A stretch of 64,000 nt of DNA from an uncultured delta proteobacterium (GTDB taxonomy: Bacteria; Desulfobacterota; Desulfobacteria; Desulfobacterales; JAHEIW01). Each line of letters begins with the position of its first letter. Within the stretch, counting starts at the first letter, position 1. Under the pieces are notes generated by a model, which worked only from the letters and a program-made list of their open reading frames with translations, searched no databases and was not told where the DNA came from. The stretch covers positions 192,001-256,000 of the forward strand of contig CAVPNL010000008.1 of the NCBI GenBank assembly GCA_963706575.1, given 5' to 3'. A program made the position numbers and the translations under genes. Positions 1 to 64,000 of this stretch are shown here, in pieces.

Positions 1-4
1 TCGG

Positions 5-1255
5 ATGGACAAAATTCTAGTCGAAGGCGGACGCCGGCTAAAAGGGCGGGTGCGGATCAGCGGCGCCAAAAATGCAGCGCTGCCCATTTTGGTCTCTTCG
101 CTGTTAGCCGAAGGGTCCAATACCTATTCCAATGTACCGGATCTAAAAGACGTTGAAAGTATTAAACTGCTGCTTTCCAACCTCGGCGCCCGCGCCGAGG
201 CGCACGGCGATACGGTTCACGTTGACACGGGGCGCATCCTCAGCTATGAGGCGCCTTATGACCTGGTTCGAAAGATGCGGGCGTCCATACTGGTTCTGGG
301 GCCCATGCTTGCGCGCCTTCAAAAGGCCAGAGTATCCCTTCCCGGGGGCTGTGCCATCGGCGCTCGGCCGATTAACCTTCATTTGAAGGGGTTGGCCCAG
401 TTGGGCGCCGACATTCAACTGGAACACGGCTATGTCCAGGCCGAAGCCAAAAAACTAAAAGGGGCCGACATTTACTTCGATACCGTGACGGTAACCGGCA
501 CTGAGAACCTGATGATGGCCGCCGTTTTAGCCGAAGGCACCACTATTTTACGGAATGCGGCCCGGGAGCCCGAAGTCACGGCCCTGGCCGAGGTGCTTTG
601 TCAAATGGGGGCTGATATTCAAGGGGCCGGAACGGCGGTTATTACCATTAAAGGCGTAACGTCGTTAAGGCCGGTATCCGTGAAGATCATTCCGGATCGA
701 ATCGAAACCGGTACATTTATGATTGCGGCGGCCCTGACTCACGGCGACGTCACCCTGATGGATTGCGAGCCGGATCATGTGGGAGCCTGTATCGATAAGT
801 TGAAGCGCGTGGGAGTCAAAATCAGCATTCATGAAAAAACCATCCATGTTCACGGTAATGATGAAATCATCAGCGTAGATGTTAAAACCCAGCCATATCC
901 GGGATTTGCGACGGATATGCAGGCCCAATTCATGGTGTTGATGAGCGTTGCCAACGGCACCAGCATCATTACTGAAACGATATTTGAAAACCGCTTTATT
1001 CATGTCAGCGAATTAAAGCGTATGGGTGCGGATATTAAAATTTCAGGCAATACCGCCATGGTTAAAGGTGTGCCCGGCCTATCTGCCGCTCCCGTGATGG
1101 CCACCGATCTTAGAGCCAGTGCTTCTCTGATCCTGGCCGGTCTTGTAGCTGAAGGCCGGACCGAAATTAACCGCGTCTATCATCTGGACCGGGGCTATGA
1201 AGCCATCGAAGAGAAGTTCTCTGAACTGGGAGCAGCAATCCGGCGCGTAAAATAG
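5..1255 (+). CDS. murA: UDP-N-acetylglucosamine 1-carboxyvinyltransferase
   Basis: 416 aa; [19 protein letters not shown] (catalytic Cys loop), [18 protein letters not shown] motifs. Confidence 0.97.
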
Positions 1256-1268
1256 GGCGTCTGACAAA

Positions 1269-3914
1269 ATGGTCAGCCATTTCTACATGCGCCCCATTGC
1301 GGCGCTTCTGATATCGCTTATGGGCGGCATCGTTTTGGGGTCTCAATTTTCCGGTCATACGATCGGCACACTGGCCATCGTTTTTTTCAGCACCGGTTTT
1401 ATCGGGATCAATCTCATTCGTAAAAAAGCGGTCGGTCTAAGTCCCATTATTTTATATGTTGCTTTAGGCTATGTTGCGGTCCAGCCCTGGGTTGCGCCCC
1501 ATTTTTCCGCGAATCACATCCAAAAATTTTCAGATGAAACCCGCTGGCAAATTGCCGGTGTGGTGGACTCCCATCCGGTTGAATTATCATATCTAAAAAA
1601 ATTTGTTTTGCGTGCGGATACCCTTAAGCACAAAAAAAAGTCATACCGGGTCACCGGAAGGATTCGGGTGACCGTGAGCGGTCAGGGCCCGGTGTTTGCC
1701 AGGGGTGATCGGCTGGTGTTTCGCAGCCGCCTGCGGCAGCCCCGCAACTTCAACAACCCGGGAGCGTTTAACTACCGCCGCTATATGGCGTTTAAAGGTC
1801 TGTGGCGCACCGCTTATACCAAAGGCAGCCGGCTGCAAGTGGTGCAAAGAGCCTCAGCAGGCGATCTGGCGCAACAGCTCAACGATGTCCGGCGGGAACT
1901 GGCGGCGTTGATCGACAGGGCTGGCAGCGGGTCTTCCGCCGCTGTCCTTAAAGCGCTGGTTATCGGTGATCGTACCGCCATATCCTCAGATGTCCGTGAT
2001 GGGTTCAATCGGGCCGGCGTGGGCCATATCCTGGCGATTTCGGGGCTTCATATCGGGATCGTTGCAACCGTGGCGTTTTTCTTTTTTCATAAACTGTTGC
2101 GTCTGGTGCGGCCCCTGCTGTGGCGGGCCTGGACGCGCAAGGGGGCGGCTGTCCTTTCACTGGTCCCGGTCTGCATCTATGGGCTGGTGTCCGGGATGTC
2201 GCCTTCAACCCAGCGGGCGGTGATCATGGTCGGCGCGTTTTTAATGACTTTTCTGTTTGAACGCGAGAGCGATACAATGAATACGCTGGCCCTGGCTGCT
2301 TTTATCATCCTGATATGGTTTCCGCCGGCACTTTTTTCAATTTCTTTTCAACTTTCATTTGCGGCGGTATTGTCGATTATTTACGGATTGTCCTGCATCC
2401 AGCAGGCGGCGCCGATCGACGGGCAAAACGCCAAAAGCGGGATCGTTAGATGGGGTTTTGAAACCACTTTTAATCAATTGCGCCGAAAAGTGGTCGCATT
2501 TTTCCTGGTATCATTGTTGGCGATTTGCGGGACGTTGCCGCTGGTGATGTTTTATTTCAATCAGATATCGCTTATCGGGCTTTTGGCCAACTTTGTGGTT
2601 GTACCGCTGGTGGGCCTTGTTGTCATTCCCTGTGGGCTCCTGACGCTCTTCATATATCCCGTCAGCAGCCCGATAGCCTACGGCTGTGTCAAAATCTGTC
2701 TGTTTGTACTGGATTACGTGCTGCTGGTCATAAACTATTTTGCAGATCTGCCCTTTGCTGCAGTCAAAACCTTTACGCCCAGTTCGTTTGAGATGGTGTG
2801 CTATTACGTGCTGGGTTGGGCGGTGCTGAAGGGGTTGAACACCCGACAGACCCCGGCGGGTTATCGCAATCTTCCAAACGCTCGCACGGATCATGTCCCT
2901 GAACAGCACTGGTACTTAAAACTCCACGGCAGATTCGGCTCGAACCGCCTTTTTTCCCGGGTCGCAGCGGTACGCAAATTGCTGACAACGGGATTTGCCG
3001 CAAAGAGGAGTGCCATTATCGGGCTGGTGGTTGTTTTGGCGCTGATGGTTGACGCGGGTTACTGGTTTGCCCGGCGCCACCTGAATGGCGACCTGCGGGT
3101 GACTTACATTGACGTGGGGCAGGGCAGTTCTGCGCTTCTGGAGTTGCCCGATGGCCATACGGTCCTGGTTGATGGCGGCGGCTTTTCAGATAATAGTACC
3201 TTTGACATGGGAGCCCGGGTGCTGGCACCGTTTTTGTGGCGCAAAAAGATTCGAACCATTGACACGCTGGTGCTTTCGCATCCCAACAGTGATCATCTCA
3301 ACGGTCTTATTTTTATTGCCCGGTATTTCAACGTCAAAACGATCTGGACGAACAATGAAACCCGGACCACTCAGGGTTACGAACGTTTGCAAAACATTGT
3401 TTCCCAAAAACAGATAAACCTGCCGGACTTTCAACGCATGCCCCGCCAGCTGTTGATCAACGGGGTCGAATTTTGTTTCCTTTATCCTCCCGCTGATTTT
3501 TTAGCTCAAAAAGCGAACCAAAAATGGCGCAGCACCAATAATAATTCGCTGGTTGTCAAAGTATCTTTTGGCGATATTTCATTTTTGTTTGCAGGGGACA
3601 TTATGGCTGAAGCCGAACAGGAACTGGTGGATCTTGCCGGTGCGGATTTGGCCTGCGATGTCCTGCTGGTACCGCATCATGGTAGCCGGACTTCAAGCAG
3701 CCAACCTTTTTTATCGAGCGTTCAGCCGGATGTTGCGGTGTTCTCTGCCGGCTGGAAAAACAGATTTCGATTTCCGCATTCATCAGTTTTAGATGCCTAT
3801 GACAAGATCGGATGCCGCATATTTCGTACCGACCGAAATGGCGCCATTATGCTCAAAACAGACGGGAAGCGCCTGACGGTGATGCCCTTCCTCTCATCGG
3901 AGGATCCGCCTTAA
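1269..3914 (+). CDS. comEC: Competence protein ComEC/Rec2
   Basis: 881 aa; NFNNPGAFNY, HILAISGLHIG, multiple TM helices, C-terminal metallo-beta-lactamase domain (DVGQG, SHPNSDH, PHHGS). Confidence 0.95.
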   Translation: MVSHFYMRPIAALLISLMGGIVLGSQFSGHTIGTLAIVFFSTGFIGINLIRKKAVGLSPIILYVALGYVAVQPWVAPHFSANHIQKFSDETRWQIAGVVDSHPVELSYLKKFVLRADTLKHKKKSYRVTGRIRVTVSGQGPVFARGDRLVFRSRLRQPRNFNNPGAFNYRRYMAFKGLWRTAYTKGSRLQVVQRASAGDLAQQLNDVRRELAALIDRAGSGSSAAVLKALVIGDRTAISSDVRDGFNRAGVGHILAISGLHIGIVATVAFFFFHKLLRLVRPLLWRAWTRKGAAVLSLVPVCIYGLVSGMSPSTQRAVIMVGAFLMTFLFERESDTMNTLALAAFIILIWFPPALFSISFQLSFAAVLSIIYGLSCIQQAAPIDGQNAKSGIVRWGFETTFNQLRRKVVAFFLVSLLAICGTLPLVMFYFNQISLIGLLANFVVVPLVGLVVIPCGLLTLFIYPVSSPIAYGCVKICLFVLDYVLLVINYFADLPFAAVKTFTPSSFEMVCYYVLGWAVLKGLNTRQTPAGYRNLPNARTDHVPEQHWYLKLHGRFGSNRLFSRVAAVRKLLTTGFAAKRSAIIGLVVVLALMVDAGYWFARRHLNGDLRVTYIDVGQGSSALLELPDGHTVLVDGGGFSDNSTFDMGARVLAPFLWRKKIRTIDTLVLSHPNSDHLNGLIFIARYFNVKTIWTNNETRTTQGYERLQNIVSQKQINLPDFQRMPRQLLINGVEFCFLYPPADFLAQKANQKWRSTNNNSLVVKVSFGDISFLFAGDIMAEAEQELVDLAGADLACDVLLVPHHGSRTSSSQPFLSSVQPDVAVFSAGWKNRFRFPHSSVLDAYDKIGCRIFRTDRNGAIMLKTDGKRLTVMPFLSSEDPP

Positions 3915-4187
3915 GGCGTCTCCTCCAATGGAAGTTAGATGTCATCGGTTATTCGTTATTGGTAAAAATGATGAAAGATATATTTTGGGTCTCTGATCTC
4001 ACCAACCTCAAATATCGAATACCCAATAACAATTAACACCGGTTGAGTGCTTTAGCCTCAATCGGTTTGTCTTTCTCTAAGTATTTTTATTATAATAAAA
4101 AAGTTAAGTATTAACTGGAACGTGCCGATAATATGTTCAGCACGTGTAACCGCAAGCGCGAGGCATGTCCTAAAATCGCCTTAAAAC

Positions 4188-4961
4188 GTGGACCTATTTG
4201 AAGGAATGATACCTATGAGTACGAAAGCAATTGAAATTCTGACAGATGCCATGAAAGAATATTACGGCAATTATGAACTCGAGGAGCTTTGCAACCAGTT
4301 CAATATCGATGTGGACTACCTGGGGGTCAATCTCAATCATGTAAAGCTGGCCAACAATCTGGTCAGCCATAACGATTTCGGGCATCAACAGCTGCTGTCA
4401 AAATTGCTGCAGGATCTGGTGCAGCGCTGTGACCAGCGAATTTTAAATTCAACCTGGGAAAGCAATGTTTTTGACGAGCAGATGAAGCCGCAGTTAAAAA
4501 AGCTGCAGCTTCTGCTGGCCCATAATAAAAAACCGGTTCGAATTGCCGAAGCCAAAAACTATCATTTAAAAGCCATAACAGAGGCCATAAAATTTTTTAG
4601 CACCGCCCAGACTGCGGTTACCCTGGTGGATACCCAGTTTGGCAGCACGACATTTGAATGCCTTAAAGCGGTTCAGCATCCCCTGCGATTACTGACGAGC
4701 CGTGAGGAAAAGTCGCTAGCCGGCGGCTTCGATGCTATTTTAAAAAGTTTTTGTTCCAGCTGTCCGGATGTTGAGATTCGGCGTCATGTCATGCTTCATG
4801 ACCGTTACATTTTCTTTAATGGTCGCTGCTGGATGGCTGGTTCATCGCTGGATACCATTGAGAGCAAACCCATGAACATCATCGAATGCATCGACCTCAA
4901 AGCAGCAGTTGCCAGAGAAATCGAGCGCAAATGGCGCGAAGCCGAAAAATATATCATTTAA
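4188..4961 (+). CDS. Hypothetical protein with C-terminal PLD-like nuclease motif
   Basis: 257 aa ORF; HDRYIFF...W.AGSS resembles degenerate PLD-like domains; N-terminal helical domain. Confidence 0.55.
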   Translation: MDLFEGMIPMSTKAIEILTDAMKEYYGNYELEELCNQFNIDVDYLGVNLNHVKLANNLVSHNDFGHQQLLSKLLQDLVQRCDQRILNSTWESNVFDEQMKPQLKKLQLLLAHNKKPVRIAEAKNYHLKAITEAIKFFSTAQTAVTLVDTQFGSTTFECLKAVQHPLRLLTSREEKSLAGGFDAILKSFCSSCPDVEIRRHVMLHDRYIFFNGRCWMAGSSLDTIESKPMNIIECIDLKAAVAREIERKWREAEKYII

Positions 4962-5037
4962 GGAAAAACAGGTGCGAGCAGAAACGAGCGGTTTCCTTTT
5001 TGGGGAGGCTGCTTTTTTTTAGTTTGCGAGCGACGGG

Positions 5038-5643
5038 CTAATCCATTGCCGCTAAAACATTGAAGCGTTCTTTTTCCAAAGCTTTTTTAATGACATTGGT
5101 TTTGCAGGCGGACAGGCGAAAATAATAAACCCGTTTACCTTTCTGCTGTGGGGTCATGCTGACACTTATGATATCACCGCCGTTGTCATTAATAATTTGC
5201 ATGGCCTTTTTGAATGCAGCGGGTTGTTCTGCCAAAACCACATCAATGCGCGATGTCGTTGATATAATACCCATCATATCGATAAATGCGCGCAACATAT
5301 CCGTTGCGGTCACAATACCGACGAGCCGGCCAGCTTTAACCACCGGCATCCCACCGATTTTGTGATTGTAAATCAGTTGGGCCGCAAACTCGATGTCATC
5401 ATCGGGACTCACCGTGATCGGGTTTTTAATTATCAAATCATCAAGGGAGACATCACCCAGCATGGAGGGAATCAGGCCCTGTTTTAGATCCGCCAGGGTC
5501 AGAAATCCTTCCAGACGCCTGCCTCTGGCGATCACGGGAAGATGTCGAATAGAGTTGGCTTTCATCAATTCAATGGCTTCACCAACCGACGCATTGGGCC
5601 CGATGGTAATGGGGTCTTCGATCATCAGTGATTGGATTTTCAT
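5038..5643 (-). CDS. CBS-pair + ACT domain protein (AcuB-like)
   Basis: IRHLPV and IGGMPVV CBS motifs, C-terminal ACT-like domain; GGGGAG RBS upstream. Confidence 0.85.
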   Translation of the reverse strand: MKIQSLMIEDPITIGPNASVGEAIELMKANSIRHLPVIARGRRLEGFLTLADLKQGLIPSMLGDVSLDDLIIKNPITVSPDDDIEFAAQLIYNHKIGGMPVVKAGRLVGIVTATDMLRAFIDMMGIISTTSRIDVVLAEQPAAFKKAMQIINDNGGDIISVSMTPQQKGKRVYYFRLSACKTNVIKKALEKERFNVLAAMD

Positions 5644-5671
5644 ATCATCTCCCCTTTAATTTATAGTACTG

Positions 5672-5814
5672 GAAGTGGTTTTAAAACCTCAAATTAGGCC
5701 AAAAGGCAAGGCGCAAACCGATGAAAAAGCGCAGCATACATGCTAGTATGTGAGCATTTTAAAGAGGTTTGCAACGTAGCCGTTTGGTCTTAGATGGGGT
5801 TTTAAAACCACTTC
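5672..5814. repeat. ~145 bp palindromic MITE/REP-like element
   Basis: Perfect 17 bp terminal inverted repeats gaagtggttttaaaacc / ggttttaaaaccacttc; internal gcatac...gtatgtgag.atttt also present at 43636-43781. Confidence 0.75.
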
Positions 5815-5860
5815 TAAAATGATATCAGCATTCGGGAAAAAGTAAAGGGTTAAAGGACGG

Positions 5861-6946
5861 TTATTTTTTTGAGCGGGGCTGATAACTGCAAAGGGGTTCT
5901 TCTCTCATAAAATCACCGGTGGCCTCGTAAGCCCGTGCGCGACAACCCCCGCAGACCCGTTTATATTCGCAGGGCCCGCATTTTCCTTTCAGCTTGTCGT
6001 AATTTCGCAGCTCCCTAAATATATCTGAACGGTTCCAGATTTCGGCGAAAGTCGACTGCCGAATATCACCGCAATTTAAATCCAGGTAACCGCATGGCTG
6101 CACAATGCCCCGGTGGGATATGAAACAGAAGCCGATGCCGCCCAAACATCCGCGGGTGACTGCATCGAGTCCGTAGCGTTCGAAGGTAACGGAAATGCCG
6201 TCTTTTTTGGCTCGCTGCCTCAGGATTCGGTAATAGTGGGGGGCGCAGGTTGCTTTCAGTTGGAGCGGCGCTTTCTCCCGCTGGTCATAAAACCAGTTGA
6301 GGGTGCTTTCATACTCGGCCGCGTCGATCTCCTGATCCACAATATATTTGCCGCGTCCGGTGGGAACCAAAAGGAAGATATGATGGGCCACCGCACCCAG
6401 ATCGACGGCCAGTTCCTGTATCTTGCTGATTTGATCCAGATTGGTTTTGGTGATGGTTGTGTTGATTTGAAATTCCATGCCGGCTTTTTTTAGCAATTCA
6501 ATGCCCCGCAGCGTGCCCTCAAAGGCCCCTGCCACCTGACGAAAGCGGTCATGGGTTTCAGGACTCGAACCGTCGAGACTGACGCTGATTCGTTGAATGC
6601 CGGCATCGACCAGTTGCCGGGCCACGGTATCGGTAATGAGGGTGCCGTTCAAGGCCATGACCATGCGCATGCCAAGTTCGGTTCCATAGCGGGCAATATC
6701 GTATATGTCTGAGCGCAGCAGGGGTTCGCCGCCGGTGAGAATAATAATCGGTTTGGCGACTTCTGCAATCTGATCCAAAAGGCGCAGGGCTTCCGGAGTG
6801 CCCAGTTCACCCTCGTGCGGGCCCATGGTTGCCGAAGCACGGCAATGCACACAGGCCAGATTGCAATTGCGCGTGGTTTCCCAGGCAACCAGGCGTAATT
6901 CGTTTTTCTTCTTTCGGGTGTCGGAATGGGGATGTTTGGCGTTCAT
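5861..6946 (-). CDS. ahbD: Radical SAM heme b synthase (Fe-coproporphyrin decarboxylase)
   Basis: LRLVAWETTRNCNLACVHC (CxxxCxxC), SPASM Cys cluster; adjacent to hemB and ahbC. Confidence 0.88.
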   Translation of the reverse strand: MNAKHPHSDTRKKKNELRLVAWETTRNCNLACVHCRASATMGPHEGELGTPEALRLLDQIAEVAKPIIILTGGEPLLRSDIYDIARYGTELGMRMVMALNGTLITDTVARQLVDAGIQRISVSLDGSSPETHDRFRQVAGAFEGTLRGIELLKKAGMEFQINTTITKTNLDQISKIQELAVDLGAVAHHIFLLVPTGRGKYIVDQEIDAAEYESTLNWFYDQREKAPLQLKATCAPHYYRILRQRAKKDGISVTFERYGLDAVTRGCLGGIGFCFISHRGIVQPCGYLDLNCGDIRQSTFAEIWNRSDIFRELRNYDKLKGKCGPCEYKRVCGGCRARAYEATGDFMREEPLCSYQPRSKK

Positions 6947-6955
6947 GTTATGTTG

Positions 6956-7930
6956 TCAAGTTCTTAAGGCGTTCGCTGCTTCTAATGCGAAATAGGTGAG
7001 AATCATGTCGGCCCCGGCGCGTTTGATGGCCGTCAGCGTTTCCAGCATCACTTTTTGGCCGTCGATCCAGCCCATTTTTTCGGCTGCTTTTATCATCGAG
7101 AATTCGCCGCTGACGTTATAGGCAGCGACCGGCAGATCGATTTCTTCGCGAACCCGGCAGATGATATCCAGATAGGCCAGGGCCGGTTTAACCATGATGA
7201 TATCCGCCCCTTCTTCAATATCCAACGATACTTCACGGATGGCCTCTATGGCATTTGCCGGATCCATTTGATAGGTTCGCCGATCGCCAAACTGTGGAGC
7301 CGAGTCTGCGGCACTGCGAAACGGTCCGTAATAGGCCGAGCAGTATTTAGCCGCATAGGACATGATCGGCACCTGACTGAAGTTGTTTTCATCCAGGATG
7401 TCGCGGATTTCGGCGACACGGCCGTCCATCATGTCCGATGGGGCCACCATGTCGGCGCCGGCCTTCGCATGCGATAGGGCCGTGCGGGCCAAAAGATCCA
7501 GTGAGGCATCATTATCTATAATCTGCCCCTCCACGACACCGCAATGGCCGTGGTCGGTATACTGGCACAGGCACACGTCGGTGATCACCACCAGTTCCGG
7601 CAGCTTATCTTTTAAGGCCCGGGTTGCTTTCTGGACAATGCCGTCATCGGCGTAAGCCTGCGTTCCCAGGGGATCTTTGGCTTCCGGTATCCCGAACAGC
7701 ATCACGGCCGGAATGCCAAGATCCACAGCGCAAGCGGCTGTTTTGATCAAATGGTCAACCGATAACTGAAAGTGCCCCGGCATGGACGGAATCGGATTTT
7801 TTACGTCACTGCCGTTAATCGCAAACAAAGGTAAAATAAAATCATCGACCGAAAGGTGGGTTTCGCGTATCATGCGGCGGAAGGCCTCGTTTTGCCGCAA
7901 TCTTCTGGGCCTATAGTCTGGAAATAGCAT
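6956..7930 (-). CDS. hemB: Porphobilinogen synthase
   Basis: [41 protein letters not shown] motifs. Confidence 0.97.
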
Positions 7931-7978
7931 TCGATCTCCTTTTTCTAAAAGTGACTAAAGTGAACCCGTGCAATGGGC

Positions 7979-8059
7979 CTCACGCAAAGACGCAAAGGCG
8001 CCAAGTTTTAGTTTTTAAATTATCATTCTTTCTTTGCGAGCTTAGCGGCTTTGCGTGAG
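7979..8059. repeat. Intergenic inverted-repeat (REP-like) element
   Basis: ctcacgcaaagacgcaaag ... ctttgcgagcttagcggctttgcgtgag. Confidence 0.6.
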
Positions 8060-8076
8060 TAATTTTCTAATTCAAG

Positions 8077-9267
8077 CTATTCATCTTTCAGACCGATCTC
8101 CTCATCCGTTAAATAACACGCCGGATCCGGCGCCCACAAATCGCCGGTGGTGGCTTCAGCACGGACTCTAAAATTGCCGCCACAAATATCCAGCCAGCGG
8201 CAGTCAGCGCAGCGGCCTTTGACATGCTTTTTCTTCTCTTTGAGTTTTTCGAGCAACGGATTGGAGAGGTCGGCCCAGATCTCGGAAAACGGCCGCTGCC
8301 GAATGTTGCCGAGACTGCAATGGCGCCAGAATTGATCCGGATGAACCTCACCATCCCAGCTGACACAGCCGATACCCCGCCCGGAGTTGTTGCCTTCATT
8401 CCACTGCAGCAGCTCCAGTACGTCTTTGGCCCGCTGCGGGTCTTCTTTGCGCAGCCTTAAATAAAGGTAGGGCCCGTCGGCATGGTTATCGACCGTTAAA
8501 ACCTCTTTGGACTTGCCGATATCGTGCAGGCGCTTGGTTTCATCGATGATCAGATCGACAGCGGAGCGGGTCGCCGCATGGGTCAGATCTTCTTTAACCA
8601 GTTCGGTTCCGCGGCCGGCATAAACCAGGTGGTAGAAGCACACCCGGGGGATATCCATTTCTTCGATGAGGTTAAAAATGTGGGGGATCTCAGCAACGTT
8701 AAATTTGTTGATCGTAAAGCGCAGCCCAACCTTTATTCCGGCATCCTGACAATTTTTAATGCCCTCCATCGCTGACTGAAATGCGCCGCCCACACCTCTA
8801 AAGCGATCGTTGATTTCCTGCATGCCGTCCAGACTGATACCGACGTAAGATAATCCGATGCGTTTCAGGGTCCGGGCCAGATTGGCGCTGATCAATGTGC
8901 CATTGGTTGAAATCACCGCCCGCATACCCTTGTCGACGGCATGCGCTGCCAGTTCAGGGAGGTCTTTGCGCACCAGCGGCTCACCGCCGGAAAAAAGAAT
9001 TACCGGTGCACCGTAGCCGGCCAGATCATCAATCAATTTCTTGCCTTCGCTGGTGCTCAGCTCATTATCATTGGCCAACGCTTTGGCGTGTGCATAACAG
9101 TGCAGGCATTTGAGGTTGCAGCGTTGGGTCGCATTCCAGACGACCACGGGCCGCTTATCTTTGGAAAATTGTAACAGATGCGACGGCAGTTTGCCCGAGT
9201 GACGCCCGTAACGCAGGGCGTCAGAGGGCTCAACGGTCCCACAGTAAAGTTTGGATATTCCGATCAT
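8077..9267 (-). CDS. ahbC: Radical SAM 12,18-didecarboxysiroheme deacetylase
   Basis: MIGISKLYCGTVEPSDALRYGR N-terminus typical of AhbC; CNLKCLHC; SPASM domain. Confidence 0.9.
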   Translation of the reverse strand: MIGISKLYCGTVEPSDALRYGRHSGKLPSHLLQFSKDKRPVVVWNATQRCNLKCLHCYAHAKALANDNELSTSEGKKLIDDLAGYGAPVILFSGGEPLVRKDLPELAAHAVDKGMRAVISTNGTLISANLARTLKRIGLSYVGISLDGMQEINDRFRGVGGAFQSAMEGIKNCQDAGIKVGLRFTINKFNVAEIPHIFNLIEEMDIPRVCFYHLVYAGRGTELVKEDLTHAATRSAVDLIIDETKRLHDIGKSKEVLTVDNHADGPYLYLRLRKEDPQRAKDVLELLQWNEGNNSGRGIGCVSWDGEVHPDQFWRHCSLGNIRQRPFSEIWADLSNPLLEKLKEKKKHVKGRCADCRWLDICGGNFRVRAEATTGDLWAPDPACYLTDEEIGLKDE

Positions 9268-9300
9268 TTTATCTATTTCTTGTTAAAGATATATTGAGCA

Positions 9301-9370
9301 GTTGGGGAGTTTTTACCGTCATTCCCGCCTACGCGGGCATGACAGGTTCGAATTGAAAAAACTCCCCAAC
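9301..9370. repeat. Nested inverted repeat with REP-like core
   Basis: gttggggagttttt / aaaaactccccaac enclosing gtcattcccgcctacgcgggcatgac. Confidence 0.65.
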
Positions 9371-9397
9371 CTCTGGGTTTATTAGAATTTCAAAAGC

Positions 9398-11170
9398 TTA
9401 TTTAGGGTGTTGGGTTGATGCGGCTCCAAATTCGCTTTGGATCAACCGGCTGATGTACGCTTCCGGATCCAGCAATGCCTGGCGGCTGATAAAATAGCGG
9501 CTATGCCCGGTCTTTTCACGAGCCAGTTTAAGGCCGTGTTCAAAATCCATATTCACTTTTTTAAATATGTCATCCAGGTGAATGGGGGCTTCGATCAATT
9601 GCTCCATGATAAAGTCGATGGCATCTTCTTCCAAGACGATATTAATATCATGATTTTTGAAAAAGTACAGTTCTATCTTCTTGATGTCATCATAATTGGA
9701 TTTGATGTGTTTAACCACATTTTCAATTTCCATGACATTTTTGGCATAAAATTGGGCCACGATATTCATCCTGGAAGGTGTCATGGTGAGGTTGTATTTT
9801 GCTGACAGATGCTTTTTATTCAATTCCAGGTACTGTATGATCCGGCGCCGTTCTTCCTGGGCTAATTTTTCAAAAACATCGGCGGTTTTGCCGTCATTGG
9901 GCGAGGCGGACAGCCTTTGAATAGATTGTACCGGGTCCTTTATGATGTCAGTGGTAGCCGGAAATTTCTTAATTTGCGTGGAAGGCAATTGTTTCTCAAA
10001 CTCAATAAATGTTTTTTCAACTGCACTGACCAATCCTCTGGCACCGGTGTTTTCAGCAGCTGCCTGTTGAGCCAGCATCTGCAGCACCGAGTCTTCAAAT
10101 TTGATTTCGATGCCGTAAGCGGCAAAATCCAGTTTTTTGCCCAGAATGATGGGGTTGTTGGGATTCTTCAGAATTTTGTATAAATCGTTTTCGGTTAAAT
10201 ATTCGAATATCGCACGCACCGGCAGCCGGCCGACGAATTCCGATTCAAAGCCGAATTGGATTAAATCTTCGGATTTGACATGCGTGAGAATGTCCATTTG
10301 GTCCTGGGAGCCTTTAATCCTGGCGCCGAAACCAATTCCCTGCCGGGATAAACGCTTTTTAGTGATCGGCACCAGATCCGTAAAGGCCCCACTCATGATA
10401 AAAAGAATATTTGCGGTGTTCACCGATTGTTTTTCGCGCTTTCCGGTTTTACGAAATTTTTCAATTTCCTGGATCATGGAGATGGGGTCATGGGGCACTT
10501 TAAGATCCACCTCGGTTTCTTCCATGGGTTTCAACAGCGCACGTTGCACGCCGGTGCGCGATACATCGGCTCCAATGAGGTTTCGACTGGAAGCGATTTT
10601 ATCGATCTCATCGATATAGATAATACCAAATTGTGCCAGTTCGATATCATCGTCCGCCTCGCGGACCAGGTCCCGCACCAGGTCTTCGACATCCCCGCCG
10701 ACATAGCCGGTTTCACTGAATTTGGTGGCATCGCCTTTGACAAACGGCACACCGATTTTATTGGCGATCAGTTTGATAATATAGGTTTTTCCTACGCCGG
10801 TCGGCCCGATCATCAGCACGTTGTTTTTAATATGGCCGACCATTGACAGGCTACCCGAATTTTCATGCCCTTCCTGAGCACGTTTAATGCGATTGAAATG
10901 GGTGCATATTTTTGTAGCCAAAATCGCCTTGGCGCTGTCCTGCTTAACGACGAATTGATCCAGATAGGCGATGAGCTCTTCGGGTTTAAGATCAAAATTG
11001 ATTTTTTTCTTTTGGCGGGGCGGTTCTTTGACCTTATCGACCGCACCTTCCTGGGGCAAAATCATGGGCGTTACAATTTTGACATTATTGCCGAATTTTT
11101 TGGACAAAAACTCACCGATTTCTTTCTCAAGCTCTTTGGGGTCCGGTATTTTTTCGCTTTGTGATCTCAT
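9398..11170 (-). CDS. ClpX-like AAA+ ATPase (no N-terminal zinc finger, extended C-terminus)
   Basis: GPTGVGKT Walker A, DATKFSETGYVGGDVE, IYIDEIDK Walker B, GARGL sensor. Confidence 0.85.
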   Translation of the reverse strand: MRSQSEKIPDPKELEKEIGEFLSKKFGNNVKIVTPMILPQEGAVDKVKEPPRQKKKINFDLKPEELIAYLDQFVVKQDSAKAILATKICTHFNRIKRAQEGHENSGSLSMVGHIKNNVLMIGPTGVGKTYIIKLIANKIGVPFVKGDATKFSETGYVGGDVEDLVRDLVREADDDIELAQFGIIYIDEIDKIASSRNLIGADVSRTGVQRALLKPMEETEVDLKVPHDPISMIQEIEKFRKTGKREKQSVNTANILFIMSGAFTDLVPITKKRLSRQGIGFGARIKGSQDQMDILTHVKSEDLIQFGFESEFVGRLPVRAIFEYLTENDLYKILKNPNNPIILGKKLDFAAYGIEIKFEDSVLQMLAQQAAAENTGARGLVSAVEKTFIEFEKQLPSTQIKKFPATTDIIKDPVQSIQRLSASPNDGKTADVFEKLAQEERRRIIQYLELNKKHLSAKYNLTMTPSRMNIVAQFYAKNVMEIENVVKHIKSNYDDIKKIELYFFKNHDINIVLEEDAIDFIMEQLIEAPIHLDDIFKKVNMDFEHGLKLAREKTGHSRYFISRQALLDPEAYISRLIQSEFGAASTQHPK

Positions 11171-11610
11171 AATGTTAAATTATAACCATGGCCGTTAAGA
11201 AATGCAAGAATGGCAGGTTGATCAGGATTGAAGCATTGCTGATATCCTATTTCACGGCCATCATGATCCGGCGTGCCGGTTAAAACTCGGTAAATCGATA
11301 AATTCCCAAATGGGGATGTGCGGTCTAAAAATACCGCCGATAACGAAGAAGGCAGAAAAACATATAAATGAATAAAAATCATATTGACAAACACCTGCAA
11401 AGCGATATAAAAAACTGAAAATTTTATAGCCGACCATACGACCTCTAGCAGAGAGCACTTTTTATAATGTGTTTAAACGTTTTAATTATATATAATAAAT
11501 AAATTTGATTCATTTATCTATTTCTAATTTTGCCGTTTTGTAAATTCTGAACCTTTAGATACCTTTTTGGTTATTATCTATCTAAGAAATATAAAAGAAA
11601 GGGGGATTTT

Positions 11611-13644
11611 ATGGCAGAAAAAGAGGTCGTCGAAACTTCTGAAGCTGAAATTGCGGTACACTGGGGCGAAGAAAGTCTTTATCATCCTTCAACTCAATTT
11701 ATTGCTCAGGCCAATATGACCGATCCCGGTATTTTTGAAAGGTTCAGCCTGGACAACTTCCCGAATTGTTTTAAAGAATACGCCGATCTTCTCGACTGGT
11801 ATGAATACTGGGACGAAATCCTGGATACCAGCGACGCGCCCTGCTGGAAATGGTTTAAGGGCGGCAAAATAAATGCCAGCTACAATTGCGTCGATCGGCA
11901 TCTGGCTAAAAACAAAAATAAGACCGCCATTCATTTTGTCCCGGAGCCTGAAGAAGAAAAAGTCGAACATATCACCTACCAGGAGCTTTTCGTCCGGGTA
12001 AATGAATTTGCGGCCCTTTTGCAGGACTTTGCCGGGCTTAAAGCCGGCGACCGGGTGACCCTGCACATGCCCATGATCGCCGAACTGCCCATCACCATGC
12101 TGGCCTGTGCGCGACTGGGCGTGATTCATTCCGAAGTCTTCGGCGGTTTTAGCGGCCGGGCCTGTGCCGACCGGATTGTCGATTCCGGCAGCAACGTTCT
12201 CATTACAGCCGATTCATATTACCGGGCCGGCAACCTGCTGGACCACAAGCAAAACGCCGACATTGCCGTTGATCTGGCTGAAAAAGACGGTCAGAAGGTG
12301 GATAAGGTGCTCGTCTGGCAGCGTTACCCGGGCAAAGCGTCGAGCCCGACACCCATGGTGGAAGGACGTGATTATTTTGTCAATGACGTCTTAAAAGAGT
12401 ATTACGGCCAACGCGTCGATCCGGTGCCCATGCCGGCCGAAGCGCCGCTGTTTCTGATGTATACCAGCGGGACCACCGGCAAGCCCAAGGGCTGTCAGCA
12501 CGGCACCGGCGGGTATCTGGCCTACGTTGCCGGCACTTCCAAATATGTGCAGGACATTCATCCGGAAGATGTTTACTGGTGCATGGCCGATATCGGCTGG
12601 ATAACCGGTCATTCTTACATCGTTTACGGCCCGCTGTCGCTGTGCGCCTCCACGGTGGTTTTCGAAGGCGTTCCCAATTATCCGGATCCCGGGCGCCCCT
12701 GGCGCATCGCCCAGAACCTGGATGTCAACATCTTTCATACCGCCCCGACCGCCATCCGCGCGCTGCGCAAGATCGGCCCGGACGAACCCGCCAAATACAA
12801 TTACCACTTCAAGCACATGACCACCGTCGGGGAACCCATCGAGCCCGAAGTCTGGAAATGGTATTACGAGGTCGTCGGCAAGGGTGAAGCGGCCATCGTG
12901 GATACCTGGTGGCAGACCGAAACCGGCGGATTTCTGTGCAGCACTCTTCCGGCCCTTACACCCATGAAGCCGGGCAGCGCCGGACCGGGCGTGCCGGGTA
13001 TCCATCCGATCATCTACGATGACGAAGGCAATGTCATTCCGTCGGGCGCCGGCAAGGCCGGCAACATCTGTATCCAGAATCCCTGGCCCGGCGGATTCCA
13101 GACCATCTGGGGCGACCGTGACCGGTTTGTCGATACCTATTATGCCCGCTACTGCAAGGATCCCAAAAGCAAAGACTGGCGCGACTGGCCCTATATGACC
13201 GGTGATGCGGCCGTGGAATCCGAAGATGGCTTTTACCGGATCCTGGGCCGCATTGACGACGTGATCAACGTTTCCGGTCACCGCTTGGGAACCAAGGAAA
13301 TCGAATCGGCCGCCCTGGTGGTTGAGGAAGTGGCCGAGGCGGCGGTGGTACCGGTGGCCCATGAAATTAAAGGCAAAGAGCCGGATCTCTATATCGCCCT
13401 GAAACCCGGCCTGGAAGCGTCCGATGAGCTCGCCAAGAAAATATCGGATACCGTTTGTGTGGAAATCGGCAAGATCGCCAAACCGCGCAAAGTCTGGATC
13501 GTCACTGACATGCCCAAAACCCGCTCGGGCAAGATCATGCGCCGGGTGCTGGGTGCCATCTCAAACGACAAGGACGTCGGGGATGTGACCACCCTGGCCA
13601 ATCCTGACATCGTTGAAGAGATTAAAAAGATGGCCAAGAAATAG
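11611..13644 (+). CDS. acs: Acetate--CoA ligase
   Basis: YTSGTTGKPKG, DTWWQTETGG, PKTRSGKIMRR motifs. Confidence 0.95.
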   Translation: MAEKEVVETSEAEIAVHWGEESLYHPSTQFIAQANMTDPGIFERFSLDNFPNCFKEYADLLDWYEYWDEILDTSDAPCWKWFKGGKINASYNCVDRHLAKNKNKTAIHFVPEPEEEKVEHITYQELFVRVNEFAALLQDFAGLKAGDRVTLHMPMIAELPITMLACARLGVIHSEVFGGFSGRACADRIVDSGSNVLITADSYYRAGNLLDHKQNADIAVDLAEKDGQKVDKVLVWQRYPGKASSPTPMVEGRDYFVNDVLKEYYGQRVDPVPMPAEAPLFLMYTSGTTGKPKGCQHGTGGYLAYVAGTSKYVQDIHPEDVYWCMADIGWITGHSYIVYGPLSLCASTVVFEGVPNYPDPGRPWRIAQNLDVNIFHTAPTAIRALRKIGPDEPAKYNYHFKHMTTVGEPIEPEVWKWYYEVVGKGEAAIVDTWWQTETGGFLCSTLPALTPMKPGSAGPGVPGIHPIIYDDEGNVIPSGAGKAGNICIQNPWPGGFQTIWGDRDRFVDTYYARYCKDPKSKDWRDWPYMTGDAAVESEDGFYRILGRIDDVINVSGHRLGTKEIESAALVVEEVAEAAVVPVAHEIKGKEPDLYIALKPGLEASDELAKKISDTVCVEIGKIAKPRKVWIVTDMPKTRSGKIMRRVLGAISNDKDVGDVTTLANPDIVEEIKKMAKK

Positions 13645-13888
13645 CCATCTTTGTGTTTGTTTATGAAAAACCTGGTCGTCATTTTGCAGAAAATTTGTCG
13701 GAAGCTCAACTGAATCGATACCTGAGCTGGATGCGGAAAATGGAAGTGGAATCGGAAGCGGTTGACATTGATGAAATGCGATCAGACCATTTGTCTAACT
13801 TGCCAGGAAAAGGAGGTGATGCCGTCCTAAAAAGAGTCGTTTTGGAAATGAATCGCAAGTTATCTATTAATTAGGAAAGGAGAAGAAC

Positions 13889-15904
13889 ATGGGGACTCAT
13901 GTATACTGGCTGTTCTTTTTTGTTCTCCTTTACTGGGGCTACTGCATTACCATCGGCGTTACCGGTTACCTGAGGGCCAAGAAAGGGACCGATTACTTCA
14001 TTGCCGGCCGCTCGCTCAACATCTGGGTTTTTGTGCTGGCTGCCACGGCAACCTCATTTAGCGGATGGACCTTTGTCGGCCACCCGGCTTTAATCTGGCG
14101 CGACGGCCTGCCTTACGGATATGCATCTTTTTATGTGCTTACCATTCCGTTTACAGGTGTGCTTTTTCTCAAGCGCCAGTGGCTGATCGGCAAACGCTAT
14201 GGGTTTGTCACCCCAGGGGAGATGTACAATGGATATTTTAACTCAGAGGCCATGCGTATTCTGACCGTCCTCGTAGCGCTGTTTTTCAGTGTGCCCTACC
14301 TGGGAATTCAGCTGCGGGCCTCGGGGGTTCTCTTTAACATTTTAACCGATGGCATGTTTTCGGTTAACGTCGGCATGTGGATGCTGGCCATTGTCGTGCT
14401 GCTGTATGTGGGCCTGGGCGGTTTGCGCTCGGTGGCTTACGTGGACACGGCCCAGTGCATTTTGCTCTGGAGCGGGATTGTCACTCTGGGCATTATTTCC
14501 ATGAAATTTGCCGGGGGCTTTGATGCGCTGACCGCCAAGTTCGGCGACATCGTGGCCTGGATCAACAGTGGCGGTACGGCTGTGCCCGCCTGGGCGGATC
14601 CGGAGGCGGTCAAAGTCTTTCTGGCCAACAAGAAGTCCATCTTCAAAATTACACCGGATGGCTACAGTCATTTCGTGGCGGTGCCCGGCGTGCTTCAATT
14701 TGTCGCGCACGGCCCCAACGCCGTCGGCGGCACCTGGACCGGCTTGATGATCCTGAGTTACATGTTCGCTCTGATGGGCATTCATGCCTCGCCGGCGTTT
14801 TCGATGTGGGCTTTTGCCAACAAGAACCCCAGACCCTTTCCGCTGCAGCAGGTGTGGGCCTCCACCCTGGGTATCGGATTCGCCCTGTTTATTTTTACCA
14901 CTATGCAGGGCATGGGCGGATGGGTGCTGGCGTTGTTGCCCGGCGGTAGCGGTGAGACGATACTCCCGTTGGCCAATCTGGTGGGTGGCAAACAGGCGAA
15001 TCTGGTGCCATATCTGATCCATCTGATGAAGGATACGGCGCCGTTTGCCGTGGGTCTTCTGGCCATCTGTGCTCTGGCGGCCATGCAGTCCACCGGCGCG
15101 GCCTATATGTCCACTGCCAGCGGCATGCTGACCCGCGACATCGTCAAACGCTATATCAAAAAAGACATGAGCGAAACCCAGCAAACTTACTGGGGTCGTG
15201 TCACTGTTACGATCGTGGTCGGTTTGGCGCTGATATTCGCCACGATTGTACCGGGCGCCATCGTGATGCTGGGTGCCTTTGCGACCTCCTACGGGTTTAT
15301 GATGTACCCGGCCCTGATTGCGGTCTGTTATTGGAAATTCCTCACCCGTCAGGGAGTGGTCACCGGCCTGATCTGCGGTATGCTGGCGGTGCTGGTTACT
15401 TTTAGATTTGATTTCGGCCTGCCCTGGGGCAACAGCCCCTTGACGTTTCATGCGGCGGGCTGGGGCATCCTGTTCAACCTGCCGATCGCCATTCTGGTGA
15501 GTCTGTTCACCCAACCGAAGGGCGAGCAAGAGGCAAAGCAAGCGGAATGGCACGGTTTCGTCAAAGAACATGCCGGCCTGCCCGAGGATAAGAAGTCGCT
15601 GGTCAAATGGGGTTGGATCATTACCCTGGTCTGGTTTATGTTTGCCATCGGCCCGGGCTGTGTGATCGGCAACACGATCTTTGGCGATCCGCTGAAACCG
15701 GCTACCTGGCCTATGGGGATGTCTTCCATCTGGATCTGGCAGATTATCTGGTGGATACTGGGTATCGGCATGATGTGGTTTCTGGCTTACAAACTGCAGA
15801 TGTCGACCAACATCACCACCGATTTTGAGGCCTTGAAGCACGATATTTACGAAGATGAACCGGTCGTTGAGGAATCAGCCTCCCGCGGCCAGTCAGGCAT
15901 ATAA
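13889..15904 (+). CDS. Sodium:solute symporter, probably a monocarboxylate/acetate permease
   Basis: 671 aa, many TM helices, ATATSFSGWTF and YVGLGGLRSVAYVD SSS motifs; lies between acs and prpE. Confidence 0.85.
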   Translation: MGTHVYWLFFFVLLYWGYCITIGVTGYLRAKKGTDYFIAGRSLNIWVFVLAATATSFSGWTFVGHPALIWRDGLPYGYASFYVLTIPFTGVLFLKRQWLIGKRYGFVTPGEMYNGYFNSEAMRILTVLVALFFSVPYLGIQLRASGVLFNILTDGMFSVNVGMWMLAIVVLLYVGLGGLRSVAYVDTAQCILLWSGIVTLGIISMKFAGGFDALTAKFGDIVAWINSGGTAVPAWADPEAVKVFLANKKSIFKITPDGYSHFVAVPGVLQFVAHGPNAVGGTWTGLMILSYMFALMGIHASPAFSMWAFANKNPRPFPLQQVWASTLGIGFALFIFTTMQGMGGWVLALLPGGSGETILPLANLVGGKQANLVPYLIHLMKDTAPFAVGLLAICALAAMQSTGAAYMSTASGMLTRDIVKRYIKKDMSETQQTYWGRVTVTIVVGLALIFATIVPGAIVMLGAFATSYGFMMYPALIAVCYWKFLTRQGVVTGLICGMLAVLVTFRFDFGLPWGNSPLTFHAAGWGILFNLPIAILVSLFTQPKGEQEAKQAEWHGFVKEHAGLPEDKKSLVKWGWIITLVWFMFAIGPGCVIGNTIFGDPLKPATWPMGMSSIWIWQIIWWILGIGMMWFLAYKLQMSTNITTDFEALKHDIYEDEPVVEESASRGQSGI

Positions 15905-15940
15905 CGTTTGCACGTTAACCCTGATGAATTGGATATCAAA

Positions 15941-15970
15941 AGGATGAGGAGGCCTGTGCGCCTCCTCATC
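15941..15970 (+). terminator. Hairpin after the symporter gene
   Basis: ggatgaggaggc-ctgtgc-gcctcctcatcc. Confidence 0.6.
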
Positions 15971-15987
15971 CAATCCTTTTACGCAAA

Positions 15988-16506
15988 GTGAAACCCAATC
16001 TCCGAAAAATGCACCGACTGCTTTTAACGCTAACAATTTCTTTATTCATGGCTGCTGGCTGTGGTCTGGGAGTCTCTGATTATAAAGACGCCGTTTTAGA
16101 CGGCCTTTCCAATCTCAATCTGAACAAGCCGGAGGAAGCCCTTGAAAGCTTCAACCGGGCCATCTCAATTGATCCCACCCATACTGATGGCTACCTGGGG
16201 AGGGCCAACACTCTCAATACCCTTGGGCGTTACCAGGAGGCTCTCGTAGACTACAATCGGGTCATTGAAATGAATCCTGAAATCGCCAATGCCTATGTCA
16301 ACCGGGCGATTGCCTACAGCCATCTGAAAGAGTATGAAAAGGCCATTGCGGATTATGAAAAGGGATTGGAGCTGGATCCCGAAATAGATGATTCCCCCGG
16401 ATTCCTTGAGCGTATTTTTAGCAACACGCCGAATGTCGATAGGGGCATCCGCAAGCATCTGGAGTTTTTAAAGCAGCAGGTGCAAAAGACGGAGAGCAAA
16501 TCTTAA
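15988..16506 (+). CDS. TPR-repeat lipoprotein
   Basis: Lipobox AAGC; three TPR-like repeats (AYVNRAIAY...AIADYEKG). Confidence 0.8.
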   Translation: MKPNLRKMHRLLLTLTISLFMAAGCGLGVSDYKDAVLDGLSNLNLNKPEEALESFNRAISIDPTHTDGYLGRANTLNTLGRYQEALVDYNRVIEMNPEIANAYVNRAIAYSHLKEYEKAIADYEKGLELDPEIDDSPGFLERIFSNTPNVDRGIRKHLEFLKQQVQKTESKS

Positions 16507-16741
16507 ATCGAGTTCCATTTGAAACGGAAGAACCCGTTTCAGGTTTCAGGTGTCAGGTGTCAGACTTCAGAGCGCAGAGGTCAGACGACAGTAGACAGCA
16601 GGCAGAAAATTGAAGGTGGAGCACCAAATCTAAGTTCGACTCGGCTGAGTTAATCGATACCTGGTCGCAGGCTTTTTACCGACACCTGACACCTGACACC
16701 TGAAACCTAACGCAAAAAAATTCGAGCAAAGGAGAATACTC

Positions 16742-18649
16742 ATGGCAAACCCTTATGAAATCGCACACAAACAATCCATGGAAGACCCGGACGGTTTCTG
16801 GGGGGCGGCAGCCGAAGACTGCCATTGGTATAAAAAGTGGGACAGGGTGCTGGATGACTCCAATAAACCGTTTTATCGCTGGTTTAGCGGCGGGGAGATG
16901 AACACGTGTTACAATATGCTGGACTTTCACATTGAAAACGGCCGTGGCGAGCAAAATGCGATCATCTATGACTCTCCGGTTACCGATACAATTAAAAAAT
17001 ACACCTATACTCAATTGCGCGACGAGGTGGCCCGCTTTGCCGGCGTTCTGGCCGCCCAGGGGGTGGCCAAAGGCGATCGGGTCCTGATCTACATGCCGAT
17101 GATCCCCGAGGCCGTTATCGCCATGCTGGCCTGCGCGCGTATCGGGGCGGTGCATTCAGTGGTCTTCGGCGGGTTTGCCGCCAAAGAACTGGCGGTGCGC
17201 ATTAATGACGCCAAGCCCAGGGTGATCGTATCGGCCTCATGCGGTATCGAGGTGGCGCGCGTCATTGCCTATAAACCATTACTCGATCAAGCCATCGACA
17301 TGGCCGATTCCAAACCGGGCCACTGCATTATCAAACAGCGACCGATGGAAGAAGCCGCTATGATAGCCGGGCGTGACCTGGATTGGGACGAGGTTATGGC
17401 AACCGCTGAACCGCACGACTGTGTGCCGGTGGCCGCCACCGATCCGCTGTATATCCTGTATACCTCCGGGACCACCGGCGTGCCCAAAGGCGTGGTGCGC
17501 GACAACGGTGGACATATGGTTGCCTTAAAGTGGACCATGGGCGCCATATACAATGTGGCTGCCGGAGATGTTTACTGGGCGGCCTCGGATGTCGGCTGGG
17601 TGGTCGGTCATTCTTACATCGTTTACGGCCCGTTGCTCAAAGGTTGTACCACCATTATATTCGAAGGCAAACCGGTGGGCACCCCGGATGCCGGTGTTTT
17701 CTGGCGGGTGATATCCGAACACAACGTCAAGGTCATGTTTACGGCCCCCACCGCGTTTCGTGCCATAAAACGCGAAGATCCCCGGGCCGAATTGATGAAA
17801 AATTATGATCTGTCCAATTTCAAAGCCCTTTTTCTGGCCGGTGAGCGCCTGGATCCGGACACTTTGAAATGGGCCGAAAACAACCTGAACATCCCGGTAA
17901 TCGACCACTGGTGGCAGACGGAAACCGGCTGGGCCATCGCCGGTAACTGTATGGGGCTGCACCATTTTCCGGTCAAAGAAGGCTCGCCTACCAAAGCCGC
18001 TCCGGGCTGGAACCTGCAGGTGGTCGACGAGAATACCCAGCCGGTTGCCAGCGGAGAGATCGGCGCGCTGGTGGCCAAACTTCCGCTGCCGCCGGGCACA
18101 CTTCCTACGCTGTGGAACAATGATCAGGGCTTTTTAGCCGCCTATATGGAAGAATTTCCCGGGTATTATAAGACCGCGGATGCCGGGTTTATTGATGCAG
18201 AAGGCTATGTTTTTGTGATGAGCCGCACCGATGATATCATCAATGTCGCCGGTCATCGCCTTTCGACCGGCGCGATGGAGGAAATTCTGGCAGATCACCC
18301 GGATGTGGCAGAGTGCGCCGTGCTGGGGGTCGAAGATAAGCTCAAGGGTCAGGTACCGGTCGGCTTTGTGGTGCTCAACGCCGGCGTTAGCCGTGAACCG
18401 GGCGATATTGTCGCAGAAGTCATCCAGATGGTTCGGGAGCGCATCGGACCGGTGGCCTCTTTTAAGACCGCCACGGTGGTCAAGCGCCTGCCCAAAACCC
18501 GCTCCGGCAAGATTTTGCGCGGCACGATTCAAAAAATCGCCGATAATACGCCATTTAATGTGCCGGCGACCATTGATGACCCTGCAATTTTGCAAGAAAT
18601 GGAGGAAGCATTGATCGGCATCGGGTACGCCAAAGCCAAAAAAGAATAG
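16742..18649 (+). CDS. prpE: Propionyl-CoA synthetase
   Basis: YTSGTTGVPKGVVRDNGG, FLAGERLDP, DHWWQTETG, PKTRSGKILR. Confidence 0.88.
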   Translation: MANPYEIAHKQSMEDPDGFWGAAAEDCHWYKKWDRVLDDSNKPFYRWFSGGEMNTCYNMLDFHIENGRGEQNAIIYDSPVTDTIKKYTYTQLRDEVARFAGVLAAQGVAKGDRVLIYMPMIPEAVIAMLACARIGAVHSVVFGGFAAKELAVRINDAKPRVIVSASCGIEVARVIAYKPLLDQAIDMADSKPGHCIIKQRPMEEAAMIAGRDLDWDEVMATAEPHDCVPVAATDPLYILYTSGTTGVPKGVVRDNGGHMVALKWTMGAIYNVAAGDVYWAASDVGWVVGHSYIVYGPLLKGCTTIIFEGKPVGTPDAGVFWRVISEHNVKVMFTAPTAFRAIKREDPRAELMKNYDLSNFKALFLAGERLDPDTLKWAENNLNIPVIDHWWQTETGWAIAGNCMGLHHFPVKEGSPTKAAPGWNLQVVDENTQPVASGEIGALVAKLPLPPGTLPTLWNNDQGFLAAYMEEFPGYYKTADAGFIDAEGYVFVMSRTDDIINVAGHRLSTGAMEEILADHPDVAECAVLGVEDKLKGQVPVGFVVLNAGVSREPGDIVAEVIQMVRERIGPVASFKTATVVKRLPKTRSGKILRGTIQKIADNTPFNVPATIDDPAILQEMEEALIGIGYAKAKKE

Positions 18650-18661
18650 AGTGATATCGTT

Positions 18662-19051
18662 ATGCCCAAAGAAATTCTCATCGTAGATGATGAACCCAGC
18701 ATTGTCGTTCCGATCCAATTTTTAATGGAGCAGCAGGGCTATAATGTCATTATTGCGGTGAACGGCGAGGATGCGCTTGACATTATTTTAAAATACAAGC
18801 CGGATCTCATCTTGTTGGATATCATGCTTCCCGGAATTGATGGGTATGAAGTCTGCGAAATCGTGCGCTTGAATCCTGATTTTAGAAATGTTAAGATTAT
18901 TTTTCTGACTGCTAAGGGCCGCGAGGTCGAAATCGCCAAGGGCATGGCGCTCGGGGCAGACGCTTATATTATCAAGCCGTTTTCGAATGCAGAAGTTGTC
19001 GCCAAGGTCAAAGAGCTTCTAGAAAATACGCATGAAAAGACGGGGACATAA
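18662..19051 (+). CDS. Single-domain response regulator
   Basis: ILIVDDE, LLDIMLP, FLTAK, KPF receiver motifs. Confidence 0.92.
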   Translation: MPKEILIVDDEPSIVVPIQFLMEQQGYNVIIAVNGEDALDIILKYKPDLILLDIMLPGIDGYEVCEIVRLNPDFRNVKIIFLTAKGREVEIAKGMALGADAYIIKPFSNAEVVAKVKELLENTHEKTGT

Positions 19052-21191
19052 ATTCTGGCAGGCGATTGCGCTATCTTTTGCAGCTTGGCTAATCATATGC
19101 GTTGCTTTCGCAGTCTGGTTTAAAACTCAACTATCCCCTGAGGCGCATACCCTTTTACTGGGCCTCTTCAAAGACCACTTCGGCCCGCTTCTTATTCTGT
19201 CCGTGCTTCTGCTTCTGGTTGGCGTAATGTTTCTGGACAGTGTCTTGCGCAAATACATCCGGCCCCTACGAAAAATTGCCGAACAAATATCACTGGTTAA
19301 TCCCACCAATCCCTCACACCGCTTTGAAATATCAGGTGCCGTGGAAATTCAGCAGCTCTGTGATCGATTGAACGATGGGGCGGCGCATTACGAATCCCTG
19401 CTCAGTGATATTGAGGGCCGCGTCAATAGTGGCAGAGCCCAGTCGGAAGAAGAGAAAAATATCCTGGCGGCCATTATGTCGGAGTTGCCCGAAGGGGTAA
19501 TTGTCTGCAACCCCGACGGTCAAATTCTTTTATACAACAACCGTGCAAAACTTCTGCTGTCGGGCTTGGGCAATGACAGCCCTGAAAAATCCATACGATT
19601 TATCGGTCTGGGGCGCTCTGTTTTCGAGACTTTTGACGAAAATTTAATCCGGCACACCATCGATCAGATAACTGCTAAATTGGAACATAACGAACCGGAT
19701 GTGGTGTCGTATTTTGTCACTCCTGGAGCCGAAAATACCCTGCTAAGGGTCGAAGCCGTTCCGATTTTGAACTTCCGCAGGCATTACTCGGGTTTGATTC
19801 TGATTCTGTATGACATTACCCAGCAACTCGAAGCTCAAAATTATTTAAACCTCACCTTGCAATCCTTTACCCGCGGAATCCGGGCCTCATTTGCCGGTAT
19901 TCGCTCGGCTATCGAAACCATATTGGACTACCCGGATATGGATGCCAATCGTCTCGAAACGCTTAAAAAGATTATCCACAAAGAATCGCTGAATATCGGT
20001 GACATTTTAGAGAGCGATCCAACGCTGTCCTCTCATCCCCTCTTCAATCAGTGGCCGCTGGTTCGAGTTTCGGTGCGCGACCTGTTTGAAACATTGCAGA
20101 CCAGGTGTCGTCAGAGTTTAAATTTGCGAATCCGTATGGAAAATTTGACCGGCGAGCATTACGTCAATGTAGACCATTCTTCCTTTTTACTGGCCCTGTT
20201 AAGCGTCATTCAGCAGATCCAAACAGCCACCGGTGTAGCTGAGCTCTCCTGCCGTTTGACCCCGCTGAGGCGTTTTGTCGGTTTGGATTTGCTCTGGTCG
20301 GGTTACCCGCTAAAAGCAGACACGTTGAAAGCCTGGGAGGCACAGCCGCTGGTGTATGAAAAAGAAGGCTATTCGTTAAGCCTCCGGGAAGTGATTGATC
20401 ATCACAACGGTGAAATCGGCTTATATGCATCCAGGAGTTTAAAGGATACAGCTTATGTGCGCTTTTTTCTCCCGGTTCCCTACCTGATTAAGCCCGAAAA
20501 ATCAAGATCCTTGACGATTTTGCCCGAAAGCCGTCCCGAGTTCTATGATTTTGATATGTTTTTGCAAGCGGAGCAGCATCCGGAGCTTGAAAACCGCAAG
20601 CTGGCAGAGCTGACTTACACCGTATTTGATCTTGAAACCACCGGTTTAAATCCCAATGAGGGCGATGAGATTATTTCCGTCGGCGCGATTCGAATCGTTA
20701 ATGGCCGTTTGCTGCAAAGGGAACGTTTTGAACAACTGGTGGACCCCCGGCGATCGATACCCTGGACGTCGGTGAAAATACATGGGATTCATCCCGAGAT
20801 GTTGCAAGGAAAGCCGACGATCGATGAGGTGTTGCCGATGTTCCATGATTTTGTAAAAGACACCATTCTGGTGGCTCACAATGCGGCTTTTGATATGCGC
20901 TTTTTACAATTAAAGGAGGAACAGACCGGGGTGCGGTTTATAAACCCGGTGCTGGATACATTATTATTATCGGCCGTTGTCCACCCGTCCCACGAAGATC
21001 ATAATCTGGAAGCCATTGCCAAACGGCTGGGGGTTAGAATCCTGGCCCGGCATACATCGATGGGGGATGCCATTGCCACCGGAGAAATGTTTCTCAAATT
21101 TTTGCCGCTGTTGTCCCAGCAGCAAATTTTTACCCTCAAGCAGGCCCTGGCGGCTTCCCAGAAAACATTTTATGCCCGGAAGCAATTTTAG
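19032..21191 (+). CDS. Membrane-anchored HAMP/PAS protein with DEDDh (DnaQ-like) 3'-5' exonuclease domain
   Basis: Two N-terminal TMs, PAS-like region, VFDLETTG / AHNAAFD / H...D exonuclease motifs. Confidence 0.85.
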
Positions 21192-23966
21192 CGGGTGAGG
21201 GCGGCTTCCAGGGTGATCGGCAGTGAAAATGAAAAAGTAGACCCTCTGCCGGGCGTACTATCAACCCATATTTTTCCATGGTGAAAGTCAATGATGCGTT
21301 TGCTGATGGTCAGGCCGATGCCGGTGCCGTAGGGCCGACCTCTGGCGGGTCTTTTACCTGTTGGAATTTTTCGAAAATTTTGATTTGGTGCTCGGGTTTT
21401 ATTCCGATGCCGTTGTCCTGGACATCAACCTGCACCTGTTTGGTATTGGCCGTCAATCGGATGGTTATTTTTCCGCGATCGGCGTCGCAAAATTTGGCGG
21501 CATTTGAAATCAGATTCACCAGGACCTGAACCAGGCGATCCCGGTCGCCGGATATCGGCGGTGGATGATCGTTCAGTTCACAACCAATGGTGATGTTTTT
21601 ATCCTCGACCAGCTGGCGGGTGCTGGCGACAGCGTCCTGGATAATTTCTTTGATATCGATCGAGGTGATGACCCAGTCCATCTGGGCCGATTCGATTTTC
21701 TCATAATCCAGTACCTGGTTGATCAGACGGGTTAAGCGTTCGCTTTCTTTAATGATGATTCCTGTAAAGCTCTTGTGCTGATCTGCATCGATGTCCGGAT
21801 TGGTATGTAAAATTTCAGCCAGCGAGCGGACCGATGTCAGCGGGGTTCGCAATTCGTGGGTGACGGTTGAGATAAATTCGTCTTTGAGACGATCCAGATC
21901 CTGCAGGCGGCGGTTGGCTTCCCGAAGTTCGGCGGTGGCGTTCTCCAGTTCCCGGCTGTAGGCAATCACCTGCCGGGTTTCATCGAGAATGTTCAACACT
22001 TCTTCGATGCCCAGAGATTCTTCTTTGACAACCGAAGCGACCATGACACGGGCGGATGCTGAACCAATGGCACCGGCCAGCAATCTTTCGGCATAGCTGA
22101 CCAGGTCGGCATCAGCGGTTACCAGGTAATTCCAGCTGAGTTTACGCTCGTCGGCGTAGTCGGCAAGGGCCATGTCCGTGCGGCGTTTGCCCAAAAACCG
22201 TATTAACAGAGATTTAAGGTCCGGCAGGTTGGCTGTACCGCGCCAGAAATGGGACTCGCCGGTTTTACCGGAATATCTGAAAACATCAACAAACAGGGCG
22301 GCCTGGGTATGGTCGATGGTGCGTGGACGGCTGAAAATAGATACACCGATATAAAAGCCGATATTGGCCAGCATACTCCAGAAAACCGAATGGGATATGC
22401 GGTTAAAGTGCTGCAATCCAAATAATTGAAATGGTTTGAGCAGTACGATGCTGAAGGGTCCCCTGGTTAACAAAATCCTGAGAGATGATGCCGGCCTGCT
22501 ACCAGCGACGGCAAAAAAAGGGTGTATATCCACACCGCGAATCCGGCCAGCAGGCCGCAGATTGCGCCGGTGCGAGTGCCGCCCTTCCAAAAAATGCCAC
22601 CCAGCATGGCCGGGGCAAACTGGGCCACCAGCGCAAAAGACATCAACCCGATTGACACCAGGGCATAGAATTCGCCAATGGTACGGAAATAGGCGTAACC
22701 CAGCAACAAGACTAAAATAATACTACCGCGGCGGATGGTCAGCAGCAGCCCGCTATAATCACGACGCAGCCCAAGCGTTTCAATGGGCAACCTTAACAAC
22801 ACCGGCATGACCAGATCGTTGCAGATCATCGTGCTCAGGGCAATGGTTTCGACGATGACCATGCCGGTTGCGGCCGACATGCCGCCGAGATAAACAAACA
22901 AAGCAATCAGTTGCTGGTGTTCGACCATCGGCAGCGTGAGGACAAAGGTGTCGGCATCGATACTGCCGTCCGGGAACCGCAACACGCCGCTGAACGCCAC
23001 CGGCAAGACAAAAATGTTGATGGCCAAAAGATAGAGCGGGAAAAGCCAGATCGCTTTGTTGAGGTGCTCTTCATTCACGTTTTCTACAACCGCGACCTGG
23101 AACTGACGGGGCAAAAAGATAATGGCCAGCATGGAAATCAATAAATAAATGCTCCAGTCCGCATAACTGATTCCCTGGTCTTTTATCAGCAGGTGTTTGT
23201 CAAAAATTACTGAGCTGAGGCTGCCGGAATCACCGCTAAGGGAATTTTTTACATCGGCATATTCGGCGACTTTTTGAAACAGATCGCCAAATCCGTTATG
23301 GATGACATAGGTGACAAAAAACCCGACGGTCAGGGTAGCAGCCAGCTTGACGATCGATTCAAAGGCGATGGCCGCCACCAGCCCCTCATGCCGTTCGGTT
23401 GCGTCCAGGTGACGGGTGCCAAAAAGAATGGCGAATATCGCCAGCAGCAGGGCGATATAAAAAGCGGTGTCGCCGATTATGGGGATCTCTGAATAGTGAA
23501 ATGAAACCGATATTTCAGGATACTGGTTGATCAGAAAAAATCCGGTTGAAATGGCTTTGAGCTGCAGTGCAATGTAAGGGATGATGCCGATCACCGCTAT
23601 GATGGTAACAATTCCGCCCAGGGTGGTACTCTTGCCGTAGCGGGAGGCAATAAAATCGGCGATGGAGGTGATGCGGTGAACCTTGCTGATGCGAATAATT
23701 TTTTGCCAGATCGACCAGCCCAACAGCGCCATCAAGGTCGGGCCGATGTAAATGGTTAAAAAACCCAGGCCGCTGCGGACCGCCAGGCCGACACTGCCGT
23801 AGAAAGTCCAGGCCGTGCAATACACGGCCAGAGAAAGGGCATAGATGTAAGGATTGCTGATGATACTGCGGCCGGCATCTGCGCGTTTATCACCGTAATA
23901 GGCGATGGCAAAAAGCAGGCCCATGTAGCCAAATGAAACAAAAAGTATGACCCCGGTTTCTAGCAT
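21188..23966 (-). CDS. Solute:sodium symporter-histidine kinase hybrid (CrbS-like), split by apparent frameshifts
   Basis: ORFs 22467-23966 ([16 protein letters not shown]) and 21310-22590 ([18 protein letters not shown]); the GTGIGL box is recovered in another frame near 21340 and ends at a TAA at 21188. Confidence 0.8.
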
Positions 23967-23969
23967 CGG

Positions 23970-24203
23970 CTATGGCCCTGTTTTATCAGCGGGTTTTGAA
24001 GATGAGCGCGGGCGGGTTTTGGTCGCGATGGCCGCCAGCAGTATTAAAAGCGTCCAACCGGTGAATACATAGAAAAAAAGCAGGGGTACACCGAATATCA
24101 TGGTTTTGAGGTTGAATAGCGATAGCAGGGGATAATTAAAAAGAACGCAACCCAGCAGAAATAAACCAACCAAACGTTTATTTTTTCTGGCTTTAGGCGT
24201 CAT
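23970..24203 (-). CDS. Small two-TM membrane protein accompanying the symporter-kinase
   Basis: 77 aa, LFNYPLLSLFN...FGVPLLFFYVF; GAGGAG RBS; ends 3 bp upstream of the symporter-kinase start. Confidence 0.75.
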   Translation of the reverse strand: MTPKARKNKRLVGLFLLGCVLFNYPLLSLFNLKTMIFGVPLLFFYVFTGWTLLILLAAIATKTRPRSSSKPADKTGP

Positions 24204-24664
24204 AAATTACTCCTCGATAAATGAGCTAAAATTAAAAATGATCTAAAATGCCTAAAATTATGGTTTCGTTCGCGCAGCACAGGCGCTCCTGCGGCGCCAG
24301 CGCGTGCGCGTCGTGTGCGCCGCGTGGCGATCCATCTTTAATAATAAATATGATAGAATTCCTCAATTTTAGGCATTTTAGGCACTTCTAATTTTGAGCA
24401 CCTGGGGAGCTTTTTTTCTGCCGTTGAAGATGAACTGCCAATTTTGAGATAAGTTCTTATATAAATTAACCGGACGAATGTGTCAATTCAGTCCTGAGGT
24501 TAAGGTGCCGTTACAGTTTTAAAATGCTCATTATAATTGGCACATTGAAAGAGTTATGGTACTGTAAACGCATAATTTCGATCAGCTGTTTCGCGTCGGG
24601 CAAAAGTGCTTAACGCTGATTGCGGCAGGCGAACGGATATAAAAGCCGCCGATCAGGAGCAGGT

Positions 24665-26995
24665 ATGCAAGATCAGGTATTCACATTTCTGGCCGATCAG
24701 GCGCCGTTTTCGATACTGCCAGAAGCGGAACTCAAACAACTCAGTGAAGGCGTATCCGCTGAAACTTATTCCAGCGGTCACAGCCTGTCCGTACAGGGTC
24801 GAACGAAACTGGATCACATATACCTTATAAAGGACGGGTTGCTGGAGCTTTTTTATGAAAGCGACGGCGAAAAAGAATTGAGCGGCACTTTGGGACCAGG
24901 CGAAATTTTCGGCGGCATTTCAATTTTAATGAATGCCGGCATATCGGTTCGGTCGGTCAAAATTGTCGAGGATGCCACCTTATATTTGCTGCCCAATAAT
25001 GTATTTCTGGATATCTGTACCCTGCATACGGATTTTTATGAGTATTTCGCCGAGAAGTTTCGCAATCGAATGATGAACAAATCTTACGCATCCGTGGTGG
25101 CTGCCGGCCAGGCGCTTCATTTTCTGCATGAACTGGCGCCTTTTTCATTTCTGCCTGAAGCCGATTTGGAAAAAATGGCGGCGGCCGTCTCTATTATCAA
25201 CTATCCCAAAGATACGATTTTGTTTGTGCAGGGTCACTCCAAAATCGATTATCTCTATATCATCCAGAAGGGGGCGGCCGAGCGCTATTTCGAGGAAAAA
25301 GACAAAAAAACCCTGCGCGGAATGATCGGAGAGGGTGATATGTACGGCGGCATTTCCATGCTGATGAACAATGGAATTGCCATCCGCTCATTAAGGGTTA
25401 CCGAGGATTCCTACTTCTATATTTTACCCAGAGAGATGTTTTTAGATGCCTGTGCTCGGTTTGATACGTTTTCCGACTTTTTCACCGACATTTTCGGTAA
25501 ACGGATGCTGGATCGGTCCTATGCCGAAATAATCGCCAGCAATCTCAGGCCTACGGAACGGAGGACCGAGTTTTTTAATTTGCCGGTTGAAACGATTTAC
25601 AACAAGGACCTGGTCTTTTGTGATCAGAATATGCCGATCCAGGCGGCAGCGTCGGTCATGAGCGAGCACAACACCAGTTCAATTTTTATTCGAGAACCCA
25701 GAGGAGAGTTTGTCGGGGTCGTAACCGATAATGATTTAAGAAAAAAAGTTACGGCCACCGGCTACGATATTTTAAGGCCGGTTTCCGATATCATGTCGTC
25801 ACCCCTGTCTATGATTTCCAAACAGGCCCTTATTTTCGAGGCCTTAATGGAAATGATGCAAAAAAATATCAAACACCTTGCGGTAACCGACAATGGCGAC
25901 AAGGTTGTTGGGGTGGTTACCAACCGGGATCTGCTGAAGGCGCAGGGACAGTCACCTTTTTTCGTCATCCGCGAGATTGCCCAGGCCAGATTTATCAACC
26001 AGATTGTGCAGATTCACAAGCAGGTCCCGCAATTGATTCAGACCCTGATCAACACCGGTGCGAAAGCCCGAAATGTGACCCGTTTTCTAACAACGGTTTC
26101 AGATGCCGTCCTGCAAAAAATCATTGGATTCACCCTTGACGAATTTGGCCCGCCACCGGTGAAATTTGTGTTTATGATATTGGGCAGCGAGGGCAGAAGG
26201 GAGCAAACCCTCAAAACCGACCAGGACAACGCCATTATATTTGAGGATGTGCCCGCTGATTCGCTTCAAAAAGTAACAAAATATTTTTTAAAATTCGGCG
26301 ATCGGGTCTGCAACTGGCTGGATGAAGCCGGTTATGCTTTTTGCAAAGGCGGGATTATGGCCAAAAATGCCAATTGGTGCCAGCCGCTGTCAACCTGGAA
26401 AGGCTATTTTAAACGCTGGATTCATACGGCTGAGCCGGAAGCGCTGCTGCGGGCCAGTATTTTCTTCGATTTCAGGGCGGGATACGGTGATGAAGACCTT
26501 ATTGCTCAGCTGCGCCAGTACCTGTTTGATTCACTGGCGGGGTGGCCGGGTTTTTTCCGCCACATGGCGGAAAATGCATTGTATTTTACACCACCGATTG
26601 GTTTTTTCCGAAATTTTGTGGTGGAGTCCAAAGGCGAGCACCGCGATGCCTTTGATATAAAAGCTGCCATGCAGCCAATTGTGGATTACGCCAGAATATA
26701 TGCCCTTAATAACCAGATCGACGAAACCAATACCCTGGAACGGATGAATCAACTGCTGACAATCAAAAAAATCAGCTGGCAAGAGCACAATGAGATCGAG
26801 ACGGCTTACAGCTATCTGATGCAGCAGCGGATGGTGCGCCAGGTAAAAGCCATGGTTGAGGAAAACGCCGCGCCCGACAATTACATCAACCCAAAAAAAT
26901 TATCACGCATCGAGCAGACCATGTTGAAAGAGATTTTCAAGCGCATCGAAAAATTCCAGGGTAAACTCAGTTTTGATTTTACCGGGATGACTTAA
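24665..26995 (+). CDS. cNMP-binding x2 / CBS / DUF294 nucleotidyltransferase signalling protein
   Basis: Two cNMP domains, CBS pair, GSEGRREQTLKTDQDNAI nucleotidyltransferase motif; ATG at 24665 follows CAGGAG. Confidence 0.88.
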   Translation: MQDQVFTFLADQAPFSILPEAELKQLSEGVSAETYSSGHSLSVQGRTKLDHIYLIKDGLLELFYESDGEKELSGTLGPGEIFGGISILMNAGISVRSVKIVEDATLYLLPNNVFLDICTLHTDFYEYFAEKFRNRMMNKSYASVVAAGQALHFLHELAPFSFLPEADLEKMAAAVSIINYPKDTILFVQGHSKIDYLYIIQKGAAERYFEEKDKKTLRGMIGEGDMYGGISMLMNNGIAIRSLRVTEDSYFYILPREMFLDACARFDTFSDFFTDIFGKRMLDRSYAEIIASNLRPTERRTEFFNLPVETIYNKDLVFCDQNMPIQAAASVMSEHNTSSIFIREPRGEFVGVVTDNDLRKKVTATGYDILRPVSDIMSSPLSMISKQALIFEALMEMMQKNIKHLAVTDNGDKVVGVVTNRDLLKAQGQSPFFVIREIAQARFINQIVQIHKQVPQLIQTLINTGAKARNVTRFLTTVSDAVLQKIIGFTLDEFGPPPVKFVFMILGSEGRREQTLKTDQDNAIIFEDVPADSLQKVTKYFLKFGDRVCNWLDEAGYAFCKGGIMAKNANWCQPLSTWKGYFKRWIHTAEPEALLRASIFFDFRAGYGDEDLIAQLRQYLFDSLAGWPGFFRHMAENALYFTPPIGFFRNFVVESKGEHRDAFDIKAAMQPIVDYARIYALNNQIDETNTLERMNQLLTIKKISWQEHNEIETAYSYLMQQRMVRQVKAMVEENAAPDNYINPKKLSRIEQTMLKEIFKRIEKFQGKLSFDFTGMT

Positions 26996-27108
26996 GACAA
27001 ACCACAAACCGGCATCATCTGTTTGACGAGCGCTATAACAGCTACCGCCATAACTGTATCCGCATTATCTCTCCATTCATGATTCCCTTCACCCCTCTGA
27101 AACCACTT

Positions 27109-27549
27109 TTATTCAAGTGCCCTGGAAATAAGTCGAACCTCACGTTCGATGTTGGATATCTGGTCTAATAGACCATCCGGCGGGTTATCACCCGAAAACT
27201 TGTGTTGGGTTATTTTGTATTGCAAATTCAGATATTGCTTATTGAGCTGAATAAATGCTTTATCACGATCTTCAGATATGCTTTGTGGTGCCTTTTGTTG
27301 AGCAAGGCTTCTTTTGGTTTTCTTTCTACGGCGAACGCTCAGCACGCCGATAACCCCCACCGCCAATAGGACCAGAATCGTGCTTTTTGGAATTAGAACG
27401 GAGGGATTGCTATGTGGTACTGCAAGATGTTGTTGCCGGTCATCGTCTGGAATTACTGGCTTTTTGCGTATCTCAAGAAATCCCAGAATCCCGCTCCCGA
27501 TGATCAGCACGCTGATTGATGCAATATATGCGAGGTTCTTTATTCTCAT
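27109..27549 (-). CDS. Membrane protein with an internal PEP-CTERM-like segment
   Basis: IPKSTILVLLAVGVIGVLSVRRRKK followed by ~70 more residues. Confidence 0.55.
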   Translation of the reverse strand: MRIKNLAYIASISVLIIGSGILGFLEIRKKPVIPDDDRQQHLAVPHSNPSVLIPKSTILVLLAVGVIGVLSVRRRKKTKRSLAQQKAPQSISEDRDKAFIQLNKQYLNLQYKITQHKFSGDNPPDGLLDQISNIEREVRLISRALE

Positions 27550-28234
27550 TTTAACAAGTTGCCGTTCGATGGGTTGTAAAGGTGGGTTTGCTGTGCCGGC
27601 ATCAATTCGATGCGCGTATTTTTTAAATTGGCCTTCGCGGATTGCCGGTACGCCAATAACACATGCAAAATTTGCGCCTTGCGTTTACCAATAATGCTTA
27701 CATTGACTATACGCCCTATAGGTGCGGTGCGACAGTGAAACAAAAATTAATAGGATGGTTTTTGCGCTAGTCAAATGATAAAGAAGTTATAATTTAGTGC
27801 AACCTGATGTGCAACAAAAAAATACACATCATACTGAAATAATTATAAATACAACTATAATGAATCGTGTAATCTTCATCGCTTGAGCCGTAATTTAGTC
27901 GATTGAAAGTGATTCATTTACTAGAAACTATCTCAATCTTCGGAGATCATCCGATCCGGCTAAGCGATTATCGGGACAAAGTCATTTACCTTGTGAAAAA
28001 TGAAAATGATTCTGCCAGTCCATGGCGGAAACCGACAGTTCATGTTACCAGGGGGATATTTCATGGCTGAAACGTCCCCCTTTGCTTATCAAGCTACGGC
28101 GCGGCAAGCAGGTCATGGGAGAGCCAAATGTGATGATGAAATAAAATAGTAAGTCAGTCGATTCATAAAAAAACGGATTTAGCTGTTGGCTGAATCCGTT
28201 TCGCATTTTACGATTTCAAGAGACCGGCAGACAA

Positions 28235-29566
28235 TTAAATCTTAGATAATACCTCCTCTAAAATGGCTATAGCCGTACCTACTTGTTCTTCTGTTATGAC
28301 CAGTGGAGGACAAAGGCGAACCGTATTCGTACCCAATCCACCTGTAGGAATTCCGCCACCTATAAGTAAACCCCGATCTTCGCATTCTGTAACCAATTTA
28401 AACGTACGATCCACAGCCGGCTTTCTGCTTGCTCTCGATTCAATAATTTCCATTCCCAGGAAAAGACCCTTGCCCCGGACGTCACCGATAATTTCGAATT
28501 TTGTCTGAAGCTCCTCGAGGCCCTTTTTCAAAAGTGCTCCCATTTTAGAGCTTTTCTCCAGCAGGTTTTCACTTTCAATCACATCTATATTCGCTAATGC
28601 TACTGCACATTGGAAGGAATCCCCCATGTGCGTAGCACCCTGATCGAAAGCATTGGCGACCGCTCTTTCGGCGATATCATCGGTTGTAATCACAGCGGCT
28701 GCGGGAACACCCTGACCGAGCGCTTTTGACGTGGTCAGGATATCCGGCACGATATCATAGTGTTCAAAGCCAAACCACTTTCCCGTTCGACCCATACCCG
28801 TGAGTGATTCATCAATGATCAGTAACATTTCTCTTTCGTAACAAATCTGTTGCAGGCGCCGAACCCATGCTGCAGGTGGGACGATTGTACCTCCAGCGCC
28901 CTGCATCATTTCGATCAGCATCGCTGCAGGCTGGCCGCAAGTCGTTCTATCGATAACGTCCTCGGCGTAGGAAAGACATGAGAGGTTGCATGGAAGCGTC
29001 TCGTTAAAAGCACACCGGTAGCAATACGGGGAAGGAATAAAAGCCGATCCGGGTAGAAGAGGCCCATAGCCGGAGCGAGCACCCCTGCTAAGGCTGGTAT
29101 AAGACTGGCTGCCTGCTGTTCTGCCGTGGTAACCTCTCAAAAGGGCGACCACTTCAAAGCGACCGGTATATTTTTTTGCAAGCCGCAGTGCAGCCTCGAC
29201 AGACTCAGACCCCGTGGACAGAAAAAAAGATTTCGTAAGTGGATCAGGAACAATTTCAGAAAGTTTTTTTGCCAGAAGCACACGTGGCATATTCAAAACC
29301 CTTATGCTATTTTGCATGAGCAACTCGATTTGCTCCCTTATTCGCTTAAGAACCACGGGATGACTGTGCCCGGCTACCATTGCCATTTGGCCTGATTCGA
29401 AGTCCAAATACTTCTTCCCCTCGACATCCCAGACTTCAACGCCTTTTCCTTTTTCCAGCACAATAGATCGGGTTTTCCTAACCTGAGTTCGATATTTACG
29501 ATCCAATTCAACCCAATAATCATTTTTCCTGGTTATCTCTTCTCGATTTAAGCGATCTTCTTGCAT
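28235..29566 (-). CDS. Class-III PLP-dependent aminotransferase
   Basis: STGSESVEAA, YHGRT, DESLTGMGRTG, TSKALGQG (PLP Lys), DVRGKGL. Confidence 0.92.
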   Translation of the reverse strand: MQEDRLNREEITRKNDYWVELDRKYRTQVRKTRSIVLEKGKGVEVWDVEGKKYLDFESGQMAMVAGHSHPVVLKRIREQIELLMQNSIRVLNMPRVLLAKKLSEIVPDPLTKSFFLSTGSESVEAALRLAKKYTGRFEVVALLRGYHGRTAGSQSYTSLSRGARSGYGPLLPGSAFIPSPYCYRCAFNETLPCNLSCLSYAEDVIDRTTCGQPAAMLIEMMQGAGGTIVPPAAWVRRLQQICYEREMLLIIDESLTGMGRTGKWFGFEHYDIVPDILTTSKALGQGVPAAAVITTDDIAERAVANAFDQGATHMGDSFQCAVALANIDVIESENLLEKSSKMGALLKKGLEELQTKFEIIGDVRGKGLFLGMEIIESRASRKPAVDRTFKLVTECEDRGLLIGGGIPTGGLGTNTVRLCPPLVITEEQVGTAIAILEEVLSKI

Positions 29567-29863
29567 ATTAATTTCTCCTCACGTTCAGAAATTTCATAAT
29601 TACTGCCTGAACGAAAAGCCACATTTTTTTTATGAAATATGGCTGCAAACGATGCTTTTTAAAAAGGAATAGCCATTTTGAACCAGGATTTTAATAACAT
29701 TCAGTAATCAGAACTTCAATTTTTTAATGATAAATGACCAAGAAATTTCAAATAAGGGAATTCATACCAACGCTATAATGAAAAATAGGGAAGTCGATTC
29801 TATTTATATGTTTTAGATTTTAATTGGGGTTCTGGTACACAGGCAGGTGTGCATTCAAAACAA

Positions 29864-29891
29864 AAAAGGCGTAACCTTAGTTACGCCTTTT
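29864..29891 (-). terminator. Intrinsic terminator following att copy 1
   Basis: aaaaggcgtaac-ctta-gttacgcctttt; U-tract on the minus strand. Confidence 0.75.
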
Positions 29892-29899
29892 GAAATAGG

Positions 29900-30030
29900 T
29901 GGTGCCGAAGGCCGGATTTATAAAATTTATAATGATATTAAATAGTTAATAAGCTCAAAGCTAGTTTAAGCGACATGAAGCTAGTTTTTGTACAGTCCTG
30001 GCTGCATATTCGCATATCATTTGCATATCA
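29900..30030 (-). repeat. att copy 1: tRNA-Leu 3' end plus conserved ~130 bp arm
   Basis: tggtgccgaaggccgga identical to 55167-55183, followed by ...aatagttaata...gctagtttaagcgacatgaagctagtttttgtacagtcctggctgcatattcgcatat. Confidence 0.9.
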
Positions 30031-30333
30031 ATTCTCATTTCTCTACTCATAAGCAGGCTCTTTTTTCCGATTGGATTTAGAAATCCATAAAAAACCCCAA
30101 TGTGCAATTAAGGCACCCATTAAAAGGCGCCTGTCCTTGCAAAAAGTTAAAGACTTGCTTATGCATTATATAATCGGATACTCCGAAAGCTATAGCAAGG
30201 TGTCTACAGTTTCGCATTTCCTATGAAAAGTAACTCCGACGTCGGCTCCCGAGGGTTATTTTCAGCGATATAAAAGAAAAATTTTTTAAGAGGCGCACCC
30301 AAAAATATACAACCATCCACAGGGGGAATCCTT

Positions 30334-31464
30334 ATGAACGAAGCAGAAAAAAATACCCAAGAAAAAACATACATAGGACCCGCAATTGACATAGCGATTC
30401 GGATAGGTGCCATAGCCCTTTTGATAGCACTTTGCTTCATTTTTTTAAGACCCTTTATCTCTCCGGTGATGTGGGGAATCATCCTTGCTATCACATTACA
30501 CCCCGCTTGCAGAAGACTCAGCGGCATATTGGGTGGCCGTGTTAAGTTGGCGTCTGCCATCATTACTGCAGTCATGCTGCTTGGTATCATCCTGCCCAGC
30601 ATCCAGATGGTAGACTCGCTTGTCGGTGGTACAAAATATATCAACGAGAGGATACAGCGCAGCGAAATAAAAGTGCCGCCTCCACCAGATAATATCGATA
30701 CGTGGCCCCTAATCGGCAAGTCATTGAAGAACGAGTGGCTTGAGGCTTCAGAAAACCTCAAAGCAACGCTGATCCGGTTTCAACCTCAGCTCAAAGCAAT
30801 GGGTTTATGGCTGCTGAAGTCGGCGATGGGCACCGCTCTGGGATTGCTCCAATTTGCACTTTCAATTGTCATTGCTGGAATCTTTATGGCTAATGCAAGG
30901 GAAAGTGGAAAAATGGCAAGAGACCTGTTTATGCGCTTGGCAGGAGACCGTGGCGTTAATTTTGCTGATATTGCGAACAAAACCGTGCACAATGTGGTCA
31001 AAGGGATTCTTGGTGTTGCCATTATTCAGTCATTGTTGGCAGGTACTGGGTTTTTCGTAGCCGGGGTACCGGCAGCTGGTCTTTGGGCTTTTCTCTGTCT
31101 GTTTTTGGCCATTATTCAAATCGGTATTTTTCCGGTTGTCATTCCGGTCATCATCTACATGTTCTCCAGTGCAGACACTTTTACTGCTGGATTGTTGACC
31201 GGCTGGCTCATTCTGGTGTCATTATTGGATAATTTTTTGAAGCCCATACTTTTAGGACGCGGTGCTCCGGTGCCTATGCTCGTCATTTTTCTGGGTGCGA
31301 TCGGAGGATTTATTTCAATGGGATTTATGGGTCTATTTGTTGGTGCCGTCATCTTATCCATAGGATTCAAACTCTTCAGGGTCTGGCTCGATGACATTTC
31401 GCAATCCAACACAAACGGCGGTCCTGATGACTTTTCCAGCGACAAGTCCAAAGCCGTAGGCTAA
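30334..31464 (+). CDS. AI-2E family transporter (YdiK/PerM-like)
   Basis: 376 aa, multiple TMs, DNFLKPILLGRG, GFMGLFVGAVIL. Confidence 0.9.
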   Translation: MNEAEKNTQEKTYIGPAIDIAIRIGAIALLIALCFIFLRPFISPVMWGIILAITLHPACRRLSGILGGRVKLASAIITAVMLLGIILPSIQMVDSLVGGTKYINERIQRSEIKVPPPPDNIDTWPLIGKSLKNEWLEASENLKATLIRFQPQLKAMGLWLLKSAMGTALGLLQFALSIVIAGIFMANARESGKMARDLFMRLAGDRGVNFADIANKTVHNVVKGILGVAIIQSLLAGTGFFVAGVPAAGLWAFLCLFLAIIQIGIFPVVIPVIIYMFSSADTFTAGLLTGWLILVSLLDNFLKPILLGRGAPVPMLVIFLGAIGGFISMGFMGLFVGAVILSIGFKLFRVWLDDISQSNTNGGPDDFSSDKSKAVG

Positions 31465-31809
31465 ATAATGTATTTCGAAACGCGCTCTATACTTCAAGTC
31501 TGCGGGAGTTCAGAAATACTTGTCGCCAAAAAATCACCGTGGTTTAGGGTTCTTTTGCTCAATATGGTAATACAGCTATTAATCCGTGGTTTTAGACAAC
31601 ATGAAATTTGAAGATTGGCAGATGCAATCGTCAAAGGCGTGAATGATTTAATTTCGGCCATGTTTACACAATCAATGGTGAGGCTGAAAGCATTTCATTT
31701 CGCTTACCAATACACATGGCAAACCATTAACGCTGTGTGAGAATCTGTGTGAGAAAAGTGTTTTAAAATTTGCGTAAATCCGAACAAATCAAAATGGTTG
31801 CCTGCTTTT

Positions 31810-33303
31810 TCAATCATTATTTTGATTTGATGTATCTTCCACCGACGATGCGTATTCCCAACCGCCGCCCAGAGATTTGTAGAGGCGCACTAAATTGGCT
31901 GTCGCGGCTCCTGTGCTCAGGCTCAATTCATTCTGTAGGACAATTAGGGAACGCTGTGCGTCCAGAACATTATTGAAATCTGCCAGTCCGGCCTGATATT
32001 TATCCCTGGCCAGCAGTTCCGCCCGCTGTGCGGCGGTGGCGGCCTTGTCCAGCGAATCTCGCCGGCGCTGCTCTTTGGCATAGGCGACTAACGCATTTTC
32101 CACTTCCTCCTGGGCCTTGAGGACGGTTTGCTGATATTGAATCAGGGCTTGTTCCTGGCGAGCGGTCTGCACCTCGATGTTTTGGCGGATAGCCCCCGCA
32201 TCAAATACATTCCAGGAGGCGCTCGGGCCGATGCGCCAAATCCGGCTGCCCCAATCCAGAAAATCACCGCTATCGACAGATTCAATGCCGATGGTGCCGG
32301 TCAGCCGAAATTTGGGATACAGGTCTGCTGTGGCCACGCCGACCCTTGCGGTCTGGGCCGCTAGAAACCGCTCAGCGAGACGAATATCCGGGCGACGCCT
32401 CAGGGTTTCCGCGGGAATCCCAATCGCAACGGTTACCGGAAGTACCGGTATTGCCTTTTCCGCGGCCAGCTCTTGTGCGAATTCGCCGGGCGGCCTGCCC
32501 AGCAGCACCGCCAGACGATTTTTGGCCGCTGACAGGCGCGTCTCTATGGCCGGGATCTGAGACCGGGAACTTTCCAGAATTCGAAGGGATTCCTGTACGG
32601 CAAGCTCGTCGATGATACCCGCCTGGTTTCGTGACCGGTTCAGTTTATACGTTTCTTCCTGGGTTTTGATGTTGGCGCGGGTGAGTGTCAGCTGGGCCTG
32701 GTAAGTGCGCACATCCACATAGTTTAAAGCCACTTCCGCCATCAGGCTGATCAGCACGCCGTCTAAATTTACCCGGCTGGCTTCAAGATCGGCCTGGGAC
32801 GCCTCGACGGATCGTCTCAGCCCACCGAAAATATCCAGTTCCCAGCCGGCGTCAAAGCCGGCTCTGTAAAGCTCGATCTCGGTTCCGCTACCGCCGGACT
32901 CGCTGGTGCGCATTTTTGAAGCCGCCGCAGTCGCGTCCACGGCGGGGAAAAGCCTGGCCTGGCTGATCCCCCTCAGCGCCCTGGCCTCCCGGATTCGGGA
33001 CTGTGCTGTCTGTAATTCCAGATTACCGCTGACCGCCCGTTCCTCCAACCTGGACAGTTCAGGGTCGTTAAAGATCGTCCACCAGCGGGCAAGCATGCCC
33101 GTATCCGGTTGGGTGGCGCTGAGCCCGCCGGCCATTTCGGCACTCCATCGTTCCGGCGCATCGGGTTCGATCGGCGTATAGTCCGGTCCCACAGCCGCAC
33201 AGCCGGTCAACATCAGTCCGACGGCGATCGCCGGCAAAAGAAACCTGATGGTGCGTTTCGCGCTCGTGACGGGTTTTTCGCTGTTTCGATTGGGATACTT
33301 CAT
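31810..33303 (-). CDS. RND efflux outer-membrane lipoprotein (OprM/NodT family)
   Basis: Lipobox LTGC, WELDIFG, RRPDIRLAE, LYKSLGGGW. Confidence 0.92.
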   Translation of the reverse strand: MKYPNRNSEKPVTSAKRTIRFLLPAIAVGLMLTGCAAVGPDYTPIEPDAPERWSAEMAGGLSATQPDTGMLARWWTIFNDPELSRLEERAVSGNLELQTAQSRIREARALRGISQARLFPAVDATAAASKMRTSESGGSGTEIELYRAGFDAGWELDIFGGLRRSVEASQADLEASRVNLDGVLISLMAEVALNYVDVRTYQAQLTLTRANIKTQEETYKLNRSRNQAGIIDELAVQESLRILESSRSQIPAIETRLSAAKNRLAVLLGRPPGEFAQELAAEKAIPVLPVTVAIGIPAETLRRRPDIRLAERFLAAQTARVGVATADLYPKFRLTGTIGIESVDSGDFLDWGSRIWRIGPSASWNVFDAGAIRQNIEVQTARQEQALIQYQQTVLKAQEEVENALVAYAKEQRRRDSLDKAATAAQRAELLARDKYQAGLADFNNVLDAQRSLIVLQNELSLSTGAATANLVRLYKSLGGGWEYASSVEDTSNQNND

Positions 33304-33315
33304 GGTTTTCTTGCC

Positions 33316-36300
33316 TTATACGATCGGTTTTTTTTGCTCGCCGGTCGGTTCGGTGAATTCCTTTTTTTTGTGCCGCTGCCGCCAGGCATGCCCCTTTTCC
33401 CTGGCGGATTGGAAGATATAATACAGCACCGGGATCAGAAAAATACCGAAAGCGGTTGAGGCCAGCATGCCGCAAAAGACTGTTGTGCCGATAGCCCGGC
33501 GGCTGCCGGCACCGGCTCCGGTGGCTATGATCATGGGGACGACTCCGAGAATAAATGTTAACGATGTCATCATGACCGGCCGGAAACGGATTCGTCCGCC
33601 ATCCACTGCGGCGTCAACAACCGACAGGCCGTCTCTTCGGCGTTCCTGGGCAAACTCCACTATCAAGATGGCATTTTTGGCGGCCAGCCCGACCAGCAGC
33701 ACCAGACCGATCTGGGCGTAGATGGAAAGCGGCATGTGCAGAACCCACAGCCCGGCCAGGGCCCCCATAGTCGCCACCGGGATGGAGATGATGATGGCAA
33801 GGGGCAGATTCCAGCTCTCGTACTGGCCGACCAGAAAAAGGTAGGAAAAGATCACTGCCAGGGCAAACAGCCAAACCACCTGGCCGCCTGCTTCGCGCTC
33901 CTGATAGGAAATGGATGACCAGTCATAACCGAAGCCGGGCGGCAGCACCTTGGAAGCCACCTGCTCCATGGCCGCCATGGCCTGGTTGGAAGAAAAGCCC
34001 GGCGCAGCATTGCCGTTGAATTTGGCGCTGGGATACTGGTTGTAACGGCTGACGAGCTGTGGACCCAGAACCTGCTCCATGGTCATCAGCGTATTGAGGG
34101 GAACCATTTTGCCATTACTGCTGCGCACGTAAAGGCGCTCAATATCAGCGGTCGAATCACGGAAAGGGGCTTCGGCCTGAACCTTGACCTGGTAGGTTCT
34201 GCCCTTCAGGTTGAAATCGTTCACATAGGCCGAACCCAGTTGGGCGCGCAGGGTGGAAAAGATTCTGCCGACCGGCACGCCCAGATATTCAGTCCGGGTG
34301 CGGTCTATATTCAGAAAAATCTGCGGGGTGTTGGCCGTGTAAGTGGTAAAAACGCGCCGCAGCGCCGGGTCCTGATTGGCCGCCATCATCAGAGACATGG
34401 CTACGCCGAACAGTTCCTGAGGGCGCTGCCCTTCCCGGGCCTGGAGCTGAAAGTCAAAGCCGCCGGTGCTTCCCAGCCCGCGGATCGGTGGTGGCGCGAA
34501 TGCAAAGATGTTAGCGGTTGAAACTGCAGCTAATTTTTCTTGCGCCCGCCCGACGATCGCATCCAGCTGCAGGTCGGGACGTTTGCGTTCATCCCAGGGT
34601 TTAAGAATGGTGATGGCAAACCCCACATTGTCGGCGCTGCCACTGAGCAGACTGAAGCCCGAAACGCCGATAACGTTTTCGACGCCGTCGATTTTTTTGA
34701 TATCCGCTGTTGCCCTTTGCATCACCGTGTTGGTACGAAAAAGAGAAGCGGCCTCCGGCAACTGGACGTTGATGAAGAAATACCCCTGGTCTTCCTCCGG
34801 GAGAAAGCTGTTCGGGCTTCGGGAAAAGAGCAACCAGGTACTGCCCATAATGGCTGATTAGAAGCAGCAGTGCCAAGATGAGTCGCCGGATAAGCAGGGC
34901 AGAGCCCGCAACATAGCCCCGCCGGGCCAGCTCGAGAATGCGGTTGAACCAGCCGAAAGGTCCGCGCAGATGGGGTCGGGTCGGCAGAAGCACCGTGGCG
35001 CACATCGCCGGACTCAGCGTCAAGGCACAGATCGCGGAGAGCAGAACCGAGGTGCACATGGTTACCGCGAACTGCCGATAGAGCTGGCCTGTGATGCCGG
35101 GGATGAACCCGACCGGGATAAAGACGGCGAAGAGGACCAGGGTGGTGGCGATAATCGGCCCGGTGACCTGGCTCATGGCCTTGATGGAACCCGCTTTGGC
35201 GTCGAGACCTTCTTCGTGCATTACCCGGTACACATTTTCAACCACCAGGATAGCATCGTCCACCACCAGGCCGATGGCCATGATCAGGGCAAACAGGGAA
35301 ATTGTATTGGCGGTGTAACCCAATGCCAGCAACACCGCAAAGGTGCCGATCAACGACACCGGTATGGTCACCGCCGGAATCAGGGTCGCACGCCAGTTCT
35401 GTAAAAAAAGAAAGACAACGGCGATCACCAGAAAAGACACAAGGCCCAGGGTAAGGACGATTTCATCGATGGCCGCCGAAACATATTTGGTGGTGTCGAG
35501 GATGACCCGGTATTCTATATCTTCGGGCATCCAGGCTTCAAGTCGTTTGAGCTCGGCCTTCACCGTCGCCATGGTCTCCAGGGCATTCGCTTCGGATGAC
35601 TGGTAGACGGCCATCGTCGCCGCAGGGACGCCGTTTAACGCCGACTGGCTGCCGTAGGTTCTTGCGGCCAGCTCAACCCGGGCAATATCCCGCACCCGCA
35701 CAATACCTCCCTGACTGTTGCTGCGGATAACGATATTCTCAAACTCTTCAACATCTGTCAGCCTGCCCTTGGCTCGAAGCGTAAATTGAACCTGCTGACC
35801 GAGGGCCACCGGCTCCTGCCCGACAGCCCCCACCGAGGCCTGGACGTTCTGGCTGCGAACGGCGCCGATCACATCATCTGCGGTTAATCCCAGTGCCGTC
35901 AGCCGTTCGGGGTCCATCCAGATACGGAGGCTGTATTCCTTCTCTCCGAAGACAAAAACATCGCTGACGCCTTCCAGCCGCACCAGGGCATCCTTGATGT
36001 TATTGCTGACATAGTTGCTCAGAAAGAGCATATCCTGGCTCTTGCCCGGCGAATAAAAACTGATCGCCGCCATAATGTCGGCAGACCTTCTGCGGACATT
36101 GATTCCTTGCTCCACCACTTCCTGTGGGAGTTTTGAAGTCGCCAGCTGCACCCGGTTTTGCAGGTTGACCTGGTCGATATCGGGGTCGGTCCCCACCGCG
36201 AAGGTGACGCTTAGACTATAGGTGCCGGAATTGGAACAGGTCGATGACATATAGAGCATATTCTCGACGCCATTGACTTCCTTTTCGATCGGTGCGCCCA

Positions 36301-36484
36301 CGGTGTTGGCCAGGACTTCGGCGCTGGCACCCGGATAGGTGGCAGTCACCCTGATCTCCGGTGGGGTGATCTGCGGATACTGGGCGACAGGGATGTTCAG
36401 CAAAGCAATCAGTCCGGCCAGTGTAATGAAAATGGACACGACCGCCGCCAGGCGGGGCCGGTTGATAAAAATCTTTGAAATCAT
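33316..36484 (-). CDS. RND efflux permease (HAE1/AcrB family), split by a frameshift near 34850
   Basis: N-part 34601-36484 (GLVVDDAILVVE) and C-part 33316-34848 (GLAAKNAILIVEF, RFRPVMMTS) are consecutive halves of one AcrB-type protein. Confidence 0.88.
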
Positions 36485-36487
36485 CTT

Positions 36488-37612
36488 TTATTTCTCCTGC
36501 GGCCGGCCGGGATTAATTTGTACCGGCTGGCCGGGCCGGACCTTCTGAATCCCCTCCACGATCACCAGTTCACCCTTGTTCAAACCGGATTCCACCGCCC
36601 ACATGGTGCCGACAGCTTGACCAAGCGAAATGGGGCGGACAGTGGCTATATTTTCTTTGTCAACAACCAGCGTGTAAGGGCCTTGCTGGTTTACCAGGAC
36701 TGCCGACTGGGGTAATACCGGGCGCAGTTTGGGCTGGGTCAATGTGACCAGCACGTTGACATACTGGCCTGGAATCAGTAAACCTTTCGAATTGTCAAAT
36801 TCAGCCCGTATCGCAATGGTGCCGGTGGCGGGATCCATCTCATTGTCTACAAAGTCGATCCGTCCTTGTGTTTCGAGAATAGTGCCGTTGGCTAACCGGA
36901 CTCGCGGAACCAGAGCGGGGCTTCGCCGGCCTTCAACCGCATCGTTCAGAGCCATCTGGATGGCTGCAAAATTATTATCGCTGATGGAGTAGACCACGCG
37001 GATAGGGTCCATCTGAACAATCCGGGCCAGGGGCTTGGATGCCGGGCCGACCAAATTTCCTTGAGTATAGGTGTTGCGCCCAATACGTCCGCTGATAGGC
37101 GCCTTGATGCTGGTGTATCCAAGGTCGAGCAGTGAGCGGTTCAAGTTTGCCTGAGCTATCGCTATTTGGGCCTCGGCGCGGAGTTGAGCGGCAACGGCAT
37201 CGTCAATGTCCGTGGCTGGAATGCTCGCCGACAGGACCGACCGAAGCCGCTTCAAATGCTGATTGGCACGGGTCAGTTCCGCCTCTGCCTGGACCACCTG
37301 CGCTTTATCGATAGCCACTTTGGCCAGATAAGGCGCCTGCTCGATAACGTAAAGCAACTTACCGGCAGGCATATTTTCGCCTTCATTGAAATTGATCTGC
37401 TCCAGAAATCCCTCGACCCGGGCCCTTAAGTCCACGGCCTGAATCGCCTCAACATGACCGATGTATTCAGTCGGAGGATTGATATTCTCAATTGAAACCG
37501 GCGCTACCGTCACCAGAGGGAGCAATTCACGTCCAGAACCTGGTGGAGCTGCGACCGCAACGGACGGAATTATAGGTAAAAGTAAAAGAATCAGAATAGG
37601 TAGAGATCGCAT
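36488..37612 (-). CDS. RND efflux periplasmic adaptor (MFP)
   Basis: Signal peptide, RARVEGFL, IKAPISGRIG, GLLIPGQYV. Confidence 0.92.
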   Translation of the reverse strand: MRSLPILILLLLPIIPSVAVAAPPGSGRELLPLVTVAPVSIENINPPTEYIGHVEAIQAVDLRARVEGFLEQINFNEGENMPAGKLLYVIEQAPYLAKVAIDKAQVVQAEAELTRANQHLKRLRSVLSASIPATDIDDAVAAQLRAEAQIAIAQANLNRSLLDLGYTSIKAPISGRIGRNTYTQGNLVGPASKPLARIVQMDPIRVVYSISDNNFAAIQMALNDAVEGRRSPALVPRVRLANGTILETQGRIDFVDNEMDPATGTIAIRAEFDNSKGLLIPGQYVNVLVTLTQPKLRPVLPQSAVLVNQQGPYTLVVDKENIATVRPISLGQAVGTMWAVESGLNKGELVIVEGIQKVRPGQPVQINPGRPQEK

Positions 37613-38172
37613 TAGATTTGCTCCTCCTGTTCGGCTTGTATGATTTTCTCATCTTCAAAACCCGGTACAATGGGAATTTGGCAAGTTTCAGCACATCTTT
37701 TAAATATTTGTAAAAGTAGGTAAAATAGCACATGAAAATGATTATTTCAATTTATTACATTGCCCGTGCCAATAGGTCAGGTCCTTTTTTAACGGCGGCA
37801 TTTTTGCAAAAAAATCCGGGAGAATGCAACGGCCATTCGTAAAGACGGCAAAAAAATCCGTGTGAGGCCGCTGAAGGCCGCATGTGCAGTTTTTGCTCAA
37901 AAAGGGTACTGAGACACAGCTTAGCTATCGTTCTTTGGAAATACCGAACTCCTGAGGAAATAAAACGTACCGCTGTGCACAGATCGAATAAAGTCTTTGA
38001 ACGATATTATTAAATTGAAAGCTAAGACATGCGAAGTATTTATGAGGAAACGCGAGGGGAGGGCAAAAGCATAAAAACGGTCAGGTCAATTAAATTCTCG
38101 AAGTGACAAAGCTGATAAAGATTTTAGGGGGTGTGGAATATCCATAACCCACTACAATCTTTATATATTTTA

Positions 38173-38229
38173 TGGTGCCGAAGGCCGGAATTGTAAAATT
38201 ATTTATAAAATCAAATAGTTAATAAAATA
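38173..38229 (-). repeat. att copy 2 (core plus truncated arm)
   Basis: tggtgccgaaggccggaattgtaaaatt...aatcaaatagttaataaaat; similarity stops ~20 bp before the stop codon of the next gene. Confidence 0.85.
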
Positions 38230-38251
38230 CCGTGCCCTGAACTCACAACCA

Positions 38252-39322
38252 TCAGTGCATAAAAAGCTCCGGCCTTCGCTCCTTCAAACTCAACATAAAC
38301 TGCTGGCCGTATTGACGGGCGTAGTTAAAATAATGCTCAATCCGATCTTGCGTGGAATCCAAGGGGATTTCACATCCGGATGATAGGATGTATCCGCTGC
38401 CCTCAGCCGCCTTATTAGTGCAATCACGGATGGCGTGCTCCATTTCCTCCCGGGTTCCGGAGCTGAACAGGGACGTTGGCACATTGCCCATCACGATTAA
38501 TTGGGCGGCCGACAGATCAATTAGTTTTTCCAGAGAAGAGGGGGCATCCAGGCTGAGCAAGCTGATTCCGGTTTCGACAATATCGGCCACTATGGGATCA
38601 ATATATCCGCATACATGCAGCGCCATAAGGGCTTTGCGGGAATTGAAATACTGGCAAAGCTCTTGATGATACGGCTTTATGAAATTCCGGTAAATCTCAG
38701 GTGAGATAAGGCTGCAGGAAGCAGCGGCCTCCCCTAGAGATGGTGAAAAGCCGGCTTCGATCAGGGTATCCCCCACCGTTCGAACCACCTCCGTGCTGAA
38801 TTTCATGAGTTCATGGACGAAGGCCGGGTCGTCGTAGGTGTCCATCAGAAGCGACTCGGTCCCCCTGAGGTGCACCGCGATATTCCAGGGGCCGGAATGT
38901 CCCAATCCCATGGTGGCCGTCTTTTTTATCTCCGAGGACACCCTTTGGCATAACTCGATGAAATAGGGTATGCGCCCGTCCCGGGCAGGATTCGGCACCT
39001 TCAGTTTGGCCAGGCGGGATTTTTCCTTCAGCAGAACTGATTTGGGATGCGAAGGACGATCATCAAAAAACTCCAGTTCACATCCGATAGCTTCTGCTTC
39101 CAGGTAGATATCGTTGTAAACGATAAGGCTGTCGGGTTCGAATCGATTGTAAAATGCCAGGTGTGCTTCAGCGCTTTTTTGTGGATCGGTCAGGATTTGC
39201 TTAACGCTATAACCGGTCATTTTACAACAGTAGGGGCCAATTAGTACCGTCGTGGGAATCCGGTCGGCATATTTCCGCTTTAAAGCAGAAAGCACATAAT
39301 ACTTCCCGCTGGTTCTTTCCAT
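38252..39322 (-). CDS. Uroporphyrinogen decarboxylase / MtaA-CmuA methyltransferase family protein
   Basis: EAEAIG, GPWNIA..LRG.E.LL.D, LHVCG, GNVP, YILSSGCEIP. Confidence 0.85.
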   Translation of the reverse strand: MERTSGKYYVLSALKRKYADRIPTTVLIGPYCCKMTGYSVKQILTDPQKSAEAHLAFYNRFEPDSLIVYNDIYLEAEAIGCELEFFDDRPSHPKSVLLKEKSRLAKLKVPNPARDGRIPYFIELCQRVSSEIKKTATMGLGHSGPWNIAVHLRGTESLLMDTYDDPAFVHELMKFSTEVVRTVGDTLIEAGFSPSLGEAAASCSLISPEIYRNFIKPYHQELCQYFNSRKALMALHVCGYIDPIVADIVETGISLLSLDAPSSLEKLIDLSAAQLIVMGNVPTSLFSSGTREEMEHAIRDCTNKAAEGSGYILSSGCEIPLDSTQDRIEHYFNYARQYGQQFMLSLKERRPELFMH

Positions 39323-39448
39323 AACACACCTCCTTTGTTGTTTTAAGGAATAGGGGATCGGGGCATGAATCGTAAATTATGGTGCGACCCGAAGATTACC
39401 GGATTCCAATATAATGTCTTATTGCAGTATAATTCATTTAACAAAAAA

Positions 39449-39473
39449 GGCACTTAGAATCAATCTAAGTGCC
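39449..39473 (-). terminator. Intrinsic terminator following att copy 3
   Basis: ggcacttaga-atcaa-tctaagtgcc preceded by an A6 run (U-tract on minus strand). Confidence 0.7.
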
Positions 39474-39483
39474 CATCAAAATT

Positions 39484-39525
39484 TGGTACCGAAGCCGGGT
39501 TTGCAAAATAAATTATGAAATCAAA
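39484..39525 (-). repeat. att copy 3 (degenerate core, truncated arm)
   Basis: tggtaccgaagccgggt (13/17 identical to the core) then ttgcaaaataaattatgaaatcaaa. Confidence 0.7.
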
Positions 39526-39531
39526 ATTTGC

Positions 39532-39969
39532 TTAGTCGAAAAATTTCAGCGTGTACATGCTTGAATGCCATTCCGGATGTCGCGCTTGATATTCAGCCGG
39601 GCACTTTCCGCTGCCATCGGTTACGTGGATAAGAATATTATCTCCATGTACGGAAAGGGTCCATGGATTTTTGATATGTTCTGTATGCGCTAAAGCCTCC
39701 GGCTTAATGTTAATGTCGTTGTGCGCGGGATTGGAAAAATAATTGGAGACAGCCGCTTTGATGTTCAATGCTTCGGATTCCACACGCCGACAATAGCTTT
39801 CCGGTCGATAGACAGGAATGCTCGGTATAACAATTCCCATAATTATTATTACAACAAAAAACAGCAGCAATATAACAACTAATCTTTTTATGTTTGTTTT
39901 TGGTTTTTCCTTAGTCTGCTCATCCATCACCATGGCCTCTTTGGGGCTTCCTGTTATGCTAGATAACAT
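39532..39969 (-). CDS. Type IV pilin-like protein lacking a canonical prepilin cleavage motif
   Basis: Hydrophobic helix ending IVIP, then YR...ESEALNIKAAVSNYF as in pilin alpha1; real start may be the internal Met. Confidence 0.55.
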   Translation of the reverse strand: MLSSITGSPKEAMVMDEQTKEKPKTNIKRLVVILLLFFVVIIIMGIVIPSIPVYRPESYCRRVESEALNIKAAVSNYFSNPAHNDINIKPEALAHTEHIKNPWTLSVHGDNILIHVTDGSGKCPAEYQARHPEWHSSMYTLKFFD

Positions 39970-40282
39970 TCAACCCCTAAATTGCTTCACAAGCTATATC
40001 GGATTGATTGTCAAATTCCTTTAGAGGAATCAAACTGCCAGAAAGGGAAAGGGGGCGGGTCACGCTATGTTTTTTTGTAAAGTATAAACAGGGTCCATTT
40101 TTATCCTTAAACAGCTATTTTAAGAGTAAAAAATGACCATATAAGAAACAGACAAGCCGCAATCCATTCAGATTGCGGCTTGTTGGTTACAAAATTTTCT
40201 TCGGTCATTCACCAATCATCCATAAGAAAAGGGGCATTAGATGCCCCTTTGGTTATACTGGTAATACCTGCGATAGATCATC

Positions 40283-40567
40283 TTACTCGGCGGTCAGTGA
40301 TGTGATGACTCCCTTGCTATCGCATTCCACGTTGATGGAATCACCTTGTTTCAAATTCTTAAGGCTTTCCATATTTATTTCTGGACCTGCCTTAAGCTTT
40401 TTGACATCACCGGTATCATCCTTTATTGTTAACTCACCAGTAGCGGGATTGAAGAAATCAACTGTTCCGCTTATTTTTTGCATCTCATCGGCGAATACTG
40501 CCGCAACCGCGATAAAAGAGAATACAAAAAATACCATGACTACCATTGATATAGATTTTTTAAACAT
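40283..40567 (-). CDS. Small secreted protein (OB-fold-like)
   Basis: AAGGAG RBS before ATG at 40567; signal peptide ending AVFA; beta-rich mature region; hairpin aaaaggggca/tgcccctttt downstream. Confidence 0.7.
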   Translation of the reverse strand: MFKKSISMVVMVFFVFSFIAVAAVFADEMQKISGTVDFFNPATGELTIKDDTGDVKKLKAGPEINMESLKNLKQGDSINVECDSKGVITSLTAE

Positions 40568-40719
40568 TTTTAACTCCTTAGGGTTTTTAATGAATTCTGT
40601 TTGTTTTAATTCGCTTATCCGTGACAATCTACTATGGATCAATTCTTCGTTTCTCCTTAATTCACACCTCCTTTTTTCGTAGTTGGGCTTTCAATTCCTA
40701 GCCTACGTTTTATTCTCTG

Positions 40720-40735
40720 TGCAATCGGCATACCA
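40720..40735 (-). promoter_or_regulatory. Sigma-54 (-24/-12) promoter
   Basis: Minus strand TGGTATGCCGATTGCA fits GG-N10-GC; TGTGTA-N10-TACACA palindrome at 40808-40829 upstream. Confidence 0.6.
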
Positions 40736-41180
40736 AAATCATCAGTTTCAATATCCAACTGATATTTAAAGATTTATTTTTGCTGGTACAGTTTTAAGCA
40801 TTTTATCTGTGTATGATTTACCTTACACAAGTAAAAAGGAAAGAGAATGAATTAAAGTTGTAACTAACCGAGTATTCTTTGTTTAATAAACATTTAAGGA
40901 TCTTTTTTACGGGGATACAAAATCATACTCACATCAAGCACTGCGGAGGATATTTTAAGGATAGGCGTTTTGTAGTTTCAAGATTTAGGAGGAAAAGCCT
41001 TAGCCAGCTTAAGCCGGAAAACGACAATTCATTTTCAAGGTATCTGGCATCAGTCGCGCGTTAAAGGGGTTGGACTTAAAACTGAAGGTTAGCTGGTGTG
41101 TGAAAGCGTTTACCGACTATCGCACATAATGCAAATGCGACTTCAGCAAGACACTGAAATCATTCTTGATATTATTTAGA

Positions 41181-41310
41181 TGGTGCCGAAGGCCGGAATT
41201 CAAAATTATAAATAATATCAAATAGTTAATAAAATAAATGATAGTTTAAGCGATATTAAGCCGGTTTTTGTACAGTCCTGGCTGCATATTGGCATATCAA
41301 TTGCGTATGA
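41181..41310 (-). repeat. att copy 4: tRNA-Leu 3' end plus conserved arm
   Basis: tggtgccgaaggccgga; tatcaaatagtta at 41216-41228; ttttgtacagtcctggctgcatattggcatatcaattgc. Confidence 0.9.
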
Positions 41311-41576
41311 ATCCAATATCCCTTAAAACGCCCATTTTACCTCTAAAACGCCCATTTTACCTCCCCAATGCTAGTTCTAAGCCAAAAAACTTTTTAATTG
41401 GAAATTTTTATGAATTATCAGATAGTTACTGCGGTCCAACCCCTTATTTATCTCAAAATAGCATTCATTAATTTGAAAATATCGGCGATACTTGGTATAT
41501 ATTATTAGGTAGCGCGTTTTCGATCTTGCGATGGAATTGAGCCTTGCGCACCAATACGATCCAGTTTTGCTGAGAG

Positions 41577-42938
41577 ATGGTTTTCAATTTTTCTTTATCA
41601 AACAAGATAGTTTATATACCCCCGTGCCGACCTAGTGAGCTGTCACCCTTGTCCAACAGGCTTCATCTCATAATTCTATTGATATTCATTTTATCTTTCC
41701 ATGGCTGTGCTGATATGAGAGAAGTTGTTAAATCTCTGCCGCTTCATATCCACCCAGAGGAAAAGATCGAACGAAATGATTTTTTTGTTGCCAAAGAAGA
41801 TGACGTCATTGGCCGGTTGGCGGCCATCAGACTTCAAAAGGGGGATACGCTGCCGGATATTGCGAGACACTTCAGTCTGGGAATCAATACAGTCAGTGCA
41901 GCTAATCCGGGGGTAGATATATGGGTGCCTGAGGCCGGAAGGCGCATCCTGTTGCCGCTGAGTTTTATCCTGCCAGACACCCGCAGAAAAGGTATCGTGA
42001 TCAACTTAGCCGCCATGAGGCTCTTTTATTTTAGAAAAGATGGTAAACTATTGGTCGTGTCGACCTACCCGGTCGGTATCGGTACCACAGAGCAGCCCAC
42101 CCCCATGGGCCGAATGTATATAACGCGCAAGAAGTTGCGGCCGACCTGGTATGTGCCCGCCGTGATTGCTGAAGATCATCGGAAAAAGGGAGATCCTCTA
42201 CCGGCGAATGTACCACCGGGGCCTCTAAATCCTCTGGGAGAATACGCTCTCTATTTAAGCAAATCAGGCTATTTGGTCCATGGTACGAATAAACCGGCCA
42301 GTATCGGTCTCAGGGCAACCTATGGCTGCATAAGACTCTATCCGGAAGATATAAAGAGACTTTTCAAAAACACCCCGGTAAAAACACCTGTTCGCATTGT
42401 TAATCAGCCATATCTAGTCGGCCAGCGTGATGGAATAATTTACATAGAAGCGCATCGGCCCGTTGAACAATCAGGCACCGCTGAGTTGAAGAAGGCATAT
42501 GCAAAATTGAGAAATATTGAAAAGAAGTCAGGGCACGCGCTTGACTGGAAAAAGGTTGGGAAAGTAGTGGGGGAGGCCCGCGGGTTCCCAGTTCCCATAT
42601 TCGAGATCAATCAAGGAAGTGAAAAGGTTGTTGCGGAAACCATAAAGCTCTGGCATCCGCGCAAGTTGTATGGCAAACCGGAAATACCGGAACTCAAAAC
42701 GGACGCGTGGTATGTTCTGGCTGCTACTTTGCGTGACAAGGTTGACGCTCTGAGGCTTGCGGCAATTATTAATCATCAGGGTCCACAAATTCCCGCAAGG
42801 GTGTTGTCAACGAGCGATCGCTACCGTGTTCTCGCCGGTCCTTTCAATAATATGAGCGAGGCCAAAGATGCGGCAAAACGTTTGAAAATTGATTTGGAAA
42901 TAGACGGTATACTGGTTGAACCGATAAAGGAGAGTTAG
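41577..42938 (+). CDS. L,D-transpeptidase (LysM + YkuD + SPOR)
   Basis: GDTLPDIARHF LysM, YLVHGTN...ATYGCIRL catalytic His/Cys, C-terminal YRVLAGPF SPOR domain. Confidence 0.9.
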   Translation: MVFNFSLSNKIVYIPPCRPSELSPLSNRLHLIILLIFILSFHGCADMREVVKSLPLHIHPEEKIERNDFFVAKEDDVIGRLAAIRLQKGDTLPDIARHFSLGINTVSAANPGVDIWVPEAGRRILLPLSFILPDTRRKGIVINLAAMRLFYFRKDGKLLVVSTYPVGIGTTEQPTPMGRMYITRKKLRPTWYVPAVIAEDHRKKGDPLPANVPPGPLNPLGEYALYLSKSGYLVHGTNKPASIGLRATYGCIRLYPEDIKRLFKNTPVKTPVRIVNQPYLVGQRDGIIYIEAHRPVEQSGTAELKKAYAKLRNIEKKSGHALDWKKVGKVVGEARGFPVPIFEINQGSEKVVAETIKLWHPRKLYGKPEIPELKTDAWYVLAATLRDKVDALRLAAIINHQGPQIPARVLSTSDRYRVLAGPFNNMSEAKDAAKRLKIDLEIDGILVEPIKES

Positions 42939-43169
42939 CGAATTGCGCCCTTTTTTTCACGTTCAAGCCGTTGAAGTTATTTAAATATCTCTATCCAGAG
43001 CCTGAGCCGACCCTGCATTGAGAATTCAGGCAATGGTTGTACTTTAACTCCAAAAGAGGTACATTTTTTGCAGTAAGTAAATAACCAACGTGGATATTTT
43101 TGTGAAGTAACACGGAATTTTTCAGTCGTTGTTATGGAAAGGTAAACTGAACAGAAAGGAGGTGACGAC

Positions 43170-43517
43170 ATGATGAAGAAGAGCCATTTGGTGATCTCAA
43201 TAATGCTTGCTCTCGCTATTGCCGTAGGGGGTTGCGCCACAAAAGGTGACCTCGAGGAGGTGCAGGCCCGGGAAAAGGCGATTGGCGCTAAAGCTGATCA
43301 GGCGGCCCAGGATGCCGAGGCTGCCAAGGCATCAGCCGATGAGGCTGTGAGGAAAGCAAATGAAGCAATGGACCGCGCCGAGGAAGCTGAAAGGAGGGCA
43401 GAGGAAAGAGAGAGAATCGCAGCTGAAAAGGAGAGAATCGCAGAGGAAAAGGCGAGAATCGCAGAGGAAAAAGCAAAACAAGCTGAAGCTGCTTTTCAGA
43501 AATCAATGAAGAAGTAA
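43170..43517 (+). CDS. Lpp/OprI-like alanine-zipper lipoprotein
   Basis: Lipobox VGGC, Ala-rich coiled coil, C-terminal KSMKK; AGGAGG RBS. Confidence 0.8.
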   Translation: MMKKSHLVISIMLALAIAVGGCATKGDLEEVQAREKAIGAKADQAAQDAEAAKASADEAVRKANEAMDRAEEAERRAEERERIAAEKERIAEEKARIAEEKAKQAEAAFQKSMKK

Positions 43518-43635
43518 ATCAAAAGGAAGTGGCAGGGTTTGAGCCCCCCACTTCCTTCTATTTTCACCCTTTAGCATGATACGTATTGCAGATATATATG
43601 GAAGAGGTCCAGTTTGCGATTATCAGGCACATTGT

Positions 43636-43781
43636 TAGAATCCATCTCAAAATTAGGATTTTGGTTCAAGATCGCGGCGGGGTCTAGTTTAAAACCGGAG
43701 GCATACTGTTGTATGTTGAGGATTTTAAACGAGGCGCCAACAAAGATATTGGGCCAAAAGACATTTTTGAGATGGGTTCTA
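43636..43781. repeat. ~146 bp palindromic MITE/REP-like element
   Basis: Terminal inverted repeats tagaatccatctcaaaa / ttttgagatgggttcta, TA at both ends; internal motif shared with 5672-5814. Confidence 0.75.
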
Positions 43782-43799
43782 ACAAGCACAAACACTTAT

Positions 43800-44758
43800 A
43801 CGGGTTTAAGGCAGAGAAGGGAAGGCGTTTATCTTCGCCTTTTCTTCGTCTGCATCATCATAACACCATTTTTTATATTCGGATGCGGTGGGGGACACCA
43901 GGCCAGATCTCTCACCAAGGAAGCAAATGATTTTTTCAACCAGGGAAAATACCAGGCTTCTCTAAGCAAATACGAGCAAATTATTGAGAAAAGTCCAGCA
44001 GTAGCGGACAGAGTTCTCTTTGAGATGGGTATTATTTATGCCCATCCCAGGAACGAACAAAAAGACTATCAAAAGTCTCTCAATTGTTTTCAGAAAATCG
44101 TTAGGGATTACCCGGATAGTAAATTCAGACAGGATAGCCAGATGATGATACTTCAAATCCATAATGTCATCATCAAGAATAAAAAAATTGCTACGCAGCA
44201 AACACAGATTGAGACTTCCCGGCAGGAGGTTAAAGCCAAAGAGAACGAGATTATCACACTGCAAGAGATGATTGAAACGCTCGAATATAAAGATTGAATC
44301 GCTTGAACATAGAGATTTTTGCACTCCGGACGGAACCGGCAGATAAAGTTCTGATAGAAAAGAAAGAGCGACGATTGACGTTGCTCTCAAAGGGCGAGGT
44401 GATCAAAGCGTACAAAATAGCCCTGGGGGGCGACCCGATTGGCCCGAAAGAAAGGCAGGGCGATAACAAAACCCCGGAGGGAACCTACATAATCGATTCA
44501 AGAAACAACAACAGCGAATATCACCTGTCTCTTCATATTTCCTATCCTAACGAGAAAGACAAAATGCGAGCAAAAGAACTTGGTGTTTCTCCGGGCGGAA
44601 ACATAATGATCCATGGCATCAAAAATGGTCTCGCGTGGGTGGGTGCATCTCATGCAAAGTTTGACTGGACAAAAGGGTGTATTGCGGTTACAGACGAAGA
44701 GATGCAGGAAATCTACAGGCTGGTGCCAAATGGTACGATTGTTGAGATAAGGCCCTAG
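43800..44758 (+). CDS. TPR lipoprotein fused to an L,D-transpeptidase (YkuD) domain, split by a frameshift near 44290; start uncertain
   Basis: Lipobox IFGC, TPR and coiled coil in ORF 43614-44297; GDNKTPEG, IMIHG, WTKGCIAV in overlapping ORF 44294-44758. Confidence 0.7.
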
Positions 44759-44802
44759 AAAAATCGCACAACTTATCGTTAGACCAAATCGCTCTGATAA
44801 AA

Positions 44803-44837
44803 AAAAACGGATTCAGCCGTTTGCTGAATCCGTTTTT
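44803..44837 (-). terminator. Intrinsic terminator following att copy 5
   Basis: aaaaacggattcagc-cgttt-gctgaatccgttttt. Confidence 0.8.
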
Positions 44838-44850
44838 CATTATTTGCAAA

Positions 44851-44982
44851 TGGTGCCGAAGGCCGGAATTGAAAAATTAATAATGATATCAAATAGTTAA
44901 TAAAATCAATAGCTAGTTTAAGCGACATTAAGCTAGTTTTTGTACAGTCCTGGCTGCATATTCGCATATGAAATGCATATCA
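44851..44982 (-). repeat. att copy 5: tRNA-Leu 3' end plus conserved arm
   Basis: tggtgccgaaggccggaattgaa (22/23 to tRNA); tatcaaatagtta 44887-44899; agctagttt x2; gcatat x3. Confidence 0.92.
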
Positions 44983-45004
44983 TTTCCGACTCTTTCGTAT
45001 CGAG

Positions 45005-45313
45005 TTAAACAATCGCTTTTGCGATACCTTCTTTGTTAGCTCCCATGGCCAGCAAAGATTTGACAAGCAGATCCACAGATACGCTCGGATCTCCCTTCTC
45101 CATCTTGGCGACCCTTGATTGACTGGATTTCAGCATTTTGGCTAACTGTGCTTGCGTCAAATTGCTTTTTTTGCGGCGTTTTGCCAAAGCTTCGCTGAGC
45201 GCCAGTTTTAGCTCTATGTATTCCGATTCTTCAGTACTCAGTCCAAGAAACTCTTCAACAGTTCCGACTTTATAGCCTTTAGATTCTAAAACTTTCTTTT
45301 TTTTCGTATCCAT
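45005..45313 (-). CDS. XRE-family HTH protein (HigA-like antitoxin)
   Basis: LTQAQLAKMLKSSQSRVAKMEKG helix-turn-helix. Confidence 0.85.
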   Translation of the reverse strand: MDTKKKKVLESKGYKVGTVEEFLGLSTEESEYIELKLALSEALAKRRKKSNLTQAQLAKMLKSSQSRVAKMEKGDPSVSVDLLVKSLLAMGANKEGIAKAIV

Positions 45314-45314
45314 T

Positions 45315-45737
45315 TTATTTTTTCCCTTCTAGGGTACTCTTGCTGGGCGTTATCGCATTTTGAGCAGCATGAACCAGGAAAGAAGATCGAGACATACCTC
45401 GTTTTCTTGCAATTGTATCGATTTTACGAAGCATATCTTCCGGGACAGTGATATTCACGCGAATGGATCGAGGTTTTGCGTCGGATACAGAAACAATGAG
45501 GATCGCGGCGGCATCAGCATAATCCGGATCGTCCATGATATCTTCAAGCTTTGAGGGAGTCGGTATATTTTCACCGTCTTCCATCATCCCCTTGATGTGT
45601 AGAGAAAGAGCATCATGAGCCATATCCTTGGCTTCATCAATGGAGCTGCCGGCGGTAATACATCCCGGAAAGTCAGGAAAAGATACACCGAAATCACTTT
45701 TGGGATCTTTATGGACCACGGCAATATAATTAGCCAT
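45315..45737 (-). CDS. hicB: HicB antitoxin
   Basis: FGVSFPDFPGCITAG N-domain, C-terminal RHH (RVNITVP...SRSSFL). Confidence 0.92.
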   Translation of the reverse strand: MANYIAVVHKDPKSDFGVSFPDFPGCITAGSSIDEAKDMAHDALSLHIKGMMEDGENIPTPSKLEDIMDDPDYADAAAILIVSVSDAKPRSIRVNITVPEDMLRKIDTIARKRGMSRSSFLVHAAQNAITPSKSTLEGKK

Positions 45738-45746
45738 TTTGCCCTC

Positions 45747-45935
45747 CTATTTGAACTGAATACCTGATTGGCGTTCAATACTTTTCAAAGTGCCAACAGG
45801 TATGTCTTTGTTAGGATGCGGAACTGTAACCCGTCCCTTTTTTGATGGATGTTTAAACTGAATGTGTGAACCGGATTGATCGACCTTATACCAGCCATCC
45901 TTTTGCAGAATTTTGATGATCACCCGGCTATCCAT
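45747..45935 (-). CDS. hicA: HicA toxin
   Basis: GWY...GSHIQFKHP...VTVPHP.KDIPVGTLKSI. Confidence 0.92.
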   Translation of the reverse strand: MDSRVIIKILQKDGWYKVDQSGSHIQFKHPSKKGRVTVPHPNKDIPVGTLKSIERQSGIQFK

Positions 45936-46091
45936 GTGTGTATTTATACACACTAAATAGATTTGTGTCAAATATTATTTAATTCTAAGATAACAACGGC
46001 ATGAAAATGGGCGGGCAAGCTCCGTGACGTGTCGACCAATAAAAAGTGGGCCACAAATAATTTGCAACCCACTTAAAATATTATAAAAAAA

Positions 46092-46220
46092 TGGTGCCGA
46101 AGGCCGGAATTGTAAAATTTATAATTATATCAAATAGTTAATAAAATCAAAGCTAGTTTAAGCGACATTAAGCTAGTTTTTGTACTGTCCTGGCTGCCTA
46201 TTCGCATATCAATTGCATAT
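46092..46220 (-). repeat. att copy 6: tRNA-Leu 3' end plus conserved arm
   Basis: tggtgccgaaggccgga; tatcaaatagtta 46128-46140; agctagtttaagcgacattaagctagtttttgtac. Confidence 0.92.
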
Positions 46221-46964
46221 TTTTATGCTGATAAAAACTTTAATTTTAATTGATCCAACCAGTTTTTCCTAATTTTCTATAATTACATCATAGCACCATT
46301 TCTAATATAACTTCGGTTTTGAATTAAAGCGCATTTTTCCGAGTATTCCCCTTCATTATAAAGGTTTCATAATCAATTTATTGAAAATAAGCACATTGAT
46401 CTTTGATTTAGGTAGGCATTTAGCTAATGAAATCTATTTCATTAATTAGATATATATTATAAAAAATAATTTTGTCTCATTATAACGTTCTGTTTTTTAT
46501 ATAAGTTTCTTATTTTTTTCTTGACACTTGAAATCGCATTTCTATATAGAAGTATTGATAAATAGAAAATCGCCGAATTTGAACCATCCCCCCATTTTCT
46601 GACACTTAGGAGGTAAGAATGCTTTAACGCATCTAAAACTCCATTCATAGTTAGGGAATGGGGTTTTTTGTTTTTGAATGATTTTTTAATTATATTCAGA
46701 GATCTCATTCCTAATTCTTTTCTTTCTATCGCGCTAGATTCGCATTGTAGTATTTGTATCAAACCATTTGATTAGTTTATTCCGAATTTTTGCCGCTATC
46801 TGAGAGCTAGATTCTGATTTTCTCAAATATAAAGATCAAGATTTGTTCTTAATATACATAATCGGAAAGCCATAGCGTTTCTTGTTAAGGATTTTATAAA
46901 ATTTAAATTTTGCAGAGATAACGGAAATTCCATACTCATCCCAGACAGTATTTCCACAAACAAA

Positions 46965-47025
46965 GCATAACCTCTGCATGCACAAGACGCTTGTTTTCTC
47001 GCCTCTGTGATGTAGGGCGATAGGC
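46965..47025 (+). other. Degenerate integron attC-like site
   Basis: GCATAAC ... GATAGGC ends; ctctgcatGcac pairs imperfectly with gtgatgtaggg leaving an unpaired G; 22 bp upstream of the next start codon. Confidence 0.5.
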
Positions 47026-47047
47026 ATTATGAATCGGAGGGGACGTC

Positions 47048-50000
47048 ATGAAAGTTTTTAAAATTACAGGCAAGGTTGTCAGCAGTGATACAAAGGAAGG
47101 TATCAAGGGCTTTAGGGTAGAAGCCTGGGACAAAGATTTACTTGTGAATGACATGGTCGGCAGTGCCATTTCGGGTGACGGTGGGGTCTTTAGAATCCAA
47201 TTTGATAAGTCCTATTTTGAAGAGCTTTTCCTTGACCGCAGGCCCGATCTATTTTTCAAGGTGTTCAAAGGGTCCAGGCTTATCAAGAGTACTGAAGATT
47301 CAGTGATCTGGAATGTGGAGAGGGCGGACATTGAACAGGCTATTGAAGTAGAGGAGGTAAGCGACATGGCTACATCAACCAACAAAGCCGTCTTTGTTAG
47401 GCAGCGAGGAAGTGAAGTATTCAAATTTGTTACCTTGCGACCCTTCCAAAGACAGGATGAAACCACAGTCGAGAAAAGAAAGGTTTTGTGTTACAAACCG
47501 ATTGATGAAGAAAAATCGGAGTTTCATCAGGCGCTATTACATGCCAAAGAACACCTGCCTGAAGGGTCTGGCCCAAGGGAAGCCATGGTGGCTAAGGCCA
47601 AGGAATTTATCGAAACCGATGGGTCCACTTTTGTCCGAAACATTCATGACTTATCGAATCCACAAGCGCCCCGCTCCTCTCAATATACTGGTTATAAATC
47701 GTCTCTGGGCCTATTGGAAGAGTGGATCTTTAGGGGAAAAAATCCGATTTTACACGAAGACCTGCTGTCGGAAATTAAGAACGTATATAAAAAAGATAAC
47801 ATTAATGACATTGTGCAAAGCCCTGAGTTTCAGACAGACATATACAGGCTTCAAGACAGCATCATGGCTCTAGCCATCGTTCCATCCTATGTTCATAGTC
47901 AGCGGGATCGTCTGGTCAATGCCTTACGTATATGCAGAATCATCGAGAGGATGATCGAAAGTGACCCAGGACTGATGCAATCCTACGGTATTGACAAGGC
48001 TATGAAAGCCCCTGTGGTTTTACCCACGGATGTTTTTCCATTGCCACCTGCCAAATTATTAGAAGTCGAAGCCCCTACCGATCAAAATGGGGAACAGGAA
48101 GAAGAATTCGGACAACTGAGTGAAAAACGCATCGCTCTGAGGACAGCCATTGAGGAATTGGCTCATCTGAGACCTAACGATTACCTTCCGCCGTCACCAG
48201 CTACTGAGGAACCTCTTATCTCAAAATTAAAAAAGGAAGATATCAAAAAATTGAGCAACTCCACCAAGGCAGTCCTCAAAGAGCTCAGCATTGACCTGAC
48301 AAAAGAGACCATTCCTGAGGTGCTGGGTATACTCGAGGTAGAAATTGGTACGGCAGAAGAGGCAAAAGCATCTGAGCTTCAGTTGGTCGTGGAAGAATTC
48401 TTAGAACTTTCCTCTCCGCCTTTTCCGCCACTGGCTGAAAAGGAAATTGCAGCTGCTGTAGAGGAGTGGAAACCCTGGATGCTTAAGCAAGAAGCGATTG
48501 ACCAGCTTTGTGATACAACCAAGCAGGTCATACAGGGGCTTGGCTTTGACCTCAGCAGGGATCCGGTTCCCGTTGTGATGAATGCCCTTGAGAAAGAGCT
48601 TGTCAGTGTAGGGGCACAACTATACATACCGCCCAGGCGGAAAAGAATGATCCGCCACGGCACAAGTAGGTTGGAGTTCTTGCCGGGGCTCGAAGTTTTC
48701 TCCGCGGTCGCCAGAGGAACTTGAGCCGATTCGAGTGCCTCAGACTAAGGGTCTTGTTGTGCCTATAGGATTTGGTGAATATAACAGCGTTCGGCAGACC
48801 CTTTTGATGTATGAACCGGGCGAGATCGCTCATATTGAAAACGTTCTCAGGGGAGAACACAAGGAGCGGGTCCACCGGCGTCTTCGCCGTCTTGAAGAGG
48901 AGGTGACCTACGAGGAGGAGCGCAAGGCTGTTACAGAAAAAGACCTGCAGAGTACAGACAGATTCGAGCTTAAGCGGGAAGCATCCGAGACCATCAAGGA
49001 AGAGCACAAGGCAGAGGCAGGCGTTACCGTTAAATATGATGGCCCTTCTGTCGATGTCGAGGCAAAAGCAGGCTATACTTACACCCATGCTAAAGAACAG
49101 GCTAAGAAAACCTCGGTCTGCTATGCAAAGAATGTCACCGAACGCTCCCTGAGCCGACTGGAAGAGAAGGTCCGCGAGGTCAGGGTAGAAAAAACCATCG
49201 AGGAGTTTGAGGAGACCAATACTCATGGCATAGACAACAAAGACAAGCCCGACCATGCCGTTGGTATCTATCGCTGGGTGGACAAAATCTATGAGGCACA
49301 GGTCATCAACTACGGCCAGCGTCTGTTTTCGATTTCGTCGTTCCCGAGCCTGCCGCATTTTATCTCTACTCACTGACCCATGGTGCGACAACAGACCTGG
49401 AAGAACCTGTACCGCCGATGGTCGATGAAAATGGTGAACCATGTGAGGAGGATAATCCCAATGCGAGGTCATTAAGGCCTGATGATATTTTGCCAGATAA
49501 TTACATGATATGGATTGCGCAGTATGAGGTATCAGGTGCTAAGCCGCCGCCAACATTTGAAATAGTGAAAGGTCATTCTTTTTCAAAAGCACCGGAAAAG
49601 ACTGGCGAGGATGATAAGGAAGAAAAAGAAAAGTACCTGTTAAGCAATGAAACAATTCCAATTCCAAAAGGCTATCGACCATACTTTATTTCTGTCGATT
49701 TGTCGCATCCACGGTTTTTGGATACTTATTTAAGTATAGCGGGTGACAATAGCAAACCTAGTATTGACCATAACGAACCCAATATCCCTGTTCTGTATGA
49801 AGACAAAAACTACCATGGTAGAAGATTCCCGCTTCGAGAGTTAAGCATATTTCATCTGGGCGATTATCATTTTGATAATAAGAGTTTCTTCCATTAAAGT
49901 CCCTCCAGGCTGGGCGGTATTTGCAACCCAGCATCACAACTTTGGAGGAAGCCGATGGTACATCACAAGGAATGTTAATCATAATGAATTAAAGGCATTG

Positions 50001-51106
50001 AAGTTACACGACAATATCACTGGTGTGGAAGTTTATCCTCCAGCGGATTTTTATAAAAAGTACACAGGCCTCGGCCACTTAAACTATACAGGAGAGGATG
50101 GAGATCAAACTGGAATTCCAATTTCAGTTGCAATCAAAAGGTCTGACGGCTCTGTGATGAATGTGAATCTATGCTGTCGCAGGACTGATATGCATATGAA
50201 TGAATGGCAGCTCGAGACCTACGACGCCATCATGCAGGCCTATCAGAACAAAAAGGCTGTATACGAGGAAAAGTTGGCGATGGCGGCGATTCAAGAGGTA
50301 TCAGCATGTCAGCCGGAGTCCGGAGCAGAGCGCGAGATTGAAGAGATAGAACTAAAACGGTGGGCTCTTTCCATGATCACAGGGCAATACTTTGAAATCT
50401 TCAATGCCATGCAGACCGACCGCCAGGGGTATCCGGGCATCAACTTTGCCGAGGCAGAAGCGGAAGGCTCCTATATCCAGTTCTTCGAGCAGGTTTCGCA
50501 GGGCCCCTTATGACCTACCTCTTCTATCCCTATTTCTGGGGGAAGAGAAAGGCAACCTGGGAGGGGGTCACCTGGATCGACAAAATAACAGGCATCCAGG
50601 ATGTGGATCCGCTATTTGAAAAGTTCCTTAAGGCAGGCGCCGTCCGAGTCACAGTACCGGTGCGTCCTGGTTTTGAGGAAGCGATTCAGAATTACGTTTC
50701 TACAGGACAAATCTGGAACGGCGATGAGAAGCCCACGCTTGATGACCCCTTGTATGTCTCCATTGTGGAAGAGATTCAGCAACAGCAGGGCGCATACGTT
50801 GAAAAGTCCGAGGGAACGATATCTGTGGAGCTTGGCAATGCACAAGTTGTCGGCGCAGGAACAAATTTTGAAGAAAACGATGTTGACCGCGAGATCTACA
50901 TCGAAGGCAAGCGCTATGTCATCGCTGAGATTCAGGACGCAGCGCATCTCAACCTGACTGAACCCTACCGTGGTGAGACCAAACAGTATGCGCGTTATTA
51001 CATCGGTGCAAGACTGGTCGGTGGACCATGGGAAGTCAGGGTTCCCACCTCATTGGTATATCTACAGGAGGACGCCACCCTTCCCGACTTTAATGAAGAA
51101 GGGTAA
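47048..51106 (+). CDS. Large uncharacterised protein (~1350 aa if joined) broken into five consecutive ORFs
   Basis: ORFs 47048-48724, 48735-49376, 49418-49897, 49872-50513, 50510-51106 alternate between two frames; N-terminal beta-sandwich-like VEAWDKD domain. Confidence 0.6.
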
Positions 51107-51111
51107 ATGTT

Positions 51112-52437
51112 ATGGGTTCCGTTCGCTTTGTAGATATACTATATGAAGCAAAAGATGGACTTCCGCAGCTTTTCGAGCTTGATCCCTCGATCTATGGGCG
51201 CACGCCATCAAATCTCCTTGATGAGGCTATCCGATTCTATAATTATCCTGCAGCAGGGCTCTATGCAACTGCAACTGCCTGGCAGGTTTTTCGTAATGAC
51301 CATGTCAACAAAGCCATCCTATTACTCCACGATGTCTTGAAGGAAGGTATCGTCACAATGGTTGGCAATCTTTATAAGGACATACTAGGGCATCTGGATA
51401 AGAAAAAGTGCGGAAATGTGGGTGGGTATCATAGTGAGCTTGGCTCCATGTGTGCCGAGCTCTTGGTCTCGCCTAAATGTCGAAGTCAGGAAAAGTTAAA
51501 GATGCTCGAAAGAAGCCCGAACTTAGTGCATTTCAGGGAGTTTGAGAGACTAATGGAAAGCCTTGGGCTCTTAAGAACATGGGGGGAAAGAATAGAGAAC
51601 ATTTATCAAGAGCGTTATTCAAACCTAATTGGAGGATCTGAATCTGAAATAAGACAGGCATTGTTTGAGCCCGCATGGGGTGGTTCATGGATTGTAAAGC
51701 CCAATGAATATCTTTGGAAAACCCGAGACAGGATTTGGAATCCAGAAAACCCTATTTGGCCGTATGCTCCGGGTAATGTTGGTCCAACTGAAAAATTGTA
51801 TTTTTCCCTATTGTCGGGTGTTTTTAAACGACAGCATAATATTCCTTTTTCACAGTCAAGAAATCATTTCGGCCAAACAAAGGACCCTTTTTTGCAGAGA
51901 GTGTATCAGCAATCCAAAACAATTAAGCAAATTATGCCGTCCTATGAGCCGAAAAACAAAAGAATAATTGTATGGAATCTTGGAAGAGAAATCTTGAGCA
52001 CCTCGCTTATATCTTTGAAAAAGCAATATCTGAAGTCAAACACGAGCCTGGGTAGAAGAAAAGAAGAAGAATGGACTTCTTGGATAAAAAGAAATGGTTG
52101 CGGTGTTAGGGTGGGTCTTCCTGCGGCATTGGGTTTGATTGGTATTCTCTATGCCTATATCACCGATCTTCAGGCACGAACCCTGATGGCAGCCCTCTCC
52201 AGTGCAATTATTGATATCTATGAGAAAATCAATGGTTACACCGCAGTGGGTTTGTGTGAGGCTTTGAGCAGGAAAGGTGCCATCGCAACTGTTGGAGACC
52301 AAACGGTGCTTGAGAAAGAGCTAGTCGGCATTCTGAGGCAGTGGCGAACCTTTCCCGCCGCAGAGGTTCAAGAGCTGAACCCTTGGGGAGATGCAAAGGT
52401 AGATAAATCGGTTAGAGAATGCTTAAGCAGCTTCTAA
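51112..52437 (+). CDS. Hypothetical protein
   Basis: 441 aa ORF starting 5 bp after the preceding stop; no motif recognised. Confidence 0.6.
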   Translation: MGSVRFVDILYEAKDGLPQLFELDPSIYGRTPSNLLDEAIRFYNYPAAGLYATATAWQVFRNDHVNKAILLLHDVLKEGIVTMVGNLYKDILGHLDKKKCGNVGGYHSELGSMCAELLVSPKCRSQEKLKMLERSPNLVHFREFERLMESLGLLRTWGERIENIYQERYSNLIGGSESEIRQALFEPAWGGSWIVKPNEYLWKTRDRIWNPENPIWPYAPGNVGPTEKLYFSLLSGVFKRQHNIPFSQSRNHFGQTKDPFLQRVYQQSKTIKQIMPSYEPKNKRIIVWNLGREILSTSLISLKKQYLKSNTSLGRRKEEEWTSWIKRNGCGVRVGLPAALGLIGILYAYITDLQARTLMAALSSAIIDIYEKINGYTAVGLCEALSRKGAIATVGDQTVLEKELVGILRQWRTFPAAEVQELNPWGDAKVDKSVRECLSSF

Positions 52438-53370
52438 AAAGGCCTCTAATATCTGAGGATAGATGGGAAAAAACTCGATCTTTTAGAAAACAAAAGAGAG
52501 AAATCAGAGAATGTGTGAGTTTTGAGGATTTCCACCGAAACTATATCCCAAGATTTCCGATTATAACAAAAGGATTTTTCGATAATGTTCCTTTACCGAA
52601 AGAGCAGATTCATGGAGAAGATTTTGAGATTGACAAGTGGTATGCTGACGAGAAATTGTATGGAGCAACATTTGAATCCCAGGTTCATGTATTTATCGCG
52701 TTTCAATTTTTAGAAAGATCGAAAAAAATCTTAAAATGGAATTGGGAAAGCAAAAAGTACCGGTTTAAAGAAGACAAAAAGGTGCTAAAGAAAAAAAGAC
52801 ACCCATGTTTCTTTATTACGGCAGGGTTTTTTGTCTTTGGCGGAAGAAAGCGCCCGCATCTTACCCATCGTCATGGAATGACAGATTCAATAACTATTGC
52901 TGTTCTAGAAGCTGCCTATGAAGCAGAAAAGGTGGCATCTGACCATTATGTTGGTTATTCCCGAAAAGCTGTTGAAGAAAGATATCCGAATATTGCCTAT
53001 CTTTTTAGCGCATATGCGGTTTCTGAAAAAATTCATGCAAAGAACTACAAAAGGATACTTGCCTCATTGAACGCAGGGTTTGAAGAGCCTGAATTTAATA
53101 TTTTTATATTAGACACTAAAGCAAATTTAATGAGTGCTTCAGAGGGTGAACTGAAAAGATGAAGGAAACCTATCCAGATTTCCTTGCGAAACTAAAAAAT
53201 GAATCGCATGACGAAGCTATTATCAATTGTATGTATTCTTAGAAATTCGATCGGCAACATAAACGGAAAATCAACGAAGTTCGGAATTATTCAAAATGGT
53301 TTTTTGGTTCAGTGGCAAAAAAAATTGAGGGAATGAAATTTGACTTTCATGTATGTGAGATTTGTGGATC
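52419..53370 (+). pseudogene. Hypothetical N-terminus joined to a decayed rubrerythrin/ferritin-like gene
   Basis: LEAAYEAE...Y..KAVEE.YPNIAYLF.A...SEKIHA diiron motifs; continues through stops/frameshifts to HVCEICGS and is cut off at ~53370. Confidence 0.6.
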
Positions 53371-53371
53371 T

Positions 53372-54841
53372 AAACAAATCCCGGTTTCATAGAGGAGCAA
53401 CTGGTGCCCGGCAGTTTGGAGTTTGCCATTCGATATGCTCATTGAGACGCGCATGGACATGTCGGTATTTGAGGGCAACTACAAAAATGACGAGACAGGC
53501 CGCAGTGCCTATGATCCTAAGATTTTGTTAAAAGTGGTATTGTTGGCTTACGCGCGGGGGCTGATATCCTCGCGGCAAATTGAAAGGGCCTGCTGTGAGA
53601 ACGTGACCTTTATGGCGCTGTCTGGCAACCAGCGGCCCGATCACAGTACCATTGCAACTTTTGTATCTTCGATGAAAGATCAGATATTGCCTTTGTTTTG
53701 CGACATTTTATTGGTCTGTGAGCAAGAAAACCTATTGGGCGGGACCTTTTTTGCCTTAGACGGGGTAAAGCTACCGGCTAACGCGTCCAAGGAGTGCAGC
53801 GGCACGATAGCAGAACTAAAAAAGAAAAAGGACAAAATACAACAAAAAGTCAAGCGCCTATTAAAAGATCAGATTGATGCGGATAAAGATGACGATGATG
53901 ATTTTCGCACTCCACCCAAAGTCGAGCAGCAAATTGAGAAGCTTAACAAGCAAGCCGATCGCATTGAAAAATGGCTCAAAAAAAATAATGCCAAGATCAG
54001 CTCAAATGGCAGAGAGCTCAAAAGCAATCTAACCGATAATGACTCGGCGTTAATGCTCACCTCCGGCGGCACCATCCAGGGCTACAATGGCCAGGCGCTG
54101 GTGGATGACAAGCACCAGATTATCGTTCATGGACAAGCCTTTGGCAGCGGACAGGATGCCAAACATCTTGATCCCATGGTTGATGGGGCTAAAGCCAATC
54201 TGGAAAAAATCGGTCAGAGTGCAGATTATTTTAAAGGCAAGATTTTAACTGCTGATACCAATTACCATAATCAAAGCAATTTAAAAAAGTGCCACGATGA
54301 ACAGCTTGATGCATATATACCGGATTTAAAATTTCGCAACCGCGATTCACGATTTGCTACCCGGCCAAGGAATAAACCCAAGAAGGGTAAAAAATTTGTA
54401 TTAGAAGATTTTAAGCACAACAAAGCTGCCGATCACTATATTTGTCCCAATGGTAAGGTGCTCAAGCTAAACGTAAAGCGCCACACCACAGATCACAATA
54501 TCTACCGCCGCTATATGGCCGATGAAGCCGATTGCAGCCGCTGTTCATTAACGCATCGATGTTTTTATCGCAAAAATACAAAACGTCGTTCACTGGATGT
54601 TCCCATCGGTGCAGCAAACACCAATTTTTCCAAAGCCATGCAGCACAAAGTTGATAGTGAGAAGGGACGCAAAATATATCCACAGCGCTTTGCCATTGTG
54701 GAGCCGGTTTTTGCCAATATTAAAACCCAAAAGCGCTTGAATCGATTTACGCTAAGAGGCAAGGTCAAAGCTAACATCCAATGGATGCTCTATTGCATGG
54801 TGCATAATATCGAAAAGATCATGAACTTTGCCACGGCATAA
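53372..54841 (+). mobile_element. IS1182-family transposase, 5'-truncated
   Basis: AYDPKILLK, SSRQIE, PDHSTI, LDGVKL, TDNDS, GYNGQ, VEPVFANIK; upstream residues IPVS..EEQLVPGSLEF are out of frame and the extreme N-terminus appears missing. Confidence 0.85.
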
Positions 54842-55114
54842 GCGGGATTATCAGCTCCAGGGCATACAAGCGGCATAATAAAACTTACCAGCAGCCCAAA
54901 ATACGACTTTAGAAATGTTTGAAGTTTGGCGCAACAGATGGATGTTTAAAAACAACTTATTCAACAACTTCCCAACATATCAGCACTTTTGAACTCCGAA
55001 AAAACCTGTGATACTTGTTTTATATCACAAATTATAGAGGCCTTAGACATTATCCCCACGATGTCTTGTCTCCAGTCTCACACAAGTGTTGACCATATCG
55101 TTGACCAAGCCAAA

Positions 55115-55145
55115 AGAAAAGCCCTTTTTAGATAAGGGCTTTTCT
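55115..55145 (-). terminator. Terminator downstream of tRNA-Leu
   Basis: agaaaagccctt-tttagat-aagggcttttct. Confidence 0.8.
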
Positions 55146-55166
55146 CATAACATATTGATATTATTA

Positions 55167-55253
55167 TGGTGCCGAAGGCCGGACTTGAACCGGCACGGCT
55201 TTTGGCCACTACCCCCTCAAGATAGCGTGTCTACCAAGTTCCACCACTTCGGC
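55167..55253 (-). tRNA. tRNA-Leu(GAG)
   Basis: Reverse complement GCCGAAG...CTATC-TTGAGGG-GGTAG, long variable arm, CCGG-TTCAAGT-CCGG, CTTCGGC-ACCA; downstream of secG. Confidence 0.96.
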
Positions 55254-55286
55254 TTATATGAAATACGCGGTTGAATGAAATACTGA

Positions 55287-55688
55287 TTATTCGCTTTTCG
55301 CCGGTGCGTTGCTTTCCTGCGGAGCGGTCTGCTCTTGGGTTGCAGGCGCTGATTGGGCCGGAGCTGTACTCTCTTGCGTTGCAGTCCCGCCCTGGGCTGC
55401 CGGTGCTGGCTGTTCAATCGGCGCCGGGGTTGACTGAATGATCGAGTCTGCCGTTCGATGGCTGGACAGGTAGGCCAACGCCAGGGACGTGAGCATAAAA
55501 ATAATGGCCGCGCCGGTCGTGGCCTTGCTTAAAAAAGTTGAGGCCCCTGTGCTGCCGAACAGCGTTTGACTGCCTCCACCGCCAAAAGCGGCCCCCATAT
55601 CGGCCCCCTTGCCGGTTTGAAGCAGTACAATCATGATCAGGGCGACACATACGATAACATGAACAATGATCAGTATGGTGGACATCAT
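55287..55688 (-). CDS. secG: Preprotein translocase subunit SecG
   Basis: VLLQTGKGADMGAAFGGG.SQTLFGS. Confidence 0.95.
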   Translation of the reverse strand: MMSTILIIVHVIVCVALIMIVLLQTGKGADMGAAFGGGGSQTLFGSTGASTFLSKATTGAAIIFMLTSLALAYLSSHRTADSIIQSTPAPIEQPAPAAQGGTATQESTAPAQSAPATQEQTAPQESNAPAKSE

Positions 55689-55709
55689 ATTTTTTCTTTA
55701 AACCTCGAT

Positions 55710-56465
55710 TTAATATCTTACAATTTTGCTGAAAGATTCGGCGTCAAGACTTGCGCCGCCGACCAGGGCGCCGTCAATGTCGGGCATCGACATTAAACCC
55801 GCGATATTATCCGGTTTGACACTGCCGCCGTATAAAATCCTGATGGAGTCGGACAGTGCATTGCCAAAATTTTTCTCCACCAGAGAACGAATAAACTGAT
55901 GGACTTCCTGGGCTTGATCATCGGTAGCGGTTTTGCCGGTTCCGATGGCCCATACCGGTTCATAGGCAATAATCAGCATATCCAGCTGTTCTGAAACCAA
56001 ACTCTCTAACCCTTTTTTGACCTGTTTGTCAAGTACCGAAAATGTTTGTTCAGACTCACGCTCTTTTTCGGTTTCACCGACACAGAAAACCGGTTTAAGG
56101 CCAACCTGGATGGCGGCCTGAATCTTTTTGTTTACGGTTTCATCGGTTTCGCCGAAGTATTGCCGGCGTTCGGAATGGCCGATGATGCCATACTCGCAGC
56201 CCACGGACTTCAGCATGGGGGCGGAGATCTCTCCGGTATAGGCACCTTCATTTTCCCAGAAAAGATTCTGGGCGCCCAGGGCAACCGGGCTGTTTTGGAT
56301 GACCTTGAATACCGGCCCAAGGGCCGTATAGGTCGGGGCGATCATGATGTCGACATCGGTAACCCCGGTCACGCCTTCAACCAGCTGGCTCGCGGTTTCT
56401 GCAGCTTCCTCCGGTGTTTTATACATTTTCCAGTTCCCCGCAATCAGCGGTCTGCGGTTTTTCAT
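55710..56465 (-). CDS. tpiA: Triosephosphate isomerase
   Basis: AGNWKM, IGHSERR, AYEPVWAIGTG, LVGGASL. Confidence 0.97.
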   Translation of the reverse strand: MKNRRPLIAGNWKMYKTPEEAAETASQLVEGVTGVTDVDIMIAPTYTALGPVFKVIQNSPVALGAQNLFWENEGAYTGEISAPMLKSVGCEYGIIGHSERRQYFGETDETVNKKIQAAIQVGLKPVFCVGETEKERESEQTFSVLDKQVKKGLESLVSEQLDMLIIAYEPVWAIGTGKTATDDQAQEVHQFIRSLVEKNFGNALSDSIRILYGGSVKPDNIAGLMSMPDIDGALVGGASLDAESFSKIVRY

Positions 56466-56621
56466 CGCAAGCTCCTTTTTCTCAAAGGTTCAAGGTTCAA
56501 CGTTAAAAGGTTCAAGGGTTTAGATACCAAATAATAGCAGAAAAAGCAGGAGGCCAGTTACAAGAGGCCTGATGATTAAAGATCAGAAAACTTTGAACCC
56601 TGAACCCTTGAACCTTAGGTG

Positions 56622-57626
56622 TTATAATTGCGATCCCACCATCGCTGCCAGGTCCACCATTCGATGGGAGTAACCGGACTCATTATCATACCAGGAAAGC
56701 ACTTTTACCATATTGCCGACAACATAGGTTGTGGGGGCATCGACAACTGAAGAAAGTGAGCATCCGTTGTAATCAACCGAAACCAGTGGTTCTTCACTAT
56801 ATCCAAGAATACCGGCCAGGGATTCTTCCGATGCGGCCTTGAGGGCCGAATTTATTTCTGAGATGGTAATATCGGGTTTTTCGACAGTTGCCACAAAATC
56901 CACCAGAGAAACATTGGGCGTTGGGACCCGGATGGCCAGACCATTGAGCTTTCCGTCTAGTTCCGGCAGCACCAGTGATACGGCCTTGGCTGCACCGGTG
57001 GTGGTGGGCACCATCGAAAGGGCAGCTGCTCTAGCTCGGCGCAGATCCTTGTGCGGGAAATCCAGCAGTCGCTGGTCACCGGTGTAGGCATGGATGGTGG
57101 TCATCAATCCGGTCTTTAAGCCAAAATTTTCCAAAATCACTTTAGCTACCGGCGCCAGGCAGTTTGTGGTGCATGAGGCATTCGAGATAATATGATGCTG
57201 GCGTGGATCATACTGATTTGAGTTAACGCCCATCACAATGGTGATGTCCGGATCTCCGGCCGGTGCCGAAATGATGACTTTACGGGCTCCGGCGGCCAGG
57301 TGCCGGGAAGCGTCTTCACGGTCGCGAAACAATCCGGTGCATTCCGCTACAATATCAACACCCAGTTTACGCCAGTCAATTTTATCGGGCTCCTTGATGG
57401 ACCGGATGGCAACCGAATTGCCGTTAACCTGCAACCGGTCATTTTCAGCTCTAATCTCTGGTTCGAATCTGCCGTGCACCGAATCATATTTAAGTAAATG
57501 GGCAATCGTGGCGCTATCGGCAAGGTCATTGATCGCGACAACTTCAACCTCGGGATGATTCCATGCTGCTCGAAAGACCAGACGCCCAATCCTGCCAAAC
57601 CCATTAATGCCGACTTTTACCGTCAT
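56622..57626 (-). CDS. gap: Glyceraldehyde-3-phosphate dehydrogenase, type I
   Basis: GINGFGRIGR, SNASCTTNCL, WYDNE. Confidence 0.97.
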   Translation of the reverse strand: MTVKVGINGFGRIGRLVFRAAWNHPEVEVVAINDLADSATIAHLLKYDSVHGRFEPEIRAENDRLQVNGNSVAIRSIKEPDKIDWRKLGVDIVAECTGLFRDREDASRHLAAGARKVIISAPAGDPDITIVMGVNSNQYDPRQHHIISNASCTTNCLAPVAKVILENFGLKTGLMTTIHAYTGDQRLLDFPHKDLRRARAAALSMVPTTTGAAKAVSLVLPELDGKLNGLAIRVPTPNVSLVDFVATVEKPDITISEINSALKAASEESLAGILGYSEEPLVSVDYNGCSLSSVVDAPTTYVVGNMVKVLSWYDNESGYSHRMVDLAAMVGSQL

Positions 57627-57780
57627 AGGTGCTCCTTTAAATGTTTTGCAATCACCATTGCATCTGCGCCGGTTTCTGGATAGTAATGAGATCTTCTACC
57701 CAGCAGCTAAAAACCCGACTTCCGATAAAGGGCGATCGCTGTTTTATTGGTGGGACGTGCTTCAATGTAAACCGAATGGA

Positions 57781-58194
57781 CTAACTCCGCTTATTCCCTT
57801 TTAATATACTGCTTGCTAGAGAAATACTTTTTTTACCGAACTCCTCCAGTTTGACTGCCAGCTTTTCAAGCTCCATTTTGTTCCGGATATTATCGGCCTG
57901 GATCAAAATGGGAAGGTTGACGCCGGAGATGACCTCAATATGTCCTTCTTCCAAAAACGAATAGCTTAAATTCGACGGGGTTCCGCCAAACATGTCGGTT
58001 AATATCAGTACACCATCTTCTGAACTGACCGATTTGATACCAGCGGCAATCTTTGCACGCAGCACATCTGTGCTTTCGTTCAAGTCAATCGATACGGATA
58101 CCAGCGCTTCGGGCCTTTTGCCGATAATAAATTCAGCGGCTTCAATTAGCGCATCCCCTAACTGACGATGCGTTACAATTACAATACCGATCAT
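57781..58194 (-). CDS. PTS mannose/fructose-family EIIA component
   Basis: IVIVTH, LTDMFGGTPSN, SGVNLP. Confidence 0.9.
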   Translation of the reverse strand: MIGIVIVTHRQLGDALIEAAEFIIGKRPEALVSVSIDLNESTDVLRAKIAAGIKSVSSEDGVLILTDMFGGTPSNLSYSFLEEGHIEVISGVNLPILIQADNIRNKMELEKLAVKLEEFGKKSISLASSILKGNKRS

Positions 58195-58393
58195 AATTCA
58201 CCTTTAAAAAAACAAGTGAGCTAAAGTTATGATGATCTCTCGTGCCTCAGGCGCTTGGCCGGTGGGCTTCATCTTTTTTTATTAAATGATCGATGGACCC
58301 AGAGGCTCTCGACGGGCAGACATTCATCAATTTTAGGCATTTTAGATCATTTTAACATTTTAGCTCATTTCCCTTTTTTTAGAAAGCTTGAAG

Positions 58394-59263
58394 CTAGGCC
58401 GACTGATCGATATCCCGATGCGCAATTTCGGTTTGTTTTCTGGTTTTTCGAATGTGATCAAAAATGGTGCGCGCGATGGTTACGGATCGGTGTCGACCGC
58501 CAGTGCAACCGATGGCAACCGTTAAATATGCTTTGCCTTCCTTTTCATACATTGGGATCAAATAGTCAAGTAGATCCAGATATTTATTGAGAAAGGTCTG
58601 GGTGTCTTCATGGCTTAAGATGAAATCTTGAATTTTTGCATCCTCGCCATCCAAATGTTTTAATTCTGCAACGAAATAGGGGTTGATCAGAAAGCGTACA
58701 TCGATGATTAGATCAGCGTCGAGCGGCACACCGTATTTAAAGCCGAAAGAAACAATTTGGATCCGCATCGCGACAATTTTTTTGCTTTTGCGGGCTACCT
58801 CTGAAATTTTAGCCTTGAGTTCATGAACATTGTAATTGGAGGTATCGATGATTTTATCGGAAACTGTGCGCAGATCTTCCAATTGTTGCCTTTCGGCCCT
58901 AATACCCTCTAAAAGGCTTTTACCCTGCGAAAGTGGATGTTGCCTTCGCGTGGCGCTGTAACGTTGGACCAGAACATCTTCTTTGGCTTCAAGAAAAAGG
59001 ATTTCGAACTGGTACCCTTTTTTTTTGAGAGATTTAAAAATCTTACTGTATTTTAAAAGAAATCCCTTTTCCCGTAAGTCCATTACGAGCGCAATTCCGG
59101 CGATTTCTGTATTGCTTTCAATTGGTAATTGGAGGAATTTGGGAAGGAGGGCGACCGGCATATTGTCAACGCAATAAAAACCGGCGTCTTCTAATGCTGC
59201 CATGGCCGTACTTTTTCCAGAGCCCGCTAGGCCGGTAATAATGATGATGGTTAAATGTTTCAC
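58394..59263 (-). CDS. rapZ: RNase adapter RapZ
   Basis: TGLAGSGKS, CVDNMP, SFGFKYG, IGCTGGRHRSV. Confidence 0.93.
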   Translation of the reverse strand: MKHLTIIIITGLAGSGKSTAMAALEDAGFYCVDNMPVALLPKFLQLPIESNTEIAGIALVMDLREKGFLLKYSKIFKSLKKKGYQFEILFLEAKEDVLVQRYSATRRQHPLSQGKSLLEGIRAERQQLEDLRTVSDKIIDTSNYNVHELKAKISEVARKSKKIVAMRIQIVSFGFKYGVPLDADLIIDVRFLINPYFVAELKHLDGEDAKIQDFILSHEDTQTFLNKYLDLLDYLIPMYEKEGKAYLTVAIGCTGGRHRSVTIARTIFDHIRKTRKQTEIAHRDIDQSA

Positions 59264-59322
59264 TTTAGAGAATTAAGGGGTTGCACCCCAATTGGAATGT
59301 TGGAATACTGGAACGCTGCGGC

Positions 59323-59781
59323 CTAAAATTCTTCATCCTCTTCTTTGATAACCTCGAATATTTCCTGGCGGTCGGCCGCATTCAGCAACCGGTCTTTGAA
59401 GTGGTCATTTTTTAGAATTCTTGAAATTCGGGCTAAAAGCTTCAAATGAAGACCGGTTGAATTCTCAGGGGTTATCAGGACAAAGAAGATATGGGTGGGT
59501 TGCCCGTCAATCGATTCAAAATCGATGCCCTTACGGCTGAGACCAAAACCCAGAACAAGCGTTTCAAGGTCCTTAATTTTGCCATGCGGAATTCCAATCC
59601 CGCCGCCGATACCGGTACTGCCAAGTCGTTCTCTTTCCATCAGCACCCGGGCCAGATTCTCCTGACTCATGCCGGTAATTCCGACCAGAGGGACCACCAA
59701 TTCCTCCAGAACACCTTTTTTATTCTGCGATTTTAAATCATCTAAAATCGCTTCTTTTTGCATAACTTCAAGAATCTTCAT
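59323..59781 (-). CDS. ptsN: PTS EIIA(Ntr)
   Basis: RERLGSTGIGGGIGIPH; in the rpoN operon. Confidence 0.9.
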   Translation of the reverse strand: MKILEVMQKEAILDDLKSQNKKGVLEELVVPLVGITGMSQENLARVLMERERLGSTGIGGGIGIPHGKIKDLETLVLGFGLSRKGIDFESIDGQPTHIFFVLITPENSTGLHLKLLARISRILKNDHFKDRLLNAADRQEIFEVIKEEDEEF

Positions 59782-60009
59782 AATTTCATAATTTTTAATA
59801 AAAATCGATTAAAGGGCTCCCGGGGTAAACCGCCGGGCGCAACGTAAATGTAATTCCAAAAATTAAACCTGCAAGCTTATTTTTACGCGTAAAGGTCTTT
59901 GCGTAAATTGCGTGTGAGAATAGGATTTATTTTAAAAAAAAGAATCGGGTAGCGTGTTATACCACCTTTGAACTTTTGCGGCAATCTAAACCCGCTACCC
60001 GCTAAAGGA

Positions 60010-60543
60010 TTAGCTGTTCGGTTGTATCAACCCATAATGGCCGTCTTTACGTCGATACAAAACATTGACCCGATCTGAACGGGCGTTTGTAAATACCAGA
60101 AAATTATCATCTAGCAGGTCCATCTGTAATGCCGCTTCTTCAACATGCATCGGTTTATATTCGATATATTTTATTTTAATTTGCCGTTCCAACTCCTCTT
60201 CGGGCAGGTTCATCTCCTCTGCCAGCATGTCCCTGTTGCGGGCTTTGGCACCGCTGCGGCGCTCCCTGATCTTTTCTTTGCTCTTTTTTATTTGTTTTTC
60301 AAGTTTATCAAGAACCATATCGATGGCCGAGTACATATCGATAGTTTCTTCTTTGCCGTTTATTGTCAGACGGTCTCCGCTAATATTGATTTCAGCCATA
60401 TGGCGGAATTTTTCAACTGATAAAACGACATTGGCCTCTGCGGGATTATCCAGTAGGCGATCAAATCGATCGAGTTTTTCCTGGACATATGATCTTAAGG
60501 TATCGGAAGAATCGAGGTTCTTAAACGTAACCGATGTCTGCAT
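60010..60543 (-). CDS. hpf: Ribosome hibernation promoting factor (long HPF)
   Basis: DMYSAID, C-terminal EEAALQM...VLYRRKDG.YGLI; follows rpoN. Confidence 0.92.
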   Translation of the reverse strand: MQTSVTFKNLDSSDTLRSYVQEKLDRFDRLLDNPAEANVVLSVEKFRHMAEINISGDRLTINGKEETIDMYSAIDMVLDKLEKQIKKSKEKIRERRSGAKARNRDMLAEEMNLPEEELERQIKIKYIEYKPMHVEEAALQMDLLDDNFLVFTNARSDRVNVLYRRKDGHYGLIQPNS

Positions 60544-60556
60544 ACTTACTCCCCCC

Positions 60557-61993
60557 CTAAATCTGTTTGCGCTTGTTTGAAGGTAAGACTTTCAGCATTT
60601 CACGATATTTCGCAACCGTGCGACGTGCGATGTGAATGTGATGATCCTGTTTTAAAAGCTGCGAAATTTTATCATCACTGTACGGCTTTTTCGGATCTTC
60701 GTTTAAAATAATCTGTCTGATGTTTTCCTGAACGCTGGCAGATGCAATATTTCCACCGTGGGCCCGCCTGATTGAACTGTTGAAAAAGTATTTGAGCTCA
60801 AAGATACCCTGCGGTGTGTAAGCATATTTATTGGTCGTAACCCGGCTGATTGTGGATTCATGCATCCCAATATCCTGAGCAACATCCCGCAGCACCATCG
60901 GTTTCAAATAGGCAATTCCTTTTTCGAAAAATTCCCTTTGAAATCCCAAAATGCTCTCCATGACCTTATAAATGGTTTTTTGACGTTGATGGATGCTTTT
61001 AATCAGCCAGGCAGCTGACCGGATTTTGTCCTGGATGTAATCTTCGGCTTCCCCGGAAATTTTTTTGCCCTGGCTGATGGTGCTTTTATAAAAGGAATTG
61101 ACGCGAAGTTTGGGCATGCCGTCGTCATTGAGCATGATCACAAAATCGTCTTCCAATTTATAGACATGGATGTCCGGATTGATATATTGCGGTGTTTCCT
61201 CGCTAAACTGCCGGCCGGGTTTGGGTTCGAATGCCTTGATGACATTGACCGCCGATACCACCTCATCCATGCTTATTTTTAATGCCTTGCAGATGCCTTT
61301 ATAATTTTTCTTTTCAAGGTCATGCAGGTGGTTGCTGATGATCTCGCTGATAATCGTATTTTCGAATCCAAAATGGGCGGCCTGAATGAGCAAGCACTCT
61401 TTTAAATCTCTGGCGCATACGCCGATCGGGTCAAAGGATTGCATTCTGGCAAGAAGATTTTCAACCGTCTCCACAGAACTGTAAGATTCCATGGCAATTT
61501 CTTCAACGCTACCATCTAAAAACCCGTCGTTGTTGAGGTTGCCGACAATGAGGCTGGCGATGGATTCTTCCTGCCTGGATGGTTTGGTCATCAAAAACTG
61601 CCACAACAGGTGATCGCGTAAGGACTTTTTAGGGGCGATAAAGGCTTCAAAACGCGGCGCATCTCTATCTTCGGACTCATAGCTGGTCCTGCCGGGTGTA
61701 TTGTATTCACCCAGATAATTGCTCCAGTCGATGTCGTCATGAATTTTTTCTTCGATCTTGACTTCTTCTGTCTTGGGGTTGTCCTCAGCTGGTTTTTCAG
61801 ACTGCTCCGCCAAATTTTCATCGGCGGCACTTTCCTGAACTTCCTCTAGTGCCGGATTTTCCTCAAGCTCCTGTCGAATGGTGTCCAGCATTTCTAAGCG
61901 GGACAGCTGCAGCAGTTTTATGGCCATTTGCAGCTGAGGGGTCATGATAAGCTGCTGCGTTAATTTGAGTTGTTGTCTTAGTTCAAGTGCCAT
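60557..61993 (-). CDS. rpoN: RNA polymerase sigma-54 factor
   Basis: TPQLQMAIKLLQ, HESTISRVT, ARRTVAKYRE RpoN box. Confidence 0.97.
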   Translation of the reverse strand: MALELRQQLKLTQQLIMTPQLQMAIKLLQLSRLEMLDTIRQELEENPALEEVQESAADENLAEQSEKPAEDNPKTEEVKIEEKIHDDIDWSNYLGEYNTPGRTSYESEDRDAPRFEAFIAPKKSLRDHLLWQFLMTKPSRQEESIASLIVGNLNNDGFLDGSVEEIAMESYSSVETVENLLARMQSFDPIGVCARDLKECLLIQAAHFGFENTIISEIISNHLHDLEKKNYKGICKALKISMDEVVSAVNVIKAFEPKPGRQFSEETPQYINPDIHVYKLEDDFVIMLNDDGMPKLRVNSFYKSTISQGKKISGEAEDYIQDKIRSAAWLIKSIHQRQKTIYKVMESILGFQREFFEKGIAYLKPMVLRDVAQDIGMHESTISRVTTNKYAYTPQGIFELKYFFNSSIRRAHGGNIASASVQENIRQIILNEDPKKPYSDDKISQLLKQDHHIHIARRTVAKYREMLKVLPSNKRKQI

Positions 61994-61994
61994 A

Positions 61995-62717
61995 TTATAA
62001 TTCGAATTCGTCCCCTAAATAAGCGCGGCAGGCAGCTTCACTGTTGGCAATCTTTTGCGGAGATCCCGATTCAATTACCTGTCCGTCACACAATATGTAT
62101 GCCCTATCACAGACACCCAATGTGTCTCTAACGTTATGATCCGAAATTAGGATCCCGATACCGCGTCGTTTTAGATGCTTGATTATATTTTTAATATCGT
62201 TGACCGCCAGGGGGTCAACTCCGGCAAACGGTTCGTCCAGGAGGATAAATGAAGGATTGGTGGCAAGCGATCGTGAAATTTCAAGCCGCCTTTTTTCCCC
62301 ACCAGATAACAGGCTGGCTCTTTGTTCGGAGAGATGTTTAATGCCGAGCTCTTCAAGAAGCATGTCAGCCTGATCTCCCCGATTTGCATCCGAGTTTGGC
62401 AAAATTTCAAGAATTGCCATTATGTTTTGCTTTACCGTGAGCTTTCGGAAGATAGATGTGTCTTGGGGAAGATATCCGACACCTTTGCGTGAACGAATGT
62501 GCATAGGGTAATCAGTTATATCCTCATCGTCAAGCAACACATTGCCACCGTCAGGCTTCACCATCCCTACCGTCATGTAGAAGGTTGTCGTCTTGCCCGC
62601 CCCATTTGGCCCCAGTAAGCCGACAACATCGCCGCTTTTTACATCCAGGCTGACAGAATTTACCACCTGTCGTCTGCCATATTTTTTAATAAGGTTTTGA
62701 AGATACAATGTTGTCAT
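61995..62717 (-). CDS. lptB: LPS export ABC transporter ATPase
   Basis: GPNGAGKTT, LSGGEKRR, LDEPFAGVDP, DHNVR. Confidence 0.95.
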   Translation of the reverse strand: MTTLYLQNLIKKYGRRQVVNSVSLDVKSGDVVGLLGPNGAGKTTTFYMTVGMVKPDGGNVLLDDEDITDYPMHIRSRKGVGYLPQDTSIFRKLTVKQNIMAILEILPNSDANRGDQADMLLEELGIKHLSEQRASLLSGGEKRRLEISRSLATNPSFILLDEPFAGVDPLAVNDIKNIIKHLKRRGIGILISDHNVRDTLGVCDRAYILCDGQVIESGSPQKIANSEAACRAYLGDEFEL

Positions 62718-62832
62718 TTGTTTGGTTTTAATATACGCGAATAGGTTTTCTTAAATTGAGCGTTTCAAATAACTTATTTTAAATGAGATGATCGAAAAAT
62801 GCAACCATTTCAACGGGTCCGGATGGAACGAA

Positions 62833-63411
62833 TTAGGGTTGCAATGTGGCCTTGATGCGCTTTTGCCCGCTGCCTTCTACAATTAATTTTCCTTGGCTGC
62901 GATGCAGTGTAAATTTTGTCCCGGTAATCGAATGGCCTCCTTGGTTGACCCTGGATTGTTCGCCCAGCAAAACAAGAACCTCTGATTTTATTGTATATTC
63001 AGCTCTATCTGTTTCGGCGATGATATCGGCGGTTACAATTTTTACATGTCCCTTTGCGATGATTTTTTCGATGGATACGCTATTAATGTCAGGGGTCTTA
63101 TTTTTTATAGAATCCGGAGCGTAAATAATTTTAAGGCGATCCGAAGTGACCACGGCATCCGCCTGGGTGGCTTTGACGTTTCCGACAAATTCAATTTCTC
63201 GGGCATTCACTTCGGCATTGAGCTTATCGGACGTAATCCGAATTCGTTTGCTTTCATTATTTATATCTTTTGTATCAATGGCTTCAGATGCCGCAATGGC
63301 TGTATGTGCGCCGGTAAACACCGTTAACATGATGAATGCCTGCAGGGTACAGATGAATAAGAGCCGTTTACTCATTCTATAGTGCAAAATTATTCGCAAG
63401 CGTGGTTTCAA
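62833..63411 (-). CDS. lptA: LptA/OstA family LPS transport protein (start may be the internal Met)
   Basis: Beta-jellyroll pattern (ITSDKL, F.GNV.ATQ); between lptC and lptB. Confidence 0.8.
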   Translation of the reverse strand: MKPRLRIILHYRMSKRLLFICTLQAFIMLTVFTGAHTAIAASEAIDTKDINNESKRIRITSDKLNAEVNAREIEFVGNVKATQADAVVTSDRLKIIYAPDSIKNKTPDINSVSIEKIIAKGHVKIVTADIIAETDRAEYTIKSEVLVLLGEQSRVNQGGHSITGTKFTLHRSQGKLIVEGSGQKRIKATLQP

Positions 63412-63994
63412 CGTTTCCTTCCAGGGTGACTTTTTTCGTATTTAGATCAAATGATATGGTATCCGCTGCCAGATGCGCTTCGGGCCCGGAAATCGTAACC
63501 GGCGCTGTCGAATACAGCACGCGTTTATCGTGGGCGTAATTCAGTCCTTTGGTCAGCAGCTTGTATTCTCTGTTTATTACCACGACATTACCGGATACTT
63601 CAATATCATTTGAGTCGGTGTTCAATATGCCCTTATCAGCTGTAAGGGTAATTTCACTTGCATCATCGAGAAAAAAGGTGACCATCAGGTCGTCTAAGAC
63701 CATTTGACTGGTCTTGCCGATATAATTGGCCGAAGCGGCTTCAAGACTCCATTCCTTTTTTCCTTTGCGGGTAGCGGTATGATGGATTTTACCGATTGAC
63801 AGGGTCGCATCCGGCTCAACCGTCTCCGGGATCGGCTCGGTGACCGTTGAGTCCTGTTGAAAACCGATGTAAATCCAGATGACGCCACCGAGTGTAATGC
63901 AGATGGTCATCAGTAGAAATATTTTTAATTTTTTAGGTTTTCTATAATCAGTTGCCATGGATATTCTTTCTTCCAGATAAAATGCCGGACTCAA
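63377..63994 (-). CDS. lptC: LPS export periplasmic protein LptC
   Basis: N-terminal TM, W.LEA..A, GNVVV; synteny with lptA/lptB. Confidence 0.8.
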   Translation of the reverse strand: MSPAFYLEERISMATDYRKPKKLKIFLLMTICITLGGVIWIYIGFQQDSTVTEPIPETVEPDATLSIGKIHHTATRKGKKEWSLEAASANYIGKTSQMVLDDLMVTFFLDDASEITLTADKGILNTDSNDIEVSGNVVVINREYKLLTKGLNYAHDKRVLYSTAPVTISGPEAHLAADTISFDLNTKKVTLEGNVETTLANNFAL

Positions 63995-64000
63995 TTCCGC

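Follow-up and report, generated by a model that had tools for sequence, protein, structure and literature searches.

An attR-side arm, very probably of one tyrosine integrase clade, closes integrase-less tandem units behind tRNA-Leu(GAG) in an uncultured Desulfobacterales genome

In this work, we analyzed a stretch of 64,000 nucleotides (the window) from an uncultured delta proteobacterium of the Desulfobacterales, in which a repeat unit of approximately 135 bp, made up of a 17-bp displaced tRNA 3' end and an arm, recurs behind a tRNA-Leu(GAG) gene. As judged from its sequence, this repeat is very probably the attR-side arm of a clade of tyrosine integrases, here called clade A. The array as a whole is best read as a product of tandem accretion, its cassettes being CIME-like and probably mobilised in cis by visitors for which this arm alone suffices. 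Similar tandem arrays are already known; most of the units described here differ from CIMEs by their non-cognate left ends.

The integration target, tRNA-Leu(GAG) (55167..55253, minus strand; ARAGORN), is the sole tRNA in the window and lies 3' of secG (55287-55688). An earlier note on this DNA had listed four full copies of the repeat, at 29900, 41181, 44851 and 46092, and all four were confirmed, on the minus strand: the most distal junction (29900..30035), the most worn of the full copies, which closes unit K3 (41181..41314), the junction that closes K2 (copy from 44851, core 44851..44867), and a junction formed by the arm plus the 17-bp displaced tRNA 3' end (46092..46224). Their arms, of 115 bp each, are 82-91% identical in pairwise comparisons, and a genome-wide profile search (5.67 Mb) returned them with E values of 1e-31 to 1e-33, the next match having an E value of 4.5, which places the repeat at a single locus. 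That list was incomplete, as a wider profile added two further minus-strand copies: a cut-down junction at 38173..38229, with a perfect core and IHF site and the remaining arm gone, and a degenerate one at 39484..39536, with a worn core and part of the IHF site (E 0.0035 genome-wide). Since these two copies were found together with orphan left ends near 40170 and 28150, identified by comparison with relatives, the array holds at least six junctions over approximately 27 kb. All copies lie behind tRNA-Leu(GAG) in the same orientation, each abutting a displaced tRNA end; a co-oriented 3' fragment of the tRNA is thus present downstream of the intact gene as the 17-bp core at five places and as one worn copy. 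The core (44851..44867, minus strand) reproduces the 3'-terminal 17 bases of tRNA-Leu(GAG), CCA included, and starts with the final base of the T-loop. The earlier statement that identity to the tRNA stops in the T-loop holds across 59 homologous junctions, in which position -17 matches in 58 of 59 and position -18 in 22%; the stretch of exact identity is 17 bp long, with its limit at the final base of the T-loop.

The copy at 44851 served as reference for the anatomy of the arm. An exact IHF-consensus site, TATCAAATAGTTA, is located 19 bp from the core (44887..44899, plus strand), and it is followed by three positions phased at 10 bp (44910..44939, minus strand), with AGCTAGTTT at 44911 and 44931, 20 bp apart, by a conserved TGTACAGTCCTGG block (44941..44953, plus strand), and by three ATATGC direct repeats (44955..44980, minus strand; GCATAT at 44956, 44964 and 44975). 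For the site calls we took the IHF consensus to be the one given in the earlier note. The ATATGC repeats are predicted to be arm-type integrase sites. The 10-bp repeats are predicted excisionase sites by analogy with lambda attR, where three Xis sites stand in helical phase between the IHF and arm sites (PMC7145599, PMC4880445). Sequence inspection therewith places an IHF site and helically phased accessory sites between the core and the putative arm sites. The order of motifs given in the earlier note (core, IHF site at about 20 bp, AGCTAGTTT pair, TGTACAGTCCTGG, up to three GCATAT) was correct, as was the TATTAAATAGTTA variant of the IHF site in the 29900 copy, but the copy with diverged AGCTAGTTT is that at 41181 and not that at 46092, in which TGTACTGTCC is present and only two exact GCATAT are found. 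The IHF consensus is not enriched above chance over the window, with eight sites found versus 4.2 expected and seven of 100 shuffles reaching eight; five of the eight fall at junctions. The genome contains ten HU/IHF-family protein matches, among which IHF is not distinguished from HU.

Spacing and conservation were analyzed in the 59 homologous junctions, which are non-redundant. In 51 of them, 49 nt separate the IHF site from the CCA end; for the middle arm site, scored in 55, this distance is 117 nt in 44 and 107 nt in five. Six of the 59 lack exactly one 10-bp unit of the phased block, which in one subfamily consists of three tandem 10-bp repeats. Conservation reaches 0.79-0.96 in the motif blocks versus 0.68-0.70 in the spacers, the core and the IHF site having been part of the search pattern.

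A pattern scan retrieved 72 metagenome loci, in several of which an integrase gene, or a C-terminal stub of one, converges on the tRNA end or core. When the full-length integrase of locus L057 was used as query, 38 of 301 genomes of the order gave matches at E 1e-30, and nine of 301 at 49-68% identity. In eight of these nine close relatives the 3' end of the integrase gene adjoins tRNA-Leu (seven GAG, one CAG), and nine proteins of this kind form a single branch, clade A, with a support of 100/100 in a 27-protein tree in which five loci were not included. In clade-A elements, the sequence directly behind the tRNA comprises a hairpin that contains an IHF-like site and, at about +52 and +62, two ATATGC-type repeats, a pair with the same motif as the three copies in the window arm. 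We compared the left arms of 30 junctions that an integrase follows: the A motif occurs in 12 of 15 clade-A cases versus none of 15 others, and at least two GGKTGCR in none of 15 versus 13 of 15, a contrast that is strong as anatomy and weak as statistics because the motifs were picked after inspection and the comparison is effectively a single phylogenetic one. Two far ends of the sister clade B carry GGTGC repeats instead. Of the genomes in which a clade-A integrase lies at tRNA-Leu, four contain the arm as well, on other contigs, and in five it was not seen.

The integrase family is large (311 matches at E 1e-60), and its members are named in the source only as "integrase" or similar. The catalytic R, K, H, R, H, Y columns are conserved in the family, and structure prediction gives a separate beta-sheet/helix domain at the N terminus, joined by a flexible linker and placed ahead of the core domain. 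The top folds are the Tn1549 and lambda integrases; the alignment of the whole protein to full-length lambda Int covers 388 columns with a high rmsd, and an AP2 match is weak (E 0.077) and restricted to one homologue. In the L057 element the integrase is accompanied by excisionase-like, AEP-primase and coupling-protein-like (ATPase) genes, and no relaxase was found in the examined parts of the elements. The parent elements look like integrative elements rather than phage. A phage origin was rejected, with no pattern matches in viral contigs and a best viral-contig protein match of 31%, and so was a plasmid origin, all 403 plasmid records having less than 60% identity and the best ten 24-28%.

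No clade-A integrase was detected in this genome by Pfam, tblastn or a 98-sequence clade profile, its ten tyrosine-recombinase matches all being distant from clade A, and neither integrase nor stub was found between 24001 and 56000 of the window. The 25 genomes of the family, many of them incomplete, likewise yielded none (best full-length match 32%, one fragment 40%), nor did the near-complete genomes G090 and G176, though both hold arm-ended units. Most of the genomes compared are fragmented MAGs, prone to losing mobile elements, and no locus was found in them with a full clade-A element followed by its own arm and then by arm-ended units on one stretch.

The conservation of the repeat is one-sided. 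Across the core, the 115 nt are 47-55% identical among the four window copies, versus 82-91% for the arms, and the level in shuffled sequences is 51%. The sequence on that side derives from several element families, so that each junction would hold one arm, on the attR side, in a chimeric context and not a whole attP. This qualifies the earlier view of the repeat as a conserved recombination arm of attP-like anatomy for one cognate integrase: the cognate arm is well supported by the clade found in relatives with the same motif on its other arm, by the fixed spacing, by deletions of whole helical turns and by the lack of conserved RNA structure, and the whole attP is not.

For the left ends, we examined 36 arm-ended units, namely 31 kept of 40 intervals with a usable left boundary and the arm on the right, plus five from better-assembled genomes. 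They have a median length of 3.1 kb and none contains a whole integrase. Eleven of their left ends are of clade A, four of clade B and 21 of other types, which makes 25 of 36 non-cognate; the count behind the excess of clade-A far ends is biased, because the sample was selected on the arm and the far ends of other families were undercounted. Five of the 36 units keep C-terminal parts of an integrase, and in three of these a clade-B part is fused to a clade-A arm. Other far-end types do exist in the compared loci. Within the window, where no selection on the arm was applied, all six junctions match the clade-A profile, and one of the four scored units, K3, has a clade-A-like left end. A right end composed of an HTH gene plus the arm occurs with four different left ends.

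The first unit behind the tRNA, K1 (46230..55166, 8.9 kb), begins with a left end (55085..55166, minus strand) that carries an IHF-consensus site (55148-55160), a terminator-like hairpin and two TGGTCAAC repeats, and is not of the ATATGC (clade A) type. K1 contains an IS1182 transposase gene, a rubrerythrin-domain gene and an operon of proteins without family match, and no integrase. Its seven-gene operon (47048-53162) has no family match in Pfam or PADLOC except for a C-terminal rubrerythrin domain and is a candidate defence or stress module. A short ORF region just inside the arm (46418-46731), without family match, is also present in at least seven other loci and is likely the retained end of one parent element. 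K2 (44990..46091, 1.1 kb) encodes HicA (45747-45971), HicB (45315-45737) and an orphan HTH antitoxin-like protein (45005-45313); the Gp49-like toxin that accompanies the latter in L043 and L091 has been lost here, and the gene now stands beside hicAB. K3 (41316..44850, 3.5 kb) comprises two L,D-transpeptidases, a lipoprotein and a TPR protein, and carries a MITE-like insertion of about 150 bp with terminal inverted repeats (43632-43785), whose family is common in the genus and has 31 copies of at least 120 nt in this genome. Two fused small units follow (39537..41180), where an orphan left-end hairpin near 40150-40192 marks the trace of a lost junction, and then a unit with a URO-D-family gene (38232..39483). 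K5 (30035..38172, 8.1 kb, 53% GC) holds RND efflux genes and an AI-2E transporter; its AcrB-family gene (33316-36484) lies in two overlapping frames and is therefore probably broken or an assembly error. The last unit (28110..29899), likely older, contains a class-III aminotransferase gene beside an orphan left-end hairpin at about 28110-28207, and an aminotransferase-III gene is also found between two arms in L034. No transfer genes were detected among the scanned window ORFs, several K1 proteins having no family match. Elsewhere, AbiEi/AbiEii genes are a recurrent cargo close to the arm or immediately inside it, in several families (L042, L044, L055, L075, L181), with a TOTE primase-helicase at three of these loci. 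The window also contains intergenic inverted-repeat elements (16536-16708, 56485-56616, 5672-5814 and 24225-24399), two of them with short heptamer-like tandem repeats in their arms.

The arm was found in 16 of 22 genomes of the genus, in 13 of them at E below 1e-10, and in 20 of 151 genomes of the order. A genome from another family, with core genes about 70% identical, carries an arm of 95% identity. The near-complete genome G090 has two arm-ended units behind tRNA-Leu(GAG) and, in a tRNA-Phe array, an arm with a Phe-type core; in G029 there are two arm-ended units behind tRNA-Leu(CAG). At Leu(CAG) and Phe, the core of the arm follows the sequence of the local tRNA. A clade-A junction of Leu(GAG) type was found inside a tRNA-Phe array in G244 (L323:15908-16333, G244:C17), where, together with a short clade-A left arm, it amounts in effect to a whole attP-like site. 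At L057:6552-9783, the side of a full clade-A element that faces the tRNA is occupied by integrase-less units, an arrangement opposite to that usual for CIMEs; the tRNA itself lies outside the stretch examined, and the cargo of the units is a PD-(D/E)XK nuclease and a nucleotidyltransferase pair, with GmrSD further on. The genome studied here has two more tandem arrays, at tRNA-Phe(GAA) (C8:150901-160830) and tRNA-Arg(TCG) (C18:105116-112287), each with two displaced half-tRNA copies (anticodon-loop crossover) and the latter with a partial tyrosine recombinase, as well as tRNA-Pyl(CUA) and tRNA-Sec calls (C15:118432-118505 and C3:141925-142022).

The history of K3 gives some insight into the fate of resident arms. 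K3 is present in 11 of the 22 genus genomes; it is the third unit in the window and stands directly behind the tRNA in G004, and across eight orthologues it is joined, right at the core, to six different distal left ends. These precise junction swaps could have been produced by an integrase or by homologous recombination. The four-fold divergence of K3 is 0.28 versus 0.46 for three core genes, and lower in 54 of 55 pairs; since the K3 tree is broadly congruent with the core-gene tree, the unit may be old and mostly inherited, and a recent horizontal sweep is for the same reason only partly supported. Among five orthologues, the identity of the K3 arm is 66-85%, which is close to that of four-fold sites; the arm is mostly deleted in two more, and no arm was found beside K3 in three further genomes, which argues that resident arms decay; clear purifying selection on them is not shown by these sequence comparisons. 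In the earlier note the arm had been described as kept intact despite differing cargo. This agrees with the 82-91% identity of the four full arms and does not extend to the two cut-down or worn window copies, nor to the orthologous K3 arms, diverged at about the four-fold rate or lost in congeners. Homogenisation of the arms within the genome is not favoured, because three of the four match another genome more closely. Several observations are in favour of movement: the 95% identical arm in another family, the intact most distal arm, and the Leu-type junction in the Phe array of G244. A search for excision in public sequencing runs, which came from relatives only (word sharing at most 0.26), gave no credible core-to-core joint and is no evidence either way.

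What is observed, then, is the anatomy of the arm, its fixed spacing, the displaced tRNA ends, the motif shared with clade-A left arms, the absence of an integrase here and the mixed left ends. On this basis, we propose that clade-A visitors pick up and deliver integrase-less units by using the distal arm alone, a chain of events to which, taken as a whole, we would give an even chance. The integrase would bind the ATATGC sites, IHF its consensus site and the excisionase the 10-bp repeats; the element would integrate at the tRNA, in front of the array, and would sometimes excise with a more distal arm, carrying the intervening units with it. In a new host, it would excise with its own arm or lose its integrase by deletion, and the units would stay. 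Because only the distal arm would be needed, the left ends would be free to differ. Against this mechanism, core-to-core deletions could equally result from homologous recombination between the repeats. It is tempting to go further and speculate on a one-armed cassette system of the Desulfobacterales, in which the distal arm and the end shared by tRNA-Leu(GAG), Leu(CAG) or Phe would be enough for a transient integrase clade to gather units of whatever left end, to move them and to insert them at the tRNA and at internal cores; in this general form we consider the idea rather unlikely.

The strong rival is that the arms are dead attR scars. Clade-A elements would simply be the commonest visitors, deletions would fuse later left ends to older cargo, homologous recombination would trim the array, and the arms would not be reused. 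This is a serious possibility, if not a probable one: orthologous K3 arms decay at a nearly neutral rate or are lost, the window holds cut-down, worn and lost junctions, the K3 tree roughly follows the core tree, and the C-terminal stubs in five of the 36 units, three of them clade B on a clade-A arm, indicate that such deletions occur; tandems of SXT/R391 elements also delete and form hybrids by recombination (PMC5812530). The scar reading leaves unexplained, however, why other families, with left ends that are common, have so few far ends; preservation follows no simple age gradient, since the most distal junction (29900) ranks with the best preserved, and the lower four-fold divergence of K3 relative to the core genes suggests some spread after the species split. 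A minor rival, which we judge improbable, holds that single units are excised and re-inserted in trans by a clade-A integrase that tolerates foreign left ends, as in an integron without a resident integrase. The small size of the units, the many neighbours of K3 at the core, the integrase-less units on the tRNA-facing side of the full L057 element and the layout shared by clade A and B left arms (an IHF-like site within a hairpin and a pair of repeats at about +52 and +62) would all suit it. However, lambda excision requires cognate arm sites in attL (PMC4880445), and 25 of the 36 left ends have no clade-A profile; furthermore, no reversal of unit order between genomes was found, and the host genome is without a clade-A integrase.

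The two remaining explanations would deny the repeat a role in recombination, and the earlier note had named both as findings that would count against a recombination arm. One is that each unit repeats a structured non-coding RNA or a transcription-control element. One copy does fold moderately (plus strand, z -2.18), but the other five folds have z values of -1.28 to +1.04, RNAalifold gave 0 pairs in 59 copies (tRNA strand only), so that no conserved pairing supports an RNA role, no Rfam match was found at the repeat, and its indels are whole helical turns; we therefore hold this explanation to be highly improbable. The other is a MITE or a different dispersed repeat unrelated to tRNA integration. 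Even though the genome does have a MITE-like family, with one copy inside K3, the arm occupies a single locus in 5.67 Mb, always abuts the tRNA end in one orientation, has no reported inverted ends, and changes its core with the local tRNA at Leu(CAG) and Phe. This distribution largely refutes independent dispersal, which is barely credible here.

If the arm-dependent movement in cis proposed above is true, it would explain the continued build-up of integrase-less islands at tRNA genes and show which att half matters for their capture. It would also provide a testable list of parts (an integrase clade, a target, a predicted arm, IHF and excisionase sites) for sulfate reducers, for which few genetic tools exist, and a 135-bp marker delimiting defence and metabolic cassettes missed by integrase-based island finders. 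Should the one-armed system exist, it would represent an integron-like gene reservoir without a resident recombinase. If the arms are only scars, the array is still a clean, but ordinary, record of tandem accretion.

Our literature search, which covered few subscription papers, retrieved no description of tRNA-Leu islands or a secG-tRNA-Leu hotspot, nor of integrase-less cassette arrays, in Desulfobacterales or Deltaproteobacteria, and a 2026 preprint on genomic islands mentions tandems only in passing (10.64898/2026.01.13.699239). The closest known systems include some in which islands accumulate at one RNA gene. The Islander/TIGER tDNA islands of the T-loop/junction class share with the present units a displaced 3' tRNA fragment that marks the island end and a crossover in the T-stem region, and the Islander report counts four tandems of three or more among 3919 islands; as its tandem calls require an integrase in each member, Islander would miss units such as these (PMC4383910). 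In Dehalococcoides, many tandem islands lie behind the single ssrA gene, also with T-loop crossover and extra conserved bases beside the repeat, and 15 of them are without integration module (PMC3146451). That system relies on a serine recombinase, a tmRNA and a 15-bp motif, whereas here a tyrosine integrase, tRNA-Leu/Phe and a 115-bp arm are concerned.

As to the arm itself, the lambda system differs in that its sequence is unrelated, and here the target is a tRNA and three predicted arm sites are clustered on this side. In the lambda P arm, P1 and P2 are separated by a second IHF site. The likeness to lambda attR and the P arm (PMC7145599, PMC4880445) lies in the succession of core, IHF site, three helically phased sites and arm-type sites and in an integrase with an extra N-terminal domain, the sites and the domain being predicted in our case. 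Integrons resemble the array in outcome, since in both small units with adaptive and defence functions are lined up with a polarity at a single site. They differ from it in that intI, attI and attC are lacking here (there is no tyrosine recombinase in the window and no conserved pairing), the sites would be double-stranded and lambda-type, and the units are multi-gene and lie in either orientation.

A close parallel is with CIMEs and site-specific accretion, as known from the ICESt1/ICESt3 family and from the tRNA-Lys islands of S. agalactiae, where integrase-less units with att sites stand in tandem at a single target, internal junctions are chimeric and incoming elements mobilise the units in cis (PMC5704250, PMC7563491); mobilisation is proposed in our case. 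The absence of integrase and transfer genes that defines a CIME is also seen among the scanned ORFs of the window. By definition, a CIME retains its own attL and attR, and in this respect the two part, 25 of 36 units having a non-cognate left end. The tandems of S. salivarius comprise two to three elements, that adjoining the target being an ICE or IME, whereas the array described here has at least six junctions and no integrase, in a host of a different phylum.
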